This document shows, one piece after another, positions 1-64,000 of a stretch of 64,000 bases of DNA. This DNA is from Nitrospirota bacterium (GTDB taxonomy: Bacteria > Nitrospirota > Thermodesulfovibrionia > Thermodesulfovibrionales > JdFR-88): contig JAJYJK010000001.1 in assembly GCA_021789555.1 (NCBI GenBank), positions 76,581-140,580 on the forward strand. Direction: 5' to 3'. Below the pieces are notes generated by a model. That model was not told where the DNA came from. It did no database searches and saw only the letters and a list, made by a program, of their open reading frames with translations. How positions within the stretch are numbered: position 1 is the stretch's first letter; each line of letters starts with the position of its first letter. Position numbers and translations under genes: made by a program.

Positions 1-73
1 GAAAGCCGATGCGAAAGCCGGGCCGTGATGATTCAGGAACGGCCGGCCGGCGCGAAAGAGAGGGCAAAAGTCC

Positions 74-2788
74 ATGGCAGGAAAAGAGGCCGGAAGGCTC
101 ATAAAAGTCGTCATAAACGGCAAGGGCGTCGATTGCGAGGAGGGCAAGACCGTCCTCGAGGTGTGCAGAATGGCGGGCATATTCATCCCCACCCTCTGCT
201 TCGATGAGCGCCTGGAGCCCTATGGCGCCTGCCGGCTTTGCCTGGTGGAGATAAAAGGCATCCCGAAACCGCTTTCCTCCTGCACGACCCCGATCCAGGA
301 CGGCATGGAGATAACGACCGAAAGCGAAAACCTCACAGGGCTCAGAAAGACCATACTCTCCCTGATACTCTCAAATCACCCGAACGACTGCATGTGCTGC
401 GAGAAGTCGGGGGACTGCGCCCTGCAGGACCTCGCCTATATGTATAACATCAGCCCCGGCCAATACGAGGGAGAGCGGTGGGACCTCCCGGTAAAGGACA
501 ACAACCCTTTCATATCGTTTGATCCGAAGAAATGCATCCTGTGCGGACGGTGCGTGAACATCTGCAAGCAAGTGATGCTCAAGGGCGGCATCGACATGAC
601 CGGCAGGGGTTTCCATACGAAACCGGACGCCGCCTTCGGCGGGCCCCTGAGCCCGGAGAATTGCCTCTTTTGCGGCCAGTGCGTCTCCACGTGCCCCACA
701 GGCGCGCTCGTGGAGAAACCCTCCATCGGCGCCGGCAGGGGCCAGTCGGTAAAGAGGATCAGGACCACTTGTTCTTATTGCGGGACGGGATGCGGGTTCT
801 ACCTGAACGTGAAGGACGGCAGGGTCATAAAGGTGACCTCCGCTTATGACGCCCCGGTAAACAGGGGGAACCTCTGCATCAAGGGGCGCTTCGGATACGA
901 GTTCATCCACCACAAAGACAGGATCACCACCCCTCTCATACGGGAAGGGCAAAAAGGGAATTTCCGCGCCGCATCCTGGGATGAGGCCCTGGGCCTGGTG
1001 GCCAGGCGCTTCCTGGAGCTGAAGGAAAAATACGGCGCTGAAGCCGTGGGCGCATTTTCCTCCTCGCGCTGCACCAACGAGGAGAATTACCTCGTCTCCA
1101 AGTGGGTGAGGGCTGTTTTAGGCAGCAACAACGTAGACAACTGCGCCCGGGTCTGACACGCCCCCACTGTGGCCGGTCTGGCCACTTCACTCGGGGCCGG
1201 GGCGGCCAGCAATTCATTTAATCAGATCGGGGACGCGGACACCCTTCTCATCATCGGCTCCAATACCACGGAGGGCCATCCTGTCATATCGATCCACGTA
1301 AACAGGGCCATCAGGCGCGGGGCCCGCATAATAGTGGCCGACCCCCGCAGGATAGAGCTTGCGAAATACGCCGACCCCTGGCTCAACCTGAGACCCGGCA
1401 CGAACATCGCCCTCGTAAACGGCCTGATCCATGTGATACTCGAAGAGGGCCTTGAAAACAGGGCCTTCATCGAAAAAAGGACCGAGGGTTTCGCAGAGCT
1501 GAAGAAAGCGGTGAAAAAATACACGCCGGAGCACGTGGAGAAGATAACCGGCGTCCCGAAAGAAAAACTGGTCAAAGCTGCGCGCATATACGCGGCCGCC
1601 AGGGACGCCATGATCCTCTACGGCCTCGGTGTCACCGAGCACCAGAGCGGGACGGAAAACGCGATGGCCATCGCAAACCTCGCCCTCGTCTGCGGGCATA
1701 TAGGCAGGCCCGCCACCGGCATCATGGCCCTGAGGGGGCAGAATAATGTCCAGGGCGCCTCAGATATGGGCCCGGCCCCAACGGTCTTTACCGGATATCA
1801 GCCCATCAGCGACCCCGTGATCAGCGCCAAGTTCGAAAAGACATGGGGCGTAATCAAGCTGCCTTCAAAACCCGGGCTGAAATCGGTCGAGATGCTCGAC
1901 GAGGCGAAAAAAGGCAATTTCAAGGGGCTCTTTATCCTGGGCGAGGACCCCGCGCAGACTGACCCGGACTTAAACCACGTCCGGGAGGCGCTCTCTGCGC
2001 TTGAATTCCTCGTCGTGCAGGACATCTTCCACACAGAGACGACACGGTTCGCCCACGTCGTCCTCCCCGGGGCAAGCTTCGCGGAAAAAGACGGCACTTT
2101 CACTAACGGCGAGAGGCGCATCCAACGAGTCAGAAAGGCGATAGAGCCCGTCGCCGGCATGGCCGAATGGCAGGTCGTATGCGAGATAGCCTCCAGGATG
2201 GGCTACCCGATGAATTACGGCGACCCTTCCGAGGTCATGGAGGAGATTGCGAGCCTCGCCCCGATATATGGCGGCATAAGCTACGCCCGTCTCGAAAACG
2301 GCGGCATCCAGTGGCCCTGCCCCACGAAAGAGCATCCGGGCACGACCACGCTCTATCAGGAGGCGTTCGCGCGGCCAGGCGGACTGGCCAGGTTCGTCGC
2401 CCTTGAGCATAAGGGCCCGGCCGAGCCCCCGGACGAGAAATACCCCTTCATCCTCATCACCGGAAGACGCCGCGAACACTACAACAACGGCTCGATGACA
2501 AGACGCGTTAAGGGGATCGCCGAGCTCTACCCGGAAGAGCTGCTGGAGATATCACCGGCCGATGCCGTGAAACTGGGGATCGATACCGGCGACATGGTCA
2601 AGGTCGCCTCGCGCCGCGGAGAGATAAAAGTCAGGGCTAAAATCTTCAACCGCTCGCAGGAAGGAAATGTCTTTCTCTCCTTCCACCACCAGGACGCGCT
2701 TACCAATATCCTCACCTCACCCCACAGGGACCCCATAACGGGAACACCTGAATACAAGGCCTGCGCCGTGAGAATAGAGAAAATTTAA
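74..2788 (+). CDS. fdhA: Selenocysteine-containing formate dehydrogenase catalytic subunit. NuoG-like 2Fe-2S/4Fe-4S N-terminus fused to a molybdo/tungstopterin domain. One gene read through in-frame TGA 1154-1156.
   Basis: Track ORFs 74-1156 and 1169-2788 share a frame and are separated only by TGA 1154-1156. The junction translates NCARV-U-HAPTVAGL, the FDH active-site Sec/Cys motif. The N-terminus has Cys clusters (CILCGRCVNIC, CLFCGQCVSTCP, CSYCGTGC) followed by a molybdopterin oxidoreductase body. GAGAGGG lies upstream of ATG 74. Confidence 0.9.
1157..1197 (+). promoter_or_regulatory. Bacterial SECIS element directing Sec insertion at UGA 1154-1156
   Basis: Directly 3' of the UGA: CAC GCC CCC ACU GUG GCC GGU CUG GCC AC. 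GUGGCC/GGCCAC form a 6-bp stem (1169-1174 / 1180-1185) with a GGUCU apical loop. GGU CUG sits at codons +7/+8, as in the E. coli fdhF SECIS as I recall it. Confidence 0.75.
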
Positions 2789-2823
2789 AAAAAACAAAAA
2801 AAAAAAGAAAAACACCCTCACCC

Positions 2824-2857
2824 AACCCTCTCCCTCGAGGGAGAGGGTTTCACAAAA
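2824..2857. repeat. Palindromic element copy A (11-bp stem, TCGA loop, GGGTTTCACAAA tail) between convergent fdhA and modC; probable bidirectional terminator
   Basis: AACCCTCTCCC-TCGA-GGGAGAGGGTT at 2824-2849. It is flanked by a long A-run on the plus strand, which is a T-run on the minus strand. A second copy lies at 36864-36900. Confidence 0.6.
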
Positions 2858-2861
2858 GGAT

Positions 2862-3587
2862 TCACGGCAGCCCGCCAACAAGCGCCGCGCTGTCGCCCCC
2901 TGCGGGCCGTTCCAGCACTTCCCAGGGACTGCCGGTCTGCGCGACCCTCCCCCCGGAGTAGACTATCAGCCTGTCGGCCACTTCGCAGGCCTCCTTGATG
3001 TCATGCGTCACAAGGACAATCGGAATGCCGAACTCGCGCCTTACAGCCAGAAGCATCCTTCCCATTTCATCGCGGAGGCCGCGGTCCAGGGCCGAAAAGG
3101 GCTCGTCCAGCAGAAGGACATCCGGCCTGCCGATAAGCGCCCTTGCAAGCGCGACCCGCTGCTTCTGGCCGCCCGATATCTCGCGCGGATACCTCTGCCA
3201 GAGACCCCCGATATGGAAAACCTCCAGCATACGGTCTATCGCGCAGGCCTCCTGCCCCCGCCCCCCCTTCAGGCCGAAGGCGATATTGGCGCGCACGGTC
3301 ATATGAGGGAAAAGGGCAAGGTCCTGGAATACAAAACCCAGCCTGCGCCGCTGCGGCGGCAGGTCCACTTCCGGCGAGCGGCGTCCCCCCGAGGACTCAA
3401 AGAGGGTCCTGCCCTGCGCGACTATCGCGCCCTCATCCGGCCGCATCAGCCCCGCGATGGCCCTCAGCGTGAGCGTCTTTCCCGCGCCGGAATGCCCAAA
3501 GAGGACCGCTATCTCGTCCTCCATCCGCCACTTGACGTCCAGGGAAAACCCGTTTAGTTTCTTTCTTATATCAACCGTGAGCCCCAT
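2862..3587 (-). CDS. modC: Molybdate/tungstate ABC transporter ATP-binding protein (no C-terminal TOBE domain)
   Basis: Walker A GHSGAGKT, signature LSGGQKQRVALARAL, Walker B LLLDEPFSALD. The ABC-like N-terminus begins at MGLTVDIRKK (ATG 3587). The 63 upstream codons of the track ORF are Arg/Pro/Gly-rich and not ABC-like. Confidence 0.85.
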   Translation of the reverse strand: MGLTVDIRKKLNGFSLDVKWRMEDEIAVLFGHSGAGKTLTLRAIAGLMRPDEGAIVAQGRTLFESSGGRRSPEVDLPPQRRRLGFVFQDLALFPHMTVRANIAFGLKGGRGQEACAIDRMLEVFHIGGLWQRYPREISGGQKQRVALARALIGRPDVLLLDEPFSALDRGLRDEMGRMLLAVRREFGIPIVLVTHDIKEACEVADRLIVYSGGRVAQTGSPWEVLERPAGGDSAALVGGLP

Positions 3588-3816
3588 ATTTTTTCTTATC
3601 TGGACTCGCCCATTGCCCTCATCCCAAATCCCGGCAAAAACGAAATGCGGGCGCAGCAAGTAGCGCCTATACGCACTTCCATGCCACTCTCCCTGGCTGC
3701 GGCTTGCGGCAAGCGAAGCGCGCCCTGGGGGCCGGCGCGGAAGCCCGCCCTGGCGGGGATGGAGTGCGCGGCCCACATTGGCGCGCGCAGCGAGCCGCCT
3801 TGCCGCGGCCGGGCCC

Positions 3817-4488
3817 TCAAATTATCCTCCTGCTCATCCTGTTTGCCAGGTAGATTACCGTGCCCGACAGCAGCGTAAGTATGATGACCATGCCGTGGAC
3901 GTGCGACCAGTCGCCGCTTTCAAGATAGCTGTAAATGGCAAGCGGCATCGTCTCCGTTCTGCCCGGGATGTCCCCGGCGAACATGAGTGTGGCCCCGAAC
4001 TCCCCTATCGCCCTCGCGAAGGAAAGCACCAGCCCCGCCAGTATCCCCTTGCCGGCCAGGGGAAGTATCACGCTGAAGGCGGTCCTCAACTCGCCGTGCC
4101 CAAGGGTGTACGAGGCGTTCACCAGGTTTTGGTCCACGGATTCCATCGCGGCCCGCGAGGTCCTTATCATGAGCGGCATCGCCACTATGAACGATGCCAG
4201 GGCCGCGGCGTACCATGTGAACGTGACCGTCCAGCCGGTAAGTTCGTAAAGGGGCCGGCCGACTATCCCCTCCCTGCCGAAGGTGATTATCAGATAATAG
4301 CCCGTCACCGTGGGCGGCAGCACCAGCGGCAGCGTCAGAAGGACGTCCAGCAGCCCCTTGCCCCAAAAATTCTTCCTGGCCAGGATATAGGCCATCGGCA
4401 CCCCGGCCAGCAGCATGAAGACCGTCACCACAAACGCCACCTGCAGCGACAGCCGGATCGAAAATAATACGGGGGAGGAAGCGCCCAT
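3817..4488 (-). CDS. modB: Molybdate ABC transporter permease
   Basis: Multi-TM protein with the ABC-permease EAA-type loop (SFARAIGEFGATLMFAG). Its N-terminus resembles ModB/CysT, and it lies immediately downstream of modA. Confidence 0.85.
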   Translation of the reverse strand: MGASSPVLFSIRLSLQVAFVVTVFMLLAGVPMAYILARKNFWGKGLLDVLLTLPLVLPPTVTGYYLIITFGREGIVGRPLYELTGWTVTFTWYAAALASFIVAMPLMIRTSRAAMESVDQNLVNASYTLGHGELRTAFSVILPLAGKGILAGLVLSFARAIGEFGATLMFAGDIPGRTETMPLAIYSYLESGDWSHVHGMVIILTLLSGTVIYLANRMSRRII

Positions 4489-4489
4489 T

Positions 4490-5329
4490 TTATTTCAATA
4501 CCGCCCGGAACCCGAATTCCTCCAAAATAGCCCTGCCCCGCGCGCTCCTGATCAGGGATATGAAGGCCAATGCCAGTTTCTTGTCGGGTGAAGACGAGCC
4601 TTTAACGGCGGCAATGGGATACAGGACCGGCTTGTGGCTCGCCGGCGGCGCGACCGCTGCAACCCTTACCTGATCGGGGATGGTGGCGGCATCAGTCGAA
4701 TAGACAATCCCCGCGTCCACCTCCTTCCTTGCGACGTAGGCAAGCACTTCCCTTACGTGCTGGCCGTAAATGAGCTTCCCGCTTATGGCGGGCAGCAGCT
4801 TGTAATAGCGCAGGACCGCTTCGGCATACCTGCCGGCAGGCACCGTCGCCGGATTGCCCATCGCAATCCTGGCCGCCTGCGGCCGGGCCAGATCGCTGAA
4901 ATTTTTTACCTGGGCAGCGGAGGGGTTGCCGGCCGGCACTATAAGCACCATGGTGTTGCCGGCGAAATCGGCCCTCGATCCGGGCTCTATCAGGCCCTTT
5001 TTTTCAATCTCATTCATCTCCTTCTCCGCGGCGGAGGCAAAGACGTCAACCGGCGCGCCCTGCTCTATCTGCATGGCCAAATCTCCGGAGGCCCCGAAAT
5101 TGAAAAATATCCTTGCGCCCCTGTTCTGCGCCACGAAGACCTTTGCCATCTCTTCAAAGGCGTTTTTCAGGCTTATCGCCGCCGAGACGGTAATGCTGCC
5201 CGCATTGGCGACCCCGCCGACCGAATATCCCCCGGCCGCGTATCCGTTTGCCGGGAAGGCAATCGACGCGACAAAAAAGGCCGCGCCAAACAAAAAAGTA
5301 ACCGCCTTAAGAAACCAAAATTTCTTCAT
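4490..5329 (-). CDS. modA: Periplasmic molybdate-binding protein
   Basis: Signal-peptide-like N-terminus, then the ModA-type stretch FNFGASGDLAMQIEQGAPVDVFASAA. First gene of the modABC order. Confidence 0.85.
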   Translation of the reverse strand: MKKFWFLKAVTFLFGAAFFVASIAFPANGYAAGGYSVGGVANAGSITVSAAISLKNAFEEMAKVFVAQNRGARIFFNFGASGDLAMQIEQGAPVDVFASAAEKEMNEIEKKGLIEPGSRADFAGNTMVLIVPAGNPSAAQVKNFSDLARPQAARIAMGNPATVPAGRYAEAVLRYYKLLPAISGKLIYGQHVREVLAYVARKEVDAGIVYSTDAATIPDQVRVAAVAPPASHKPVLYPIAAVKGSSSPDKKLALAFISLIRSARGRAILEEFGFRAVLK

Positions 5330-5415
5330 CCGCGAAAAAAGTCCCCCTTTGCACGATCGAATCGCCCGGCCATCCGGGGCGGTATATCCCTTTTCCCCCT
5401 TTCCCTGCGGGCGCT

Positions 5416-6381
5416 TCAGCCCCCAACCTGGCTCATGGCGTCGCAGGGGATGGATTTTTGGAGAAGGCTTCCTTTCGCCTTGCTCAATACTGAAGTGAGC
5501 AATAACCGTTCCATATCGCCTTCGCCGGAGGCGGCGCTGATATCCGCCTCGTAATCCGAGAAGAGGCAGGGCCTTATCCTGCCAGCCGCGGTTATGCGCA
5601 GGCGGTTGCAGGAGTCGCAGAAATGGTCGCTCATGGGGCTGATGAACCCGATTGTCCCCGCGCCCCCGGCGAGCCTGTAATTTGCGGAAGAGCCGCTCCT
5701 GCCGATGGGGATGAGCTCGCCCGTCGTCCGGATGGCCGCCCTCGCCTCATCCGCCGTTACGCGCCGTCCGTCGAAGAGTGAAGAATCAAACTCGCGCCCG
5801 ACCGGCATAAGCTCTATGAAGCGTATATGCCAGCGCCTTTTCAGGCTCAGGGCCGCAAACTCCGCGACCTCGTCATCGTTTACCCCCCTTATCGGTATCA
5901 TGTTTATCTTTACCGGGGTGAGCCCGGCCCCCTCGGCCTGCTCGATGGCCCGGTAGACATTTTGAAGATTTCCGCCACCCGTAATCCGTCTGTAGCGCTC
6001 CGGCCGCATCGAGTCCAGGCTTATGTTTATCCGGTCAAGCCCCGCTTCCTTAAGTCGCTTTGCGAAGAGCGGCAGGAGCTGCCCGTTTGTCGTAAGACTG
6101 AGGTCCTCCACCCCGATTTCCCTGATGGCCCGGACGAGCCCGGTTATGTCCTTTCTCAAAAGCGGCTCGCCCCCGGTGAGCCTGACCTTTTTGAGCCCGT
6201 GTCCCCTGGCGATCCTCAGAAACTGAAGCAGTTTTTCCGTCTTCAATATCCGGGAGGGTTTCAGACAAGGCGGCGGCGACGCCGGAACGCAGTACATGCA
6301 GCGCAGATTGCACCGGTCCGTCACGGAAACCCGGATGTAGTCTATCTTCCGGTTGAATGTGTCCCTCAGTTCCATCTTCAT
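5416..6381 (-). CDS. moaA: GTP 3',8-cyclase (radical SAM, molybdenum cofactor biosynthesis)
   Basis: VSVTDRCNLRCMYC radical-SAM cluster motif and a MoaA-like C-terminal Cys motif (FCDSCNRLR). ATG 6381 (MKMELRD) is preceded by AGGGGG. The longer track ORF would overlap the upstream gene. Confidence 0.85.
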   Translation of the reverse strand: MKMELRDTFNRKIDYIRVSVTDRCNLRCMYCVPASPPPCLKPSRILKTEKLLQFLRIARGHGLKKVRLTGGEPLLRKDITGLVRAIREIGVEDLSLTTNGQLLPLFAKRLKEAGLDRINISLDSMRPERYRRITGGGNLQNVYRAIEQAEGAGLTPVKINMIPIRGVNDDEVAEFAALSLKRRWHIRFIELMPVGREFDSSLFDGRRVTADEARAAIRTTGELIPIGRSGSSANYRLAGGAGTIGFISPMSDHFCDSCNRLRITAAGRIRPCLFSDYEADISAASGEGDMERLLLTSVLSKAKGSLLQKSIPCDAMSQVGG

Positions 6382-6434
6382 CGGCCCCCTAATATTTCCC
6401 GACCCGCCTTTGGTATTTTCCAAATGGACCCGCC

Positions 6435-7505
6435 TTAGTATTTTCCGAAGGGACAGGTCGGATATGTGCAGACCGGGCAGTGAAGGCAAAGACCTCCGTG
6501 GCCAAGCTCCGCCAGCTCGCCCCTTCCTATTTCCTCCCCCGCCAGGACCCTCGGCAGAATCAGGTCGAGCACCGTTATCCTGCTATACATGGCGCAGGTG
6601 GGCACCCCCAGCACGGGAATGCCGCCATCGACGTTTTCACTTTCTAAATAAGCGACCAGGAACATGGAGCCGGGCAGCACGGGGCAGCCATATGTCATCT
6701 TCGAGGCGCCCAGTCTCCTTATGGCGAACCTCGTGACGTCATCGGGGTCCACGGACATCCCGCCGGTTGCGATGAGCAAATCCGCTCCCCCCTCAATGAA
6801 TTCCCTCAGCCTGGCCTCGATAAAGACCTCGTCGTCGGGCGCGTAGGCGATGCCGGCGACCTCGCCACCGTATGCCTCTATCTTCTTCCTCATGACGGGG
6901 GCAAACGCGTCCTTGATCCTGCCTGAAAACACCTCGCCCCCCGTTATCACGATGCCCGCCTTCGGCCGCCTGAGCGGTTTTACCTCAACGATGCCGCCTT
7001 TTTTGCGGGCGGTCCTTGCGGCCTTCAGGACGGCCTTCCTTTCGACCACAAGCGGCACGGCGCGGGTGGCGGCAACCGTCTGCCCCTCCCTGACGAGCGA
7101 GCCGTCGTGAAGGGTGGCGCAGACGACCTCTCCGCCCAGGTTGAACTTCATCAGCGCGGACCTGTCTACCCTCAGAAGCCCGGCTTGCCCCGCGACGATA
7201 TTTAACTTTCCCTCTCGCGGCTCTCCCTGCATCCGGACCCCCGGGCCCATCAGCGCCTCTGCCAGGGCATACGCCGCATCGTCCTCATGCATCATGGCGG
7301 GCCCAAGCTCTAGGACATAAAGGTTTTCCTTCCCGAGCCTCCTTAGATGCCCTATGTCCTCCCGCTTTACGATATGGCCCTTACGGAAGGCGGGCCCCTT
7401 AAAATCCGGCCGCACTTCGGTAATATCATGCGCGAGCACCATCCCGACCGCTTCAACTACCGGTACGGTCCTGCCCGGCGTACCTTTATCGTTTTCCTTG
7501 CCCAT
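6435..7505 (-). CDS. Molybdopterin-binding (MoCF-biosynthesis domain, MoeA/MogA-like) protein with a C-terminal Cys cluster
   Basis: GIVITGGEV...ADLLIATGGMSVDPDD is the MoCF_biosynth-type core. The C-terminus is CLHCPVCTYPTCPFGKY. It sits inside the moa/mod block. Confidence 0.65.
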   Translation of the reverse strand: MGKENDKGTPGRTVPVVEAVGMVLAHDITEVRPDFKGPAFRKGHIVKREDIGHLRRLGKENLYVLELGPAMMHEDDAAYALAEALMGPGVRMQGEPREGKLNIVAGQAGLLRVDRSALMKFNLGGEVVCATLHDGSLVREGQTVAATRAVPLVVERKAVLKAARTARKKGGIVEVKPLRRPKAGIVITGGEVFSGRIKDAFAPVMRKKIEAYGGEVAGIAYAPDDEVFIEARLREFIEGGADLLIATGGMSVDPDDVTRFAIRRLGASKMTYGCPVLPGSMFLVAYLESENVDGGIPVLGVPTCAMYSRITVLDLILPRVLAGEEIGRGELAELGHGGLCLHCPVCTYPTCPFGKY

Positions 7506-7517
7506 TCATAAATCTCC

Positions 7518-8492
7518 CTACGGCCCGAACAATTCCTTAAAGCGCTCGTCCGCGGCCTTTCGTACGTCCTTCTCGATTTCATCGTATCTTGAGAGAAAAT
7601 CCCTGATTTCGGGCGTAAGCTCGGCGCCCCCTCCGCCCTTGCCGCCAGCCCTGCACTCCACAAGCGGGATGCCAAGCCGCTTTTCCATCGCCTTTATGTA
7701 GCTCCACGCCTTCCTGTACGAGATGCCCACTTCCCTTGCCGCGCGGTTTATCGAGCCGTATCTGCCGACGGCCGCAAGCAGCAGCATCTTGCCCTTGCCG
7801 AAAAAGGGCTCCCCCTCAAGCTCGATCCAGAGCTTCGACCTGATCCCGAAATCGTTATGCTTGATTTGCATAACGGACGGCGAAAAAAAAGAAGCTGCGG
7901 AATCATTCTCGCCCTTTAAAGTGAAATACCCGCCGTTTGCGCAGGGCCGGCACAGGGGCCGGCCGTTCTTTTCTACCTCGCGCCGGTCCTGGACGTACTC
8001 GCCGCAGGCCGCGCATCTGACCCTGCCCAGCGGCCTGCCGGGCATCTCCTCGGGCCTCATATTCACCGAGACCCGGGAGACTTTGAAGAGCTCGCCCTCG
8101 GGCATTATCCGGTAGGCCTTCAACTGCGCCTCGTATCTGTCTTCTATCTCGGGAAAATACTGCCGCGCCTTGTGCCTGGATTCCTCTTTCGCGAGCACCC
8201 GGAACGCCGCCCCGCTCCTAATATTCAAGAAAGTCGCCGCCATCTTCCCGTAATCCATGAATTTTAGCGACCTTTTGCCAAGCGTGCAGCCGGTGACCGA
8301 TTGAATGGCGTCCGTGGCGCACCTGTCTATCTCCACATAGACAATAAAGTCTTTCCTGTCTTTGCCCTTTGGGTCAGTTATCCCGATTGCCGCAAGCCCC
8401 ACCATCGACATGCGCACTCCTAATACCTGGCCGGCGCAGAGATGGCCGTGGACCCTCACCGACTCCCGAAGCAGTTCCTCGAAATCTTTCAT
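7518..8492 (-). CDS. FmdE-domain / zinc-ribbon / ModE-type HTH fusion protein (putative Mo/W-responsive regulator)
   Basis: The N-terminus VHGHLCAGQVLGVRM...EIDRCATDAIQ is FmdE-like. The middle is CAACGEYV...CRPC. The C-terminus LLLAAVGRYGSINRAAREVGISYRKAWSYIKAMEKRLG...GGKGGGGAELT is the ModE N-terminal HTH signature. Confidence 0.7.
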   Translation of the reverse strand: MKDFEELLRESVRVHGHLCAGQVLGVRMSMVGLAAIGITDPKGKDRKDFIVYVEIDRCATDAIQSVTGCTLGKRSLKFMDYGKMAATFLNIRSGAAFRVLAKEESRHKARQYFPEIEDRYEAQLKAYRIMPEGELFKVSRVSVNMRPEEMPGRPLGRVRCAACGEYVQDRREVEKNGRPLCRPCANGGYFTLKGENDSAASFFSPSVMQIKHNDFGIRSKLWIELEGEPFFGKGKMLLLAAVGRYGSINRAAREVGISYRKAWSYIKAMEKRLGIPLVECRAGGKGGGGAELTPEIRDFLSRYDEIEKDVRKAADERFKELFGP

Positions 8493-8543
8493 TGCTTACA
8501 AACGCCCTTTCAATCTTTTTATAAAGTCTACCAATCCTGAAGA

Positions 8544-8954
8544 TCAAAAGGAAGAAAATTCTCCAGGCTTCAGTCCTCCGGGTTTTAAGGGGGGCTGTCC
8601 GTCAAGCGCCCTCTTGATGGACTCCTTAAGCTCCTTCATCTTAAAGGGTTTCGGAAAGAAATCGTGCACGCCGCCCCTTATGGCCTCGATTGCGACATCA
8701 AGATTGGCGAAAGCCGTTATCATTATGACCTTGGTCCCGGGATAAAGGCCCTTTACGACCCTGAGGACCTCGAACCCGTCCTTGCCCTTCATCTTGAGGT
8801 CCGTCACAACGACATCGAACTCCAGATCCCTAATCCTGTCAAGGGCCAGCACCGAATTTACGAAGGTCTCGACTTCGTGGCCCTCCTGTTCCAGCGAGAG
8901 TTTGGCTATATCTCCCACGATCTTCTCGTCATCAATTATCATTATCCTGGCCAT
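8544..8954 (-). CDS. Stand-alone response-regulator receiver (CheY-like)
   Basis: IMIIDDE, VVVTDLKMKGKDG (phospho-Asp), VIMITA and FFPKPF give complete REC residues with no output domain. Confidence 0.85.
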   Translation of the reverse strand: MARIMIIDDEKIVGDIAKLSLEQEGHEVETFVNSVLALDRIRDLEFDVVVTDLKMKGKDGFEVLRVVKGLYPGTKVIMITAFANLDVAIEAIRGGVHDFFPKPFKMKELKESIKRALDGQPPLKPGGLKPGEFSSF

Positions 8955-9095
8955 TGAAAGAAGACCCCCGTCAAGATAAAAACAAAAAACCCATCCGCTT
9001 GCGCCCGCCCCCGTCCATAAAGCCGCCCTTTTTATGAATTATGCCATAACTTGCAAAGAAACGGTCCGCGCCTCTCATTCCGAGACGCTCGCCCC

Positions 9096-10280
9096 TCATT
9101 CCGATACAATCCTTGTGATGCCGTATTTCTCTTTCCGGACCGGCAGATACCAAAGCATTCCGTCCACGGTCATGAGGAAGCCCGCCAATATGAGGAAAAA
9201 ATCCAGGAAACTGTACGGGCCCTGCCTTAAAAATTTGCTCATCGCAAAGCCCAGTCCCATGAATGATATGCCGGTCCGTATGAAGGCCAGCCCCGTCCTC
9301 GCCCTCGCATATATCGTCCGGTAGCAGCCGGCAAGAGTCCTCTGGGCGGCCAGCATGTTACGCTCCCTGGCCAGGTGCGTCCTCTCCTTGCTGGCCGGAC
9401 TGGGGGGAAGGATGGTGCTGTAATCGGTCACGAAATCCCCCAAACGGGCCAGCATCGTGCCTTTTGTTTTTTTCCCGGGCGCGCCCTCCAGGTGATATTC
9501 CTGGGTGAAATGCAGTGTCACGCCCGTCACCTCCACCAGGGTCTGCTCTCCTGGCGTGCTCATGCGGGACCTGCGCACCCTGACATAGGTGACAAACCCG
9601 CTCAAGGAAAAAACTATCCCCACGAGCAGCATCAGCGCGTAAAACGGTTTCAGCGGATGGGCCTTGATCCTCATCAGGGCATCGGAGAGGGCCACTATGC
9701 CAAGCCCCCACCTCAGAAGGGCCAACCCCGTTCTGGCCTTGGCAAGGTCGGTCCTGTAGCAGGCAAGCCTCGTCCTCCAGTGGGCCATGACATTGCGCCA
9801 GCAGGCAAGCCCCGTCCTCTCTATGCCTATGAGAAATTCGGGCCTCGCGTGCAGGTAATCCTGTATATACCACTGTATGTCCTCCGCGAGGGCGACCCTG
9901 AACTCATACATCTCGGCCGGAATTAGCTTCATCGCCTCGCTCCTCACCGTCCGGCTCTCCGGGTTAACGGCCGCGATGACAACCGTTGCCCCCGTCATCA
10001 TCACCGGGAACCACTGGCTCCTCGAGAGCACGTCGCTTTTGAGCCCCTCAAAGAGATGCGTCGGCACGGGCAGCCTCTCGTCATACTGGATGGAGCCGCA
10101 TCCGAAATGCCTTGACAGGGCGGCCAGAAGGGCCCACCTTGGAACGCCAAATTCCCTCAAGAGCACCCTTTCGACCTCGACCCCGCGGGCCCTTGCCGCG
10201 TCCCGCGCCTTCAAGAGGGCCTCCTCCGTGATGACCCCCTCTTCCACCAGGGGCACGAATTTTCTCAACTTACCGGTCAT
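9096..10280 (-). CDS. T2SSE_N/MshEN-like N-terminal domain fused to two DUF202-like membrane modules (paralog B)
   Basis: The N-terminus KFVPLVEEGVITEEALLKARD...ALLAALSRHFGCGSIQYDE is GspE-N-like. Two modules follow with heptad-spaced RT motifs (ERTHLARERNMLAAQRTLAGCYRTIYARARTGLAFIRTG), each followed by 2 TM helices. ATG 10280 (MTGKLRKF) overlaps the upstream stop by 11 nt. Confidence 0.6.
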   Translation of the reverse strand: MTGKLRKFVPLVEEGVITEEALLKARDAARARGVEVERVLLREFGVPRWALLAALSRHFGCGSIQYDERLPVPTHLFEGLKSDVLSRSQWFPVMMTGATVVIAAVNPESRTVRSEAMKLIPAEMYEFRVALAEDIQWYIQDYLHARPEFLIGIERTGLACWRNVMAHWRTRLACYRTDLAKARTGLALLRWGLGIVALSDALMRIKAHPLKPFYALMLLVGIVFSLSGFVTYVRVRRSRMSTPGEQTLVEVTGVTLHFTQEYHLEGAPGKKTKGTMLARLGDFVTDYSTILPPSPASKERTHLARERNMLAAQRTLAGCYRTIYARARTGLAFIRTGISFMGLGFAMSKFLRQGPYSFLDFFLILAGFLMTVDGMLWYLPVRKEKYGITRIVSE

Positions 10281-11928
10281 GGCTGAAGAAAACCCTCTTC
10301 CAGGAGACGCAGGGCACGCTGTAGTCGGGCGGCTGTATCTCGAAGTCCCCGAAACAATACGGGAACTGCTTTTTTTCCCTCTCGGCCGGCACAAGCCAGT
10401 AAATGCCGTCGCCGGTCAGATACAGGCCCGCGGCGATAAGGAAAAGTTCGAACCCCGCCCAGTACATGTTTCTCGTCCCGAAATAGATAAAGAGCCCCGC
10501 CCCTACCGCCGAGATGCCAAGCCCCGTCCTGATGAAGGCCATTCCAGTCCGGCAGCGGGCCATCACCGTCCTTAATCTTGCCATTATATTGCGCCTGTCG
10601 GCAAGCAGCGTGCGCTCAAGCGCAAGGCCGGTCGTGGCCCAGACGCCGGGGCGCTGCCCCCGGCAGACCGCGGGGGCGGGATGATTTTCCCCGCTGTGTT
10701 TTCCATCTCCGGAGGCAAAATGGCTGAACATCGGGAAGACGCGGTCCCATATCGTCTTCGTCCTCTCGGCCCTCTTTATGCTTTCCAGCCCGGCCTTCCC
10801 CGCCCCCCTGCCGGGCAGGTACCAGTGAAAACCCTCGGCTATCATGGCCGCGCCGGACACAATCAAACCCCAGGTGAAGATGGAGGAGGCCCATCCTCCA
10901 TGGCCGAACTGGCGCAGAAACCCTATCCCTATGCCGGAGAAGGCGACCCCCGTCCTGGTGAACGAAAGCCCCATCCTGGCCTTGGCCATCCTGGTCCGAA
11001 GAAAAGCCAGGATCGTCCTTTCCTCGGCCAGATCGGTGCGGTCGCTGGCAAGAAACCTCCGTCTTTCAACCGGGGAGAGCGAATCCCACTGTCTCCTCAG
11101 GGGGCCGGCCCCTTTTACAACGGGGCTTCTGCCGAAATTCGGGGTTTCTCCCGGATTTGAGACCTCGAGGGCTGAAAAATCATCGGGGATATCATAGGGG
11201 TGATAGGGATAAATGTCCCTTGACTGCCGCCTCGCCGGCAGGTACCACAAAAAGCCGTCCCAAACGGCCGCAATCCCCAAAAATATCAGCGGCGCCTCCA
11301 TGGCAAGCAGCCATCCCGCGCCAAAAAGCCTGAGAAACGAGACCGAGATGGTGATAAACGCCAGGCCCGTCCGCAAAAACGCGAGCCCCGTCCTGCCCTT
11401 TGCGAAGGCCGTCCTCTGGGCGGCATATGCGGAGCGCCTGTCCGCCAGATATGTCCTCACCTTGGCAAGCGGCGTCCTGCCGGCCGAGGGGGGAAAAGCC
11501 GGGTTCAAGTCCCAATTGTTTTCTATTATCCTGATCAGGTCCGGGCGCGCGGCGGCCAGAAAATTTATCTCATTTACCCCGAGGGTCTCCCGGATGCCCC
11601 GGCCCAGCTCCGGATCGTCCGGCCTGCAGGCTATGACCTCCGCCCTGCCTTCAAGGATTGAGACAGGCAGCCAGAGCTCGGCCTTCAGCCTCTCCACATC
11701 CATCCTCCGCAGGATGGACTGCGAGACCATCAGGTTCTCCTCGTATTCGACGACAGGACAGCCGAAATGCTCCGCCAGGCAGAAAAGGACTTCGTGCTTC
11801 GGCACACCGGCCTCCAGTATGGCGTCCTCCAGGCAATTGCCGTTGCCGCCGGCCTTTTCCTGAAGGTCTTCCAGGTCCCGGGGGGTCAAAAACCCCCGCC
11901 TTATGAGCCGTTCGAATCTCTGCGGCAT
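10270..11928 (-). CDS. T2SSE_N/MshEN-like N-terminal domain fused to three DUF202-like membrane modules (paralog A)
   Basis: The N-terminus is RFERLIRRGFLTPRDLEDLQEKA...VLFCLAEHFGCPVVEYEE. Three modules follow, e.g. LERTLLADRRNIMARLRTVMARCRTGMAFIRTGLGI, each followed by 2 TM helices. Confidence 0.6.
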   Translation of the reverse strand: MPQRFERLIRRGFLTPRDLEDLQEKAGGNGNCLEDAILEAGVPKHEVLFCLAEHFGCPVVEYEENLMVSQSILRRMDVERLKAELWLPVSILEGRAEVIACRPDDPELGRGIRETLGVNEINFLAAARPDLIRIIENNWDLNPAFPPSAGRTPLAKVRTYLADRRSAYAAQRTAFAKGRTGLAFLRTGLAFITISVSFLRLFGAGWLLAMEAPLIFLGIAAVWDGFLWYLPARRQSRDIYPYHPYDIPDDFSALEVSNPGETPNFGRSPVVKGAGPLRRQWDSLSPVERRRFLASDRTDLAEERTILAFLRTRMAKARMGLSFTRTGVAFSGIGIGFLRQFGHGGWASSIFTWGLIVSGAAMIAEGFHWYLPGRGAGKAGLESIKRAERTKTIWDRVFPMFSHFASGDGKHSGENHPAPAVCRGQRPGVWATTGLALERTLLADRRNIMARLRTVMARCRTGMAFIRTGLGISAVGAGLFIYFGTRNMYWAGFELFLIAAGLYLTGDGIYWLVPAEREKKQFPYCFGDFEIQPPDYSVPCVSWKRVFFSHDR

Positions 11929-11990
11929 CTTTGGCAGATAAAACCCTTATTTATTATAAGTTATAGGGGGAACTATCAGCAAATTAAATT

Positions 11991-12019
11991 TTACATTCTA
12001 TCATAATTGGAGTTACAAT
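11991..12019 (+). promoter_or_regulatory. Sigma-70-type promoter candidate for the first MFS gene
   Basis: TTACAT (11991-11996), 17-nt spacer, TACAAT (12014-12019), in the AT-rich divergent intergenic region. Confidence 0.35.
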
Positions 12020-12060
12020 AAATCTAGGATTATTGAGTGATCAAGAGGAGGGAAGCAGAC

Positions 12061-13980
12061 GTGCGCAGGCAATTGAGGTTTCCGCATCCGTATTTTTCTT
12101 CACATCCCGGCTGGAAATGGTTGATCCTGGCAACCGTGCTGATGGGGGCCGCCATGTCCGCCCTGGACGTAAGCATCGTGAATGTGGCCATGCCCACCCT
12201 GAAGACGCAATTCCATGTATCCATGCCCGTAATCGAGTGGATAACCATGGCCTATATGCTCGCGTTGACCGTCTTCCTGCCGCTGTTTGGCAGACTCTCG
12301 GACATTTACGGCAGGTCGAGACTCTACAACGCCGGTTTCCTGGTATTTGCGACGGGTTCGCTTCTCTGCGGGCTGTCGTCTTCCGCGGCGCTGCTCATCG
12401 CATCGAGGGTCGTCCAGGCAGTCGGCGCAGGGCTTCTTCAGGCCAACTCGATCGCCCTTGTTGTGCAGGCCTTCCCGGCAAAAGAGAGGGGCAAGGCAAT
12501 CGGCATCCAGGGCGCCGTTCAGGCGATCTCGATGGCGTTGGGTCCCTTCGTGGGCGGTCTTCTTATCTCCACAATAAGCTGGCGCGCGATCTTTTTCCTC
12601 AATATCCCCATAGGCGTCATGGGCATTATAGCCGGTATCCTTGTGCTGCCTGCCGATGAAAGGTCCGCCGCGAAGGAAAAAGTGGATTATTCGGGGGCCA
12701 TTTTACTTGCCTCCGGTCTGGGCTTCCTGATGCTTGCGATAAACGAGGTCGTGAAACTCGGCTGGGGCTCGGGCACGATCCTGGCCTATTTCCTCTCTTC
12801 GCTTGTGCTCCTTGGCCTTTTCATAATGCGGGAGCTGAAGGCCGCAAACCCGCTCATCGATTTGAAGCTCCTGAAAAATTCCTCGTTCCTCCTGGGCAAT
12901 CTCAGCAGCATGTTCTCCTATTACGTCCTCTTTGCGATGCTGTTTCTCATGCCCTTCTACCTGGAAAAGGCGCTGGGCTACGGGGTGGAGCTTACCGGCT
13001 TTCTGCTGACGCCGCTCCTGCTTGCGATGGCGGTTGTGGCCCCTTTTTCCGGCCACATGTCGAGCAAATACGGGGCAAGGATAATGACCACCCTGGGCAT
13101 GCTCGTCTCGGCCACGGCCTGCCTTTTTCTGCTTCTGGGCGAGTCCTCCGGGATACCCGCGCTGGTAGGCGTGATGATATTTCTTGGCGTAGGGATGGGT
13201 CTCTTTACGCCCTCCAATAATAACGCGGTGATGGCGGCCGCCCCCAGGGACAAACTAAGCGTTGCCGGCGGGATATTGAACATGATGCGTTCCCTGGGGC
13301 TCATCTTCGGCGTGAACATCTCCGGGATGATATTCACCGGCCTGGAGCACCGGTACCTGACCGAAAAGGGGTTCCCCAACGCGCAGCATGTCTTCAGCAA
13401 CCTGAGCATCCCCGCAGGGATAAAAGACAACGCGTTTTTGCACGGTTTCGTGGTTGTGCTGCTGGTGCTGGTGCTGCTGAACCTCCTTTCCTTCATCTTT
13501 TCAGCGGCCAAGAAAGGCGGCCCTTCAGGCGTAATAGACGATGAGATCACGCCGGTTGTCATATCCTCGGGCTTCCTCACCGGGCTTACACGCGAGATGG
13601 AGGGAAAGGCCGTATATGTGGCCCTTCTTCTGTTTGTCGGGTTTATGGGCACGTTTGCCACTGAGCAGCTCAGGCGGGAGGGTTTCCGTCCGGCCTCAGG
13701 CGACGTCCAGAGCTGTTATCTCTCTCCTTCTGAAACCGGCATCCCCGCCAAAACCCCGGAGTCGGAAGCGGCAAAAAGACTGGCCCTGGTATATTACGCC
13801 GACAAATACGGCGACAAGGATGTATCGGTCGAGGTCAGGGCGGCCGGCGACCATATGGAGGCCCTGCTGTTCAAGGATGAAGCGCTCGTCAAAAAACTGG
13901 AGATACGCGGCAACTCCGTAATGGAAGCGAAAACCGGCCTGCGCGACACATTGTATGATTTCTTTGTGCTTGTCAATTAG
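12061..13980 (+). CDS. MFS transporter, DHA2 (EmrB/QacA-like, 14-TM) family, with an extra C-terminal TM and a ~95-aa soluble extension
   Basis: Paralogous to the next gene from FPHPYFSS onward. LPLFGRLSDIYGRSRLY is the MFS motif A region. GTG 12061 follows AGGAGG (12046-12051) and aligns with the paralog N-terminus; the track start at 12037 is also possible. Confidence 0.8.
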   Translation: MRRQLRFPHPYFSSHPGWKWLILATVLMGAAMSALDVSIVNVAMPTLKTQFHVSMPVIEWITMAYMLALTVFLPLFGRLSDIYGRSRLYNAGFLVFATGSLLCGLSSSAALLIASRVVQAVGAGLLQANSIALVVQAFPAKERGKAIGIQGAVQAISMALGPFVGGLLISTISWRAIFFLNIPIGVMGIIAGILVLPADERSAAKEKVDYSGAILLASGLGFLMLAINEVVKLGWGSGTILAYFLSSLVLLGLFIMRELKAANPLIDLKLLKNSSFLLGNLSSMFSYYVLFAMLFLMPFYLEKALGYGVELTGFLLTPLLLAMAVVAPFSGHMSSKYGARIMTTLGMLVSATACLFLLLGESSGIPALVGVMIFLGVGMGLFTPSNNNAVMAAAPRDKLSVAGGILNMMRSLGLIFGVNISGMIFTGLEHRYLTEKGFPNAQHVFSNLSIPAGIKDNAFLHGFVVVLLVLVLLNLLSFIFSAAKKGGPSGVIDDEITPVVISSGFLTGLTREMEGKAVYVALLLFVGFMGTFATEQLRREGFRPASGDVQSCYLSPSETGIPAKTPESEAAKRLALVYYADKYGDKDVSVEVRAAGDHMEALLFKDEALVKKLEIRGNSVMEAKTGLRDTLYDFFVLVN

Positions 13981-13999
13981 AACTATCAGAGTGTATAAT
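13970..13999 (+). promoter_or_regulatory. Sigma-70-type promoter candidate for the second MFS gene
   Basis: TTGTCA (13970-13975), 18-nt spacer, TATAAT (13994-13999), overlapping the stop of the first MFS gene. Confidence 0.35.
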
Positions 14000-14043
14000 A
14001 ATTCATTTTTCCGGTTGAAATTGCTAAGGAGGCATCATAGAAA

Positions 14044-15555
14044 ATGAGTAGAAAGTTTCAGTTTCCTCACCCTTATTTCTCTTCAAAGCCAAGCTGGAAA
14101 TGGTTCATCCTGGTCAACGTCCTGATCGGCGCGACCATGTCGGCCCTCGATGTAAGCATCGTGAACATCGCGATGCCTACGCTTAAGAACGATTTCAACG
14201 TCTCGCTGGCGGTAATCGAATGGGTCGCGATGGCCTACATGCTCACGCTCACGATCTTCCTGCCGCTCTTCGGAAGGCTGGCGGACATGTACGGCCGCTC
14301 CAAGCTCTATAATACCGGGTTCATCATCTTCTCGGTCGGCTCTCTCTTTTGCGGCATGGCCCCTTCGGCGGCGTTCCTGATCGGCGCTCGCGCCCTTCAG
14401 GCGGTGGGGGCCGGGCTCCTGCAGGCAAATTCCGTGGCGATAATAACCGCGGCGTTCCCTTCCTATGAAAGGGGCAAGGCCATCGGCATCCAGGGGGCCG
14501 TGCAGGCTGTCGCAATGTCCATCGGCCCGTTCGTGGGCGGCGTGCTCATAGCCGCGGTGGGATGGCGCGCCATATTCTACGTGAACCTGCCGATAGGCGC
14601 CCTGGGCACAATAGCCGGCCTCCTCATTCTGCCCCGCGACAAGAAGAAGGAGCAGAAAGAGACCGTGGATTACTTCGGGACCGCCTTTTTCTCCTCCGGG
14701 CTCCTCTTCCTCGTGCTGGCCTTCAACGAGGGGGCAAAGCTGGGCTGGACTTCCCACACGATCGTCCTCTACTTCACCCTTGCGGTCGCCTTACTGAGCC
14801 TCTTCGTAATTACGGAACTGAAGGTCAAATATCCCCTTATAGACCTGAAGATGTTCAAGAACTTCACGTTCTCCGCGGGCAATCTGACCGGCATGATGTC
14901 CTATTACGTGCTGTTCGCGATAATGTTCCTGATGCCTTTCTACCTGGAAAGGGTGGTCGGCTACAGCGTAGCGCTCACGGGCAGCCTGCTTACTCCGATC
15001 CCGCTTGCCATGGCGTTCGTGGCCCCCTGGGCCGGCAGTGTGTCGGACAGGCGCGGCCCAAGGCTGATGACCACGAGCGGCATGCTGATCTCCGCCCTGT
15101 CCTGTTTCCTGCTGATGCTCCTGGGGGAGTCCTCCCATCTTGTTTCCCTGGTGGGCATCCTGATCATGCTTGGCATAGGGATGGGGCTCTTCACACCGCC
15201 CAATAACAGCGCCATAATGGGTGCCGCCCCCAAGGACAAACTGAGCGTGGCCGGCGGCATCCTGAACATGATGCGTTCCCTGGGGCTCATATTCGGCGTC
15301 GATATCTCGGGCGTCATATTCACCACCCTGGAGCACAGATACGTGGCCGAAAACGGATATCCGAACGCCCGCCATATATTCCGCAGCCACAACATGCCTG
15401 TCCCTGTTAAGGTGAACGCCTTCATGAAAGGCTTCCTGGTTGTGCTGGGCGTGCTTATAGCGCTGAACCTGGTCTCCGCGTTCCTGTCCGTCCTGAGAAA
15501 CGACAAGATAGATAAAGAGGCCGCCGAGGCTGCAAAGGAATTCGAAGGGGCCTAA
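14044..15555 (+). CDS. MFS transporter, DHA2 (EmrB/QacA-like) family
   Basis: A 14-TM pattern, LPLFGRLADMYGRSKLY, and high identity to the upstream paralog. AAGGAGG lies 9 nt upstream of the ATG. Confidence 0.85.
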   Translation: MSRKFQFPHPYFSSKPSWKWFILVNVLIGATMSALDVSIVNIAMPTLKNDFNVSLAVIEWVAMAYMLTLTIFLPLFGRLADMYGRSKLYNTGFIIFSVGSLFCGMAPSAAFLIGARALQAVGAGLLQANSVAIITAAFPSYERGKAIGIQGAVQAVAMSIGPFVGGVLIAAVGWRAIFYVNLPIGALGTIAGLLILPRDKKKEQKETVDYFGTAFFSSGLLFLVLAFNEGAKLGWTSHTIVLYFTLAVALLSLFVITELKVKYPLIDLKMFKNFTFSAGNLTGMMSYYVLFAIMFLMPFYLERVVGYSVALTGSLLTPIPLAMAFVAPWAGSVSDRRGPRLMTTSGMLISALSCFLLMLLGESSHLVSLVGILIMLGIGMGLFTPPNNSAIMGAAPKDKLSVAGGILNMMRSLGLIFGVDISGVIFTTLEHRYVAENGYPNARHIFRSHNMPVPVKVNAFMKGFLVVLGVLIALNLVSAFLSVLRNDKIDKEAAEAAKEFEGA

Positions 15556-15615
15556 AGAAATATTCTATAGGGAAACCCCACAGCAGAGACTGTGGTGTAT
15601 TGAAAAATTAATAAG

Positions 15616-15650
15616 AAACCCCGCGGACACCAAGCCGCGGGGTTTTTTTT
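15616..15650 (+). terminator. Rho-independent terminator of the MFS pair
   Basis: CCCCGCGG / CCGCGGGG 8-bp stem (15619-15626 / 15635-15642), 8-nt loop, then T8 (15643-15650). Confidence 0.8.
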
Positions 15651-15698
15651 GGCGCGTTTATCCGGCATCCATTTTAAACAATGATCGTGAGGCAGGTC

Positions 15699-16235
15699 CT
15701 AATCGATGGCGGGGTTTTCAGTCTCCGATATGTCGAATTCATAGCCGAATTCCGTCCCGGCCTTTGACAGAAACTGGCATATCTCGTCCCGCCCGGCCGG
15801 CTTCTCGAAGAAAATCCGGGTGATCCCGTGCCCCGTTTCCACAAGCAGATGATATTTGGCCCGGAACACCCCGACCAGCAGAAACAGACCCGTCCCCAGC
15901 ATCACCCAAAAGCCGACCGGGATCAGCGGGATAACGAAACCGTCGGGGTCCGTGTCCGCGTCGAGACGGAGCCCCGTCAGGCTCGAAACCAGGATTATAA
16001 ATTCGCCGATGACTCCGAGCATTACCATGGTGAAACCGGAGAGAAAATGGCAAAACGGGCGTTTCACCCCCGTGTCGCGGCAGAGCTTCAGTTTAATTAT
16101 CCGTTCCCTCGGGATCGTCTTGACGGGCTTTCCGCGCCGCAGCCGGCTGATCGAATTGGGCGAAATCATCACCCCGGAACATCTGAGATGCCCGCTTCCG
16201 CTTTCCTGCCCCCCATATGCGGAAGTCTCACTCAT
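15699..16235 (-). CDS. Hypothetical membrane protein (2 predicted TM helices)
   Basis: Open frame with two hydrophobic helices (FLSGFTMVMLGVIGEFIILV, VIPLIPVGFWVMLGTGLFLLVGVF). No family recognised. An extended -10 (TGATATAAT) ends 7 nt before ATG 16235. Confidence 0.5.
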   Translation of the reverse strand: MSETSAYGGQESGSGHLRCSGVMISPNSISRLRRGKPVKTIPRERIIKLKLCRDTGVKRPFCHFLSGFTMVMLGVIGEFIILVSSLTGLRLDADTDPDGFVIPLIPVGFWVMLGTGLFLLVGVFRAKYHLLVETGHGITRIFFEKPAGRDEICQFLSKAGTEFGYEFDISETENPAID

Positions 16236-16241
16236 AAAAAA

Positions 16242-16250
16242 ATTATATCA
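16242..16250 (-). promoter_or_regulatory. Extended -10 element positioned for a leaderless transcript of the 15699-16235 gene
   Basis: Minus strand reads TGATATAAT-TTTTTT-ATG, with no SD between the -10 and the ATG. Confidence 0.35.
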
Positions 16251-16269
16251 TTAGCACCATAAGGAAAGA

Positions 16270-16301
16270 CACCAAAAACCCCAAGCCGTGGAAAACACGG
16301 C
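16270..16301 (-). terminator. Hairpin plus U-rich tail, candidate terminator of the PilZ-REC transcript
   Basis: Minus strand reads GCCGUG-UUUUC-CACGGC followed by UUGGGGUUUUUGG. Confidence 0.45.
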
Positions 16302-16544
16302 CCGAAATTGCATAACCGGACGGGATAGGCAACGCCGGCGCCGTTTTTTGTATTTTCCATAATACCATGATATCAGCCCGCCCCCGTAATGGGAATCGGA
16401 AATACTTCCTATACCGGGGGGGAAAAACTCCTAGGCCTGCCGCCAAAAAACTCCCTTGGGCCGGGTAAAGCATCGGGAAACCGGGGGGAATACGCCCGCT
16501 ATCTATTTGAAAAACAAGAAAATAAGGTGATGATGGCGCCTTTT

Positions 16545-17414
16545 TTATTTTATGCCGAAAAAATCCCTGATCCTCTCGAGCACGGACTCCGGGTTTCCCG
16601 ACTTGATGATATGGTCATCAACCCCGTGCTGAATGGCCATATGCGCCGTTTCCCTGTCGCCGTCCGTGACCAGAAAAACCGGCACGCCGCCCATGTCGCG
16701 GGAGCTTTTGAGCTTCTTTAATATCTGCCAGCCGCAGTCCAGCCCAGCCGGCCCGCAAAAATCCATCAAAACAAGGTCGGGCTTTATCCCGAGGGCCAGC
16801 TCCTCGGCCTTGGGACCCCCGTCCGCGTATGCCTCGAAATCCGCTCCGGAAAAAATGGCGCTGTAGCTCTCACGTCCTGAAGCGCTGGGGTCTATTATCA
16901 GTATCTTTTTCTTTTCGGCGGCGTCCGCGCCTCCCCGGGGCAGCTCCCGCGGGGCCATTGCCCCCTTCCGGGTCGCCTGGGACTCCATGAGCCAGTTATA
17001 AAGCCCGCCGGTCTGCCTGTATTCGAAGGCCTTTTCTTCCGGCCATTTCGAGGTGTCATGCCCAAGCAGCTCCACCTGCCTCTGATGGACATACCTGGCA
17101 AGCCTTTTCTGCTCCGGCTCGTTCCTGAGGAACTCTATTCCCCTCAGGCTCCCATACGTAAACCTGACTATGCCCGAAAGCTCGCAGACGCCCTGCCGGG
17201 GCAGAAAAATCCGTATCTGTTCGATCAGTGTGCCCGACGGAAGAAGGCCGTCCCGGCCGGCAACGGCGTCGCTGATCTGTATCATGACGCCCCCGATGCT
17301 TATATTTCTCACCTTGATGAAAGGGGCCATGCCTTTCAGCTCTTCCTGCATGAATGAAACTTTCACAGGATCGGCGCCCGAGGGGGGCACCCTCAGGTAA
17401 TCTCTTTTCTTCAC
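16545..17414 (-). CDS. PilZ domain - receiver domain hybrid protein (candidate c-di-GMP-responsive stator regulator)
   Basis: The N-terminus has the PilZ signatures RDYLR (RxxxR) and NISIGG (D/NxSxxG). The C-terminal REC has ILIID, LVLMDF, FLVTD and IIKS. GTG 17414 is preceded by GGAGGG. Confidence 0.75.
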   Translation of the reverse strand: MKKRDYLRVPPSGADPVKVSFMQEELKGMAPFIKVRNISIGGVMIQISDAVAGRDGLLPSGTLIEQIRIFLPRQGVCELSGIVRFTYGSLRGIEFLRNEPEQKRLARYVHQRQVELLGHDTSKWPEEKAFEYRQTGGLYNWLMESQATRKGAMAPRELPRGGADAAEKKKILIIDPSASGRESYSAIFSGADFEAYADGGPKAEELALGIKPDLVLMDFCGPAGLDCGWQILKKLKSSRDMGGVPVFLVTDGDRETAHMAIQHGVDDHIIKSGNPESVLERIRDFFGIK

Positions 17415-17598
17415 TCTACCCTCCGGGACCGAAACTCAATAACGACGGCCGCCTGTCCTCTCCGCAGGCGCACGGCCGGGCGCCCCTTCACCCGGCGCAT
17501 ATGTTGCCGCAAAAAACCCCGTAGTTTACTATACCAGAAGCAGGCCGGTTTGTATAAAAAGCCTGCTTTTTTCCGGGTCCGGCGCTGTTTCCGCGGCC

Positions 17599-18384
17599 CT
17601 ATTCATATGCCCTGGCCTGTTTGAAGAGGACTATCACCGAAATCCTTCTGTTTCTCGGGTCCAGGGGGTCGTCTTTCACGAGGGGGACCGTCTCGGCATA
17701 TCCGGCGACCCTCGATATGCGGGAAGGGTCCAGGCCATAGACGGTCAGGAGCCTCCTGGCGGCAAGCGCCCTCTCCGTGGAGAGGTCCCAGTTTGTATAT
17801 GCGCCGCGCACATAGGGGAGCGCGTCGGTATGGCCTTCTATGGCGACCTCGTTCGGGGCGTGCCTTATGGCCCCGCCGATGACGCTCAATATCCTTTTTG
17901 CGTCGGGGGTTGGGTTGGACGAACCGGTGTCGAACATCGGCCTGCCCTTTTTGTCCATGATCTGGATGCGCACGCCGCCATTGATGATGTCCACCCGGAT
18001 CTGGTCTTTTACATCGCCCAGCTTCTGCTGGATAAGGTGTTTAAGCATCTGCTCCATCAGCACCGGGCTGTTGGCCGAGCTGCTTGCGAACCGCTTTCTC
18101 ATCTCAAGGGAGAGTTTCGAGGCGTTGGCGCCGGACTCATTGAATACATTGCTGGATTTTTTCATGATGGACTGGCCGCTCTCGGTGAAGATACTGAAAT
18201 TCTTGAAGTAATCGGCGACCCTCGCCCTCTTCTCCGGCGCGATCATCGTAATCAGCCACAGCAGGAGGAAAAAGGCCATCATGGCCGTAACGAAATCGGC
18301 GTAGGCGACCTTCCAGGAGCCGCCGTGCGCCTCCTCACCGATCCTTTTAATCTTCTTTTTGATGATTATCTTCTTGTCTTTCAC
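17599..18384 (-). CDS. motB: Flagellar stator protein MotB (OmpA-like C-terminus)
   Basis: GGSWKVAYADFVTAMMAFFLLLWL contains the conserved plug/TM Asp. The C-terminus is OmpA-like, EGHTD...N..LS..RA. Confidence 0.9.
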   Translation of the reverse strand: MKDKKIIIKKKIKRIGEEAHGGSWKVAYADFVTAMMAFFLLLWLITMIAPEKRARVADYFKNFSIFTESGQSIMKKSSNVFNESGANASKLSLEMRKRFASSSANSPVLMEQMLKHLIQQKLGDVKDQIRVDIINGGVRIQIMDKKGRPMFDTGSSNPTPDAKRILSVIGGAIRHAPNEVAIEGHTDALPYVRGAYTNWDLSTERALAARRLLTVYGLDPSRISRVAGYAETVPLVKDDPLDPRNRRISVIVLFKQARAYE

Positions 18385-19232
18385 TTGCCCCTGACTTCCT
18401 CTTCAAGCTCGTTGAAGGATGGGCGGTCCTCGGCGGGGATAGCCCTGCGGCCGAACTCGACGGCTATCTGCGGCGCCGCGCCGCCTACAAAGGCCACTAT
18501 CGCCACCTTTATCAGCTGGAATTCCACCTCGTCCTTCTTGGCCCTGTTTTCAAGGTTCGTGGCGACGGGGCCGACGAAACCGTAGGAGAGCAGGACCCCC
18601 AGAAAAGTCCCCGTGAGCGCGGAGCCTATGCTGTGCCCGAGCACGGAGGGGGGCTGGTCTATCTTGCCCATCGTAAGCACCACCCCCAGCACCGCGGCCA
18701 CTATGCCGAGCCCCGGCAGCGCGTCGGCGAGCTTGGCCAGGCTCCGGGAAGGCCCCAGCGCCTCGTGCTGTCTCGTCTCTATCTCCAGGTCCATCAGGCT
18801 TTCAAGCTCGTGCGAGGGCACATTCGTCGTTATTATCACCTTCATGTTGTCGCAGATGAAATCGACGACATTGTGGTTGTCGGCATTTACCTGGTAAGAG
18901 CTGAACACGGGGCTGCCTTCCGGCCTCTCTATGTCGGCCTCCACCGCGACAAGCCCCTCCTTCCTGATCTTGGAAAACAGCCTGTAGAGCAGGACAAGCA
19001 GTTCCAGATACTCCGCCCTGCCCTGGCTCCTGCCCCCTATCGAGCCGCGTATGCTTTTGACCACGTAGACAAGCAGACTGTACGGGGATGATATCAGGAA
19101 GGAGCCCAGGGCCGCCCCGGCGATTATGATTATCTCGGAGGGCTGATAGAGGAGGCTTACGTTGCCCTTCTCCATGAGGAAGCCGCCGAGGACCGACACG
19201 ATCACGACCACAATGCCTATTATTATGAGCAT
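18381..19232 (-). CDS. motA: Flagellar stator protein MotA
   Basis: 4-TM MotA/TolQ/ExbB-type layout. It has a 4-nt overlap with motB. Confidence 0.9.
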   Translation of the reverse strand: MLIIIGIVVVIVSVLGGFLMEKGNVSLLYQPSEIIIIAGAALGSFLISSPYSLLVYVVKSIRGSIGGRSQGRAEYLELLVLLYRLFSKIRKEGLVAVEADIERPEGSPVFSSYQVNADNHNVVDFICDNMKVIITTNVPSHELESLMDLEIETRQHEALGPSRSLAKLADALPGLGIVAAVLGVVLTMGKIDQPPSVLGHSIGSALTGTFLGVLLSYGFVGPVATNLENRAKKDEVEFQLIKVAIVAFVGGAAPQIAVEFGRRAIPAEDRPSFNELEEEVRGK

Positions 19233-19251
19233 GCGGCCTCCCCTGGCATCG

Positions 19252-20757
19252 TCATGTCTTCTCCAGGCGCTCCTCTTTCAGGATGTCCCCCGTCTGCCTC
19301 TGCGGTATATCGATGATGAAGCGGGAGCCGCCCTCCTCGGTCCTGCCGACCTTTATGGAGCCGCCGTGCCCGATTATGATGCCGTGCGATATCGAGAGGC
19401 CGAGCCCCGTGCCCACGCCGACGGACTTGGTGGTGAAGAAGGGGTCGAAAATCTTGTCCGCGATCTGCTCCGGTACGCCCGCGCCGTTGTCGGATATCGT
19501 GACGGACGCCTTTTTTGCCGCGCCGTCAAACCGGGTGGCGAAGACGATCCTGCCTTTCGGGGGCCGGGCGTCGGCTATGGCCTGTTCCGCGTTTATGAGG
19601 ACGCTCAGAAAGACCTGCTGCATCTGCTGCGCGTCCACAAAGAGGGTCGGCACGGCCCCGTAGTCCCTTACCACCTCGATACCGCCCAGCCTGAGCCAGT
19701 AGTTCCGTAGCTCTATGGTGCGGTCTATGATGTCGTTTACGGACTCGAAACTCTTGGAGAGCGCCTGCTGCCTGGAAAAGGTGAGCAGGTTTTCCACTAT
19801 CTTCTTGCACCTCTCGGCGCTTATCATTATCTTGCCGATCACCTCGCCGCCCTGCTCCACGCCCTTTCTCATCTTCAGCAGCTCGGTATAGGCTATTATC
19901 CCGGTGAGGGGGTTGTTCAGCTCGTGCGCGACCCCCGAGACCAGAAGCCCTATCGAGGCCAGCTTGTCCGAATGGAAGAGCTGCTCCTTCAGGCGCCTCA
20001 TCTCGGTTATGTTCTTGAGGAAGTAGATGGTCATGTCCTGGTTTTCGAACCGCAGAGGGAAGATGCTCACCAGGTAATAATCGTTGTTTATCTTCTTTTC
20101 GACGGGCTGCGAGGCCTTTTGGTTTTGTCTCCTGATGGCCTCGAGCTCCATGGAAAGCCCCCTGCCCAGGAGGTCGCGGCTCTTCATCCCGGTGACGTCC
20201 TTTGGATGTTTCCCGTAGGCGCCGGCCAGGGCCGAATTGACCTTGATGATCCTCTGCTGCTCATCGGTTATGAATATGAAGTCGGTTATGGCGTCCAGAA
20301 AGGCAAGCCACCTTACATGGTTTTCGAAGAATATGTTTTCGAGGCGGTTTCTGCCGGCGCTGCCGGCCTGGCGCGCGGCGGCCTTCCTGAGCGCAAGCGG
20401 CAGCTTCAGGGCAAAATCCGGGGCCTCCGAGGACAGGAAGTCGTCGGCCCCCTCGTCCATGGCCTGCAGACATAACTCCTCGTCCTCGCGCTCCGCGACG
20501 ACAATCACCGGCGCCGCGGCGTTCATGAACTTGAACCCTTTCACGAATTCGCGCCAGTCGGCGCCCGGCAGCGGCGCCGTTATGAAAAGCGCCGTAAGGC
20601 CCTCGGCCTCAGCATGTGAAAACCCCTCGGCCCGCGGGATGAATCTCAGCTTGTAGAGGCCATTGCCGCGCCCCCTGAAGGCGTTTTTTATCCCTTCCGC
20701 GGGCAGCGGACCACCCAGAAAAACTACCCTGTTTCTTTTTCCTTCTTTTTGCCTCAT
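19252..20757 (-). CDS. Sensor histidine kinase: pseudo-receiver - PAS - HisKA - HATPase
   Basis: H-box VSGVAHELNNPLTGI, N/G boxes (INAEQAI, DNGAGV, GTGLGLSI), and a PAS-like middle. The N-terminal REC-like fold lacks the acceptor Asp (ALFITAPLPG). ATG 20757 (MRQKEGK) was chosen because the longer track ORF overlaps the upstream gene. Confidence 0.8.
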   Translation of the reverse strand: MRQKEGKRNRVVFLGGPLPAEGIKNAFRGRGNGLYKLRFIPRAEGFSHAEAEGLTALFITAPLPGADWREFVKGFKFMNAAAPVIVVAEREDEELCLQAMDEGADDFLSSEAPDFALKLPLALRKAAARQAGSAGRNRLENIFFENHVRWLAFLDAITDFIFITDEQQRIIKVNSALAGAYGKHPKDVTGMKSRDLLGRGLSMELEAIRRQNQKASQPVEKKINNDYYLVSIFPLRFENQDMTIYFLKNITEMRRLKEQLFHSDKLASIGLLVSGVAHELNNPLTGIIAYTELLKMRKGVEQGGEVIGKIMISAERCKKIVENLLTFSRQQALSKSFESVNDIIDRTIELRNYWLRLGGIEVVRDYGAVPTLFVDAQQMQQVFLSVLINAEQAIADARPPKGRIVFATRFDGAAKKASVTISDNGAGVPEQIADKIFDPFFTTKSVGVGTGLGLSISHGIIIGHGGSIKVGRTEEGGSRFIIDIPQRQTGDILKEERLEKT

Positions 20758-20867
20758 CCGCCAGCGGCCTGCGCCCCCCGAAAAGTCCGCGGGGGCGGGC
20801 AAGTTATTATGACCGTTTGCGCCCATATTATCCAGTGCGCCCGAATGGCTGTCCCGGCCATGGGCCA

Positions 20868-22343
20868 TTATACGCCCTGGGACGGCGCCCCTCTGCCGGC
20901 GGGGGTCTGCAGAAAGGCATTCACTATCAGCCCGTCGAACTGCGTCCCGGAACACCTGACCAGCTCCTTCACAGCCGCCTGATGGGATTTCGCCGACCTG
21001 TAGGGCCTCACGCTCGTCATCGCGTCGAAGGTGTCGGCGATCGACAGTATCCGCACTATGAGGGGTATCTCGTCTCCGCCTATGCCGTCCGGGTAACCGC
21101 CCCCGTCGAACCTCTCATGATGGTGCCGGATGAGGGATTTCTCCTTGGGGAAGAATTTCATCGGGGATATGATGTTGTCCCCGATGACGGGGTGGAGCCT
21201 TATCTCTTCCACTTCCTCGCTCGTAAGCACCCCCTGTTTAAGCAGCACCATGTCCCTGACGCCGATCTTGCCTATGTCGTGCAGGTACCCGCCAAAGGCG
21301 ATCGCGTTTTTTTCATCCTCGGAGAGACCCATTATCGCGGCAATCTGGAGGGCATAGCCGGTCACCCTCTCGGAGTGTTGTTTCGTGTATGAGTCCCTCG
21401 CCTCGATGCTGTTTACGAGCGATTTCAGCGCGCTCACCAGGGAGGTGTAAAAGACATCATAGAGGGCGTTGTTCTCTATCCTCAGCGCCACTTTCCTGGC
21501 AAAGGTGAGGCCGAGACCTATTTCGTCCTCGCTGAAACTGGTCCCGTCGGCCTTGTCCCCGATATTGAGCACGCCGAAGACCTCGCCGTTTATGGCAAAG
21601 GGGATTGAAAGCATCTGCGCCCTGAGGAGGTTGCCGTCGTGGGGGTCCATCTCCCCGGCCGCGGCCAGGTAGTGTTTGCCGTTTTTCACGACCTTCTCAA
21701 GGAGGCTTCCGGCAACCGGTATTTCCTTTTCCTTCATGCCCTTGGATTTCTTTATCTTCAGGTAACCGTTTTCGACGATGCCGAAGCTGACCAGCCTGGC
21801 GAAAAGCAGTCTGGAGGCCATCCCGACGATCTTTTCATAAAGCTCCGCATTGCTTGAGAGGCCGTCTACTTCGGCGCTTATCGTCTTCAGGAGGTTTATC
21901 TTCTGTATCTTCGAAAAGAGGGCGGAATTGAGCCTCTTGACGGATTCGGAGGAGAACCCGCCGTCCTGCCTGGTCAGGCTCCTCGCTCCGGCAAGCCTGT
22001 TTATTATGGATTGGATGGAATCTATGTTGAAGGGCTTCGTTATGAAATCGTCGGCCCCCTCCTTCATGGCGCTCACGGCGGCCTCCACCGTCGGGTAGCC
22101 CGTGATCACCACCACCGAAACACCCGGATTGCCCTTCTTCACCTCCTTAAGGAAGTCCATCCCGCCCAGGCCGGGCATCTTCAAGTCGGTGAAAATTATG
22201 TCATATTCGTTTTCACTTGCCTTGCGGAGGCCGTCAAGGCCGTCTTTCGCCGCCTCCGGCCTGTGGCCTATGCCCGCTATGATCTCCTGAAGGACCTCCC
22301 GCACGACCGGGTCGTCATCTACTATCAGTATCCTGGACGCCAT
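20868..22343 (-). CDS. Response regulator REC - GAF - HD-GYP (c-di-GMP phosphodiesterase type)
   Basis: REC motifs ILIVDDD and IIFTDLKMPG. HD-GYP motifs YLHDIGKIGV, RHHHERFDGGGYPDG and ADTFDAMTSVRPYR. Confidence 0.85.
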   Translation of the reverse strand: MASRILIVDDDPVVREVLQEIIAGIGHRPEAAKDGLDGLRKASENEYDIIFTDLKMPGLGGMDFLKEVKKGNPGVSVVVITGYPTVEAAVSAMKEGADDFITKPFNIDSIQSIINRLAGARSLTRQDGGFSSESVKRLNSALFSKIQKINLLKTISAEVDGLSSNAELYEKIVGMASRLLFARLVSFGIVENGYLKIKKSKGMKEKEIPVAGSLLEKVVKNGKHYLAAAGEMDPHDGNLLRAQMLSIPFAINGEVFGVLNIGDKADGTSFSEDEIGLGLTFARKVALRIENNALYDVFYTSLVSALKSLVNSIEARDSYTKQHSERVTGYALQIAAIMGLSEDEKNAIAFGGYLHDIGKIGVRDMVLLKQGVLTSEEVEEIRLHPVIGDNIISPMKFFPKEKSLIRHHHERFDGGGYPDGIGGDEIPLIVRILSIADTFDAMTSVRPYRSAKSHQAAVKELVRCSGTQFDGLIVNAFLQTPAGRGAPSQGV

Positions 22344-22914
22344 TGCCTCTTAACAACCTTTCCTTTAGGATTTCAGCTTCAGCCAGGCTCAGTATGTTGT
22401 CCGATTTCAGCTTCTCCAGCCTTTCTATCCACTCTGTGACGAGGCATGGGTTGTCTCCGCTTGAGACGGCCTTGAGGATTTTCAAATCCCTGTAGGTCTC
22501 CCTGAGATGTTCTTTAAGTTCACGGTTTTCCGCGAGCAGCCTGGCCCTTTTAAAGGCCCTGTCGGCCACTATGATAATCTCCTGTATCTTGAAGGGCTTC
22601 GTGAGATAATCGTATGCCCCCTCGGCGATCGCCTCCAGCGTGGCCTCCAGCGTGCCGTAGGCCGTAATTATGACCACGCTGGTCTCCGGGTTTGCCCGCA
22701 CGCTGGTCCTCAGCACCTCGAAGCCATCGGCCCCCGGCATCTTGAAATCGGTGATGACCATGCCGATCTCCTCGGTCATGAGCGCGCTAATGGCCTGGAG
22801 CCCGTCCACGGCGGTAAGGACCGCATACCCTTCCTTCGAAAGGATGGAGCCGACGACCTCGCGGGCGATATCGTCGTCATCGACCACAAGGATCTTAAAA
22901 TCCCTTTTATTCAT
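22315..22914 (-). CDS. Response regulator receiver with a C-terminal coiled-coil tail
   Basis: ILVVDDDD, MVITDFKMPG, VVIITA and LTKPF, with ~70 aa of helical tail. It overlaps the next gene by 29 nt. Confidence 0.85.
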   Translation of the reverse strand: MNKRDFKILVVDDDDIAREVVGSILSKEGYAVLTAVDGLQAISALMTEEIGMVITDFKMPGADGFEVLRTSVRANPETSVVIITAYGTLEATLEAIAEGAYDYLTKPFKIQEIIIVADRAFKRARLLAENRELKEHLRETYRDLKILKAVSSGDNPCLVTEWIERLEKLKSDNILSLAEAEILKERLLRGNGVQDTDSR

Positions 22915-22943
22915 CGCGCAGAGCCTTCCCGGGAAGGCACCCG

Positions 22944-23141
22944 CTACCTGGCCTGCCTGATCCGCTCAAGGACCGCGCCCTTTGCCTCGTCGAGGACCTG
23001 TTTCTTCTTGGCCTCCGAGGAGATCATCACGACGTCCTTGGGCTCCGCCTGGTCCTTTTCAAGGAGGACCGAGGTCGGCAGTTTCAGCGCCCTGGTGTAC
23101 AGGTGCATCATCTCTTTCATCTGGAAGGGGAAAATCGTCAT
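22944..23141 (-). CDS. Small hypothetical protein (65 aa) translationally coupled to fliS
   Basis: Its ATG overlaps the fliS stop (ATGA, 23138-23141). It contains DVVMISSEAKKKQ, reminiscent of the (I/L)S.EAK segment of FlgM-family proteins. Confidence 0.45.
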   Translation of the reverse strand: MTIFPFQMKEMMHLYTRALKLPTSVLLEKDQAEPKDVVMISSEAKKKQVLDEAKGAVLERIRQAR

Positions 23142-23509
23142 CTGATGCCCTTCCAGCCGTCCCTCAGCACCCGCAGAAGTCCCTGCACCCGGTTTATTTT
23201 TTCGGGGTCGTTTCTTATGTTGGCGGAAGTCAGTTCCTTCATCATGTATATGTAGAGGTTCTGGAGGTTGCAGGCCACCTCGCCCCCGTCTTTCATGTTA
23301 AGCGAATTCAAGAGCTCCGTTATGATGTCCAGCGACTTGGACATGTAATGGAGTTTTTTGGCGACGTCCTGCCGGCCCATGTAAAACACCGCCTTGTGCA
23401 GGAACTCTATCGCCCCGTCGTAGAGCAGTATCACCAGGTCGAGCTTCGACTCCGAGGTATTGACCATGGTCTTTAAATATGCGTTGCTGGCGTACTCAAG
23501 GTTTGTCAT
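23138..23509 (-). CDS. fliS: Flagellin export chaperone FliS
   Basis: LVILLYDGAIEFL...NLYIYMMKELTSANI is a FliS four-helix signature. It lies downstream of fliD. Confidence 0.9.
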   Translation of the reverse strand: MTNLEYASNAYLKTMVNTSESKLDLVILLYDGAIEFLHKAVFYMGRQDVAKKLHYMSKSLDIITELLNSLNMKDGGEVACNLQNLYIYMMKELTSANIRNDPEKINRVQGLLRVLRDGWKGIR

Positions 23510-23572
23510 GCCGTCGTGCCTCCGCTGGTGCCGGTTGATGTTGACGAAGATATCTGGTCAAGGGCATTGTTT

Positions 23573-25030
23573 TCACTTGAGAGTGGTGGATGTTGAGCCT
23601 GACGAAGAGCTCGATGTTGATGGGTTAAGCATGTTCGTCATGGAGCTGCTTTCACTTGAGAGCGTGCTGAGGTACTGCTCCATGGCCGCAAACTGCGCGG
23701 TGAGCGTCTGCTGTATGATAGCCAGCTTCGCCGCCCACTGGTTCTCCTGCTGCTGGTAGAGGGATATCTCGCCGTTTAACCCCTGCTCCGCACCCGGGAT
23801 GATCGTGTTCATGTAGCTGTTCATGGTGGTCTGAAGCGATGAGGCCATCTGGTTTACCGCGCCCAGGACCTGGCTCGGGTTGGCCGCAAGCGCGGCGTTC
23901 CACGCGGTCGAGTTGAGCGTGAGATTGCCGTTGGAGCCGTGCGTTATGCCGAGGGCCGCAAGGGAGGTCCCGTTATAGGTGGTTGTGGTCATGTTATAGA
24001 GCGTCTCCCGGAGGCCCTTTGTAAGGCTGTCCCCGTAGAGGGGGCCGGGGATCGACTGGGTGCCAAGCGCGCCGTTGATTGCGCCCATGACGGTGTTATA
24101 TGTGGATATGAAGCTGTTTATCTGCGAGGTAAAACCGCTATTGTCGTTGGCCACGGACAGGGTGGACGAGCCCGCCTGGAGGAGATTGACCGTGACCCCG
24201 GTTATCAGGTCCGTTATCGTGTTTGTGGAGCGGGTGACGCTGAGGCCGTTTAAGGTCAGGTTCGCGTCAAGCCCGGCCATGGATTGCTGCATGTTCGTGT
24301 AAGTCCCGTAGCCTGCCACGCTGCCGTTTGAATTATACGTGGGGTCGAAGGCGAGCCGGTTAATGCCGGCGCTGCCGGTGGCGTCGCCATAGCCGCTGCC
24401 GGTATTGACCAGTATCTTCACCCTGTTTGAGGCGCCCGTCTGGGCGGAGGTCAGCACCAGTTGGTAACCCGACCCGTTGTTTATGACCGAGGCGGTCACC
24501 CCGGCGCCCGCGGCGTTGATGGCGGCCCTCACGCCGTCGAGGCTGTTTGAGTACGTGTTTGAGCCCACGACGAAGTTTGTCCCGTTAAAGGTGATGGCGA
24601 CGGGCGAGCCGCTTCCCACCTGTATCTCGAAACCCGCATCCCCGGAGTTCGCCACCGGGGTGGCGGTCTCCGACGCGAAATTGGCCGAGTATATGCTCTG
24701 GGCCTGGGCAATCTGGCTTACAGTCATGCTGTATGTGGCCGCGGCGGCGTTCGTGCCGGCGGTGGCCGTGAGCACCGTGCTGTTCGAAGACGTTGCCGCC
24801 ATCCCGTATATGGTGGGAAGCGCCATGTTCTGCGCCAGGGTGTTCAGGGACGAAAGGGAGTTTATGAGGCCGCCGTAGGCGCTTATCTCCGCCTGATCGG
24901 CAGCCACCTTGTTTTGCAGGTCGACCAGGGGCTGACTGTCGGCCTGCACGATGGTGCTGATTATCTGCTGGGTGTTCAGCCCCGAGTAGGCGCCGGTAGA
25001 GCTTGTTACCAGTCCCGTCCACTCCGCCAT
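23573..25030 (-). CDS. fliD: Flagellar filament cap protein FliD
   Basis: N-terminal SGLNTQQIISTIVQADSQPL...QAEISAYG and a C-terminal coiled coil are FliD hallmarks. Confidence 0.9.
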   Translation of the reverse strand: MAEWTGLVTSSTGAYSGLNTQQIISTIVQADSQPLVDLQNKVAADQAEISAYGGLINSLSSLNTLAQNMALPTIYGMAATSSNSTVLTATAGTNAAAATYSMTVSQIAQAQSIYSANFASETATPVANSGDAGFEIQVGSGSPVAITFNGTNFVVGSNTYSNSLDGVRAAINAAGAGVTASVINNGSGYQLVLTSAQTGASNRVKILVNTGSGYGDATGSAGINRLAFDPTYNSNGSVAGYGTYTNMQQSMAGLDANLTLNGLSVTRSTNTITDLITGVTVNLLQAGSSTLSVANDNSGFTSQINSFISTYNTVMGAINGALGTQSIPGPLYGDSLTKGLRETLYNMTTTTYNGTSLAALGITHGSNGNLTLNSTAWNAALAANPSQVLGAVNQMASSLQTTMNSYMNTIIPGAEQGLNGEISLYQQQENQWAAKLAIIQQTLTAQFAAMEQYLSTLSSESSSMTNMLNPSTSSSSSGSTSTTLK

Positions 25031-25031
25031 T

Positions 25032-25379
25032 TTAGGCCTCCTTGCTGAAAAGGTTTTTCATAAGCTCCTGAAGCTCTTTTTTTACCGATCGCGCTTCCTC
25101 AGGCGGTATCTGCATGACCACCCTGCCCTTGCCGTCCAATATCCGGATGACGACTTTCTTGTCGCCGTCCACCGCAAAGACCGCCCGGTCTTTTGAAACC
25201 GCATCATCTTCAGCCGGGGCCGGTTTTTGGGGCTGGTTTCCCTCCCGCGCCGCTTGCGCCTGCAATGCCGCCTTTGATCCCGAGGGGACAGGCTGGGCGG
25301 CCGGCCTTTGGCCTTCCGCCGCTGCGGACCAGGCTGCGCCCAGATCCCCAGCCCCTGCTGCTACCCCGTTAATGTTCAT
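25032..25379 (-). CDS. flaG: FlaG-family flagellar protein
   Basis: The C-terminal VVIRILDGKGRVVMQIPPEE is the FlaG motif. It lies between fliC and fliD. Confidence 0.8.
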   Translation of the reverse strand: MNINGVAAGAGDLGAAWSAAAEGQRPAAQPVPSGSKAALQAQAAREGNQPQKPAPAEDDAVSKDRAVFAVDGDKKVVIRILDGKGRVVMQIPPEEARSVKKELQELMKNLFSKEA

Positions 25380-25391
25380 CCGCCCACTCCT

Positions 25392-25440
25392 TCAAAAAGG
25401 GCGGAAGGGGATGTGGATAAATCCCCTTCCCGCCTTTTTT
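25392..25440 (-). terminator. Rho-independent terminator after fliC (bidirectional form)
   Basis: Minus strand reads GGCGGGAAGGGGAU-UUAUCCAC-AUCCCCUUCCGCC followed by CUUUUUG. The plus-strand version also ends in T6. Confidence 0.7.
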
Positions 25441-25447
25441 CCCGCGT

Positions 25448-26266
25448 TTACTGCAGGAGTTTGAGTACCATCTGCGGCTGCGAGTTGGCCTGCGCCAGGA
25501 CCGAGATGCCGGCCTGCTGCAGGACCATGTCCTTCGTCATCTGCGCGGTCTCCGACGCGAAGTCCGCGTCCACTATCTGCGACCGCGCCGCCGTGGTGTT
25601 CTCTGCGACGTTCTGCAGGTTGGCCACCTGGGTGTCGAGCCTGTTGCTGTCCGCGCCGAGTGTCCCCTGGTCCCCACTGAGCGTGCTCAGTGCGGTGGAG
25701 ACCGTGCTGATGGCGGCCTGCGCGGCGGCCTGCGTCGTGAGGGCTGCAGTGCTCAGGCCCAGGGCGCCGGACGTCACGGCCACGGTGGATATGGCCAGCT
25801 GGTCGTTGGCGGTGTTCTGATAGCCGATCTGGAACGTGATGGAAGAGGAGCTGTTAAGTACGGATGTGCCGTTAAACTTGGTCTGGTTGGCTATGGTGTC
25901 GATTTCGTTCTTGAGCGCCTGGAACTCGGAGTCGATCGATGTGAGGTTGTTGTTGTAAGAGCCGTCAGACGCCTCGACCGCAAGCTCGTTCATCCTCTGG
26001 AGGGCGTCCTGTATCTGGTTCATGGCGCCCATCATGGTCTGGACCATGGAGTTTGCGTTATTTGCGTTGTTTACCGCCTGCCCGAGACCGTTTATCTGCG
26101 CGGTCATGTTGCTGGCGATTGCGTAGCCGGCGGCGTCGTCCTTCGCCGAGTTGATCTTCAGGCCCGATGAGAGCCTCTCCATGGCCGTCTTCAGGTCGTT
26201 TCCGGTCGACCAGAGGTTCCTCTGTGCATCGATAGACGCGATGTTTGTGTTGATAACCAAAGACAT
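25448..26266 (-). CDS. fliC: Flagellin (short, D0/D1-only type, Ser/Thr-rich centre)
   Basis: N-terminal MSLVINTNIASIDAQRNL...LSSGLKINSAKDDAAG and C-terminal ...QAGISVLAQANSQPQMVLKLLQ. It is 272 aa long. Confidence 0.95.
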   Translation of the reverse strand: MSLVINTNIASIDAQRNLWSTGNDLKTAMERLSSGLKINSAKDDAAGYAIASNMTAQINGLGQAVNNANNANSMVQTMMGAMNQIQDALQRMNELAVEASDGSYNNNLTSIDSEFQALKNEIDTIANQTKFNGTSVLNSSSSITFQIGYQNTANDQLAISTVAVTSGALGLSTAALTTQAAAQAAISTVSTALSTLSGDQGTLGADSNRLDTQVANLQNVAENTTAARSQIVDADFASETAQMTKDMVLQQAGISVLAQANSQPQMVLKLLQ

Positions 26267-26310
26267 GTTTTTTTCCTCCGTGAATTTTTGTCTACCGGCA
26301 TCCTTGCCGG
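26267..26310 (-). promoter_or_regulatory. fliC 5' leader with two CsrA-type GGA sites
   Basis: Minus strand has the hairpin CCGGCA-AGGA-UGCCGG (26310-26295), with GGA in the loop. CACGGAGGAAAAAAACAUG carries a second GGA overlapping the SD. Confidence 0.6.
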
Positions 26311-26419
26311 TTTTAAAAGGTCTCTTTTCCGCCCTCCTCCTGATCCCCTGACCGGGCGGGCAGGCGCTTGAACCTTTGCAGTCACCCCTTTCTCGCGCCT
26401 TTTGAAACCCTTTAGTTAT

Positions 26420-26447
26420 TTATCGGAAGGGATAGGGGAAAACTTTA
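26420..26447 (-). promoter_or_regulatory. Sigma-28 (FliA) promoter of fliC
   Basis: Minus strand reads TAAAGTTT-N12-TCCGATAA. Confidence 0.8.
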
Positions 26448-26523
26448 GCGGAATGCCGAAAAACTCCTCCGGTTGCCGTTGCCGACGAGGTAATGCAACC
26501 TAATAATTCGATAAATCAATAAG

Positions 26524-29500
26524 TTATGAGACTGCCTCGCCGCCTGCACCACTCGCTACAGCCTGAAAAGAGGCTTTTTCAGCCTGCATGCTTCTCAACA
26601 TATCGGCCAATTCCATTCCGATTTTCTCCAGGGAGTAATGTCTTGCGATAAATTCCCTTGAATTGATAGCTATCCGACGCCAAAGGCCGTCATCGGAATA
26701 CAAGCCCACCACACATTCGGCGAAGCCATCCGCGGAGTCCGCAATCAAGGCGGTTTCACCGGAAATGAGGCCTATTCCTTCAGCTCCAATTGAAGTAGTG
26801 ACTACAGGGACCCCATGCGCCATCGCCTCGCCTATCTTCCCTTTCATGCCGGCGCCGTATCGCAGCGGTGCAATGGAAATTCTTGCCCTTTTCAGATAAG
26901 GTCCCGTTTCCGGCACGTACCCGGCGACGATGATATCCTTGTTTTGAAGGGATGCAATTTCTTTGGGAGGAAGTGGTCCGACAATCGTAAACGTCATGTC
27001 CGGTATCTTCGCCTTGATTTTGGGGAAAATCTCGCCCAGGAAATATTTAACCGCGTCTACATTGGGCAGGTGATTGAAATTCCCGACAAAAATCAACCCG
27101 GAGCGTCCGTCCGATTCTATCGGGCCTTCATCTACGCAATGGATATTGGGAATTACAAAGTGTCTTGCGCCGGGGAGATAATCTCTTATGTGGTCCCAAT
27201 CCCTGTCCGTTATGGTTATGATGGCGTCGGCTTTGCCATAAATATATAATTCATCTTTTTTTGTCGCCTCTGCCTTCTTCAGCAATGCCTTATCGCTGTT
27301 CAATTCGGCCATTCTCTGTTCCCGGACGAAATGGATGTCGACAGTGTCTATCAGGATCTTGGTGCCAGGGGAGCAAGCCCTTATTTCGGGCAGATACTGA
27401 AGCGCGACATCATAGAAAGATAGAAATGCCGTCTCATAAAACCTGTCGGACAAGATCCTTTTTAAATCAATCGACTCGATGCCGGAAATCCCTGATCGGT
27501 CCAATTTTTGCGGGTCCGTGGCATAAACTTCAACTCCCAGCCGTTGCAAGACCCTGATGTAACGCTCCTGATCTCTGCCTTCACGTGCAATATATGTAAT
27601 GTGATAATTCTGTTTTTTCAAAAGACGGATAATCGAAAGAAGCCTCAACGAACCGGACGCCCTGTCAAACCAGGGCAAATATTTATCGATTATTAAAATA
27701 TTCCCCTCGATCTGACGTTCGCTGCCCGGAATCACATTACCGCTGCCGGCAGGATACTGATTTTTCAGCGCGCCGGACCATTTTATGACGAATTTCTCTT
27801 TATTTATGTCTTGAAATTTTTTCATCCCCGCGGACAAGTCCGTTCCACTCGTGGCCCCCTCGTGATGTATTACAAGCGAGAGCGGACAATAGACCACCTT
27901 ATAACCGGCAGACCGCGCGCCGAAACACAAATCGGTATCTTCATAATACCCGGGGGAGTATCGTTCATCAAAATAATTCAACTGCTGCAAAAGGGACCTG
28001 CGAATTAACAGACAGGCCCCGGAGACATAATCAATCTCTTTCACATAATTATAAATCGGCCTGGAGGGATCATCGCCCCTGCCGAAATTCCAGCCGCTCC
28101 CATCATTGAAAATGATGCCCCCGGCTTCCTGTAACCGTCCGTCAGGATACGTGAATTTTGGCCCGGCAATACCTGCTTCAGCGTCGGATTCAATTGTCTC
28201 CACAAGATATTCCAACCACTTTGGCTGCGGCTCCGTATCGTTGTTGAGGAAAACGATATATTTCCCGCCGGCCGCGGCGGCCCCTTGGTTGCATGCCTTC
28301 GTGAAGCCCAGGTTTGCATCATTGGAAATTACATTTACACGCATCTTTTCATTCAGGCCCTTCAGATAATCCTTTGTCCCATCCGTGGAGGCATTGTCGA
28401 TTATGATAATTTCGCAAAGGTCGCAGGGCGTGTTTCTCCTGATTGCCTCGATGCATTTTCTTGTATATTCGACCTTATTAAAAACGGGTATGATAATCGA
28501 GACCACTGGAATTTCCCTCTTTTGGCCTTGTTTGGCCGGTTCCGCTTCAAGCGCCCTTCCAAATAGTGACTCGGCCCTGGCCCCCTGCCCCTTGTCCAAA
28601 CGGAGGCCACCCAGGGCCAAAAGGGCGTCCGCATCGCGCGGCGATACACTCAATATCTCCTCATACGTCTGCATCGCCTCTTTTTCGCGCCCCGACGCCT
28701 GAAGGAGGCGGGCGAGGTTTTTCCTTGCCGCAATGTTTCCCCCGTCTGCGGCCGCCGCATGGCGCAGGCAGAAAAGGGCTTTCAATTTATCGCCCAGGAG
28801 TGCATAATTCATGCCGGTAAGGTCCAACACCCAGGAGTTCCTGGATGAGTTGCCGGACAGGATTTTCGCATGGTCCCGTTTCGCGCTCTCCGGGCCGCTT
28901 GCAAATTTCAGGGCGCGCCCGTTGTGGAAATTCCGCGCCATCGCCTTAATAGTAAGCCTCAGCGACTGGTCCAGGTATCTTCCGGCCGCCTTCGCGTCCG
29001 ACCCTTTAAGCGCCGAGCCCAGGAACAGACAGGCTGCCGCCTCGTCCTCAACGTACTTGCCTTCCGGTGGCGCCTGGCGGACTGCTCCTTCGGCGCCGGT
29101 CGGCAATGCCGCCCTTATTGCATCGAGTGTCGCCTCGAGCCAGGCGCGCCCGAATTTCAGGTCCGGCTCGAGATGATTGCCCTCGCCCCACTCGTTCCAG
29201 GCGTTTATGAATACGATATCATCGTCCAGGTTGCGTTCTTCCAGTGTGTCTATCTCGTGGCCAAGCCACTTGCCGTAAAGCGAAGGCGTGGCCCCCAGAA
29301 AAATAAAGGCATCCGTCGATTTGCGCGCCGTGTTGTCCCATGACGGAGTTACGCAGGGGAACCTCTTGAAAGGAGGTATCTCCTTCCTGCAGACCAGCTC
29401 TACCGCATCCCGGTAGGAGCTGACCCAGTTGCCGTCAGTCAGCAGATTTGCAACCGGCCTCAGGCCGGTCCAGTCCGGCTGAAATTCCACCGAGGCGTCA

Positions 29501-30195
29501 AAGCCGAGGGTTTCAGGGCGTGAAAGTTCGCCCCCGAAGGCCTCCACCCTGCAGAGGTAGAGGCCGGGCAGCCCGAGCCTCTGCGCTTCTTTTCTCCAGA
29601 GAGAAGTCGTCCCAAGCGGATCGGGAAGGTCGCTCACCCTGTAGACGAGCAGAAGCGGTTTCCCATTCACCCTTATGTATCTGTCGTCGCCAAAGACGCC
29701 GCAGAGCCACCGTATATGATTAAGGTCGTCCTCCTTGCTGTAATGCTGGTCAATGAGCACCTCGCTTGAGCGCCCGTCCCAGTTCCTCGTCCATTTCTCA
29801 TTGGCCCAGCAGAGGCAGAAGGGGAAATCGGGTTTGCCTGAGGCGAGCACCTCCTGCAAGGGACGCCCAAGCGGTCTCTTCCCGTTAAACCAGTAATGGT
29901 AATAGCAGAAACCGTAAACGCCGTACTGCCTGGCAAGCTCCGCCTGGGCCTCCCTGGTCTCGGCCAGGCGAAGGTCGTAAAATCCCAGGTCGGCGGGTAT
30001 ATGCGGCTGATAATGTCCGGGGAAAAGGGCTTTCGCCTTTGTAACATTCGTCCATTCGGTGAAACCCTTCCCCCAGGCGCTGTCGTTTTCCGGTATGGGA
30101 TGATACTGCGGAAGATAAAAAGCTATCAGTTTGGGATGACGCCTTTGCTTGTCCATGCCTGTCCTTTCAGCTGCGGATTCGCCCGTCTTTTTCAT
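26524..30195 (-). CDS. Multi-domain glycosyltransferase (1223 aa): WbsX/GH99-like - TPR - GT2 - GT-B (GT4-like)
   Basis: aa ~20-370 FYLPQYHPIPENDSAWGKGFTEWTNV...CWANEKWTRNWDG (WbsX-like). TPR-like helices ~aa 470-545. GT2 from aa ~563 (VVSIIIPVFNK...IIIDNASTDGT...DTDLC). C-terminal GT-B (GAGMKGKIGEAMAHGVPVVTTSIGAEGI). Confidence 0.8.
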   Translation of the reverse strand: MKKTGESAAERTGMDKQRRHPKLIAFYLPQYHPIPENDSAWGKGFTEWTNVTKAKALFPGHYQPHIPADLGFYDLRLAETREAQAELARQYGVYGFCYYHYWFNGKRPLGRPLQEVLASGKPDFPFCLCWANEKWTRNWDGRSSEVLIDQHYSKEDDLNHIRWLCGVFGDDRYIRVNGKPLLLVYRVSDLPDPLGTTSLWRKEAQRLGLPGLYLCRVEAFGGELSRPETLGFDASVEFQPDWTGLRPVANLLTDGNWVSSYRDAVELVCRKEIPPFKRFPCVTPSWDNTARKSTDAFIFLGATPSLYGKWLGHEIDTLEERNLDDDIVFINAWNEWGEGNHLEPDLKFGRAWLEATLDAIRAALPTGAEGAVRQAPPEGKYVEDEAAACLFLGSALKGSDAKAAGRYLDQSLRLTIKAMARNFHNGRALKFASGPESAKRDHAKILSGNSSRNSWVLDLTGMNYALLGDKLKALFCLRHAAAADGGNIAARKNLARLLQASGREKEAMQTYEEILSVSPRDADALLALGGLRLDKGQGARAESLFGRALEAEPAKQGQKREIPVVSIIIPVFNKVEYTRKCIEAIRRNTPCDLCEIIIIDNASTDGTKDYLKGLNEKMRVNVISNDANLGFTKACNQGAAAAGGKYIVFLNNDTEPQPKWLEYLVETIESDAEAGIAGPKFTYPDGRLQEAGGIIFNDGSGWNFGRGDDPSRPIYNYVKEIDYVSGACLLIRRSLLQQLNYFDERYSPGYYEDTDLCFGARSAGYKVVYCPLSLVIHHEGATSGTDLSAGMKKFQDINKEKFVIKWSGALKNQYPAGSGNVIPGSERQIEGNILIIDKYLPWFDRASGSLRLLSIIRLLKKQNYHITYIAREGRDQERYIRVLQRLGVEVYATDPQKLDRSGISGIESIDLKRILSDRFYETAFLSFYDVALQYLPEIRACSPGTKILIDTVDIHFVREQRMAELNSDKALLKKAEATKKDELYIYGKADAIITITDRDWDHIRDYLPGARHFVIPNIHCVDEGPIESDGRSGLIFVGNFNHLPNVDAVKYFLGEIFPKIKAKIPDMTFTIVGPLPPKEIASLQNKDIIVAGYVPETGPYLKRARISIAPLRYGAGMKGKIGEAMAHGVPVVTTSIGAEGIGLISGETALIADSADGFAECVVGLYSDDGLWRRIAINSREFIARHYSLEKIGMELADMLRSMQAEKASFQAVASGAGGEAVS

Positions 30196-30244
30196 ACGGC
30201 CCGCCTTTTTTCAAACAGCCTGCCTTTTTTTTAAACGGATTCCA

Positions 30245-33200
30245 TCAGACCTTCAAACAACTTTCATTTTTATTTTTATTTTCAAGCCGCTTCCTCACCG
30301 CCTCCAGCGCCCGACCGAGCGGGATTTCGGAGGCCGGCCCCTTTTCATTGAACAGGATTTCGGCCTTATCCCCTTCCGCGTAACAGCCGGTATAAGGCAT
30401 GTATCGCTCAAAGATGCGGTATCTGCCAAGCAGTATGACCCCCGGCGTCATAGTCGCGTTCGCCAGGTGGGCGGGCCCGCTGTCTACACCTGCGAAGAGG
30501 GCCGCCCGCCTGATGACCTCCGCCGTCTCAAGAAGCGATAATTTATTGCAGAGGTTTATGCCCGCGCCCTCCGGCAAAACGGGCCTTGCGCCGACTTCGA
30601 CAACCGGAATCCGTAATTCTTTTGCCATAAATGAGGAAAGCTGTGCCCATTTGGAGGCCGGCCAGTCCTTGGCCGCCTCGTTGGACTCGCAATGAAACAC
30701 GGCGTACCGTGCCGGAAGCGGCAATTGTCGTACCCGCCGGACTGCGGAATCCGTGATGTATACCCTGGGCTGCCTGTCCCCGACGGTAACGCCCGCGCCA
30801 AGTGAAAAGGCCTCAAGCAGGCTGCCGAAGGAAAAATAGTTTTCGACATTTATCTCGGTCCTGCCCCTTTTTTTCCTGAGCGGGACCCCGCAGACAGGGC
30901 ATATCCTGCCGTTTACATGAAGATCGAAGACCTCGTCGAAGATGCCGCTTTCGGCAATCAAAATCCACTCCGTAAGGCAGTCGACAACGAGCGTTTCATC
31001 GATGTTTGGATTGCTGTCGATCAATTCCCTGTAAGGTTCTCTTACCGCCCAGGTAATCCTGGCCTCGGGATATCTCTCTTTCAGGCTGCGCGATACGGGT
31101 TCACAGGCCACTATGTCGCCGAAATGCTCAGTAAGCCCGACAAGGACACTCTTTACAAAAGGAGAACCGGCGGTGTTCCCGGCGCTTCCGGCCGCCATGC
31201 CCGGCATCGGACTGCCGGCGGCTTCTGCATCATGGCCCAAATTCGGCTTGCTGCTTTTGCGCGCAAGGCCGGATCCCTTTTTGCGGCCTAAAACAATAAT
31301 CTCGTCCGGATTGAATCCACGGCACAGCTCGAACGCTTCCAGACCGGATGCCAGGAACAACCTTTTGATGCTGTCCCGTGTAAACAGAAAGAGATGCTCA
31401 TCGGGCTTGAACTGCATCCATTCCCTGCCCTCCCCGCTCCAACACGGGGTCTGGAATATGCATACGCCGTCGTCCTTGAGTCCGGCCGCGACCGCGGAAA
31501 GTCCTTCCACGGGAGAAGAGAAGTGCTCGATGACGTCAAATCCGCAAATAACGTCGAACTTGTCGTACGGCAAATTTACATCCGGAAACAGGCCGCCTAT
31601 GATGAAAGGCAGATTAAAGCGCTCGCGGGCGAAACTGCATGTCCGTTCGTCGACTTCCACGCCCACGACGTGCGCGGCCCCGCGCTCGCGGCAGTAATGC
31701 AGGAACCCGCCGTGGGCGCAACCGATTTCAAGCAGATGCTCCGGCCTGGGATTATATCTCGTGAGGATCTGATGCCAAAATGGAATTCGGTTCTTGAAGT
31801 CCATTTCCGCGCGCTCTTCTATCGGCGGGTAACCAAAATCCTTCGCTACATACTCGTGCCAGTAACCATCAAATGAATAGAACTCCCTCAGCCTTTCCTT
31901 TTCGGGAAATTCTTTTACCACATAAGTTCCGCATTCGACGCACCGCGAGTACGACGGATTCACTGCTTCCACGAGCCCGCCCCCGCACCAGCATTTCCGA
32001 CCGGGTAAAACTTCCGGGACTGACCCTTTTTCATTTGCGGGCATCTTGCCATCCCCTGATTTCGCAATCAGGAAAGAACATTCCGTCAGCATAACCTGAA
32101 CATCCGGGTTTAGTTTTTCTCCCCTGAGACCTTCGAGGACCCGGCGGGCGTAATCGGTCCTGCCGCTTTCAATCAGCTTTCTCGCGTAAACCGCCAGCGC
32201 GGCGGGCATATCCATGAACTGGCCGGCCCGTCTCGCAAGCTCCATGCCGCTTTCCTTCCTGCCGGCGCAAAGATGGGCCAGGGCCAGCGTGGAGAGGACC
32301 ATGGGGTGCGTGTTTTTGCTTTTTCCATTTTCAAGCAGTGCAATCGCGGCCCCGGCATCCCCTAGAAATACCTGGCAGCGGGCGTACAGATAGCTCGTCT
32401 CCAGGCAGTCAAGCGGCGACTTGAAGGCCTTCTCGATGACCTCTTTGGCCTCGCCGTAACGTGCCAGCGCGCACAGGGAGTCGGCGACCCCCAGGTGCGC
32501 CTCCAGGTGGCCGGGCCTGATGCGGGCGGCCTTCTTCCAGTTGTCAAGTGCGTCTTCAAACCTGCCCAGTTCCCCGGCCTGAACGGCCAGTTCCATGGCG
32601 GACTTGAAATCGTCCCCGCCTTTTTCAGAGAGTTTCGCCCTCCCCATTTCAAAATAGTCCCTGCCTTTTTCCTGCACCTTGTCCGCGAAGAGTTTCCCAT
32701 AATGGTGGATGGGTACGCCGCAGGGCGCGATTTTTATGCCCGCCTCCGCCAGGGAGTCCTCCACCACCTCGTGGACCGGGTTTTTGAAACGTATCCTCTC
32801 ATCGTTCGCAAAGAGCCTTACCTTAATGCTCGGCAGCCAGCCGGTGCCCGCCTGTTCCGGGTAAGCGCCGTCGTTGGCCCTCCAGCCCCAGATTGAGGGC
32901 GAGAGTATGTAATTTCTCGTAGTGAAGCTGTAGGCCGTCTTTTTCGTTTTCGCCCCGTCGATAAGCGCCCTGAGTTGCTTGCGGCTCGACGGGGATATGA
33001 CCTCGTCCGCGTCCATCACGAGTATCCAGTCGCCCGTGGCGCGGGATATGGAGAAATTCCTCGCCCCGGAGAAATTGAAATCCCCGGTCCACTCGAAATC
33101 GAAGACCTTTGCCCCGAGCGCCCTGGCAATTTCCTTCGTGCGGTCCCGGGAGCCCGTGTCCACGACTATCAGCTCGTCCGCAAGCGGCCTGAGATTCAGC

Positions 33201-35932
33201 AGCGCGCGCACGATGTTTTTTCCCTCGTTTTTCACTATCATGCAAATGGAAAGCGTCTCTCTATCTTTATTTTTGCCCGGACCGGACGCAAGTGTTCCCC
33301 CCGCCGGGCCGATAAGCTCCCTGATTTGAAGCGCTACGGAAAGCGCGGCGTCGTCAACCCCGAACGCCAAAAACGTCTCTTCAAGAACATTCAGCGCCTC
33401 CCCGAGCTGGTTGCACTTTAAGTGAAACTCCGCCAGGATGTGCCTTAAACGCCTTTTTAAAGGATAAAAGACGATGGCGTCCCTGACCGCCCTTATGCCC
33501 CTTTCAAATATGCCCTTATCGTCTTCAAGTGAAAGCTCCATGAGCGCGCCATAATAATTTGTGATTATGTCTTCCGTTGCCGGGGAAAGGGTGAAAGCCC
33601 TTTCAAAGAGCGCAAACGCCTCCTGTCTTTTGCCCTCCGCCCACCTTATCGCCCCGAGATTGGCATAGGCCTCTGCGTAACCGCTGTCGGCCTTTATGGC
33701 CTCTGCGAAAAACGACTCCGCGCCTTCGGGCATCCCCTTTTTGAATTGGATGACGCCCATCAGGTTTAGAGAGCTTGCCCGCCTATGGAGGTCAAGCGCC
33801 CTCCGGGCAAGCCTGTCCGCTTCTTCGACTTCCCCGAGGCCGTCCTTGCAGTATCCCCTTAACTCAAGCTCCATCGAATCCGGATTTGGCGGCGACTGGG
33901 CCGGGGACTGGCCCCCTGCGGGACTGGTCTCCCTGGGCATATTGGAGAGCAGCTCAAGGGCGTGCCTGAACCGGCCGTTATCGATGAGCATCCGGGCGAA
34001 CCGGTAATAGAGCCCCTTTACGAACGGCATATCACCAAGGGGGGAATTCTTGATGGTCTCGACAAATATCTTCACGGCCTTTTCCAGATCGCCCCTCTGG
34101 TCCGCCTCCACCGCGCCTTCAAAGAGTTTTAGCGCACGGAGTTTTTTTGCTTCGGGGCCAAGGGGGTCGATGGCCCGCCATTTTTCCTCGAAGGCCATTT
34201 TATCGGCCGCGTCATCTTCGGGCGTTTTCGATTTCGTCGTAGCCGGCCCTTCCCTGTAGAGAAGCGTATCGGCCGCCACGAAACACTTCGAGCCGTCGAG
34301 CACGGCGCGCTGCATGAGGTCCAGTATGGCAAAAGGCCGTGAACTGAAGACCTCGTCAAAAAAGCCCGTCTTTTCAAATAACGCGCGGGACAACAGAATG
34401 CAAAAATCATCGAGCCTCGGCACGGGAAAACGGCAGTGCATGTTTTTTTCCCTGAAGGCGCGCGCGTACTGCTGCCAGGAGGCGGTCCCGGTCTTTCCAT
34501 TGCCGCCTTCAGTGGTCTCCGGGATGGAGGGCAAGATGGCCTTTTGGGGTCCTTCCGCCCGGTTTGATATTGGACCAATTATAGGGGGTCCAACTATGGG
34601 GGGGCCGATTATAGGGGGCCCCGTTGTCGCGGAGCCGGCAAGGTCTCCGCCGGGTGCGGATTTCTCAACATTTTTCATGCATCCGAGCATCCCGGAGAGC
34701 CATCCTTCGCTTACTTCCACGCCGCCGGCCAGAAGGACTATATACTGGCCGGATGCCGCCCTGATTCCTTCATTGCAGAGGGCGGCAAAACAGGGGCCGG
34801 AGGTCTCAATAAACTTGTATCCCGGGTAGTCGGCCGCATGCTTTTTAAGCCATTTCGCGGCGCCATCCGCATAGTCGAAGCCGGTTAAAATTGTCTCATG
34901 GGGCTCGGGAGTATATTTGTCCAGGAGCCGGAGGCATCTCTGGATTTCCTTGAGCCGGTTTTCCTGTTTATTTCCGGGGGCCGCAAGCACAATCGAGACC
35001 ATACTGCCGCCCCGGGCATTCATGCGCGCCTGAGGGGACTGGTCCCCCCGGGCCCAGAAGGAGCCTGCCCAGGACAGTCCGGCGCTGAGATACCCGGCCT
35101 CGTCCTTTTTTGAGAATATATCGAATGCGGACTTTTCAAGCGCCGCCCTTTTTTCATCGTCTTCCACCAGTTTCCTGCACTCCGCTGCGATATTCCCATA
35201 GGGGACCGCGGCCAAGGCGTCACGGAGCCAGGGCGAAATCTCGGTCTTCTCATCACATTCGGCGACTACGGCCTTCCGGTTGGCAAGCAGATACGACACC
35301 CTGACCAGCTCGAAGATGCTCGATTCATAGAAATGGAGGTTTAGCACCACCTTCGCCCTGGCAATATAGGCATCGCGCGCGGCGCCATATACGTCAAACA
35401 GCGACTCCACGCTGAGACCTTCCAGGCTGAGGGCCTCCAGTATCTTTTTTCGCCGCTCGTTTACGGAGCCGTAGAACAGGACGTCGATGTCCTGCCGGGC
35501 GGCTGGACTGATGCGCGCCATCTCCGGCCTGAAACCTATCGGCACATGCAATACGGCGTCTCCATATCCCATCGCCCCGAGGGCCTCAATATTTCGCAGG
35601 CTGTAGTCCCAGACGGGAAAACGGCCGAGCAACGGCTTTATCCGCCCCCACATGGAAGACGGGCCGGCCTGCTCCAGGTTGTATATCACGGTTTTTTCCG
35701 GCAGCCGGGCCGCCTGCTCCGCAGAAAGCAGATGCGCCCCGAAGACAATATTCAGCGGACCAGTCCGCCCATCCTGAATAAAATTGTTCGTCCCAATTGC
35801 CGCCTCGTACCCGAGCGCCTGCAGTCCGTAAAAAACGGTCTCCGCCACCTCCTGGAAGGCCGCGCTGTGCGGATAACCTGGCGGCTGAACAATCGTAACG
35901 GCTGCCTTGCCCTTGACTGAATCTTTTCTCAA
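30245..35932 (-). CDS. Giant multi-domain glycan-assembly protein (1895 aa): CgeB-like GT - GT2 - TPR - GT2 - TPR - Zn-ribbon/SAM methyltransferase - GT9 (heptosyltransferase-like)
   Basis: TTG 35932 follows GGGAGGAG. GT2a starts ~aa 310 (MVSIVLAAPG). GT2b starts ~aa 893 (LSICMIVKNEGKN...VVDTGSRDRT...LVMDADE). The MTase sits at ~aa 1397 (LLEIGCAHGGF) after CWCGG...CVECG. GT9 starts ~aa 1594 (VLVGLTEHFGDIVACEP...GVDSGPAHLANA). TPR-like helical repeats lie between the catalytic domains. Confidence 0.75.
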   Translation of the reverse strand: MRKDSVKGKAAVTIVQPPGYPHSAAFQEVAETVFYGLQALGYEAAIGTNNFIQDGRTGPLNIVFGAHLLSAEQAARLPEKTVIYNLEQAGPSSMWGRIKPLLGRFPVWDYSLRNIEALGAMGYGDAVLHVPIGFRPEMARISPAARQDIDVLFYGSVNERRKKILEALSLEGLSVESLFDVYGAARDAYIARAKVVLNLHFYESSIFELVRVSYLLANRKAVVAECDEKTEISPWLRDALAAVPYGNIAAECRKLVEDDEKRAALEKSAFDIFSKKDEAGYLSAGLSWAGSFWARGDQSPQARMNARGGSMVSIVLAAPGNKQENRLKEIQRCLRLLDKYTPEPHETILTGFDYADGAAKWLKKHAADYPGYKFIETSGPCFAALCNEGIRAASGQYIVLLAGGVEVSEGWLSGMLGCMKNVEKSAPGGDLAGSATTGPPIIGPPIVGPPIIGPISNRAEGPQKAILPSIPETTEGGNGKTGTASWQQYARAFREKNMHCRFPVPRLDDFCILLSRALFEKTGFFDEVFSSRPFAILDLMQRAVLDGSKCFVAADTLLYREGPATTKSKTPEDDAADKMAFEEKWRAIDPLGPEAKKLRALKLFEGAVEADQRGDLEKAVKIFVETIKNSPLGDMPFVKGLYYRFARMLIDNGRFRHALELLSNMPRETSPAGGQSPAQSPPNPDSMELELRGYCKDGLGEVEEADRLARRALDLHRRASSLNLMGVIQFKKGMPEGAESFFAEAIKADSGYAEAYANLGAIRWAEGKRQEAFALFERAFTLSPATEDIITNYYGALMELSLEDDKGIFERGIRAVRDAIVFYPLKRRLRHILAEFHLKCNQLGEALNVLEETFLAFGVDDAALSVALQIRELIGPAGGTLASGPGKNKDRETLSICMIVKNEGKNIVRALLNLRPLADELIVVDTGSRDRTKEIARALGAKVFDFEWTGDFNFSGARNFSISRATGDWILVMDADEVISPSSRKQLRALIDGAKTKKTAYSFTTRNYILSPSIWGWRANDGAYPEQAGTGWLPSIKVRLFANDERIRFKNPVHEVVEDSLAEAGIKIAPCGVPIHHYGKLFADKVQEKGRDYFEMGRAKLSEKGGDDFKSAMELAVQAGELGRFEDALDNWKKAARIRPGHLEAHLGVADSLCALARYGEAKEVIEKAFKSPLDCLETSYLYARCQVFLGDAGAAIALLENGKSKNTHPMVLSTLALAHLCAGRKESGMELARRAGQFMDMPAALAVYARKLIESGRTDYARRVLEGLRGEKLNPDVQVMLTECSFLIAKSGDGKMPANEKGSVPEVLPGRKCWCGGGLVEAVNPSYSRCVECGTYVVKEFPEKERLREFYSFDGYWHEYVAKDFGYPPIEERAEMDFKNRIPFWHQILTRYNPRPEHLLEIGCAHGGFLHYCRERGAAHVVGVEVDERTCSFARERFNLPFIIGGLFPDVNLPYDKFDVICGFDVIEHFSSPVEGLSAVAAGLKDDGVCIFQTPCWSGEGREWMQFKPDEHLFLFTRDSIKRLFLASGLEAFELCRGFNPDEIIVLGRKKGSGLARKSSKPNLGHDAEAAGSPMPGMAAGSAGNTAGSPFVKSVLVGLTEHFGDIVACEPVSRSLKERYPEARITWAVREPYRELIDSNPNIDETLVVDCLTEWILIAESGIFDEVFDLHVNGRICPVCGVPLRKKRGRTEINVENYFSFGSLLEAFSLGAGVTVGDRQPRVYITDSAVRRVRQLPLPARYAVFHCESNEAAKDWPASKWAQLSSFMAKELRIPVVEVGARPVLPEGAGINLCNKLSLLETAEVIRRAALFAGVDSGPAHLANATMTPGVILLGRYRIFERYMPYTGCYAEGDKAEILFNEKGPASEIPLGRALEAVRKRLENKNKNESCLKV

Positions 35933-36006
35933 GATTTTTCTCCTCCCGGTTCAAACCGCCTCGGATGCCAAATATCCGCCAAACACCTCAATTGGCCTTG
36001 AAAAAA

Positions 36007-36021
36007 GCAATTATTATGCCA
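36007..36021 (-). promoter_or_regulatory. Sigma-54 promoter upstream of the 1895-aa gene
   Basis: Minus strand reads TTGGCAT-AATAA-TTGCT (TGGCAT-N5-TTGC), ~63 nt upstream of the TTG start. Confidence 0.65.
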
Positions 36022-36098
36022 ATAGGAAGGACTTTGATTTTTAAGGATTTTTTATTTTCAGTCAGAAATTTGACAGAAGGATTACTAAACTGCTCAGG

Positions 36099-36179
36099 GC
36101 CGTCATCCCGGCGAAAGCCGGCAACCGGCGACTCTCGCCGGCAAAGTCACGGGGCAGCGACTTTGCCGGCAATGACGGC
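36099..36179 (-). promoter_or_regulatory. GC-rich dyad/multi-hairpin region with three GCCGGCAA motifs (candidate enhancer-binding-protein UAS or fliW 3' structure)
   Basis: GCCGTCAT...ATGACGGC outer dyad enclosing CCGGC-GAAA-GCCGG, CCGGCGA-CTC-TCGCCGG and CAAAGTC-N10-GACTTTG. GCCGGCAA occurs at 36117, 36137 and 36165. The region lies 96-150 bp upstream of the -24 element. Confidence 0.35.
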
Positions 36180-36206
36180 AGGAAATGCGCGCGGCACGGC
36201 GCGCCT

Positions 36207-36596
36207 TTAAAGCCTGTCGGGCAGAAGCTGCATGCCCCTCATGAGGGCGGCGTTAAGCAGGAGCGGGGCCCTCGTGTTGACGATGACATTGCCGGCTTCC
36301 ACCCGCACTATAAGCAGCACCGCGAGGTCCTCCTTTTTTTCGAGCCCCAAAAACCGTATGGCCGCATCGTCCACCGGGGCCTCGTAGCCCGGCGAAACGC
36401 TCCCGGGGAGGCTGACGATGAAGGCGACGGCCGGGTCGTCCACCGACTGGAGCCATTTCAGCCCGGTGTCCTTGTAGTCCATGATGATATAGCGTTTCAG
36501 GGCGGAGAAGCCGGGTATGCCCTCCGGGAAGTCTATTACCTTTGAATCATCCATCTCGATGGGGCCGAAGCGGGAGGTTTCAAACTTTATCTTCAT
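36207..36596 (-). CDS. fliW: Flagellar assembly factor FliW (CsrA antagonist)
   Basis: MKIKFETSRFGPIEMDDSKVIDFPEGIPGFS...WLQSVDDPAVAFIV is FliW-typical. ATG 36596 lies inside the csrA 3' end. Confidence 0.9.
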   Translation of the reverse strand: MKIKFETSRFGPIEMDDSKVIDFPEGIPGFSALKRYIIMDYKDTGLKWLQSVDDPAVAFIVSLPGSVSPGYEAPVDDAAIRFLGLEKKEDLAVLLIVRVEAGNVIVNTRAPLLLNAALMRGMQLLPDRL

Positions 36597-36825
36597 GTTT
36601 TTGCCCGAGCGCCTCCTTGATCTTGCCGAACTCGTCAACCGAGAGGTCCGAGGACATCATGTTTTCCCTGAGTATCTTTTCATAGACCTCCGCCCGGTAT
36701 ATCCTTACGCCGGGAGGCGCCTCAATCCCAAGCCGTACCTGCCCTCCCTTGATCTCTACGACCGTAACGGTGATGTCACCGCCTATCCTGATGGCCTCCT
36801 TCGACTTCCTTGTCAGTGCCAGCAT
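36580..36825 (-). CDS. csrA: Carbon storage regulator CsrA (long, FliW-partnered type, 81 aa)
   Basis: MLALTRKSKEAIRIGGDITVTVVEIKGGQVRLGIEAPPGVRIYRAEV plus a ~25-aa C-terminal extension. Confidence 0.9.
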   Translation of the reverse strand: MLALTRKSKEAIRIGGDITVTVVEIKGGQVRLGIEAPPGVRIYRAEVYEKILRENMMSSDLSVDEFGKIKEALGQKHEDKV

Positions 36826-36863
36826 CCTTGCCCGCCTTTCAAAAGATATTCATCCTCTCCCAA

Positions 36864-36900
36864 GTGAAACCCTCTGCCTCAAGGCAGAGGGTTTCACAAA
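36864..36900. repeat. Palindromic element copy B (15-bp stem, TCAA loop, GGGTTTCACAAA tail)
   Basis: GTGAAACCCTCTGCC-TCAA-GGCAGAGGGTTTCAC. It matches copy A at 2824-2857 apart from a compensatory C:G to G:C swap and one loop base. Confidence 0.6.
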
Positions 36901-36958
36901 CTCCACAAGCACTCCCATCTCCCGCTGTCTTTCGATTGAATGATATTTTATCGGATAA

Positions 36959-37984
36959 TCACTTCAGAAAATCAAGCAGGGACTGCGAGACGGAAGTCGC
37001 GGTCGTCTCCCTTATGGACTGCAGGATCGCCTGGTACTTCGCCAACTGGGTGGTCGTGGCCGCCAGGTCGTCGTCCTGTACGTTCGAAAGGAGGCTCTGG
37101 GCGTTAAGCGTATCATTTTCTATGGAGTTTTCCTGGGCGGTAAGCCTGTTTTGCCTCGCGCCGATATCGGCGCTCACGCTCGTCGCCTGGCCTATGGCGT
37201 CGTCAAATGGGGTCAGGAGGGCATTTATCCTCATGGTGTTGTTGCTGTTGAGCGCATCCCCCAGCAGCCCGGTAAGCTGCATGAAATTGGAGAAGCTGAA
37301 TTTGTCGAGGACGTTGCCGCCACTATCCGTGATTTGGACATTTATCGTCGTGTCGCCAGCCGGCGGCGGATAGCTGGCCATCGAATACGTGACAGTCGTC
37401 CCGCCGGCCTGCTGGGCGGTCACGGGGCCGCCAAGGGTATATGCGAAGGCGGTGCTCCCCGGCACGTTCGCGGGAAGCAACTGCGAGCCCGATATATTGG
37501 CGTTCATCACGTTTGAGTCCCCGTTATAGTCGTACGTGGAGGGGTCAAATGCGCTCACGTTCGTCTTTAAACCCGCAAACACGCTCTGGCCGTCCGCGGT
37601 CTTCGTATTTGCGAACCCAAGCAGTTCGTCCCTTATCTGGTAGACCTGCTGGGCCATCGCGGCCCTGTCCGAGCTGCCGGCCGTGCCGTTTAGCCCCTCA
37701 AGCGCAACCTCCTTGGCGTTATTGAGCGCGTCCAGGGTGGACGACATCGCCGTCGATGCGTCACTTAGAAGCGTAGTGGCGCTGTCGATGCCGGACTTGT
37801 ACCGGTTGTCCTGGCTCAGTTCCATGTTATAGTCCATGGCGCTTATCACGCTGATTACATCATCGGAGTTCTTGCTGAACTTCTTTCCGGAGGAAAGCTC
37901 GTTCTGGAGCTGGCTTATCGTGGAGATGTCCTGGTTCATGTAATTCGAGAGCTGGTCGTAAATTGAATAGGATCCTATTTTCAT
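36959..37984 (-). CDS. flgL: Hook-filament junction protein FlgL (HAP3)
   Basis: Flagellin-like N and C termini (…QLQNELSSGKKFSKNSDD…; …TQLAKYQAILQSIRETTA…). It has a 4-nt overlap with flgK. Confidence 0.85.
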   Translation of the reverse strand: MKIGSYSIYDQLSNYMNQDISTISQLQNELSSGKKFSKNSDDVISVISAMDYNMELSQDNRYKSGIDSATTLLSDASTAMSSTLDALNNAKEVALEGLNGTAGSSDRAAMAQQVYQIRDELLGFANTKTADGQSVFAGLKTNVSAFDPSTYDYNGDSNVMNANISGSQLLPANVPGSTAFAYTLGGPVTAQQAGGTTVTYSMASYPPPAGDTTINVQITDSGGNVLDKFSFSNFMQLTGLLGDALNSNNTMRINALLTPFDDAIGQATSVSADIGARQNRLTAQENSIENDTLNAQSLLSNVQDDDLAATTTQLAKYQAILQSIRETTATSVSQSLLDFLK

Positions 37985-39618
37985 ATGTTCATCAGGGTAG
38001 TCAGGAGTTCATTCGTGGTCTCTATCACCTTTGCCCCCGCCTCGTAGGCGCGTTGGTACTTTATCAGGTTGACGGTCTCCTGGTCCAGTGAAACTCCGGA
38101 TATGGAGTCGCGCTGCTGATTGAGCTGATCGAGCAGATTGCTGTTGAATGTCTCGCTGTCGGAGGCGGCGCTGCTCAGAGCCCCCGTCGTCGAGACTATG
38201 CCTTTGTAATAGTCCATCAGGGTCTCGCCGCCAAGACCCGCGACCTGCCCGTTCTGGAGCATGTTCATCATGGCAAGCGCGTTTGAGTTGTCCCCGGGCA
38301 CATTCGCGGACTGGGCGGCGGCCACCGGGCTGCCGTCGGTGAGGGCCACACCGAAATTATTTACGGCATTTTTCAGCGGGTTTATGGAGAAGGTGTCGCC
38401 CGAGTTCACCGTGCCCGTTATCTCGGCCTGGATCCCGTCGAAGCTGATGGTGGTGGTGGTGCCGGATGTGGTTACAGACGCCGTGACGGACTGGCCCGTA
38501 TTACTGTCGGTGACGCTGTAACTGCCGCCTGAATACGCGATGTTGTATGCGTCCAGTGTGAGCTGGCTCTCGCTCGTGACCGAGGCGGTTATGGATGCCT
38601 GGGAGTTTGCCGTCGCATAAAGGGAAAGAGGCGTGAAAAAGGGCTCGCCGGAGGCCTGGTTGCCGTTTAAGTCGTAGCCCTGCTCCTGAATCTTGTTTAC
38701 CTGCTGGACGAGGGCCGCGACAAACCTGCTCAGGGGGGCAAGCCCCTGGGTCTCGGCATCGCTGCGTCCCGCTATCAGGCCGCCAAGCGAGCCCTTCTGA
38801 ATAGACGAGGTTATGTTCATGCCGTTCATGTAGAGCTGGTTGTCGCCGTTTGAATCGGGCTGGACGGAAAGGGCTTCCGTATGGTCCCCGGACACCAGGT
38901 CATTCATGCCGGTGATTATGGTCACCTGTCCGGTCGAGTCCTCAAAAGAGTTGAAGTCCACGTACTGGGAGAGCTGGTTCATGAGGTTGTCCCGCTCGTC
39001 CCTCAACTGGCTGTCGCTGCCGTCGCCCGTGCCGGCCATCCGGGCTATCTGCTGGTTCATATCTGCGATTTGAGAGGCCAGATTGTTTACCGTCTGCACG
39101 GTCTGGGCAATCGAGTCGTTGGCCCATTTGATGGCCGACTGCACGGCGCCCTGTTTTTCCTGCGCCGCCCCTACGAGCGCCTGGGCATTGGAGAGCAGCA
39201 CGGTCCTGCCGGAGGCGTCCGTCGGGTTGTCGGCCACCTGCTGCCAGGAGTCCACAAAATTGCCGAAATAGGTGGCAAGCCCCGTATTGCCCGTCTCGTT
39301 AAAGGCCTGCTCCAACTGGCTAAGTATGGTGCTGGAGGAGTCCGAACTGCTCAGGCTCTGCTGCTGCTGATAAATCTGCTTCTGGAGAAAGGAATCATAC
39401 TGCCTCTGAACGCCGGCCACCGTCACGCCGCCGGGGTTGTTCATATTCGCGTTGGAGCCGGCGAGGCTGACGTAATCGACAGGTTCGAGCAGGGTGATCT
39501 CCGCGTCGTAGCCGGGGGTGTTTGCGTTTGCTATATTGTTGCTCGTTGTATTCATGGCTGCCTGGCTGGCAAAAAGGGCCGAGTTGCCGATATCCAGGAT
39601 ACTTAGGAGCCCTCCCAT
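37981..39618 (-). CDS. flgK: Hook-filament junction protein FlgK (HAP1)
   Basis: N-terminal LSILDIGNSALFASQAAMNTTSNNIANANTPGY and C-terminal VNLIKYQRAYEAGAKVI. Confidence 0.9.
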   Translation of the reverse strand: MGGLLSILDIGNSALFASQAAMNTTSNNIANANTPGYDAEITLLEPVDYVSLAGSNANMNNPGGVTVAGVQRQYDSFLQKQIYQQQQSLSSSDSSSTILSQLEQAFNETGNTGLATYFGNFVDSWQQVADNPTDASGRTVLLSNAQALVGAAQEKQGAVQSAIKWANDSIAQTVQTVNNLASQIADMNQQIARMAGTGDGSDSQLRDERDNLMNQLSQYVDFNSFEDSTGQVTIITGMNDLVSGDHTEALSVQPDSNGDNQLYMNGMNITSSIQKGSLGGLIAGRSDAETQGLAPLSRFVAALVQQVNKIQEQGYDLNGNQASGEPFFTPLSLYATANSQASITASVTSESQLTLDAYNIAYSGGSYSVTDSNTGQSVTASVTTSGTTTTISFDGIQAEITGTVNSGDTFSINPLKNAVNNFGVALTDGSPVAAAQSANVPGDNSNALAMMNMLQNGQVAGLGGETLMDYYKGIVSTTGALSSAASDSETFNSNLLDQLNQQRDSISGVSLDQETVNLIKYQRAYEAGAKVIETTNELLTTLMNI

Positions 39619-39664
39619 CAGATTTCCCCGCCTATGGGATATAGCTCAGCCATCGAATATTCCA

Positions 39665-40147
39665 TCAGATATTCCGGGATACTACAAGGCCGCTGCCACT
39701 CCGGCCCCCCCTGCCCTGCACAGCGGGGCCGCGCGCGCCCAGGGTTTCAAGCGACCGGTTCACGACCGTCAGCGAACGCTCTACAAGCACCCGGTTGAAC
39801 TCGTTTAACTCCGCGATGCCCTGCAGCAGGCAGATGAGCTGTCCCCTGAGGGCCTGGAAGGCGACATTGCCGGTCTTGGCCGCGAGCTCCCTGAGACCCA
39901 AAAGCCCATCGGCCCCGAAACCGGCGGAAATCTTCTCCAGGAGTCTCAGCCTCTCTTGTTCCAAGAGACGCAGTTTCAGGACGACGGTGTCTTTCTGCTT
40001 CGAAAGCTCCTCCACCGCTTCCCCATCGAGCTCCATGAGGCGCAGCCTCTCCTTCTGCAGGAGTTTCAATAAATCCTTGTATTCCCCTACCTGCCGCTCC
40101 AGTATGTCCCTTATCTTTTGCAGGTTCTCATCCATCTCATCCGTCAT
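39665..40147 (-). CDS. flgN: FlgN-like export chaperone for FlgK/FlgL
   Basis: Helical protein (LKLLQKERLRLMELDGEAVEELSKQKD) in the position flgM-flgN-flgK. It has a 4-nt overlap with flgM. Confidence 0.7.
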   Translation of the reverse strand: MTDEMDENLQKIRDILERQVGEYKDLLKLLQKERLRLMELDGEAVEELSKQKDTVVLKLRLLEQERLRLLEKISAGFGADGLLGLRELAAKTGNVAFQALRGQLICLLQGIAELNEFNRVLVERSLTVVNRSLETLGARGPAVQGRGGRSGSGLVVSRNI

Positions 40148-40422
40148 GTCATCTCACTTATCATCTTTTCGGCTATCCTGCCGGACTCCACCTTGTAATT
40201 GCCCGCCTTCACCGCCTCCGCAGCCGCGTTCACCTTGTCCGTCCTCATCTCGGGCAGCCGGCTTATGGAGTCCATAATCCCCTGCGCTTCCTTGCCCTTC
40301 TTTGAGATCTCTATGCTGTCGGCCGGGCCCGCCGCGCCCCCCGGAGCCCCGCCCCTGTCGGAAATCCTTTTCATGCTGCTGGGGTCCAGGCCATCGGGTG
40401 GTTTGTTGCTGTTTACCTTCAC
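40144..40422 (-). CDS. flgM: Anti-sigma-28 factor FlgM
   Basis: The C-terminus VNAAAEAVKAGNYKVESGRIAEKMISEM is the FlgM sigma-28-binding motif. GTG 40422 follows GGAGGAACGA. The track start at 40446 (GTG) has no SD and is the alternative. Confidence 0.8.
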   Translation of the reverse strand: MKVNSNKPPDGLDPSSMKRISDRGGAPGGAAGPADSIEISKKGKEAQGIMDSISRLPEMRTDKVNAAAEAVKAGNYKVESGRIAEKMISEMT

Positions 40423-40474
40423 TCGTTCCTCCGGGCGTTCAAACACTGTTTTTCTGGCAACGTCCTATGCTTAT

Positions 40475-40502
40475 TTATCGTGACCCGCCCGGCAAATCTT
40501 TA
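40475..40502 (-). promoter_or_regulatory. Sigma-28 promoter of flgMN(-flgKL)
   Basis: Minus strand reads TAAAGATT-N12-CACGATAA, the same geometry as the fliC promoter. Confidence 0.7.
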
Positions 40503-40546
40503 ATCGGACCTCCTCCCTGCCACGGATAGCTTACGGGCCCCATGCT

Positions 40547-41326
40547 CTAACTGGCGGAATTATCCGCATATACGGCATCCGGCGGCCCAAGCTGCACCTT
40601 CCCGTTCCGTACCGATGTCCACTGATTCCAGCCTCCGTGCCTGTATATCCAGGCGGCCGCTTCAATGTTCCTCTGCGGGTCAAACAGATCATTGACATTA
40701 TTTATGATCCCGTTACTTTTAAGCCGGTCCGCCCAATATTTATCGTTTATTTGAAACAGCCCATAATCCGTGCTCCCATAAAAAGCATTAAAATGCACGG
40801 CATTAGGGTTCCCTGAGCTTTCAGCGGCGATTACAGCCATTGCATTGGTGGCCTGGCCGCCAAATGCCGCCTTTATCATGCTTTTTATTTTCCCGTCCGT
40901 CCTGCCGCTTGTCGCCCCTTTGACTGGGACATGAGCGCCGCTGGCAGGGGCGTTTTGGATTCCGGGTAAGGGAGTTTTAATTTCCGTTTCGGTTTTCCCC
41001 TTTGATTCTGAAGTGTTATCAGATGATTCCTCAGGTTTTCCTTTAGAATCCATTCTCTCCATCTGCTTGATCATGACGTTTTCCATGCCCATTCCCTGTT
41101 CGGCCCAGAGGTTGGCAAGCTGCATGTCGAACATGCTCGAATAAGTCTGCCCGGCGAAATCGCTGCTGCCGTCCTCTGTCGTGGCCCGCATCTCTTTTAT
41201 CAATTCGTAAGCGAACATGGCCTCCATCGCTTTGGCCACCGCCTTCATGGCGTCCGGCGACTCCTTGCCCCGGTATTTGTTCAGGGACTCGGGGCTCAGG
41301 CCGTCGTCGATATACATATCGTCCAT
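40547..41326 (-). CDS. flgJ: FlgJ-like protein: rod-binding N-domain fused to an SLT/lysozyme-like muramidase domain
   Basis: N-domain AMEAMFAYELIKEMR...SSMFDMQLANLWAEQG (rod-binding). C-domain AAESSGNPNA...YGLFQINDKYW (catalytic Glu-Ser and GLxQ-type SLT motifs). Confidence 0.8.
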   Translation of the reverse strand: MDDMYIDDGLSPESLNKYRGKESPDAMKAVAKAMEAMFAYELIKEMRATTEDGSSDFAGQTYSSMFDMQLANLWAEQGMGMENVMIKQMERMDSKGKPEESSDNTSESKGKTETEIKTPLPGIQNAPASGAHVPVKGATSGRTDGKIKSMIKAAFGGQATNAMAVIAAESSGNPNAVHFNAFYGSTDYGLFQINDKYWADRLKSNGIINNVNDLFDPQRNIEAAAWIYRHGGWNQWTSVRNGKVQLGPPDAVYADNSAS

Positions 41327-41330
41327 TCGC

Positions 41331-42467
41331 CTAAATAATCTCTAAATCGGCTTTCAGCGCCCCTTCCGCCTTCAGGGCCTGCATGATGGAGATGAGGTCT
41401 CTGGGGGTGACGCCCAGGGCATTCAGGGCGCTGACGACCTCGCCCAGGGTCGACCCGGAGGCCTCCATGAGGCTCGCCTTCTGTTCCTTCACGTTTACGT
41501 CTTTGTTCGGGACGACTACGGTCTTGGACGACTCAGGTCCGAAGGAGGCCGGCTGAGAGACGGCGTATGTCGTCTTTATCTCTATCGTCAGGTTGCCGTG
41601 GGCGATTGCCACGGGGGCTATTTTCACGTTCTGTCCGATTATTATCGTTCCCGTCCTCTCGTTTATCACGACCTTTGCCGGGGCATCGACCGCGACATCC
41701 ATGTCGCCCAGCAGGGAGACGAAGTCCACTATCCGGTCCTCGTAGGCGGGCGGGATATCGATAGATACCATGGAGGGGTCCGGGGCGGTGGCGCAACCCG
41801 GCCCGAATGTCCCGTTTATCTTCTTTGCTATCCCGGACGCAGTGGAAAAATCGGGGGTGTCGAGAAAGAGTTTTATGGTCCGGCCGTCGCCGAGTGTAAA
41901 CGGCAGGGTCTTCTGGATTATGGCTCCTTCGGGCACCCTTCCGGCAGTCGGATGGTTCTTCTGCAGCGAGGTGCCGCCGCCACCGCCGACAAAACCCCCT
42001 ATCGAGACGGGGCCCTGGGCAAGGGCGTAAACCTTTCCGTCCGGCCCATAGAGGGGGGTCAGCAGCAACGTGCCGCCCTGCAGGTTTTTGGCGTCCGCAA
42101 TTGCAGAGACTGTCACGTCTATCTTCATGCCCGCCTTCGGGAAGGGCGGCAGCGTGGCCGTCACCATCACGGCGGCGGTGTCCTTCGCCCTTATGTCGGT
42201 CAGCGAAACGGTAAGCCCCATCCTCTCAAGCACATTCGCAATCGCCTGCATGGTGGCGTTTCCGGTGTCGCCCGACCCGTTCAGGCCCACGGCGAGCCCG
42301 TAGCCGACGACCTGGTTTTCCGTCATCCCCTGAAAACTCGCTATGTCCTTTATGCGGTCCGCCCGCGCTCCCCGCGGCGCCGCCCAGAGCAGGAAGGCCG
42401 CGAAGAAGATAAATATGACTTTAAACTTCACTTTCCCCATTTTCATCCCCATGATCAAAAGGGCCAT
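41331..42467 (-). CDS. flgI: Flagellar P-ring protein FlgI
   Basis: RIKDIASFQGMTENQVVGYGLAVGLNGSGD and full-length similarity to the FlgI pattern. The true start may be one of the internal Met codons at 42440-42452. Confidence 0.9.
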   Translation of the reverse strand: MALLIMGMKMGKVKFKVIFIFFAAFLLWAAPRGARADRIKDIASFQGMTENQVVGYGLAVGLNGSGDTGNATMQAIANVLERMGLTVSLTDIRAKDTAAVMVTATLPPFPKAGMKIDVTVSAIADAKNLQGGTLLLTPLYGPDGKVYALAQGPVSIGGFVGGGGGTSLQKNHPTAGRVPEGAIIQKTLPFTLGDGRTIKLFLDTPDFSTASGIAKKINGTFGPGCATAPDPSMVSIDIPPAYEDRIVDFVSLLGDMDVAVDAPAKVVINERTGTIIIGQNVKIAPVAIAHGNLTIEIKTTYAVSQPASFGPESSKTVVVPNKDVNVKEQKASLMEASGSTLGEVVSALNALGVTPRDLISIMQALKAEGALKADLEII

Positions 42468-43171
42468 ACCTTGTCAAGAAACCTCATCAGCCAGCCGGGG
42501 CCCTGCTTCTCCTGCACAACGCCGTCACCCACAAAAAAGACCTTCGCGTCCGTTATGCGGGTGCTTGCAATCGTATTGTCGGGGGCGATATCGAAGGGCC
42601 TTGCCATCCCCTGGAACACGAGTATCTGCTTTTCGTTGTTTATGGTGATCTCCTTTCTCGCCTCCAGCAGCAGGTTGCCGTTTGGCATCACCCGGACGAC
42701 CTTGGCGGTTATCGTCCCCACCAGGGTGCCCGTCCTGTCGGTCGCGCCGCTTCCCTTGAAGCTGTCCTGCATCTGGCCGGCGACACTCGGAGAAAACGTG
42801 TGGCCCCCGCCATAGAGATTATTGAGATTGCCGTTAAGCGGGGCGCCAAAAAAATTGTCCACACTCGCATTGAGGCTCGAATTCTTCGACGTGTTCGTGT
42901 TCGCCGCCCCGGAGCCCGAGATGTTCTCCAGCACGTCTATCGTGACCAAATCATTGAGCCTCCTGGCCCTGAGGTCCTCATAGAGGCTCGCCTGCTCCAC
43001 CCACAGGGAATTATTCGGATAATTCTCCGGCGCCTGGACGGTCTTCTGCCCATAGACATATTGCGGCGGCGGGGGCGGCAGTTTAGGTGTAAACGCGCAC
43101 GAGGCGAGGAAAACGGACGTTAGGGCAATTGCCGTTCCAAATGCCTTCGTTGACATGAAAAATCTCCTCAC
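42455..43171 (-). CDS. flgH: Flagellar L-ring lipoprotein FlgH
   Basis: Lipobox LASC. It contains LYEDLRARRLNDLVTIDVLEN and GSGATDRTGTLVGTITAKV. Confidence 0.9.
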   Translation of the reverse strand: MRRFFMSTKAFGTAIALTSVFLASCAFTPKLPPPPPQYVYGQKTVQAPENYPNNSLWVEQASLYEDLRARRLNDLVTIDVLENISGSGAANTNTSKNSSLNASVDNFFGAPLNGNLNNLYGGGHTFSPSVAGQMQDSFKGSGATDRTGTLVGTITAKVVRVMPNGNLLLEARKEITINNEKQILVFQGMARPFDIAPDNTIASTRITDAKVFFVGDGVVQEKQGPGWLMRFLDKVWPF

Positions 43172-43893
43172 TTCACGTCCTCCGCCCGGATGCGGACCGT
43201 GTCCGCATCGGCCAGAAACCCTGAAAGCAATTTTTTCGAAGACAGGTTCATCACCTTCGCGTATGTCCCCACGCGGGCGTCCTGCAGGATTTCCCCGGTG
43301 GCCGTTATCCTGAAGGCCGGGGACTCTATCACTATATTGACCTTCTGGCCGCGTTTGACAAGCGGGCGGAAGCTTACCATCCGCCTCGATATGGTCACGC
43401 CCGGCCCTATCGAGCAGGTGAGCCAGCCGCCGACAACGGAGGAGGCGTCAGTGAAAAAGCCTTCCCCGAGGCGGGAAACCTCTTGCGGCGCGGAATAGAC
43501 GTCGTCCGGACCGATGGCGGAGTCCTTGTTTAAAAGCCTCTTGCTCTTTATCACCGTTGCGTAGGCGGTCACCTCCGCGGTCGCCTCCGTTTTGCGGCCG
43601 TCGGCGAAGCTGAGTTCGAAGACCGTCTTGCCCGGCGGCTCCCTGACAATCCCTATGTCCGCGGGAAGCCCCGATTCTTCGCCCGGTAAAATATCTTTAC
43701 CCGGTAAAACATCTTCGCCCCCGAGCGTAAGGTCCTTAATCTCGACGCGGCTCCAGTGATACCGCCCCTCGAGATAGGCCGTGAGCACGGCCTTTACGGC
43801 GTCCGTATTCGCCTTCGCGCCCGCGGCGGCCGGGAGGGGAAGGCACGCGAAGAGAAGGAGGACCACTGTGACAAGCGCGGTCTTTTTGATCAT
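43168..43893 (-). CDS. flgA: P-ring assembly chaperone FlgA
   Basis: Signal peptide and a SAF-like C-terminus (VKRGQKVNIVIESPAFRITATGEILQDARVG). Position flgG-flgA-flgH. Confidence 0.8.
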   Translation of the reverse strand: MIKKTALVTVVLLLFACLPLPAAAGAKANTDAVKAVLTAYLEGRYHWSRVEIKDLTLGGEDVLPGKDILPGEESGLPADIGIVREPPGKTVFELSFADGRKTEATAEVTAYATVIKSKRLLNKDSAIGPDDVYSAPQEVSRLGEGFFTDASSVVGGWLTCSIGPGVTISRRMVSFRPLVKRGQKVNIVIESPAFRITATGEILQDARVGTYAKVMNLSSKKLLSGFLADADTVRIRAEDVK

Positions 43894-43894
43894 G

Positions 43895-44689
43895 CTATGC
43901 TCCGGACTTCATGTTGTTTGCCATCTGGAGCATGTTGTCCGAGGCCGTGACCGCCTTTGAATTTATCTCGTAGGCCCTTTCGCTGGCTATCATGTTGACC
44001 ATCTCCTCGACCACGTTTACGTTGCTCATCTCCAGGTATCCCTGCTGGATAGTGCCCATGCCGTCCTGGGACGGGTTGGCGAGGATTGGGTCGCCGGAGG
44101 AGCCTGTGGGCGCAAACAGTCCGTTTCCAAGGGCCTGGAGCCCGCTTTCGTTCGTGAATTTCGCAAGCTGTATCTGCCCTATGTCGACCGGCGTGGTGCT
44201 GCCGGCCTCCACCACCGTGACCTTCCCGTCATAGCCCACGGATATCTGCGTGGCGTTGGTCGGTATGGTTATGGCGGGCTGTATCTGGTAGCCGTCTGAA
44301 TTGACGATATTGCCGTTGTTGTCGAGCTTGAAGGCCCCGGCCCTCGTGTAGGCCGTAGTGCCATCGGGCATTGTGACCTGAAAGAGGCCGTCGCCCTGGA
44401 TCACAAGGTCCAGTTGATTGCCCGTCTGGACGAAATCCCCCTGCTGGAATATCTTCTGCACGGCGGCGGGTTTCACGCCGAGTCCCACCTGTATGCCGGT
44501 GGGCAGTTGCGTTTTGTCGGACGAGGAGGCCCCGGGCGCGCTTACGTCCTCGTAAATGAGGTCCTGGAAGTCCGCCCGGCTTTTCTTGAAACCCGTCGTG
44601 TTGACGTTCGCCAGGTTGTTGGCGATGACGTCCATGTTCAGTTTCTGCGCCTCCATGCCGGTGGCCGCTATCATCAATGACCTTAACAT
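43895..44689 (-). CDS. flgG: Distal rod protein FlgG
   Basis: [35 protein letters not shown]...[17 protein letters not shown]. Confidence 0.9.
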
Positions 44690-44772
44690 CCCTTTAAAAT
44701 CCTCCTTCTTTGCCCCCGCCTGCGGCGGGGCCGCAACTTGCCCGTTTTAGAACTTCGCCATGCCACCCGACT

Positions 44773-45492
44773 TTAGAGCGTTGCCATGCTACCCGTAACT
44801 TTGCTGGCGGCCTCATCGAAAGTCTGTATCGCCTTCTGGTAGGTCTCGTATTCCCTCAGTGCGTCTATCATCCTCACCATCTCATTGACGACATCGACGT
44901 TTGAGGCCTCGAGATAACCCTGCTTTACCGCGGCATCCGACTTCACCACCGCGCCCTTCCAGTAATAGATGCCGGACCCCATCTTCACGACTGCCGCATT
45001 GTCCGGGAAGTCCACGAGTTTCAGGCTGTCCACCTGCTCCCCGTCCACGTATATGTTGCCTCCGGTGTCTATCTTTATTGACCCCTGCATCTGGTCCGCG
45101 GTCAACTTGACAGGTCCCTTTTCCCCAAGGACCTTTATCCCGTTGGCAGTCGTCAAAAAACCGTCGCCCGTCAATTTCAGGTCCCCCCTCCTCGTGTAAC
45201 GGTTCCCCTCGAGAGCTATGAAACCCTGCCCCTCGACGCACAAATCCATGGAGTTTGAAGTCTTGAATATGTTGCCTTCTGAAAAGTCGGTCTTCTCGGC
45301 GGACAATGTGCTCATGTCCCTTTCCTCCTCCTCTGGATTCGTTGCCGGGGAATTTACCAGATAATCCTTGAACGACATGTTCTCCTTCTTAAAACCGGGG
45401 GTGTTTACGTTTGAAAGGTTGTTGGAGATGGTGTCCATCTGGAGCTGCTTTAGTACCGCGCCTGACAACGCTATGTAAATTCCTTTGTACAT
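44773..45492 (-). CDS. flgF: Proximal rod protein FlgF
   Basis: MYKGIYIALSGAVLKQLQMDTISNNLSNVNTPGFK...YLEASNVDVVNEMVRMI. It is shorter than FlgG. Confidence 0.85.
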   Translation of the reverse strand: MYKGIYIALSGAVLKQLQMDTISNNLSNVNTPGFKKENMSFKDYLVNSPATNPEEEERDMSTLSAEKTDFSEGNIFKTSNSMDLCVEGQGFIALEGNRYTRRGDLKLTGDGFLTTANGIKVLGEKGPVKLTADQMQGSIKIDTGGNIYVDGEQVDSLKLVDFPDNAAVVKMGSGIYYWKGAVVKSDAAVKQGYLEASNVDVVNEMVRMIDALREYETYQKAIQTFDEAASKVTGSMATL

Positions 45493-45505
45493 GACCGGTT
45501 ATATT

Positions 45506-45520
45506 GCAATTTCAGTGCCA
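45506..45520 (-). promoter_or_regulatory. Sigma-54 promoter of the flgFGAHIJ operon
   Basis: Minus strand reads CTGGCAC-TGAAA-TTGCA, an exact TGGCAC-N5-TTGC. The -12 C at 45506 lies only 14 nt upstream of the flgF ATG at 45492. Confidence 0.75.
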
Positions 45521-45654
45521 GCCTGAAAAAAATAGCCGAGGGCATTGCCGCCGGTCGAATAATATGCCTTGAATGAAGATTTCCCGGGATATCCGCCCCG
45601 TGGAATCTGCAATAGAGGTTTTTGTTTTTTTCGGCCGGCGGAGGGAAAACTTTT

Positions 45655-45702
45655 CCCCCCGGCAAATTTTTGCCGCCCCCCGATTAAATAGTTTGCCGGG
45701 GG
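45655..45702 (-). promoter_or_regulatory. Dyad CGGCAAA-TT-TTTGCCG plus a third TTTGCCGG half-site (candidate UAS for a sigma-54 activator)
   Basis: CCCCCCGGCAAATTTTTGCCGCCCCCC (45655-45680) and TTTGCCGGGGG (45692-45702), 136-183 bp upstream of the -24 element. It shares the CCGGCAA core with 36117-36172. Confidence 0.35.
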
Positions 45703-45765
45703 CAGGGGGAGTGTCTCACCTATATTGACACAGAGGGAGGCGGGCGAAGTGAAGAACCGGCGGCC

Positions 45766-46329
45766 CTACTTGCCGCGAATCAGGCCCACGGCAAAGACCC
45801 ATCCGGTCAGGGGGAATTGTTTGAATACAACGGTCCTGCTGCCCTCAAACTCGTATCTCACAACGCCTTCGGGTTTTGAGAGCATCACGCGCACTTTTTC
45901 ACTCAGGCTCCGGCTGCCCATGTCCGCTGGATAGGCAAACAGCAGTGATGCCTTCCTGTGCAGGCAGGTCTGTCCGGTTGAGTTCAAGGCGTAAAAGACC
46001 ATATCCTCCGGCAGGGCCATTTTTTCATCTATCATCCGGCTTAGCTCCTGGACCGAAAGGGATGCGCCGAGGGCCCCGATAATCCTGCCGTTTCTTTTCA
46101 CCGGGACCGCGACGATGGCCGTCCGCTTTCCCGTGGACTTGCTGATAACCAGCCGGCCGATTACATCCTTGCCCGCAATGAGCCCTGGGAAATACGCGCG
46201 GTTCCGCAGACTGAGGCCCGTGAGACCCTTCTCGACCGTGTAATAGGACCCGTCGGGCCGCGCGAACCAGAGGGCGGCGGCCCCTATGCCGCTTCCGCCG
46301 AAACGGGCAATCACTCCCGTGCTCTTCAT
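45766..46329 (-). CDS. Stand-alone Cache-like sensor-domain protein (no TM or output domain seen)
   Basis: RNRAYFPGLIAGKDVIGRLVISKSTGKRTAIVAVPVKRNGRIIGALGASLSVQEL is a Cache-type ligand-module pattern. ATG 46329 follows GGAGG. Confidence 0.55.
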   Translation of the reverse strand: MKSTGVIARFGGSGIGAAALWFARPDGSYYTVEKGLTGLSLRNRAYFPGLIAGKDVIGRLVISKSTGKRTAIVAVPVKRNGRIIGALGASLSVQELSRMIDEKMALPEDMVFYALNSTGQTCLHRKASLLFAYPADMGSRSLSEKVRVMLSKPEGVVRYEFEGSRTVVFKQFPLTGWVFAVGLIRGK

Positions 46330-46655
46330 GGCGCACACCTCCGCCTTCCCCCGCGCCGGTCGCCCTCCGGGCGGCGCGCGTCCTGTTTCGGGGCGGTTTA
46401 TAGAGAACATTACCTGTTATTACCGTAACACATATCCATACGGTGTCAACTCAAGGTTGTGAAAGGGAACTGAAAAGTTGTGAAGGAGAACCGAATAAAA
46501 AATCATTTAAAGACAGGGCGCGTGCAACCGCGTTATGTACTCATGGCCTGGACAGGAGGAGGAAGCAATGCGCTAAAATTCACTGAAACTTCGGAGAGGG
46601 AGAAACCATCCGGGGGCGGGCCGGAGGCGGACGCGAAACAAAAGGCGCTGCGCGG

Positions 46656-47024
46656 CTATTTTTTGTTCAGCCCCAGTATAAGCTCCACTTCGCCCGCGGG
46701 GACGGAGAGTATCCGCGCTATTTCAAGCGCGTCAAGCCCCTTTTCCCTGAGCGCCAGTATCTCGTCCATACGGTTTAGGCGGCGGCCCGCCCCCTCCGGG
46801 CCGGACTCCGCGTACATCGAGGCATAGAGGAGTTTTTCAAGGGCCTCTATCTTTTTGCCGGCTTTTTCCTCAAGGATTTTCAGGAGGGCGATTTTTTCGT
46901 CTATTCTTTGTTCAAAACCCTGCAATTCGGGGCTGTCTTCAAGGCCCTTCCCGTCCGGTCCTTCCTCCCGGGCCTTCGGGTCCGTCTTCTTCTTTTTTTG
47001 AGATTTTTTGTTTTTCCAGAGCAT
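46656..47024 (-). CDS. Small coiled-coil protein with a C-terminal HTH-like motif (DUF2802-like, seen in flagellar/che clusters)
   Basis: Lys-rich N-terminus and a central coiled coil. The C-terminus MDEILALREKGLDALEIARILSVPAGEVELILGL resembles the DUF2802 C-terminal motif as I recall it. Confidence 0.5.
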   Translation of the reverse strand: MLWKNKKSQKKKKTDPKAREEGPDGKGLEDSPELQGFEQRIDEKIALLKILEEKAGKKIEALEKLLYASMYAESGPEGAGRRLNRMDEILALREKGLDALEIARILSVPAGEVELILGLNKK

Positions 47025-47045
47025 TTAAAATAAAATGAACTCCTT

Positions 47046-47195
47046 TCAGACCTTTATGTCTATCTTGCCTTTTTCCTTCTTGCCTTGCTCCTGTTGGTCC
47101 TTGTCCTTATCTTTTTTCTTTTTCGGGAGGGCGCCGTCCTCATGCCTTATCACCTGCGGGGGCTGCGGCACGCTTACAACGGGTTCGATGGACAT
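47046..47195 (-). CDS. Candidate small ORF (49 aa, Lys/Asp-rich), not in the ORF track
   Basis: GGAGGTGGAAAGAGAA-ATG gives a strong SD. It translates MSIEPVVSVPQPPQVIRHEDGALPKKKKDKDKDQQEQGKKEKGKIDIKV and fills the otherwise empty 189-bp gap between two co-oriented genes. Confidence 0.35.
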   Translation of the reverse strand: MSIEPVVSVPQPPQVIRHEDGALPKKKKDKDKDQQEQGKKEKGKIDIKV

Positions 47196-47213
47196 TTCTC
47201 TTTCCACCTCCTT

Positions 47214-48422
47214 TTACATGAAATGCATCTTTTCATTGAGGAAGGTCTCTTTGAACTTGGAAGCGATTTCGCCGTATCTTCCGTCATCGATCTTGAGGAG
47301 CCTCTGGAGTTCCTTTTCGCCCAAATCCAGCTCCGGCATCGGGGACTTATACCCGATTCCGAGCCTTGTGCAAAGCGCATCCGCGAGGGCGACAATCAGG
47401 CACAGCTCGCGCACGTCGCCCTGTACCGCCTTATCAAAGCTTTTCCAGCTATGGTGGTACAGGATGGCGCCGGAGAGGATGTCCGGGAAGCCCCATTTCT
47501 CGCCGAGGAGCGATCCCACCTCCGCATGGCCGAAGCCGAAGACCTCGGTTTCGACCGTATGGAAGGGCACTTTCTCCTCCTGCACGGACTGCGCGAGAAA
47601 CAGATACCTCTCGGGCTGATTGCTGTTCATTACGAGCTTGCCGGTGTCATGCAGAAGGCCGGCGATAGCGGCCTCCTCCCTGCCCGAGCGTATTTCCGCC
47701 GCTATGGCGCCGGAGGCAAGCGACACACCGAGGTTGTGTTCCCAGAGCTTTTCCTCCAGGAGGCCGAAAGGCCTGTAGATGTCGCGGGTGGAAACGGCAA
47801 GCGTCACGGAACGGATAGTGTTGAAACCGAGGACCGAGACGGCATCGGAGATCGTGTCGACATTCTGGCGGAACCGGAAAAAGACCGAATTGGCCATCTG
47901 CAGTATCCGGGTTGTAAGGGAGCTGTCGGCCATGATGGCATCCTTCAGGTCCTCAATGGTCGTATTTTCCTGGCCTATGAGGGCCAGTATCTTCGCCGCC
48001 ACCAGGGGGACAGCCGGCAATTTGGCGCTCTGCAGTATGAGGCTCCTCGTATCAACCGGCCCCTCCATCGATTGGAGCGCCGCCTTGATGTCCTCGAAAT
48101 TGAATGGTTTCTTCACCAGTCTTATTTTTTTGGCCTTTATCTGCCGTTCGACGCCCTCATCCATGACGGCACCGGTCAGCAGGACAAACCTGCCCGCAAG
48201 CCTGGGGTCCAGTCCGCTTATTTTTTCGAATATCTGCAGGCCGTTTGTTCCCTGCAGGGTCAGGTCGCAAAAAACGGCGCTATAAAAACGTTTGCCGGCG
48301 AGGTGTTTCCCCGCCTCCTGCCAGCCCGGCGCCACGTCCGCCTCGTAGCCCAGGAAATCCCCATACAAATCCAGTATCTCGGTTATGTCGGGATCGTCAT
48401 CTATGATCAGGAGTCTGGCCAT
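47214..48422 (-). CDS. Response regulator REC - HDOD domain protein
   Basis: REC motifs LLIIDDD and AVFCDLTLQG. HDOD: LPAVPLVAAKILALIGQENTTIEDLKDAIMADSSLTTRILQMANSVFF...VLGFNTIRSV...LHDTGKLV. Confidence 0.85.
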   Translation of the reverse strand: MARLLIIDDDPDITEILDLYGDFLGYEADVAPGWQEAGKHLAGKRFYSAVFCDLTLQGTNGLQIFEKISGLDPRLAGRFVLLTGAVMDEGVERQIKAKKIRLVKKPFNFEDIKAALQSMEGPVDTRSLILQSAKLPAVPLVAAKILALIGQENTTIEDLKDAIMADSSLTTRILQMANSVFFRFRQNVDTISDAVSVLGFNTIRSVTLAVSTRDIYRPFGLLEEKLWEHNLGVSLASGAIAAEIRSGREEAAIAGLLHDTGKLVMNSNQPERYLFLAQSVQEEKVPFHTVETEVFGFGHAEVGSLLGEKWGFPDILSGAILYHHSWKSFDKAVQGDVRELCLIVALADALCTRLGIGYKSPMPELDLGEKELQRLLKIDDGRYGEIASKFKETFLNEKMHFM

Positions 48423-48437
48423 TTTTAAAGTACACTA

Positions 48438-48466
48438 ATTATAATTTCCATCCTTATTAAGGTCAA
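48438..48466 (-). promoter_or_regulatory. Sigma-70-type promoter candidate directly upstream of the REC-HDOD gene
   Basis: Minus strand reads TTGACC-N17-TATAAT. The -10 ends 15 nt before ATG 48422 and no SD intervenes. Confidence 0.4.
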
Positions 48467-48481
48467 GCAAGGACCATTGCC

Positions 48482-49546
48482 TCATTTGCATACGTACCCG
48501 ATTATCGCGCCGGGGATATCCTCCGCGGGCAGGACATCATCGGCGATGCCGGCCTCCACGACGGCCTTCGGCATGCCGTAGATAACGCTGGTCTTCTCGT
48601 CCTGGGCGATGATCCTGCCGCCCGCGCTTTTGACCCCCCTTAGACCTGCCAGGCCGTCGTTTCCCATGCCTGTGAGTATCACGCCGACGGCCCTTCTCTG
48701 GAAATGGGCGGCAACCGAGGCCATCAGCGCGTCAACCGACGGACGGTAGATGAAATCCCCGCCCTCCTCGACTGAGATGAACGGCCTTGGCATCCCGCTT
48801 GCCACCCTCATATGCCCGCGGCCGGGCGCTATATAGACAACGCCGTTTTTGACGCTTTCGCCGTCTTCGGCCTCTTTTACCGAGACGTTGCTTATCTGGT
48901 CCAGCCGTTCGGCAAAGGGTTTCGTGAAGTAGGGCGGCATGTGCTGGCTGATCAGAACGGGGACCGGGAAATCCCTTGGCAGGCTGGGTATTATCTGCTG
49001 GAGAATTTTTGGCCCGCCCGTGGAGGCCCCGATTGCAACAATGTCCACCTTTGCGCCGTTCGCGCAGCAAAAGACATGGTGGGACGCGACGATGTGGGGG
49101 AGGGCTATCGCGGGTGCAGGGGGCGGCCGCATAAAGTACCCCTTCCTGCCCAGGTGCTTTATCTTCTCCCTGAGCACCTCCCTTATCTTTACTATGTCCA
49201 TGCTGGTGCCGGAGAGGTTCTTGGGGATGAAGTCCACGGCCCCCAGCTCCAGGGCGTGAAGGGTGATCTTTGCCCCCTCCACCGTCTGCGCGCTGACCAT
49301 TACGACCGGCATGGGGGTCTCACTCATGATCCGCTTCAGGGCCTCGATGCCGTCCATCTTCGGCATCTCCACGTCCATCGTTATGATATCGGGTTTCAGG
49401 GCCGCAGCCTTCTCCACCGCCTCATAGCCGTCGGCCGCCGTGCCCACCACGTTTATCCCGGGGTCGGAGCCGAGCATCGTGGTGAGCGCCTTCCTCATGA
49501 ACGGGGAATCATCGACCACGAGCACCCTTACCATGCCTGCCTCCAT
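48482..49546 (-). CDS. cheB: Chemotaxis methylesterase/deamidase CheB (REC + CheB_methylest)
   Basis: VLVVDDSPFMR, IITMDVEMPKMDG, IGASTGGP and GMGNDG. The alternative start is ATG 49534. Confidence 0.9.
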   Translation of the reverse strand: MEAGMVRVLVVDDSPFMRKALTTMLGSDPGINVVGTAADGYEAVEKAAALKPDIITMDVEMPKMDGIEALKRIMSETPMPVVMVSAQTVEGAKITLHALELGAVDFIPKNLSGTSMDIVKIREVLREKIKHLGRKGYFMRPPPAPAIALPHIVASHHVFCCANGAKVDIVAIGASTGGPKILQQIIPSLPRDFPVPVLISQHMPPYFTKPFAERLDQISNVSVKEAEDGESVKNGVVYIAPGRGHMRVASGMPRPFISVEEGGDFIYRPSVDALMASVAAHFQRRAVGVILTGMGNDGLAGLRGVKSAGGRIIAQDEKTSVIYGMPKAVVEAGIADDVLPAEDIPGAIIGYVCK

Positions 49547-49576
49547 TTGCCCATCTCCCTTTCGGGCGAAGCGGGG

Positions 49577-50776
49577 CTAGAAGCCCAGCCCGGAAAGCAT
49601 CTGGTCCACCCCCGCCTGAGACACCTTCTCCGGGGCCTGAGCGAGGGAGGGACTTTGTTCTATCTTTACGCCAAAGTTGGCTATGAGCCCCATGAGTTCC
49701 TTTTCCACCTCGCCCACAAGCCCTATCACCTTCTTCAGCGCCTGCCCGGTCAGGTCCTGGAAAGACTGCGTCGTAAGGACCTCGGTGAGGTCGTCCTCGA
49801 GCCTGTTCTTGAAACTCTTCAGATAAGCGACCGTCTCCTCCGGCTCCTTTATCTGCCTTATATGAGAGGAGAGCTCGTCGATGCTCAGGATGTATTTTTC
49901 GACGAAGGCCATCGTCTTGTTGGCCGCCTCCTCCGTCTTGTCGATCACGTACTTCAGACGGTCGACTGCGTGGGGCATCTCCGTAGTGGCCATGTCCTTC
50001 AGTTTCGGGTCGATTGCGTCGTTGAAATTCTTGAGGGAGTCGTGGAGTTTCCGGGTCACCTTGCCCACCTCGTTGTACAGCTCGCCCCGGCCTTTCTTGA
50101 TGATCCTCTGAATGACGGCCTCGGCCTTTTCGTAATCGCGCGCGTCCAGGGAGTCCAGGAATTCCATCACCTCCGTCATGATCCCGTCGAGGTCGCCCGA
50201 TAATTTTTTCCCGAAGAACTCCTTGGCGTCATGGACTTCCTTCAACTTCATCTCCCCCGCCATGGTCTGAACGCTCCTCGTGACCTCGACGCTGCCGTCG
50301 TTGCCGATCTGCTTTACCTCAAGGGCTTCATCCTCGAAGAGGGCCACGTCCTCGAACGGGATAAGTTTCTTGGGGTCCAGGAGGACCAGCAGCTTGTCTT
50401 TTATCTTCGCCACGCCCTTTATCTGCTCCATCTTCTCGGAGAAGAACCTCTCGGGGTGCTCGACGGCGCCGCCGTCAATCTCGACGACGCCCGTGATGCC
50501 GTCCACCAGGACGCCGAAAGTGATCTTGCCGCTTGAAATGACGATGATCTTGCCGCCGGAGGCCCCGCCGTTGGAGCCGTTCGAGCCGTTCATGTTAAGG
50601 AGGCTTTTAAGGTTCACTATCACTATGATGCTGCCCCTGAGATTCGTAACGCCCTCTATGTAAGCCGGCGCCTGCGGCATCCGCGTGATCACCGGGGCGT
50701 TTAGTATCTCACGGACCTTGAGGATGGGTATGGTGTATTCCATCGACCCGAGTTTAAACCCTATGTATTGCTCCAT
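49577..50776 (-). CDS. CheW-CheZ fusion protein (N-terminal CheW-like domain, C-terminal CheZ phosphatase)
   Basis: The N-terminus EYTIPILKVREIL...AYIEGVTNLRGSIIVIVNLK...FGVLVDGITGVVEI is CheW-like. The C-terminus has the CheZ active-site motif SFQDLTGQALKKV and the CheY-P-binding tail AGVDQMLSGLGF (compare E. coli QDFQDLTGQVIKR and QVDDLLDSLGF). Confidence 0.8.
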   Translation of the reverse strand: MEQYIGFKLGSMEYTIPILKVREILNAPVITRMPQAPAYIEGVTNLRGSIIVIVNLKSLLNMNGSNGSNGGASGGKIIVISSGKITFGVLVDGITGVVEIDGGAVEHPERFFSEKMEQIKGVAKIKDKLLVLLDPKKLIPFEDVALFEDEALEVKQIGNDGSVEVTRSVQTMAGEMKLKEVHDAKEFFGKKLSGDLDGIMTEVMEFLDSLDARDYEKAEAVIQRIIKKGRGELYNEVGKVTRKLHDSLKNFNDAIDPKLKDMATTEMPHAVDRLKYVIDKTEEAANKTMAFVEKYILSIDELSSHIRQIKEPEETVAYLKSFKNRLEDDLTEVLTTQSFQDLTGQALKKVIGLVGEVEKELMGLIANFGVKIEQSPSLAQAPEKVSQAGVDQMLSGLGF

Positions 50777-50822
50777 GTCCTACCTCCTGGCAGTTTTTCA
50801 TTTTCCATCTTCACTTTCATTT

Positions 50823-52736
50823 TCACGTGTTCACGTGCTCTTTATCGAAGAGATTGCGGGCGATATAGCCCAGGTCTATTATGAGTATCACCCTGCCGTC
50901 GCCCGAGATAGTGGCGCCCAGAATCGAGGGCGCAGCCGACCCGGAGCCGGTGATGGATTTTATCACCACCTCCTGAAGCCCCAAAAGCTTGCCCACGCCT
51001 ATGCAAAACCTGCTGTCGGCAACGGCGACCACAATAATGTACCTGTCTGCCCGGCCCGGCTGCCCGTCTGACCCCCCATCCGAAGACTCGGGGGACTGGT
51101 CCGGGGACTGGTCCCCTCGGGATAAAATCTCGTGCGCCGCGTATTGACGGATCTGGCTTAGTTGTCCGGAGTGGTCTTCCAGCAGCCAGGCGAGCTCGAA
51201 ATACGGATAGACCTTCCCCCTGATATTGATGACTTTTTTGTCCACGAGGTCTTTTATCTCGCTGCCGGCCATCTTCATCGTCTCATCGACAAGGGTAAGG
51301 GGGATCGCGTAAACCGAGCCCTTCACCTCGACGAGGAGGGCATGGATTATGGCGAGGGTAAGCGGCAGGCTTATCCTGAAAGTGGTGCCCGCGCCCCGCT
51401 TGGTCATGACCTCGATGAAGCCGTTTAATTTGCCTACGTTGTTTTTGACCACGTCCATGCCCACGCCCCGGCCGCTTATTTCGGTGGCCACATCATTCGT
51501 TGAAAGCCCGGGCAGGAATATGAGGTTCACCGCGGCATCGAGGCCAAGATCCGCGGCCTCCGCCTCCGTTATGAGGTCCTTCTGGACGGCCTTTCTCTTT
51601 ACCTTTTCGACGTCGATGCCCTTGCCGTCGTCGGCCACCTCGATGACTATCTGGTTGCCTTTCTGGCTGGCGTTTATCGATACCACGCCCCGTCCGGGCT
51701 TGCCCCTCGCCACCCTTTCAGCCGAAGGCTCGATGGCATGGTCCAGGGCGTTTCTTATTATGTGCACCATCGGGTCCGCGATGTGCTCTATGACCGATTT
51801 GTCCACCTCGGTCTGCTCCCCGGATATCCTGAGTTCGACGTCCTTGCCGAGGGAGGCCGACAATTCCTTCACGAGGCGCGGGAATTTCCCGAACACTTTT
51901 TTGAGCGGCTGCATCCTCATCTTCATCACGGCGGCCTGCATGTCGGAGGTGAGGAGGTCCAGGAAAGAGACGGCCTCGAAGAGGTTTTCCATCTGCGGGT
52001 CCGAGGAATATTTCTGCTCGAGACCGCCCGCGAGGTTTAGGAGCCTGTTTCTTATCAGCACCACCTCGCCGGTGAGGTTCATGACCTGGTCCACCTTCTC
52101 CACGCTTATACGCAGGGTCTGGATGGAATCGTCCTTCTTGTCCGCCGGGGAGGCCGTTGCCGCCGCGCCCTTTTGGGGATGGCCATCCCCCGGATGATTT
52201 GCATCCGCCGCGGGGCGCGGGGCCGGCGCCGCGTCCGCGATGACCGCCGGCCTTGCCTTTATCTCTCCCGGGTCTGTTTGCCTTTCGGCCTGCCCGGCAG
52301 GCCCCGCCCCCTGTGCGGGATGGCCGGCCTGCAAGGGTTTTGCGGCCGTGAGGGCGGCCTCAAGCCCGGCAAGCAAGGCGGCCGTCTCCGTCCCGTCCTG
52401 CCCCTCATTGCCCTTTGTCCTTATATGTTTCAGAAGGACCCGCACCATATCGAAGCTCTTGAGTAGGACGTCTATAAGCGGCCGGGCGAGGGCTATCTCC
52501 TTGTCGCGGACCTTTTTAAGTATCGTCTCGGCCCGGTGAGAGACGTCCACGATCTGCTGGAAGCCCAGGAAGCCCGCGGCCCCCTTTATCGTGTGCATGC
52601 CCCTGAATATATCGTTGATGGTCTCCTGGTCGAAACCCTTGTCGTCCATTTCGACCAGCTTCGGGTCTATGCGGTCCAGGGTCTCCTCGGCCTCGGTCAC
52701 AAAATCCGCTATTATCTCTTCCATGTCGTCGGGCAT
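50823..52736 (-). CDS. cheA: Chemotaxis histidine kinase CheA (P1-linker-P3-P4-P5; no obvious P2)
   Basis: Hpt motif FRGMHTIKGAAGFLGF. HATPase motifs (HIIRNALDHAIE, DDGKGID, GRGVGMDVV). A C-terminal CheW-like domain. P1 is followed by a Pro/Ala/Gly-rich low-complexity linker. Confidence 0.9.
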   Translation of the reverse strand: MPDDMEEIIADFVTEAEETLDRIDPKLVEMDDKGFDQETINDIFRGMHTIKGAAGFLGFQQIVDVSHRAETILKKVRDKEIALARPLIDVLLKSFDMVRVLLKHIRTKGNEGQDGTETAALLAGLEAALTAAKPLQAGHPAQGAGPAGQAERQTDPGEIKARPAVIADAAPAPRPAADANHPGDGHPQKGAAATASPADKKDDSIQTLRISVEKVDQVMNLTGEVVLIRNRLLNLAGGLEQKYSSDPQMENLFEAVSFLDLLTSDMQAAVMKMRMQPLKKVFGKFPRLVKELSASLGKDVELRISGEQTEVDKSVIEHIADPMVHIIRNALDHAIEPSAERVARGKPGRGVVSINASQKGNQIVIEVADDGKGIDVEKVKRKAVQKDLITEAEAADLGLDAAVNLIFLPGLSTNDVATEISGRGVGMDVVKNNVGKLNGFIEVMTKRGAGTTFRISLPLTLAIIHALLVEVKGSVYAIPLTLVDETMKMAGSEIKDLVDKKVINIRGKVYPYFELAWLLEDHSGQLSQIRQYAAHEILSRGDQSPDQSPESSDGGSDGQPGRADRYIIVVAVADSRFCIGVGKLLGLQEVVIKSITGSGSAAPSILGATISGDGRVILIIDLGYIARNLFDKEHVNT

Positions 52737-52743
52737 ATCGTTT

Positions 52744-53133
52744 TTATCCCCTCTTTTCGAATATCTTCTCGAGCTTTTCCTTCAGTATCTCCGCGGTGAA
52801 GGGTTTCACCACGTAATTGCTGACGCCCGCCTTGATCGCCTCGATGACCTTGTGTTTTTCGGCCTCGGCGGTGACCATGAGAAAGGGCAGGTCCTTGAGG
52901 TCCTGGTTTGCCCGGACTTTCTTCAGCAGGTCGAGCCCGTCCATGTTGGGCATGTTCCAGTCGCATACGACGAACTGGAAACCTTCGCCCGTGAGCTTTG
53001 AATAGGCCTGCATCCCGTCTTCCGCCTCCTCGATCCTTTCAAACCCGAGCTGCCTCAGGATGTTCTTCACAATGCGCCTCATTGTGGAGAAATCGTCGAC
53101 CACGAGTACCTTCATATTGGTGTCAATGGCCAT
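52744..53133 (-). CDS. cheY: Chemotaxis response regulator CheY
   Basis: [20 protein letters not shown]...[12 protein letters not shown]...LMVTAEA...YVVKPFT closely follows the E. coli CheY pattern. Confidence 0.9.
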
Positions 53134-53514
53134 TTACGCCTCCTCGCCGAAGATGTTCTTCATTATGTTCCTGACGTTCTTCACCACGTCATCGGAGCTT
53201 ACCGGCTTCATCATGAACCCGTTGACCCCGGCGGCGTATGCCCTCTTTTTTTCCTCGGCGTCCTTCTCGGTTGTGACCATCAGGACCGGGATATGGGCGC
53301 GGGACGGGTCCGCTTTCAGCGTCTTTATGAGCTCTATGCCGTCCATGAACGGCATGTTCAGGTCGGTTATGATCATGTTTATGTCGCCCTGGGCGACTTT
53401 CGACATCGCGTCGAGGCCGTTTTCCGCGGTCGCCACGTCAAACCCCTTCGACTTGATATAGAAGCTGAGGAGCTTCCTTGTGGTGCGGCAGTCATCCACT
53501 ATCAGGACTTTCAT
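53134..53514 (-). CDS. Second CheY-like single-domain response regulator
   Basis: MKVLIVDDCRTTRKLL...IITDLNMPFMDG...LMVTTE...FMMKPV. ATG 53514 lies 1 nt after the cheR stop. Confidence 0.85.
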   Translation of the reverse strand: MKVLIVDDCRTTRKLLSFYIKSKGFDVATAENGLDAMSKVAQGDINMIITDLNMPFMDGIELIKTLKADPSRAHIPVLMVTTEKDAEEKKRAYAAGVNGFMMKPVSSDDVVKNVRNIMKNIFGEEA

Positions 53515-53515
53515 T

Positions 53516-54331
53516 TCACGTTGTCCTCTGGTAAACAAGGGTATTATTGAATATCAGGGGTTTGAAGGCCCTGGTCACGTCGTGCAGGCTCTCGGACTTC
53601 CCTATGAAGAGATACCCCCCCGGCCTGAGGCTGTCATACAGGCCGGAGACGACCTTCCTCTTTGACCGGGCGTCAAAATAGATGAGCACGTTGCGGCAGA
53701 AGATGACGTCCATGCCGGTGAGGAATTTCCTGCCGTCCGCGAGGTTTATATTCATGAACCTGACGGAGTTTCTTATCTCCGGGTCAAGCTCATAGAGCTG
53801 TCCGCCGTTTTTGAAGTATTTCGCCAGATAGCAGCCGGGCGTGTTCCTGATGGAGTAGGAATTGTAAAGTCCCCTTCTGGCGGCCTCAAGCGTCTGGTTG
53901 CTGATGTCCGAGGCGTAGATGCTGAGCCTGGCCGCGGGGTGTTTCTCCCTGAGCACGATGGCCATGGTGTAAGGCTCCTCGCCGGTTGAGCACGCACTGG
54001 ACCAGAACGAAACGCCCTTCATGCCGGAACGCCCCAGCAGGTCCGGCAGCACATGCTCCACGAGCGCCGCGAAATGCTCCGGCTCCCTGAAAAAAGAGGT
54101 CTCATTAGTGGTGATTGAGTCAAAAAGACAGTTGAGCTCCTCGGCGTTCCGGCCGGAGGACAGCAGTTCAAGGTACTGGTCGAACCCGGCCAGTCCCCTG
54201 GCCCCAAGCCTCGGGGAGAGTTTCTTTTCGACCAGGTATTTCTTGGTGTCGGGTATGAAGATGCCGCTTTCCTCATATATAATGTCCCTCAGCCGCCTGA
54301 AGGTATCCTCTCGAAGGACAGTCTCCGCCAC
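53516..54331 (-). CDS. cheR: Chemotaxis methyltransferase CheR
   Basis: TNETSFFREPEHF, WSSACSTGEEPYT and FCRNVLIYFD. Confidence 0.9.
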   Translation of the reverse strand: MAETVLREDTFRRLRDIIYEESGIFIPDTKKYLVEKKLSPRLGARGLAGFDQYLELLSSGRNAEELNCLFDSITTNETSFFREPEHFAALVEHVLPDLLGRSGMKGVSFWSSACSTGEEPYTMAIVLREKHPAARLSIYASDISNQTLEAARRGLYNSYSIRNTPGCYLAKYFKNGGQLYELDPEIRNSVRFMNINLADGRKFLTGMDVIFCRNVLIYFDARSKRKVVSGLYDSLRPGGYLFIGKSESLHDVTRAFKPLIFNNTLVYQRTT

Positions 54332-55560
54332 TAGTCAATTTTCTCCCCGTCCGGCCGGATGCTCTGCCCTCCTTCAGGCCCGGATTTTCCGCCTTTGGCC
54401 CCGGCGGCCTCGCGTATCTGCCTGAGCGTCTTGACGCTGGCGTTTCTTATGTCATGGATATTGCTGTCCTGCATCTGCTCTACCAGCGGGGCAGCTTCGG
54501 CGCAGCCCATCTCTCCAAGCAGCCCCAGGAGGAAGGCAAGCCCCCTGAATTTCAGACGGGCATCCCTTAAAAGACCGATAAGCGCGGGGGAGCAGTCGAA
54601 TCTCGCCAGAGCGCTCCTGATCTCCTCAAGCTTGCCTTCGCAGTCCGGGACGGATGGGTCCAGCGAGCCGGCCGCGTCGATGATGTGGAAAAGCGCCCTT
54701 TCCTCCCTGAACGCGGAGAGCCCCATGAGGGCCAGCATCTTGTCGTCCCAGTCCCCGCCTGTAAAGAGTTCGAGCAGCAGCTCCCTGATCCCCTTCACCT
54801 CCGGGATAACGCCCGCCGAAAGCAGGCTTTTGACGGTCAGCATCCTTTCCAGATCAGATATCCCCTCCCACTCGAGGTGCTCATTCAGGGCGGCAATGGC
54901 CCTGGCGGTCTCGATCGAGGCCAGACAGGATATGGCCCCGCTCCTGATGACCTCGCTGGGGCTCATCAGCAACTCGGCCACGGCCTCAACCGACCCGTCG
55001 TCCTTTATCGCGGCGAGGGCCTCGAGGACCGCAAACGAGACCCACTCGGTGTCCCTGAGGGCCTCGACAAGCGCCGGCACGGCCCCGGACATGCGGAGCG
55101 CGCCGATGGCCTTTGCGGCCGAAACCCGGACGTTCGGGTTCGGGTCCCGCTGCAGCAGTTCCTGGAGCAGCTCCGGCGCCGGGCACTCGCCGATTTCGCA
55201 TATCAGGTCCAGGGCGAATTTCCGTATATCGTCGTCCTTGTCCCTCATAAGAGGGCCAAGCATCGGAACAACCACCTTGCCCAGCTCCTGGAGGATTATG
55301 ACGGCCATGTTCCTTGTGACGACATCGTCCCTCAGAAGCGGCAGCACCATGTAGGCGGCGGCCTCCCCTCCGATAGCGATCAGGGAGCGCATGGCCGCGT
55401 CCTGCACGCCCTGGTTTCCGTCCTTCAGGGCCTTTATGAGCGGCAGCACGGCCCTCTCGTCGCCCATCGAGAGCTGTTCGGCGGCCTCGCGCCTTTTGGA
55501 AGAATTGGCCGCCCCCAGGTCCCACACCAGGGCCCTTATCTTCTGGCTTGTCAAGTTCAT
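54331..55560 (-). CDS. HEAT-repeat (PBS-lyase-type) protein in the che operon
   Basis: Repeated R..A...L..IG...A...L...L.D motifs, e.g. KRREAAEQLSMGDERAVLPLIKALKDGNQGVQDAAMRSLIAIG. Confidence 0.75.
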   Translation of the reverse strand: MNLTSQKIRALVWDLGAANSSKRREAAEQLSMGDERAVLPLIKALKDGNQGVQDAAMRSLIAIGGEAAAYMVLPLLRDDVVTRNMAVIILQELGKVVVPMLGPLMRDKDDDIRKFALDLICEIGECPAPELLQELLQRDPNPNVRVSAAKAIGALRMSGAVPALVEALRDTEWVSFAVLEALAAIKDDGSVEAVAELLMSPSEVIRSGAISCLASIETARAIAALNEHLEWEGISDLERMLTVKSLLSAGVIPEVKGIRELLLELFTGGDWDDKMLALMGLSAFREERALFHIIDAAGSLDPSVPDCEGKLEEIRSALARFDCSPALIGLLRDARLKFRGLAFLLGLLGEMGCAEAAPLVEQMQDSNIHDIRNASVKTLRQIREAAGAKGGKSGPEGGQSIRPDGEKID

Positions 55561-55588
55561 TTCGAAATGCTTCCCTTTTTATATATAT

Positions 55589-56353
55589 TTACTTATCGGC
55601 AACCCGGGCCGGCTTCTTTAAGGCCCCGGTGTCTCCGAAACGGCTTTTCAATCTCATGAGCGCCTGTTTGTGGAGCTGGGAGACCCTTCCTTCGGTGAGG
55701 TCCAGCACCCGCGCGATCTCCTTCATCGTAAGCTCGTCCCAGTAATAGAGCGAAAGTATCATCCTCTCCTTCTTCGGGAGCCGGTCTATGGCGGCCGCAA
55801 TCGCCTCCTTGAGCCTGTTTTCCTCCAGTTCCTCAAACGGCCCCTTGGCGTCTTTGTCGCCTATGCACTCCGAGACGTCCATCTCCCCCTCGTCCGCGTT
55901 TATCCTGAAATCCTCGAACCTGAGCATTATCGAGCCGCTGGCGTCCTGGAGTATCTGGCGGTACTCCTGCACGCTTATGTCCATCGCCTGGGCGATCTCC
56001 TCCTCCTCGGGCATGCGGCAGAGCTCCTTTTCGAGCCTGGCGTGGACCTTCCTGACGGCGTCGATCTTCTTCTTCATCGACTTGGGGACCCAGTCATATG
56101 CCCTGATCTCGTCGAGCATGGCCCCCTTGATGCGGAATTCGACGAACGTGCGGAGTTTTGCCTTCTGCTCGTCATAGCGCCCGAGGGCGTCCAGAAGACC
56201 CATCGTGCCCACGCTTATCAGGTCCTCCTCGGTGAGGTGCCCCGGGAGCCTCCAGGCAAGCCTGTAGGCCGTATATTTGATAAACGGCAGGAACTCCTTT
56301 ACCAGCGACTCCTTCTGCTGATCATTTATGGTCTTGTAACTTATCATCTGCAC
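55589..56353 (-). CDS. fliA: Flagellar sigma factor FliA (sigma-28)
   Basis: Regions 2-4 are present: LISVGTMGLLDALGRYD, RIKGAMLDEIR and the region 4.2 HTH LTMKEIARVLDLTEGRVSQLH. Confidence 0.9.
   Translation of the reverse strand: MQMISYKTINDQQKESLVKEFLPFIKYTAYRLAWRLPGHLTEEDLISVGTMGLLDALGRYDEQKAKLRTFVEFRIKGAMLDEIRAYDWVPKSMKKKIDAVRKVHARLEKELCRMPEEEEIAQAMDISVQEYRQILQDASGSIMLRFEDFRINADEGEMDVSECIGDKDAKGPFEELEENRLKEAIAAAIDRLPKKERMILSLYYWDELTMKEIARVLDLTEGRVSQLHKQALMRLKSRFGDTGALKKPARVADK
55593..55620 (-). promoter_or_regulatory. Sigma-28 promoter embedded in the fliA 3' end, reading into the HEAT-cheR-cheY-cheA operon
   Basis: Minus strand reads TAAAGAAG-N12-GCCGATAA. GCCGATAAGTAA also encodes the last fliA codons (A-D-K-stop). 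The geometry is identical to the fliC and flgM promoters. Confidence 0.6.
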
Positions 56354-57180
56354 CTCGTGGGACTCGTTCCCGAAAGCAGGTTTCCAAGAAAAAATTGCAG
56401 CGACCCTTTCACCTTACCCTTGGACTCCATTATCTTTGACGCCATCTGGCAGACCTGACGCGAGGCCTCGGTGCCGGGGAACATGTCTACAAACGGCCTT
56501 TGCGCCCTCACGGCCTTCCCGACGGAACCGTCCGTCGGTATATAGCCCACGTAGTTGAGCGAGACGTTCAGGAATTTTTCCGTCACCAGCATGAGCCGCT
56601 TGAAAACCTCGAACGCCTCTTCCGGGCCCCTGGCCGAATTCACCATCACGCTGAACTCCCGCTCCTGATAGCGCGTGAAGAGCACCTTTATAAGCGCATA
56701 CGCGTCCGTCAGGGCCGTGGGCTCGGGCGAGGTGACTATGAGGGTCTCCTCCGCGGCAACGCAGAAGAAGGCCACGTTCTCCGAGATGCCGGCGGCGGTG
56801 TCGATTATGAGGAGGTCGAAACTCCCCGTATAGGCGTCGAACTCCTCCATGATCTTCAGCCTCTGGAACTCGTCCAGGCTGGTCAGCTCCTGCACCCCGG
56901 AGCTTGCGGGCAGTATCTTTATGCCGTGGGGGCCGTCCACCATGATCTCCGCCAGCGTCTTCTGTCCGGAGAGCACGTGCTGGATGTTGTACCTGGGGGC
57001 GAGCTGCAGCAGCACGTCCACATTGCTGAGCCCGAGGTCGGCGTCGAGTATTATCACCTTCTTGCCGAGCCTGTTTGCGGCCACGGCAAGGTTCACCACC
57101 ACATTGGTCTTGCCCACCCCCCCCTTGCCGCTTGCGACCGCCAGCGTTTTCACTCGTCCTTTTCCGTAGCCGTTCAGCAT
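56344..57180 (-). CDS. flhG: MinD/ParA-type ATPase FlhG (FleN/YlxH)
   Basis: Deviant Walker A SGKGGVGKT. Position flhF-flhG-fliA. Confidence 0.85.
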   Translation of the reverse strand: MLNGYGKGRVKTLAVASGKGGVGKTNVVVNLAVAANRLGKKVIILDADLGLSNVDVLLQLAPRYNIQHVLSGQKTLAEIMVDGPHGIKILPASSGVQELTSLDEFQRLKIMEEFDAYTGSFDLLIIDTAAGISENVAFFCVAAEETLIVTSPEPTALTDAYALIKVLFTRYQEREFSVMVNSARGPEEAFEVFKRLMLVTEKFLNVSLNYVGYIPTDGSVGKAVRAQRPFVDMFPGTEASRQVCQMASKIMESKGKVKGSLQFFLGNLLSGTSPTRCR

Positions 57181-58313
57181 CTGACCAGTCCTTTCGAGAG
57201 TATCAGGTTTCCGAGCGTGGTTTCGTCCGGGAATTCTATGTCATCGGGCACCTTCTGGCCCGTGGACAGGTATGCCACGGGTCTGCCGTAGACCATCCGC
57301 AGGTTATAGATGGAACCGAAGCTCACCGCCTCGTCGAGTTTCGTAAACGAGATGCGGTCCACGGGCAGCCTCCGGTAATTCGAGTAGGCCCGGGTCATGA
57401 AATCATCGTCGCTTGAGGCGCTCATGAGCAGATGGATTTCAGGGGGCGCCAACTCCGCGGCGGCCGCCTCGTGCATCGTCCGGATGTGTTCGATGTAGGA
57501 GGCGTCGCCGGGGTTTCTGCCGGTGGTGTCTATGAATATGACGTCCCTTGTCCTGTAAAAGTTCGCCAGGTGCCTCCGGAACTCCGCGGGCCCGGCGGCG
57601 GTCGCCAGCGGGACCCCCATTATCCTGGAATATATCCTCACCTGCTCGCCCGCGCCTATCCTGTAGGTGTCCAGGTTTATAATCGCCGCCCTCTCGCCCC
57701 GCCTGATGGCCCTGGCCGAGAGTTTTGCGATAGTCGTCGTCTTGCCCACCCCGGTGGGGCCGATGAGCATGAAGGCCTTTTTACTTTCGCCGCCGGATAA
57801 AGGCGGCCTCTTCGCCTTCAAATCCGAGACGATGAGCGGCAGCAGGTCGTTTTCATCCCGGGCCTTTTCGCAAAGCCTGACGGCGAACTCCTCCCTGATC
57901 TTCCTTTCCCTCAGTATTTGGAGGAGCGCCTTTTTGCGCCGGTCCGAGGGGACATCCGGCCCGGCGTATTTCATGTCCCGGATAACGGCCTTCAGGCCGT
58001 CGATCTCCAGCTTCAGCTCCTCGGTTATCTCCTGCCTGAAGCGCGCGCTGAGGGCGTTCAGGGCCCGGCGGCCCTCCGCGGGGCAGTCCTCCGCGCGGGT
58101 ATGGCCAACGGCAGCGTCCCGACCGCCGGCATCGCCGTCGCCGGCCGTCATCCTGTCGAAGTCATAGTCCACGGCGGCCGTCACCTCGACGAAGGGTTTC
58201 ATGCCGCCGTTTTTCTCCTCGGACGAGAGTATCACGGCGTCTTCGCTTAACTCCCTGCGCACCATCTCAAGAGCCTCGGCAAAGTTCTTTGCCTTGAATT
58301 TCCTAATCTTCAT
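57174..58313 (-). CDS. flhF: SRP-type GTPase FlhF
   Basis: GPTGVGKTTT, DTYRIGA and DTTGR G-motifs. The N-terminus is MKIRKFKAKNFAEALEMVRRELSEDAVIL. Confidence 0.9.
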   Translation of the reverse strand: MKIRKFKAKNFAEALEMVRRELSEDAVILSSEEKNGGMKPFVEVTAAVDYDFDRMTAGDGDAGGRDAAVGHTRAEDCPAEGRRALNALSARFRQEITEELKLEIDGLKAVIRDMKYAGPDVPSDRRKKALLQILRERKIREEFAVRLCEKARDENDLLPLIVSDLKAKRPPLSGGESKKAFMLIGPTGVGKTTTIAKLSARAIRRGERAAIINLDTYRIGAGEQVRIYSRIMGVPLATAAGPAEFRRHLANFYRTRDVIFIDTTGRNPGDASYIEHIRTMHEAAAAELAPPEIHLLMSASSDDDFMTRAYSNYRRLPVDRISFTKLDEAVSFGSIYNLRMVYGRPVAYLSTGQKVPDDIEFPDETTLGNLILSKGLVRC

Positions 58314-60342
58314 ATCTCAGGACCCCGGTTGTATAAATTTTCACTGGCTGCGATATCTCGGCGTTCGAAAGGACGGCAATCGAGGGGATGAATTTCTCGA
58401 TCATCCGCCTCAAAAACCTTCTGACCTGTGTGGAGCAGAGTATGACCGGCTGACCGCTGCGGAACTTGTTCTCCTTTATCGCGGATTCTATCGCCCGGAC
58501 AAGACGGTTTACGAGGTCGGGGGTCACTATGCCGCCCGAGTCAACCGACTGCGCGATCGCCTTCTCGAACCTCGGGTCCAGGGCCATGACCTTTATGTCG
58601 CCCGTCTCCGACATGTACTGCCTGCTTATGAACCTGCCAAGGGCCTGCCTTACGTACTCCGTCAGCAGCTCCGTGTCCTTCGTCGCGGGCGCGTAATCCA
58701 GCAGCGTCTCGACTATGGAGAGCAGGTCGTTTATCGGCACTCTCTCTTTAAGCAGGCTCTGGAGGACGCGTTGGACGCCCCCAAGCGACATGTGCGTGGG
58801 GATGAGCTCGTCCACTATCTTCGGGTTGTTCTTGGTGAGGTTGTTCAGCAGCCCCTGCACCTCGCTTCTTGTCAGCAGCTCCCAGGCGTGGGCCTTCACC
58901 AGCTCCGTAAGATGGGTGGCTATGACGGTGGCCGGGTCCACGACCGTGTAGCCGCTTGCCCGCGCCTTCTCCCTGTCCGCCTCCCTTATCCAGAGGGCCG
59001 GAAGCCCGAAGGCGGGCTCCCTGGCCGGGATGCCGTCGATCTTCCTGGCCTCGGCGGACGTCACGGCCAGGTAATGGCCGGTCATGATCTCGCCCTTGCC
59101 GACTTCCACCCCCCTTATGAGGAAGCTGTATTCGTTCGGCCTCAGCTGGAGGTTGTCCTTTATATGGATGGAGGGGACTATGAAGCCCAGGTCCTGGGCG
59201 AGCTGCCTCCTGAGGGCCTTTATCTTGCCGAGGAGCTCCGCTCCCTCCGACTCCACAAGCGGAATGAGGCCATAGCCTATCTCGAAGGTGAGCGGCTCTA
59301 TTTCCAAAAACTTCTCCAGCGGGCTATCCTCTTTCTGCGTCTTCGCCTTGTCGGGCTTTTCCGCCTCCTCCACGGGGGCGGACTTGTTTATCGCGTAGGC
59401 GATGGCGCCCGAAGACGCCGACAGCAGGAAGAAGGGCACGTGGGGCAGGCCGGGGATGAGGCCCAGCACCACCATTATGCCGGCCGCGCTGCCCAGGGCC
59501 TTGGGGTTCAGCACAAGCTGGGCCGTGATCTCCTTCGAGAGGTCGCGCTCCTGGCCGGCGCGCGTGACCACTATGCCGGCCGCAGTCGAAACCAGCAGGG
59601 CCGGCATCTGCGAGACGAGCCCGTCGCCGATGGTGAGGATCGTATAGGTTTGGGCGGCCTGGGCTATGGGCATTCCCTTCTGCAATATGCCGATGGCGAG
59701 GCCGCCTATGATGTTTATCGCGGTGATGATCAGGGCCGCTATGGCGTCGCCGCGCACGAACTTGCTGGAGCCGTCCATCGCGCCGTAGAAATCGGCCTCC
59801 CTCGATATGAGCGAGCGCCTCCTCCTTGCCTCGTCCTCGTCTATGAGGCCGGCGTTCAAGTCGGCGTCGATGGCCATCTGCTTGCCGGGCATCGCATCCA
59901 GGGTGAACCTGGCGGCCACCTCCGCCACCCTGCCCGAGCCCTTGGTTATGACCACGAAGTTGATGATTATCAGGATGAGAAAGATGATGAACCCGACGGC
60001 GCTGTTGCCGCCCACTATGAACTGGCCGAAGGATTTTATGACCTTGCCCGCGGCGTCCGTGCCCTGGCCTCCCCGCAGGAGGATGAGCCTCGTGGAGGCC
60101 ACTTCCAGGGAGAGCCGAAAGAGCGTGATCAGGAGAAGCACGGGGGGGAAGACGGAGAAATCCAGCGGTTTTTTGACGTAAATCGCCGTCACCAGGATGA
60201 CTATGGACATCGATATGGACAGCGACAGCAACAGGTCCAGCGCGAAGGGCGGCACCGGCAGCATCATGACCCCCAGTATGCCCAGCACGAAGACCGCCAC
60301 TACCAGGTCTGTCCTCTCTTTTATAAAAAGAAGAAATTTCAT
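58303..60342 (-). CDS. flhA: Flagellar export gate protein FlhA
   Basis: FHIPEP-family motifs (FPPVLLLITLFRLSLEVASTRLIL, KFVRGDAIA) and a full-length cytoplasmic domain. Confidence 0.95.
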   Translation of the reverse strand: MKFLLFIKERTDLVVAVFVLGILGVMMLPVPPFALDLLLSLSISMSIVILVTAIYVKKPLDFSVFPPVLLLITLFRLSLEVASTRLILLRGGQGTDAAGKVIKSFGQFIVGGNSAVGFIIFLILIIINFVVITKGSGRVAEVAARFTLDAMPGKQMAIDADLNAGLIDEDEARRRRSLISREADFYGAMDGSSKFVRGDAIAALIITAINIIGGLAIGILQKGMPIAQAAQTYTILTIGDGLVSQMPALLVSTAAGIVVTRAGQERDLSKEITAQLVLNPKALGSAAGIMVVLGLIPGLPHVPFFLLSASSGAIAYAINKSAPVEEAEKPDKAKTQKEDSPLEKFLEIEPLTFEIGYGLIPLVESEGAELLGKIKALRRQLAQDLGFIVPSIHIKDNLQLRPNEYSFLIRGVEVGKGEIMTGHYLAVTSAEARKIDGIPAREPAFGLPALWIREADREKARASGYTVVDPATVIATHLTELVKAHAWELLTRSEVQGLLNNLTKNNPKIVDELIPTHMSLGGVQRVLQSLLKERVPINDLLSIVETLLDYAPATKDTELLTEYVRQALGRFISRQYMSETGDIKVMALDPRFEKAIAQSVDSGGIVTPDLVNRLVRAIESAIKENKFRSGQPVILCSTQVRRFLRRMIEKFIPSIAVLSNAEISQPVKIYTTGVLRYED

Positions 60343-60348
60343 CGCCGT

Positions 60349-61386
60349 CTAGTTGAAGCCCCTTTTGAGCTTGAACACATAGGCGATTATCTTCGCCACG
60401 GCCTTGTAAAGCTCCTCCGGTATAAGGGAGTCCAGTTCCATCTTGTAGAGCGCCCTTGCGACCGGTTTGTCCTCCACTATGGGCACGCCGTGCAGCGAGG
60501 CCACTTCCTTTATCTTCTCCGCGATGGCGCCCGCGCCCTTGGCGACTATCCTCGGGGCCGGGGTCTTTTCCCTGTCGTACAGGAGGGCGACGGCGATGTG
60601 AGTGGGGTTGGTTATGACCACGGTCGCCTTGGGCACTTCCTGCATCATTCTTTTCCTGGCGGCCTCACGTTGGAGGCTCTTTATCCTGGATTTTATGAGC
60701 GGGTCGCCCTCCATCTCCTTGTATTCCTGCTTCAACTCCTCCTTGGTCATCCTGAGGGACTGCTCGAAACGCCACCTCTCGGCCAGATAATCGCCTGCCG
60801 CCGCCACCAGGAAGACCGCAAAGGCCTCTAGCACCGCCTTCGAGATGAAGGAGGAGCCGGTCTTTTGCAGGGCCCCCACGCCGAGGCCGGGTATCTGCGG
60901 CAGGTTTTCAAGCGCCCTTTTTATCACCAGGTAAAAGATCACCCCGCCCGCCGCGAATTTCAGCAGGCTCTTTAATAGCTCGATAAGGCCGTCTTTCGAA
61001 AACATCCGCGACAACCCCTCGATGGGATTTAACTTCTCTATTTGCAGGCCCAGCGGCTTGAACACCATCCCCCCCTGGGCAAATCCGGCCCCGAGGGACA
61101 GGGCGAAAGGCAGCACCAGGAAGGGCATGATTATGTGGATCATCTCCAGGGCCGCCGCCTTTACGGCCTTCACCGGATCCATGCCGTAGCGGAAGCCGAG
61201 GAGACCCCCGGTCATGTCCTCCAGCCTGCCCATGACGGCGTGGCCGTCGAAATAGACTATGAGGATGACCCCCGCCATGGCGGCCATGGACGTAAGCTCC
61301 CGGCCCCTTGCGACCTGGCCTTTTTCCCTGGCCTTCTGCCGCTTCCTTGGGGTTGCCCGTTCAGTTCTCTCTCCGGCTTCAGCCAT
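60349..61386 (-). CDS. flhB: Flagellar export switch protein FlhB
   Basis: ERTERATPRKRQKAREKGQVARGREL and the NPTH autocleavage site (VVITNPTHIAVAL). Confidence 0.95.
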   Translation of the reverse strand: MAEAGERTERATPRKRQKAREKGQVARGRELTSMAAMAGVILIVYFDGHAVMGRLEDMTGGLLGFRYGMDPVKAVKAAALEMIHIIMPFLVLPFALSLGAGFAQGGMVFKPLGLQIEKLNPIEGLSRMFSKDGLIELLKSLLKFAAGGVIFYLVIKRALENLPQIPGLGVGALQKTGSSFISKAVLEAFAVFLVAAAGDYLAERWRFEQSLRMTKEELKQEYKEMEGDPLIKSRIKSLQREAARKRMMQEVPKATVVITNPTHIAVALLYDREKTPAPRIVAKGAGAIAEKIKEVASLHGVPIVEDKPVARALYKMELDSLIPEELYKAVAKIIAYVFKLKRGFN

Positions 61387-61395
61387 CTCCGCCGC

Positions 61396-62166
61396 CTATC
61401 CCCTCGCCGCCGCCAATATCCTGATCATGTCGCCCTTCACGGAATCGAAACTGGCCCCCATGACCCCGACGAACGCCGGAAGCCCGATAAACAGGAGCAT
61501 GAAGCCCACGAATATGTAGACCGGGTAGCCTATGAAAAAGACGTTCATCTGCGGGGCCGCCTTGTAAATAAAGCCAAGCAGGATGTTGATTGCGAACATC
61601 GCTATCACAACGGGCGCGGAGAGCCGCAGGGCAAGGACAAACATCTTGCCGGCCATTGCGGTCAGCGCCGGGGTAAGCCTGGCGATATTTGCGCCCCCCG
61701 GGGGCAGCCACTCAAAACTCTTCACGAAGATATAAATGATCGAATGGTGGGCGTCAACCGCCAGGAAGACGAGCATCGAGAACATGGTGTAGAAGGTCGT
61801 AAGCTCGGTCGTCTGCCCTATCTCCGGATTAAGAAGGGTCGCCGTGGAGAGCCCCATCGAAAGGCTTATCAACTCGGCGGCCATATCGATGCCGAAGAAG
61901 ACGAGCCGCCCGGCGAACCCGAGGGCGGCCCCAAGGACCGTCTCCCTGAGGATCACGCCCGCGATCTCGGAGCGGGCGGGGATGGCGAAATTCACCACCG
62001 GGGTAAGCACGACGGCGAGCGCGACCACAAAGCCGATCCGGAACATCTTGGGAAATACCGAGCTGGAGAAAAACGGCAGGAAGGCCACCGCAACGCTCGT
62101 CCTCAAAAGGACCAGGAGGAATACCGGAATATAACGCGCAAATATGTTTATGCCGACCGGTTCCAT
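61396..62166 (-). CDS. fliR: Flagellar export apparatus protein FliR
   Basis: Polytopic membrane protein in the fliPQR order with a FliR-like N-terminus. Confidence 0.85.
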   Translation of the reverse strand: MEPVGINIFARYIPVFLLVLLRTSVAVAFLPFFSSSVFPKMFRIGFVVALAVVLTPVVNFAIPARSEIAGVILRETVLGAALGFAGRLVFFGIDMAAELISLSMGLSTATLLNPEIGQTTELTTFYTMFSMLVFLAVDAHHSIIYIFVKSFEWLPPGGANIARLTPALTAMAGKMFVLALRLSAPVVIAMFAINILLGFIYKAAPQMNVFFIGYPVYIFVGFMLLFIGLPAFVGVMGASFDSVKGDMIRILAAARG

Positions 62167-62170
62167 GCCG

Positions 62171-62440
62171 TCACCTTATGTATGAGGGTATGTTGTATAT
62201 CATCTGGTACGTGAATCCGACCAGGACCTTGGTAAGCCATGGCGCCAACACGAAGATGCACACAAAGACGGCTATTATCTTGGGCACGAACGTAAGCGTG
62301 AACTCCTGTATCTGGGTGACGGTCTGGAAGAGGCCTATCAAAAGGCCGGTGACCAGGCTCACGAGGAGCGCCGGGCCGGAGGCGAGCAGCACGACCCTGA
62401 ACGTCTGCGCGGCTATCTGCCTTATCGTGTCCTGGTTCAT
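62171..62440 (-). CDS. fliQ: Flagellar export apparatus protein FliQ
   Basis: An 89-aa 2-TM protein with LIGLFQTVTQIQEFTLTFVPK. Confidence 0.9.
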   Translation of the reverse strand: MNQDTIRQIAAQTFRVVLLASGPALLVSLVTGLLIGLFQTVTQIQEFTLTFVPKIIAVFVCIFVLAPWLTKVLVGFTYQMIYNIPSYIR

Positions 62441-62450
62441 TCAAGACCCC

Positions 62451-63107
62451 TCAATGGAAACTCCTTATTATCGAGCTGGTCACAAGGTTCCATCCGTCGA
62501 CCAGCACGAACAGCAGGAGCTTAAACGGCAGCGATATGAGCACCGGGGGCAGCATCATCATGCCCATCGACAGAAGGATGCTCGACACGACCATGTCTAT
62601 CACAAGAAACGGCAGGTATATGAGAAATCCTATCTCGAATGCCGTCTTCAGCTCGCTTATGACGAAGGCCGGCACCACCACCCTCAGGGGCAGATCCCCG
62701 GGGCTCTTCACGGCGGCGTCGCCGAGCTGCCCGTCCTGCCGGGCAATCTTGACGAAGAGGGCCAGGTCCTTCTGCCTGGTCTGCCGCAGCATGAAACTCT
62801 TTATCGGGGGGGCCGCCTGCTGGAGCGCCTGCTGCATATTTATCTGTCTTGCCATGTACGGGTTCACGGCGTCCGCCGTTATCGTGTTTATGGTCGGCGA
62901 CATTATGAACAGCGTCAGGAAGATCGACAGGCCGATTATCACCGGGTTCGGGGGGATCTGCTGCCCGCCGATGGCCTGGCGCATGAAGGACAGCACTATC
63001 ACGATCCTCGTAAAGGAAGTGAACATTATGAGGATGGCCGGCAGGACCGAAAGAAAGCTTATGAGGAAGAATACGCCGACCAGGGAATCGCGGGAACCGA
63101 AGTTCAT
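62451..63107 (-). CDS. fliP: Flagellar export apparatus protein FliP
   Basis: TSFTRIVIVLSFMRQAIG and GFLIYLPFLVIDMVVSSILLSMGMMMLPP. ATG 63107 overlaps the fliO stop (ATGA). The longer track ORF N-terminus is Gly/Arg-rich and unlikely to be translated. Confidence 0.9.
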   Translation of the reverse strand: MNFGSRDSLVGVFFLISFLSVLPAILIMFTSFTRIVIVLSFMRQAIGGQQIPPNPVIIGLSIFLTLFIMSPTINTITADAVNPYMARQINMQQALQQAAPPIKSFMLRQTRQKDLALFVKIARQDGQLGDAAVKSPGDLPLRVVVPAFVISELKTAFEIGFLIYLPFLVIDMVVSSILLSMGMMMLPPVLISLPFKLLLFVLVDGWNLVTSSIIRSFH

Positions 63108-63415
63108 CCGGCCAGGCCGTCCTTTCCGCCCGAGCGCGGGCCAGCCCCGGGGGCCGGCTCCGTATCCGGAAGGCCCAGTTCGCGCCACGAGTATACCTTC
63201 ATGAGCTTCAGTTCAGTCGGCGTCACTCCCAGAAGCAGTATATCGCCGCCGAGCCTCATAAGCGCAATTCCCCTCTTGGGCCCGAAGGACTGGTAGGCCA
63301 TCATGTTCAGAAGGCCGGGCTTCCCCTGGCGCTTTCTCATGAAGGAGGCCGCCAGGTATATGAGCCCTATCACGGCCCCCAGGGCGGCAAACATTCTCAG
63401 GTAAACCAACATCAT
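63104..63415 (-). CDS. fliO: Flagellar protein FliO
   Basis: Single N-terminal TM followed by GPKRGIALMRLGGDILLLGVTPTELKLM. Position fliN-fliO-fliP. Confidence 0.8.
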   Translation of the reverse strand: MMLVYLRMFAALGAVIGLIYLAASFMRKRQGKPGLLNMMAYQSFGPKRGIALMRLGGDILLLGVTPTELKLMKVYSWRELGLPDTEPAPGAGPRSGGKDGLAG

Positions 63416-63753
63416 TTCAGTTTCCTTATCCTCTCCGTGGGGCTTATGATGTCGGTGAGGCGCACGCCGAATTTTTCGTTTATGACGACGACTTCGCCCC
63501 GGGCCACGAGCTTCTTGTTCACAAGCACCTCCATGGGCTCGCCGGCGAGCTTCTCAAGCTCTATGACCGAGCCCTGCCCCAGCTGCAGCAGGTCGCGTAT
63601 GAACATGCGCGTGTTGCCCAGCTCCACCGTCACCTCCAGCGGGATGTCGAGGAGGAAATCCATGTCCCTGCCATCCTGCGCCACATGCGCCCTCGCCGCC
63701 TCGTGGGTGGCGGCCTCCGCCTGCTCCCTGACCTTTCCCGATTCTTCGCTCAT
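63412..63753 (-). CDS. fliN: Flagellar C-ring protein FliN
   Basis: SpoA domain: LLDIPLEVTVELGNTRMFIRDLLQLGQGSVIELEKLAGEPMEVLVNKKLVARGEVVV. Confidence 0.9.
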   Translation of the reverse strand: MSEESGKVREQAEAATHEAARAHVAQDGRDMDFLLDIPLEVTVELGNTRMFIRDLLQLGQGSVIELEKLAGEPMEVLVNKKLVARGEVVVINEKFGVRLTDIISPTERIRKLK

Positions 63754-64000
63754 ATCGTCTCCTCTTTCAGATCGGCCCGGATTGCCCTGGTTATCCTGAC
63801 GGCCTGGCTGCCTTTGCTCCTGCCGGGTCTGCCGTAGAATTTCCCGACGCCCTCCACCCTGACCGCCAGATCCCCGTCAACCGGTTTGCCGATATTTATG
63901 ACGCTGCCCTTCTCAAGGCGCATGATATCGCCGAAGGTGAGGTCCGTCCTGCCCAGTTCCACCGAAACCTCCACCATGGAATCAAGCAGTATCTCCCTGA
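63750..64000 (-). CDS. fliM: Flagellar C-ring protein FliM, C-terminal part only (gene continues beyond the window)
   Basis: SpoA-like VEVSVELGRTDLTFGDIMRLEKGSVINIGKPVDGDLAVRVEG. The frame is open to the window edge and overlaps fliN by 4 nt. Confidence 0.8.
   Translation of the reverse strand, partial: REILLDSMVEVSVELGRTDLTFGDIMRLEKGSVINIGKPVDGDLAVRVEGVGKFYGRPGRSKGSQAVRITRAIRADLKEETI

Follow-up and report, generated by a model that had tools for sequence, protein, structure and literature searches.

The window, by which we mean the whole 64-kb stretch of DNA analyzed here, contains a flagellar and chemotaxis operon in which one gene encodes both a CheW adaptor domain and a CheZ phosphatase domain, and this architecture is conserved in relatives that mostly belong to the Nitrospirota. 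We consider it probable, as the best overall explanation, that a single ancient fusion produced this protein and that its CheW half docks the CheZ phosphatase in the receptor array, beside the kinase. The domains, motifs, conservation, single origin, and operon context on which this account draws were observed directly, and from them we infer array insertion, dimerization, phosphatase activity, and substrate choice.

Domain architecture and conserved residues

The fusion gene (positions 49577..50776, minus strand) is a single ORF encoding 399 aa plus a stop codon. It starts with ATG, and a strong Shine-Dalgarno motif (AGGAGG, 50783-50788, minus strand), read straight from the sequence, lies 6 nt 5' of that start. 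[quoted passage not shown] Likewise, phmmer searches against the PDB aligned ~150 aa of the N-terminal half with E. coli CheW (2HO9, E = 1.1e-19) and the C-terminal half with E. coli CheZ (1KMI, E = 1.9e-10). The enterobacterial CheW and CheZ equivalog models of NCBIfam also match the fusion, both far under their cut-offs (74 bits against 257 for the CheZ model, NF008368), and the detailed properties of the two halves may therefore differ from those of enterobacterial CheW and CheZ.

Pfam, the alignment to 2HO9, invariant columns, and Foldseek together place the CheW domain at aa 3-145 (50342..50770; this and the following segments are on the minus strand). It is followed by a short, acidic junction at aa ~146-160 (50297..50341), the length of which varies among fusions, and by a region at aa ~161-228 (50093..50296) that comprises a VxTMAGE...DAKEFF element and short helices. 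The CheZ core (aa 229-367, 49676..50092) is predicted to form a long helical hairpin (257-308 and 313-367) and carries the catalytic DxxxQ motif (D341...Q345, 49742..49756), which is invariant in all aligned fusions. A flexible tether of variable sequence with pLDDT <50 (aa 368-386, 49619..49675) then leads to an amphipathic C-terminal peptide (aa 387-399, QAGVDQMLSGLGF, 49580..49618), a putative CheY-P-binding element recognized by its conservation, by AF2, and by alignment to E. coli CheZ.

The CheZ motifs quoted in the original prediction align with the E. coli protein as claimed. More specifically, VGKVTRKLHDSLKNF aligns with IGSLTRMLRDSLREL and SFQDLTGQALKKV with DFQDLTGQVIKRM, D341 and Q345 fall on E. 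coli D143 and Q147, and the C-terminal peptide has its counterpart too. When the CheZ halves of 21 fusions were combined into a profile, it aligned at 111 bits with residues 13-214 (the last residue) of E. coli CheZ, in a sequence that agrees with the 1KMI segments. This alignment takes in SQxxVDDLLxxxGF at the C terminus, the peptide corresponding to E. coli residues 201-214; a phmmer search with the 37-aa C terminus of the fusion alone matched nothing meaningful. Across the 21 diverse fusions (down to 29% identity) and 67 closer ones, D341 and Q345 never vary, and the peptide, QxxVDxLLxxFGF, hardly varies. Judged by these residues, the CheZ half is predicted to retain all that is needed for catalysis and CheY-P capture.

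E. coli CheZ (PF04344; 1KMI) and the fusion have in common the DxxxQ motif, the adjacent xxxFQ motif, and the C-terminal CheY-P-binding peptide, and the E. coli layout of helical hairpin, flexible linker, and C-terminal helix is the one predicted for the CheZ half of the fusion. The fusion differs in its whole N-terminal CheW domain and an extra N-terminal element of ~65 aa, whereas the insertion at the E. coli hairpin tip (~96-114), with its CheA-short-binding aromatic pair, is absent from the fusion family.

In the CheW half, residues E23, I24, G42, R47, and G88 are invariant in the 21 diverse fusions. Ten positions of E. coli CheW that we take to be CheA- and receptor-binding residues (I33, V36, E38, I39, G57, R62, G63, G99, V105, and V108) correspond to I18, V21, E23, I24, G42, R47, G48, G88, I94, and V97 of the fusion. 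All 10 are invariant in the 67 closer fusions and, except for I94, invariant or at least 90% conserved in the diverse ones. Because these positions are conserved, the CheW half is most likely array-competent. Compared with classical CheW (PF01584; E. coli 2HO9 and 6S1K chain C), the fusion conserves the NLRG arginine and the hydrophobic groove residues, but it carries a C-terminal enzyme of ~250 aa and belongs to a clade of its own, ~36% identical to co-resident classical CheW.

The AF2 model of the fusion is of moderate quality (pLDDT, 63.6; pTM, 0.33). It has beta-strands at aa 2-133 (pLDDT, ~60-79) followed by short helices, the two hairpin helices of the CheZ half (pLDDT, ~60-75), disorder at aa 368-386, and a final helix at aa 387-396. 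A Foldseek search with this model matched the N-terminal half to CheW of the E. coli core signaling unit (6S1K_C; E = 3.7e-12, target TM 0.80, rmsd 3.2), the CheW fold being a beta-barrel of two subdomains. The search did not retrieve the CheZ fold (1KMI), whose long helical hairpin forms a four-helix bundle on dimerization.

We also considered whether an internal start at M172 releases a free "CheZ-short", an idea prompted by an AGGAG sequence 10 nt upstream of M172 in the window. A start codon is present at that position in only 35 of the 58 scorable fusions, and an SD-like motif accompanies it in only 7; we therefore rejected the internal start as a conserved feature of the fusions.

Operon context and the number of CheW adaptors

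All genes of the operon lie on the minus strand, in the order fliR-flhB-flhA-flhF-flhG-fliA, a HEAT-repeat protein gene, cheR (53516..54331), cheY1 (53134..53538), cheY2 (52744..53133), cheA (50823..52736), the fusion gene, cheB (48482..49546, 30 nt 3' of the fusion gene), a REC-HDOD protein gene, DUF6115, and flgF/G/A/H/I/J/N/K/L, and the intergenic spacing within the che block is -23 to +59 nt. Two CheY paralogs are present, as had been noted: CheY1 is a divergent paralog (39% identical to E. coli CheY), and CheY2, at 63% identity, is likely the motor-binding CheY and the main CheZ substrate. CheA has Hpt, dimerization, HATPase, and CheW-like P5 domains. The claim that it lacks a P2 domain was borne out; aa 95-210, the P1-P3 linker, are low-complexity Ala/Pro/Gly sequence with no Pfam match even at E <= 1. 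Besides the fusion, we found no cheZ, cheC, or cheX among the genes annotated in the window.

The P5 domain of CheA is split into two Pfam stretches by a ~45-aa low-complexity insertion rich in Ser, Asp, Gly, and Gln (aa ~515-560). Directly 3' of cheB, the gene for the REC-HDOD/HD protein (47214-48422, minus strand) occupies the same place in many relatives, at times in duplicate; its product may be a second output or a sink of the chemotaxis pathway. The gene for a 409-aa HEAT-repeat protein (54331-55560, minus strand) separates fliA from cheR, here and in virtually all related loci (L002-L063); it is a conserved, unexplained member of the flagellar/chemotaxis operon. Between DUF6115 and flgF lies a 214-aa orphan ORF (45766-46410, minus strand) with only a partial dCache_1 domain. 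It has no MCP signaling domain and no counterpart in the syntenic relatives L002 and L004, and it may be a chemoreceptor remnant or a lineage-specific insertion.

Elsewhere in the window, two giant multidomain ORFs (26524-30195, 1223 aa, and 30245-35932, 1895 aa; minus strand) combine WbsX, GT2, GT1, and GT9 glycosyltransferase, methyltransferase, and TPR domains. They are flanked by a flagellin gene (25448-26266) and by a second gene with Flagellin_N/C domains (36959-37984, probably flgL), followed by flgK, and they likely form a flagellin glycosylation island. A second signaling block (16545-22914, minus strand) adjoins motA/motB (17599-19232); it encodes a PAS histidine kinase, a REC-GAF-HD(HD_5) protein, and two more receiver proteins, and may take part in motility-linked regulation. 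In addition, a formate-dehydrogenase-like molybdopterin oxidoreductase (74-1156 and 1169-2788, plus strand) is split by an in-frame TGA (1154-1156) within NCARV*HAPTV. This context resembles the classic selenocysteine site (CARVUHGPS in FdhF), and the two stretches are probably one Sec-containing gene, not two ORFs.

Beyond the window, among the 80 best loci in GTDB species representatives, ~73, mostly Nitrospirota/Thermodesulfovibrionia, contain both halves in a single ORF. The operon flhBAFG-fliA-HEAT-cheR-cheY-cheY-cheA-WZ-cheB (WZ being the fusion gene) is common to these loci, and magnetotactic carriers are found among them (Ca. Magnetominusculus, Ca. Magnetobacterium, and Ca. Magnetomicrobium). 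Both Pfam domains are likewise combined in one protein of 387-416 aa in all 120 of the 90%-identity clusters among the matches listed; these derive from independent NCBI, JGI, ENA, and Logan assemblies, and those with a name are labelled Nitrospirota or Thermodesulfovibrionales. An exhaustive search of 50%-identity representatives yielded roughly 15-18 distinct fusion clusters, down to ~31% identity. One divergent fusion, in a Thermodesulfobacteriota-labelled MAG, lies in the order cheY-[WZ]-cheA-cheB-motA-motB, and another adjoins a divergently transcribed cheY.

The order fliA-cheY-cheZ-cheA-cheB is that of Pseudomonas and Vibrio, and it is matched by five loci with cheY-[WZ]-cheA-cheB (L067, L075, L077, L078, and L082, from magnetotactic Nitrospirota and a Thermodesulfobacteriota-labelled locus). 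Relative to these, the positions of cheA and the fusion gene are swapped in the lineage of the window.

The fusion had been described as the only CheW adaptor of its cluster. This is correct within the 64-kb window, where a profile search (--max, every ORF of at least 40 aa) found no other CheW-type domain. The fusion matched at E = 4.5e-56, and the only other match was a weak one to CheA-P5; this search replaced a single-sequence phmmer search that was too insensitive and had missed CheA-P5. For the family, the description fails: a classical stand-alone cheW (148-170 aa) occurs within 10 kb in 35 of the ~73 fusion loci, immediately 3' of the fusion in 15 of these 35, with the order cheB-cheW among the others. 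Because a classical cheW so often shares the cluster, the fusion family would generally represent an extra, cargo-carrying auxiliary adaptor that acts beside classical CheW, the latter being missing from the cluster in the sub-lineage of the window.

The fusion could instead be the organism's only CheW, performing the core receptor-kinase coupling itself and bringing a phosphatase to every CheW site. We rate this as rather unlikely. The profile search of the 64 kb and the conservation of the presumed CheA- and receptor-binding residues agree with it, as do ~18 related loci (the closest relatives, L001-L004, and ~14 others) in which, as in the window, cheB leads straight to the REC-HDOD gene without an intervening cheW. 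These loci include four contigs of 1.1-2.8 Mb, and when the nearest stand-alone CheW was used as query, no match on those megabase contigs was among the top 120 listed, all of ~68% identity or more. However, almost half of the fusion loci keep a classical cheW, and this protein is highly conserved (mean identity, 62%), which suggests that it is the core coupler. We give still less credence to a related proposal, namely that a dimeric CheZ bundle with two CheW domains could cross-link two CheW lattice positions, making the fusion more than a tether, and that it may be the only adaptor in lineages which, like this one, have lost the cluster cheW. If true, this would mean an array with a phosphatase at every coupling site, possibly with phosphatase activity that depends on receptor state and with a changed array geometry, as in the case of the spirochete CheW-CheR-like protein.

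Origin of the fusion and further alternatives

Only the CheZ part was found at five of the 80 best loci. One of them (L065) is truncated at a contig end. The other four (L066, L071, L072, and L074) encode a genuine unfused CheZ of 245-256 aa that shares 51-53% identity with aa ~163-399 of the fusion, and L066, L071, and L074 have it in a fliA-cheY-cheZ context. These unfused relatives begin a few residues before the VxTMAGE…DAKEFF element, and it follows from this start that the fusion captured a whole CheZ, that aa ~161-228 are its ancestral N terminus, and that the true junction is the short acidic segment at aa ~146-160. We had also considered aa 146-228 to be linker throughout, which is ruled out since the unfused relatives contain aa ~161-228. 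The unfused 245-aa CheZ (L071 and L074, also L066; Desulfobacterota-labelled MAGs) has the VxTMAGE element as in the fusion but no CheW domain, and it likely represents the pre-fusion state.

The fused CheW domains make up one monophyletic group, apart from a clade that holds the 35 stand-alone CheWs of these loci. On average, identity is 52% among fused domains, 36% between fused and stand-alone ones, and 33% between fused domains and E. coli CheW. Since the fused domains group together and apart from the stand-alone clade, the sequences indicate one old fusion event rather than recent duplications. In this event, a complete CheW adaptor would have been joined to the N terminus of a complete ~245-aa CheZ.

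The junction bears on the possibility that the CheW half relays receptor state to the CheZ half, so that the array would set kinase and phosphatase reciprocally. The covalent link is direct, with a junction of only ~15 aa, and the adjacent N-terminal element of CheZ (aa 161-228) is conserved, both of which speak for such coupling. Yet the same element is found in unfused CheZ and hence did not evolve for coupling, and the alignment of fusions reveals that the junction varies in length, reaching ~80 aa in magnetotactic relatives; this variation speaks against a rigid allosteric relay. We regard receptor regulation of the phosphatase as improbable.

A structural scaffold with a dead enzyme would have a precedent in the CheW-CheR-like protein of spirochete F2 systems (Muok et al. 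2020, PMC7666581). That protein joins classical CheW and CheA-P5 as a third kind of ring component and keeps the array ordered, and the catalytic residues of its CheR-like domain are altered. As in the fusion, its N-terminal CheW domain is followed by a linker and the domain of a chemotaxis enzyme, and it is conserved in its lineage and encoded with cheA. Its CheR is degenerate, whereas the CheZ of the fusion has intact catalytic residues: family-wide, the two catalytic residues, D and Q, and the CheY-binding peptide show little or no variation, and the annotated genes of the window offer no other cheZ, cheC, or cheX. A dead enzyme is thus very unlikely.

The sole cheW/cheZ split among the 80 loci (L061, a long-read MAG on a Microflora Danica contig) consists of two adjacent ORFs that arise from a one-base deletion in an A-run (…GATACAAAAAACTGA…, L061 10370-10395), and its CheW falls within the clade of the fusions. 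Such a homopolymer frameshift calls for caution in automated architecture counts. That a sequencing or assembly frameshift artificially joined separate cheW and cheZ genes, the outcome named at the start as the one to look for, has next to no chance of being true and was rejected: nothing in the window speaks for it, the split relative is itself a frameshifted fusion, and the in-frame fusion is conserved across the independent assemblies of all 120 listed clusters as well as in the ~73 genome loci.

Placement of the phosphatase and its implications

We return to the account in which the CheW half docks the phosphatase beside the kinase. In it, the CheW half most likely takes up a CheW position in the chemoreceptor array, contacting CheA-P5 and/or the receptor tips; it could do so in CheW-only rings alone, or it might instead bind CheA away from arrays. 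The CheZ half, predicted to be catalytically competent and presumably dimeric, would be held next to the kinase, where it would dephosphorylate CheY-P, chiefly the canonical CheY2, captured by the tethered C-terminal peptide. In E. coli, CheZ co-localizes with the kinase via CheA-short, and the same outcome is presumed here, with a covalent tether substituting for that recruitment.

The most economical reading, then, is that covalent attachment to CheW replaces non-covalent recruitment in placing the phosphatase beside the kinase, and this reading is strengthened by the lack of the E. coli hairpin-tip CheA-short-binding segment in this CheZ lineage. The earlier suggestion that localization is hard-wired by fusion appears reasonable. 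Known bacteria place the phosphatase non-covalently, E. coli through CheA-short, Campylobacterota through ChePep, and alpha-proteobacteria through unknown partners. The original prediction had the consequence of co-localization reversed in stating that it sharpens CheY-P gradients. Indeed, modeling on the data of Vaknin and Berg shows that co-localized CheA and CheZ produce uniform CheY-P and a sharper dose-response, whereas cytoplasmic CheZ produces gradients (PMC2673030).

[quoted passage not shown] CheV (CheW-REC) is a CheW-like auxiliary array adaptor with a module that handles CheY-phosphate (background in part from PMC4742279). Its cargo is a receiver domain, that is, a phosphate acceptor, whereas the cargo of the fusion is a predicted phosphatase.

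The architecture had been thought not to be described, which is nearly right. CheW-like domains fused to CheZ are mentioned by Vass et al. 2022 (bioRxiv 10.1101/2022.05.07.491035) in one sentence on rare Pfam architectures, IMG annotates many members with both functions, and CheZ has been reported in Nitrospiria (PMC12887009). In the literature searched for "CheW-CheZ" or for CheZ with Nitrospirae, Thermodesulfovibrio, or Magnetobacterium, we found no description and no functional or dedicated comparative study, and the literature searched likewise yielded no studies of Nitrospirota chemosensory arrays. The CheW-CheZ architecture is catalogued in databases and otherwise uncharacterized. PGAP names the protein only "protein phosphatase CheZ", and because this name hides the adaptor domain, genomes can appear poorer in CheW-type adaptor domains.

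The position of the CheY-P phosphatase relative to the kinase shapes both the gain of chemotaxis and the spatial uniformity of the signal. A lineage-wide CheW-CheZ fusion is in this sense a natural experiment in obligatory co-localization and fixed stoichiometry. It extends the short list of CheW adaptors that carry a cargo by a member with intact catalytic residues, and it provides a testable handle on array composition in the Nitrospirota, the magnetotactic members included.
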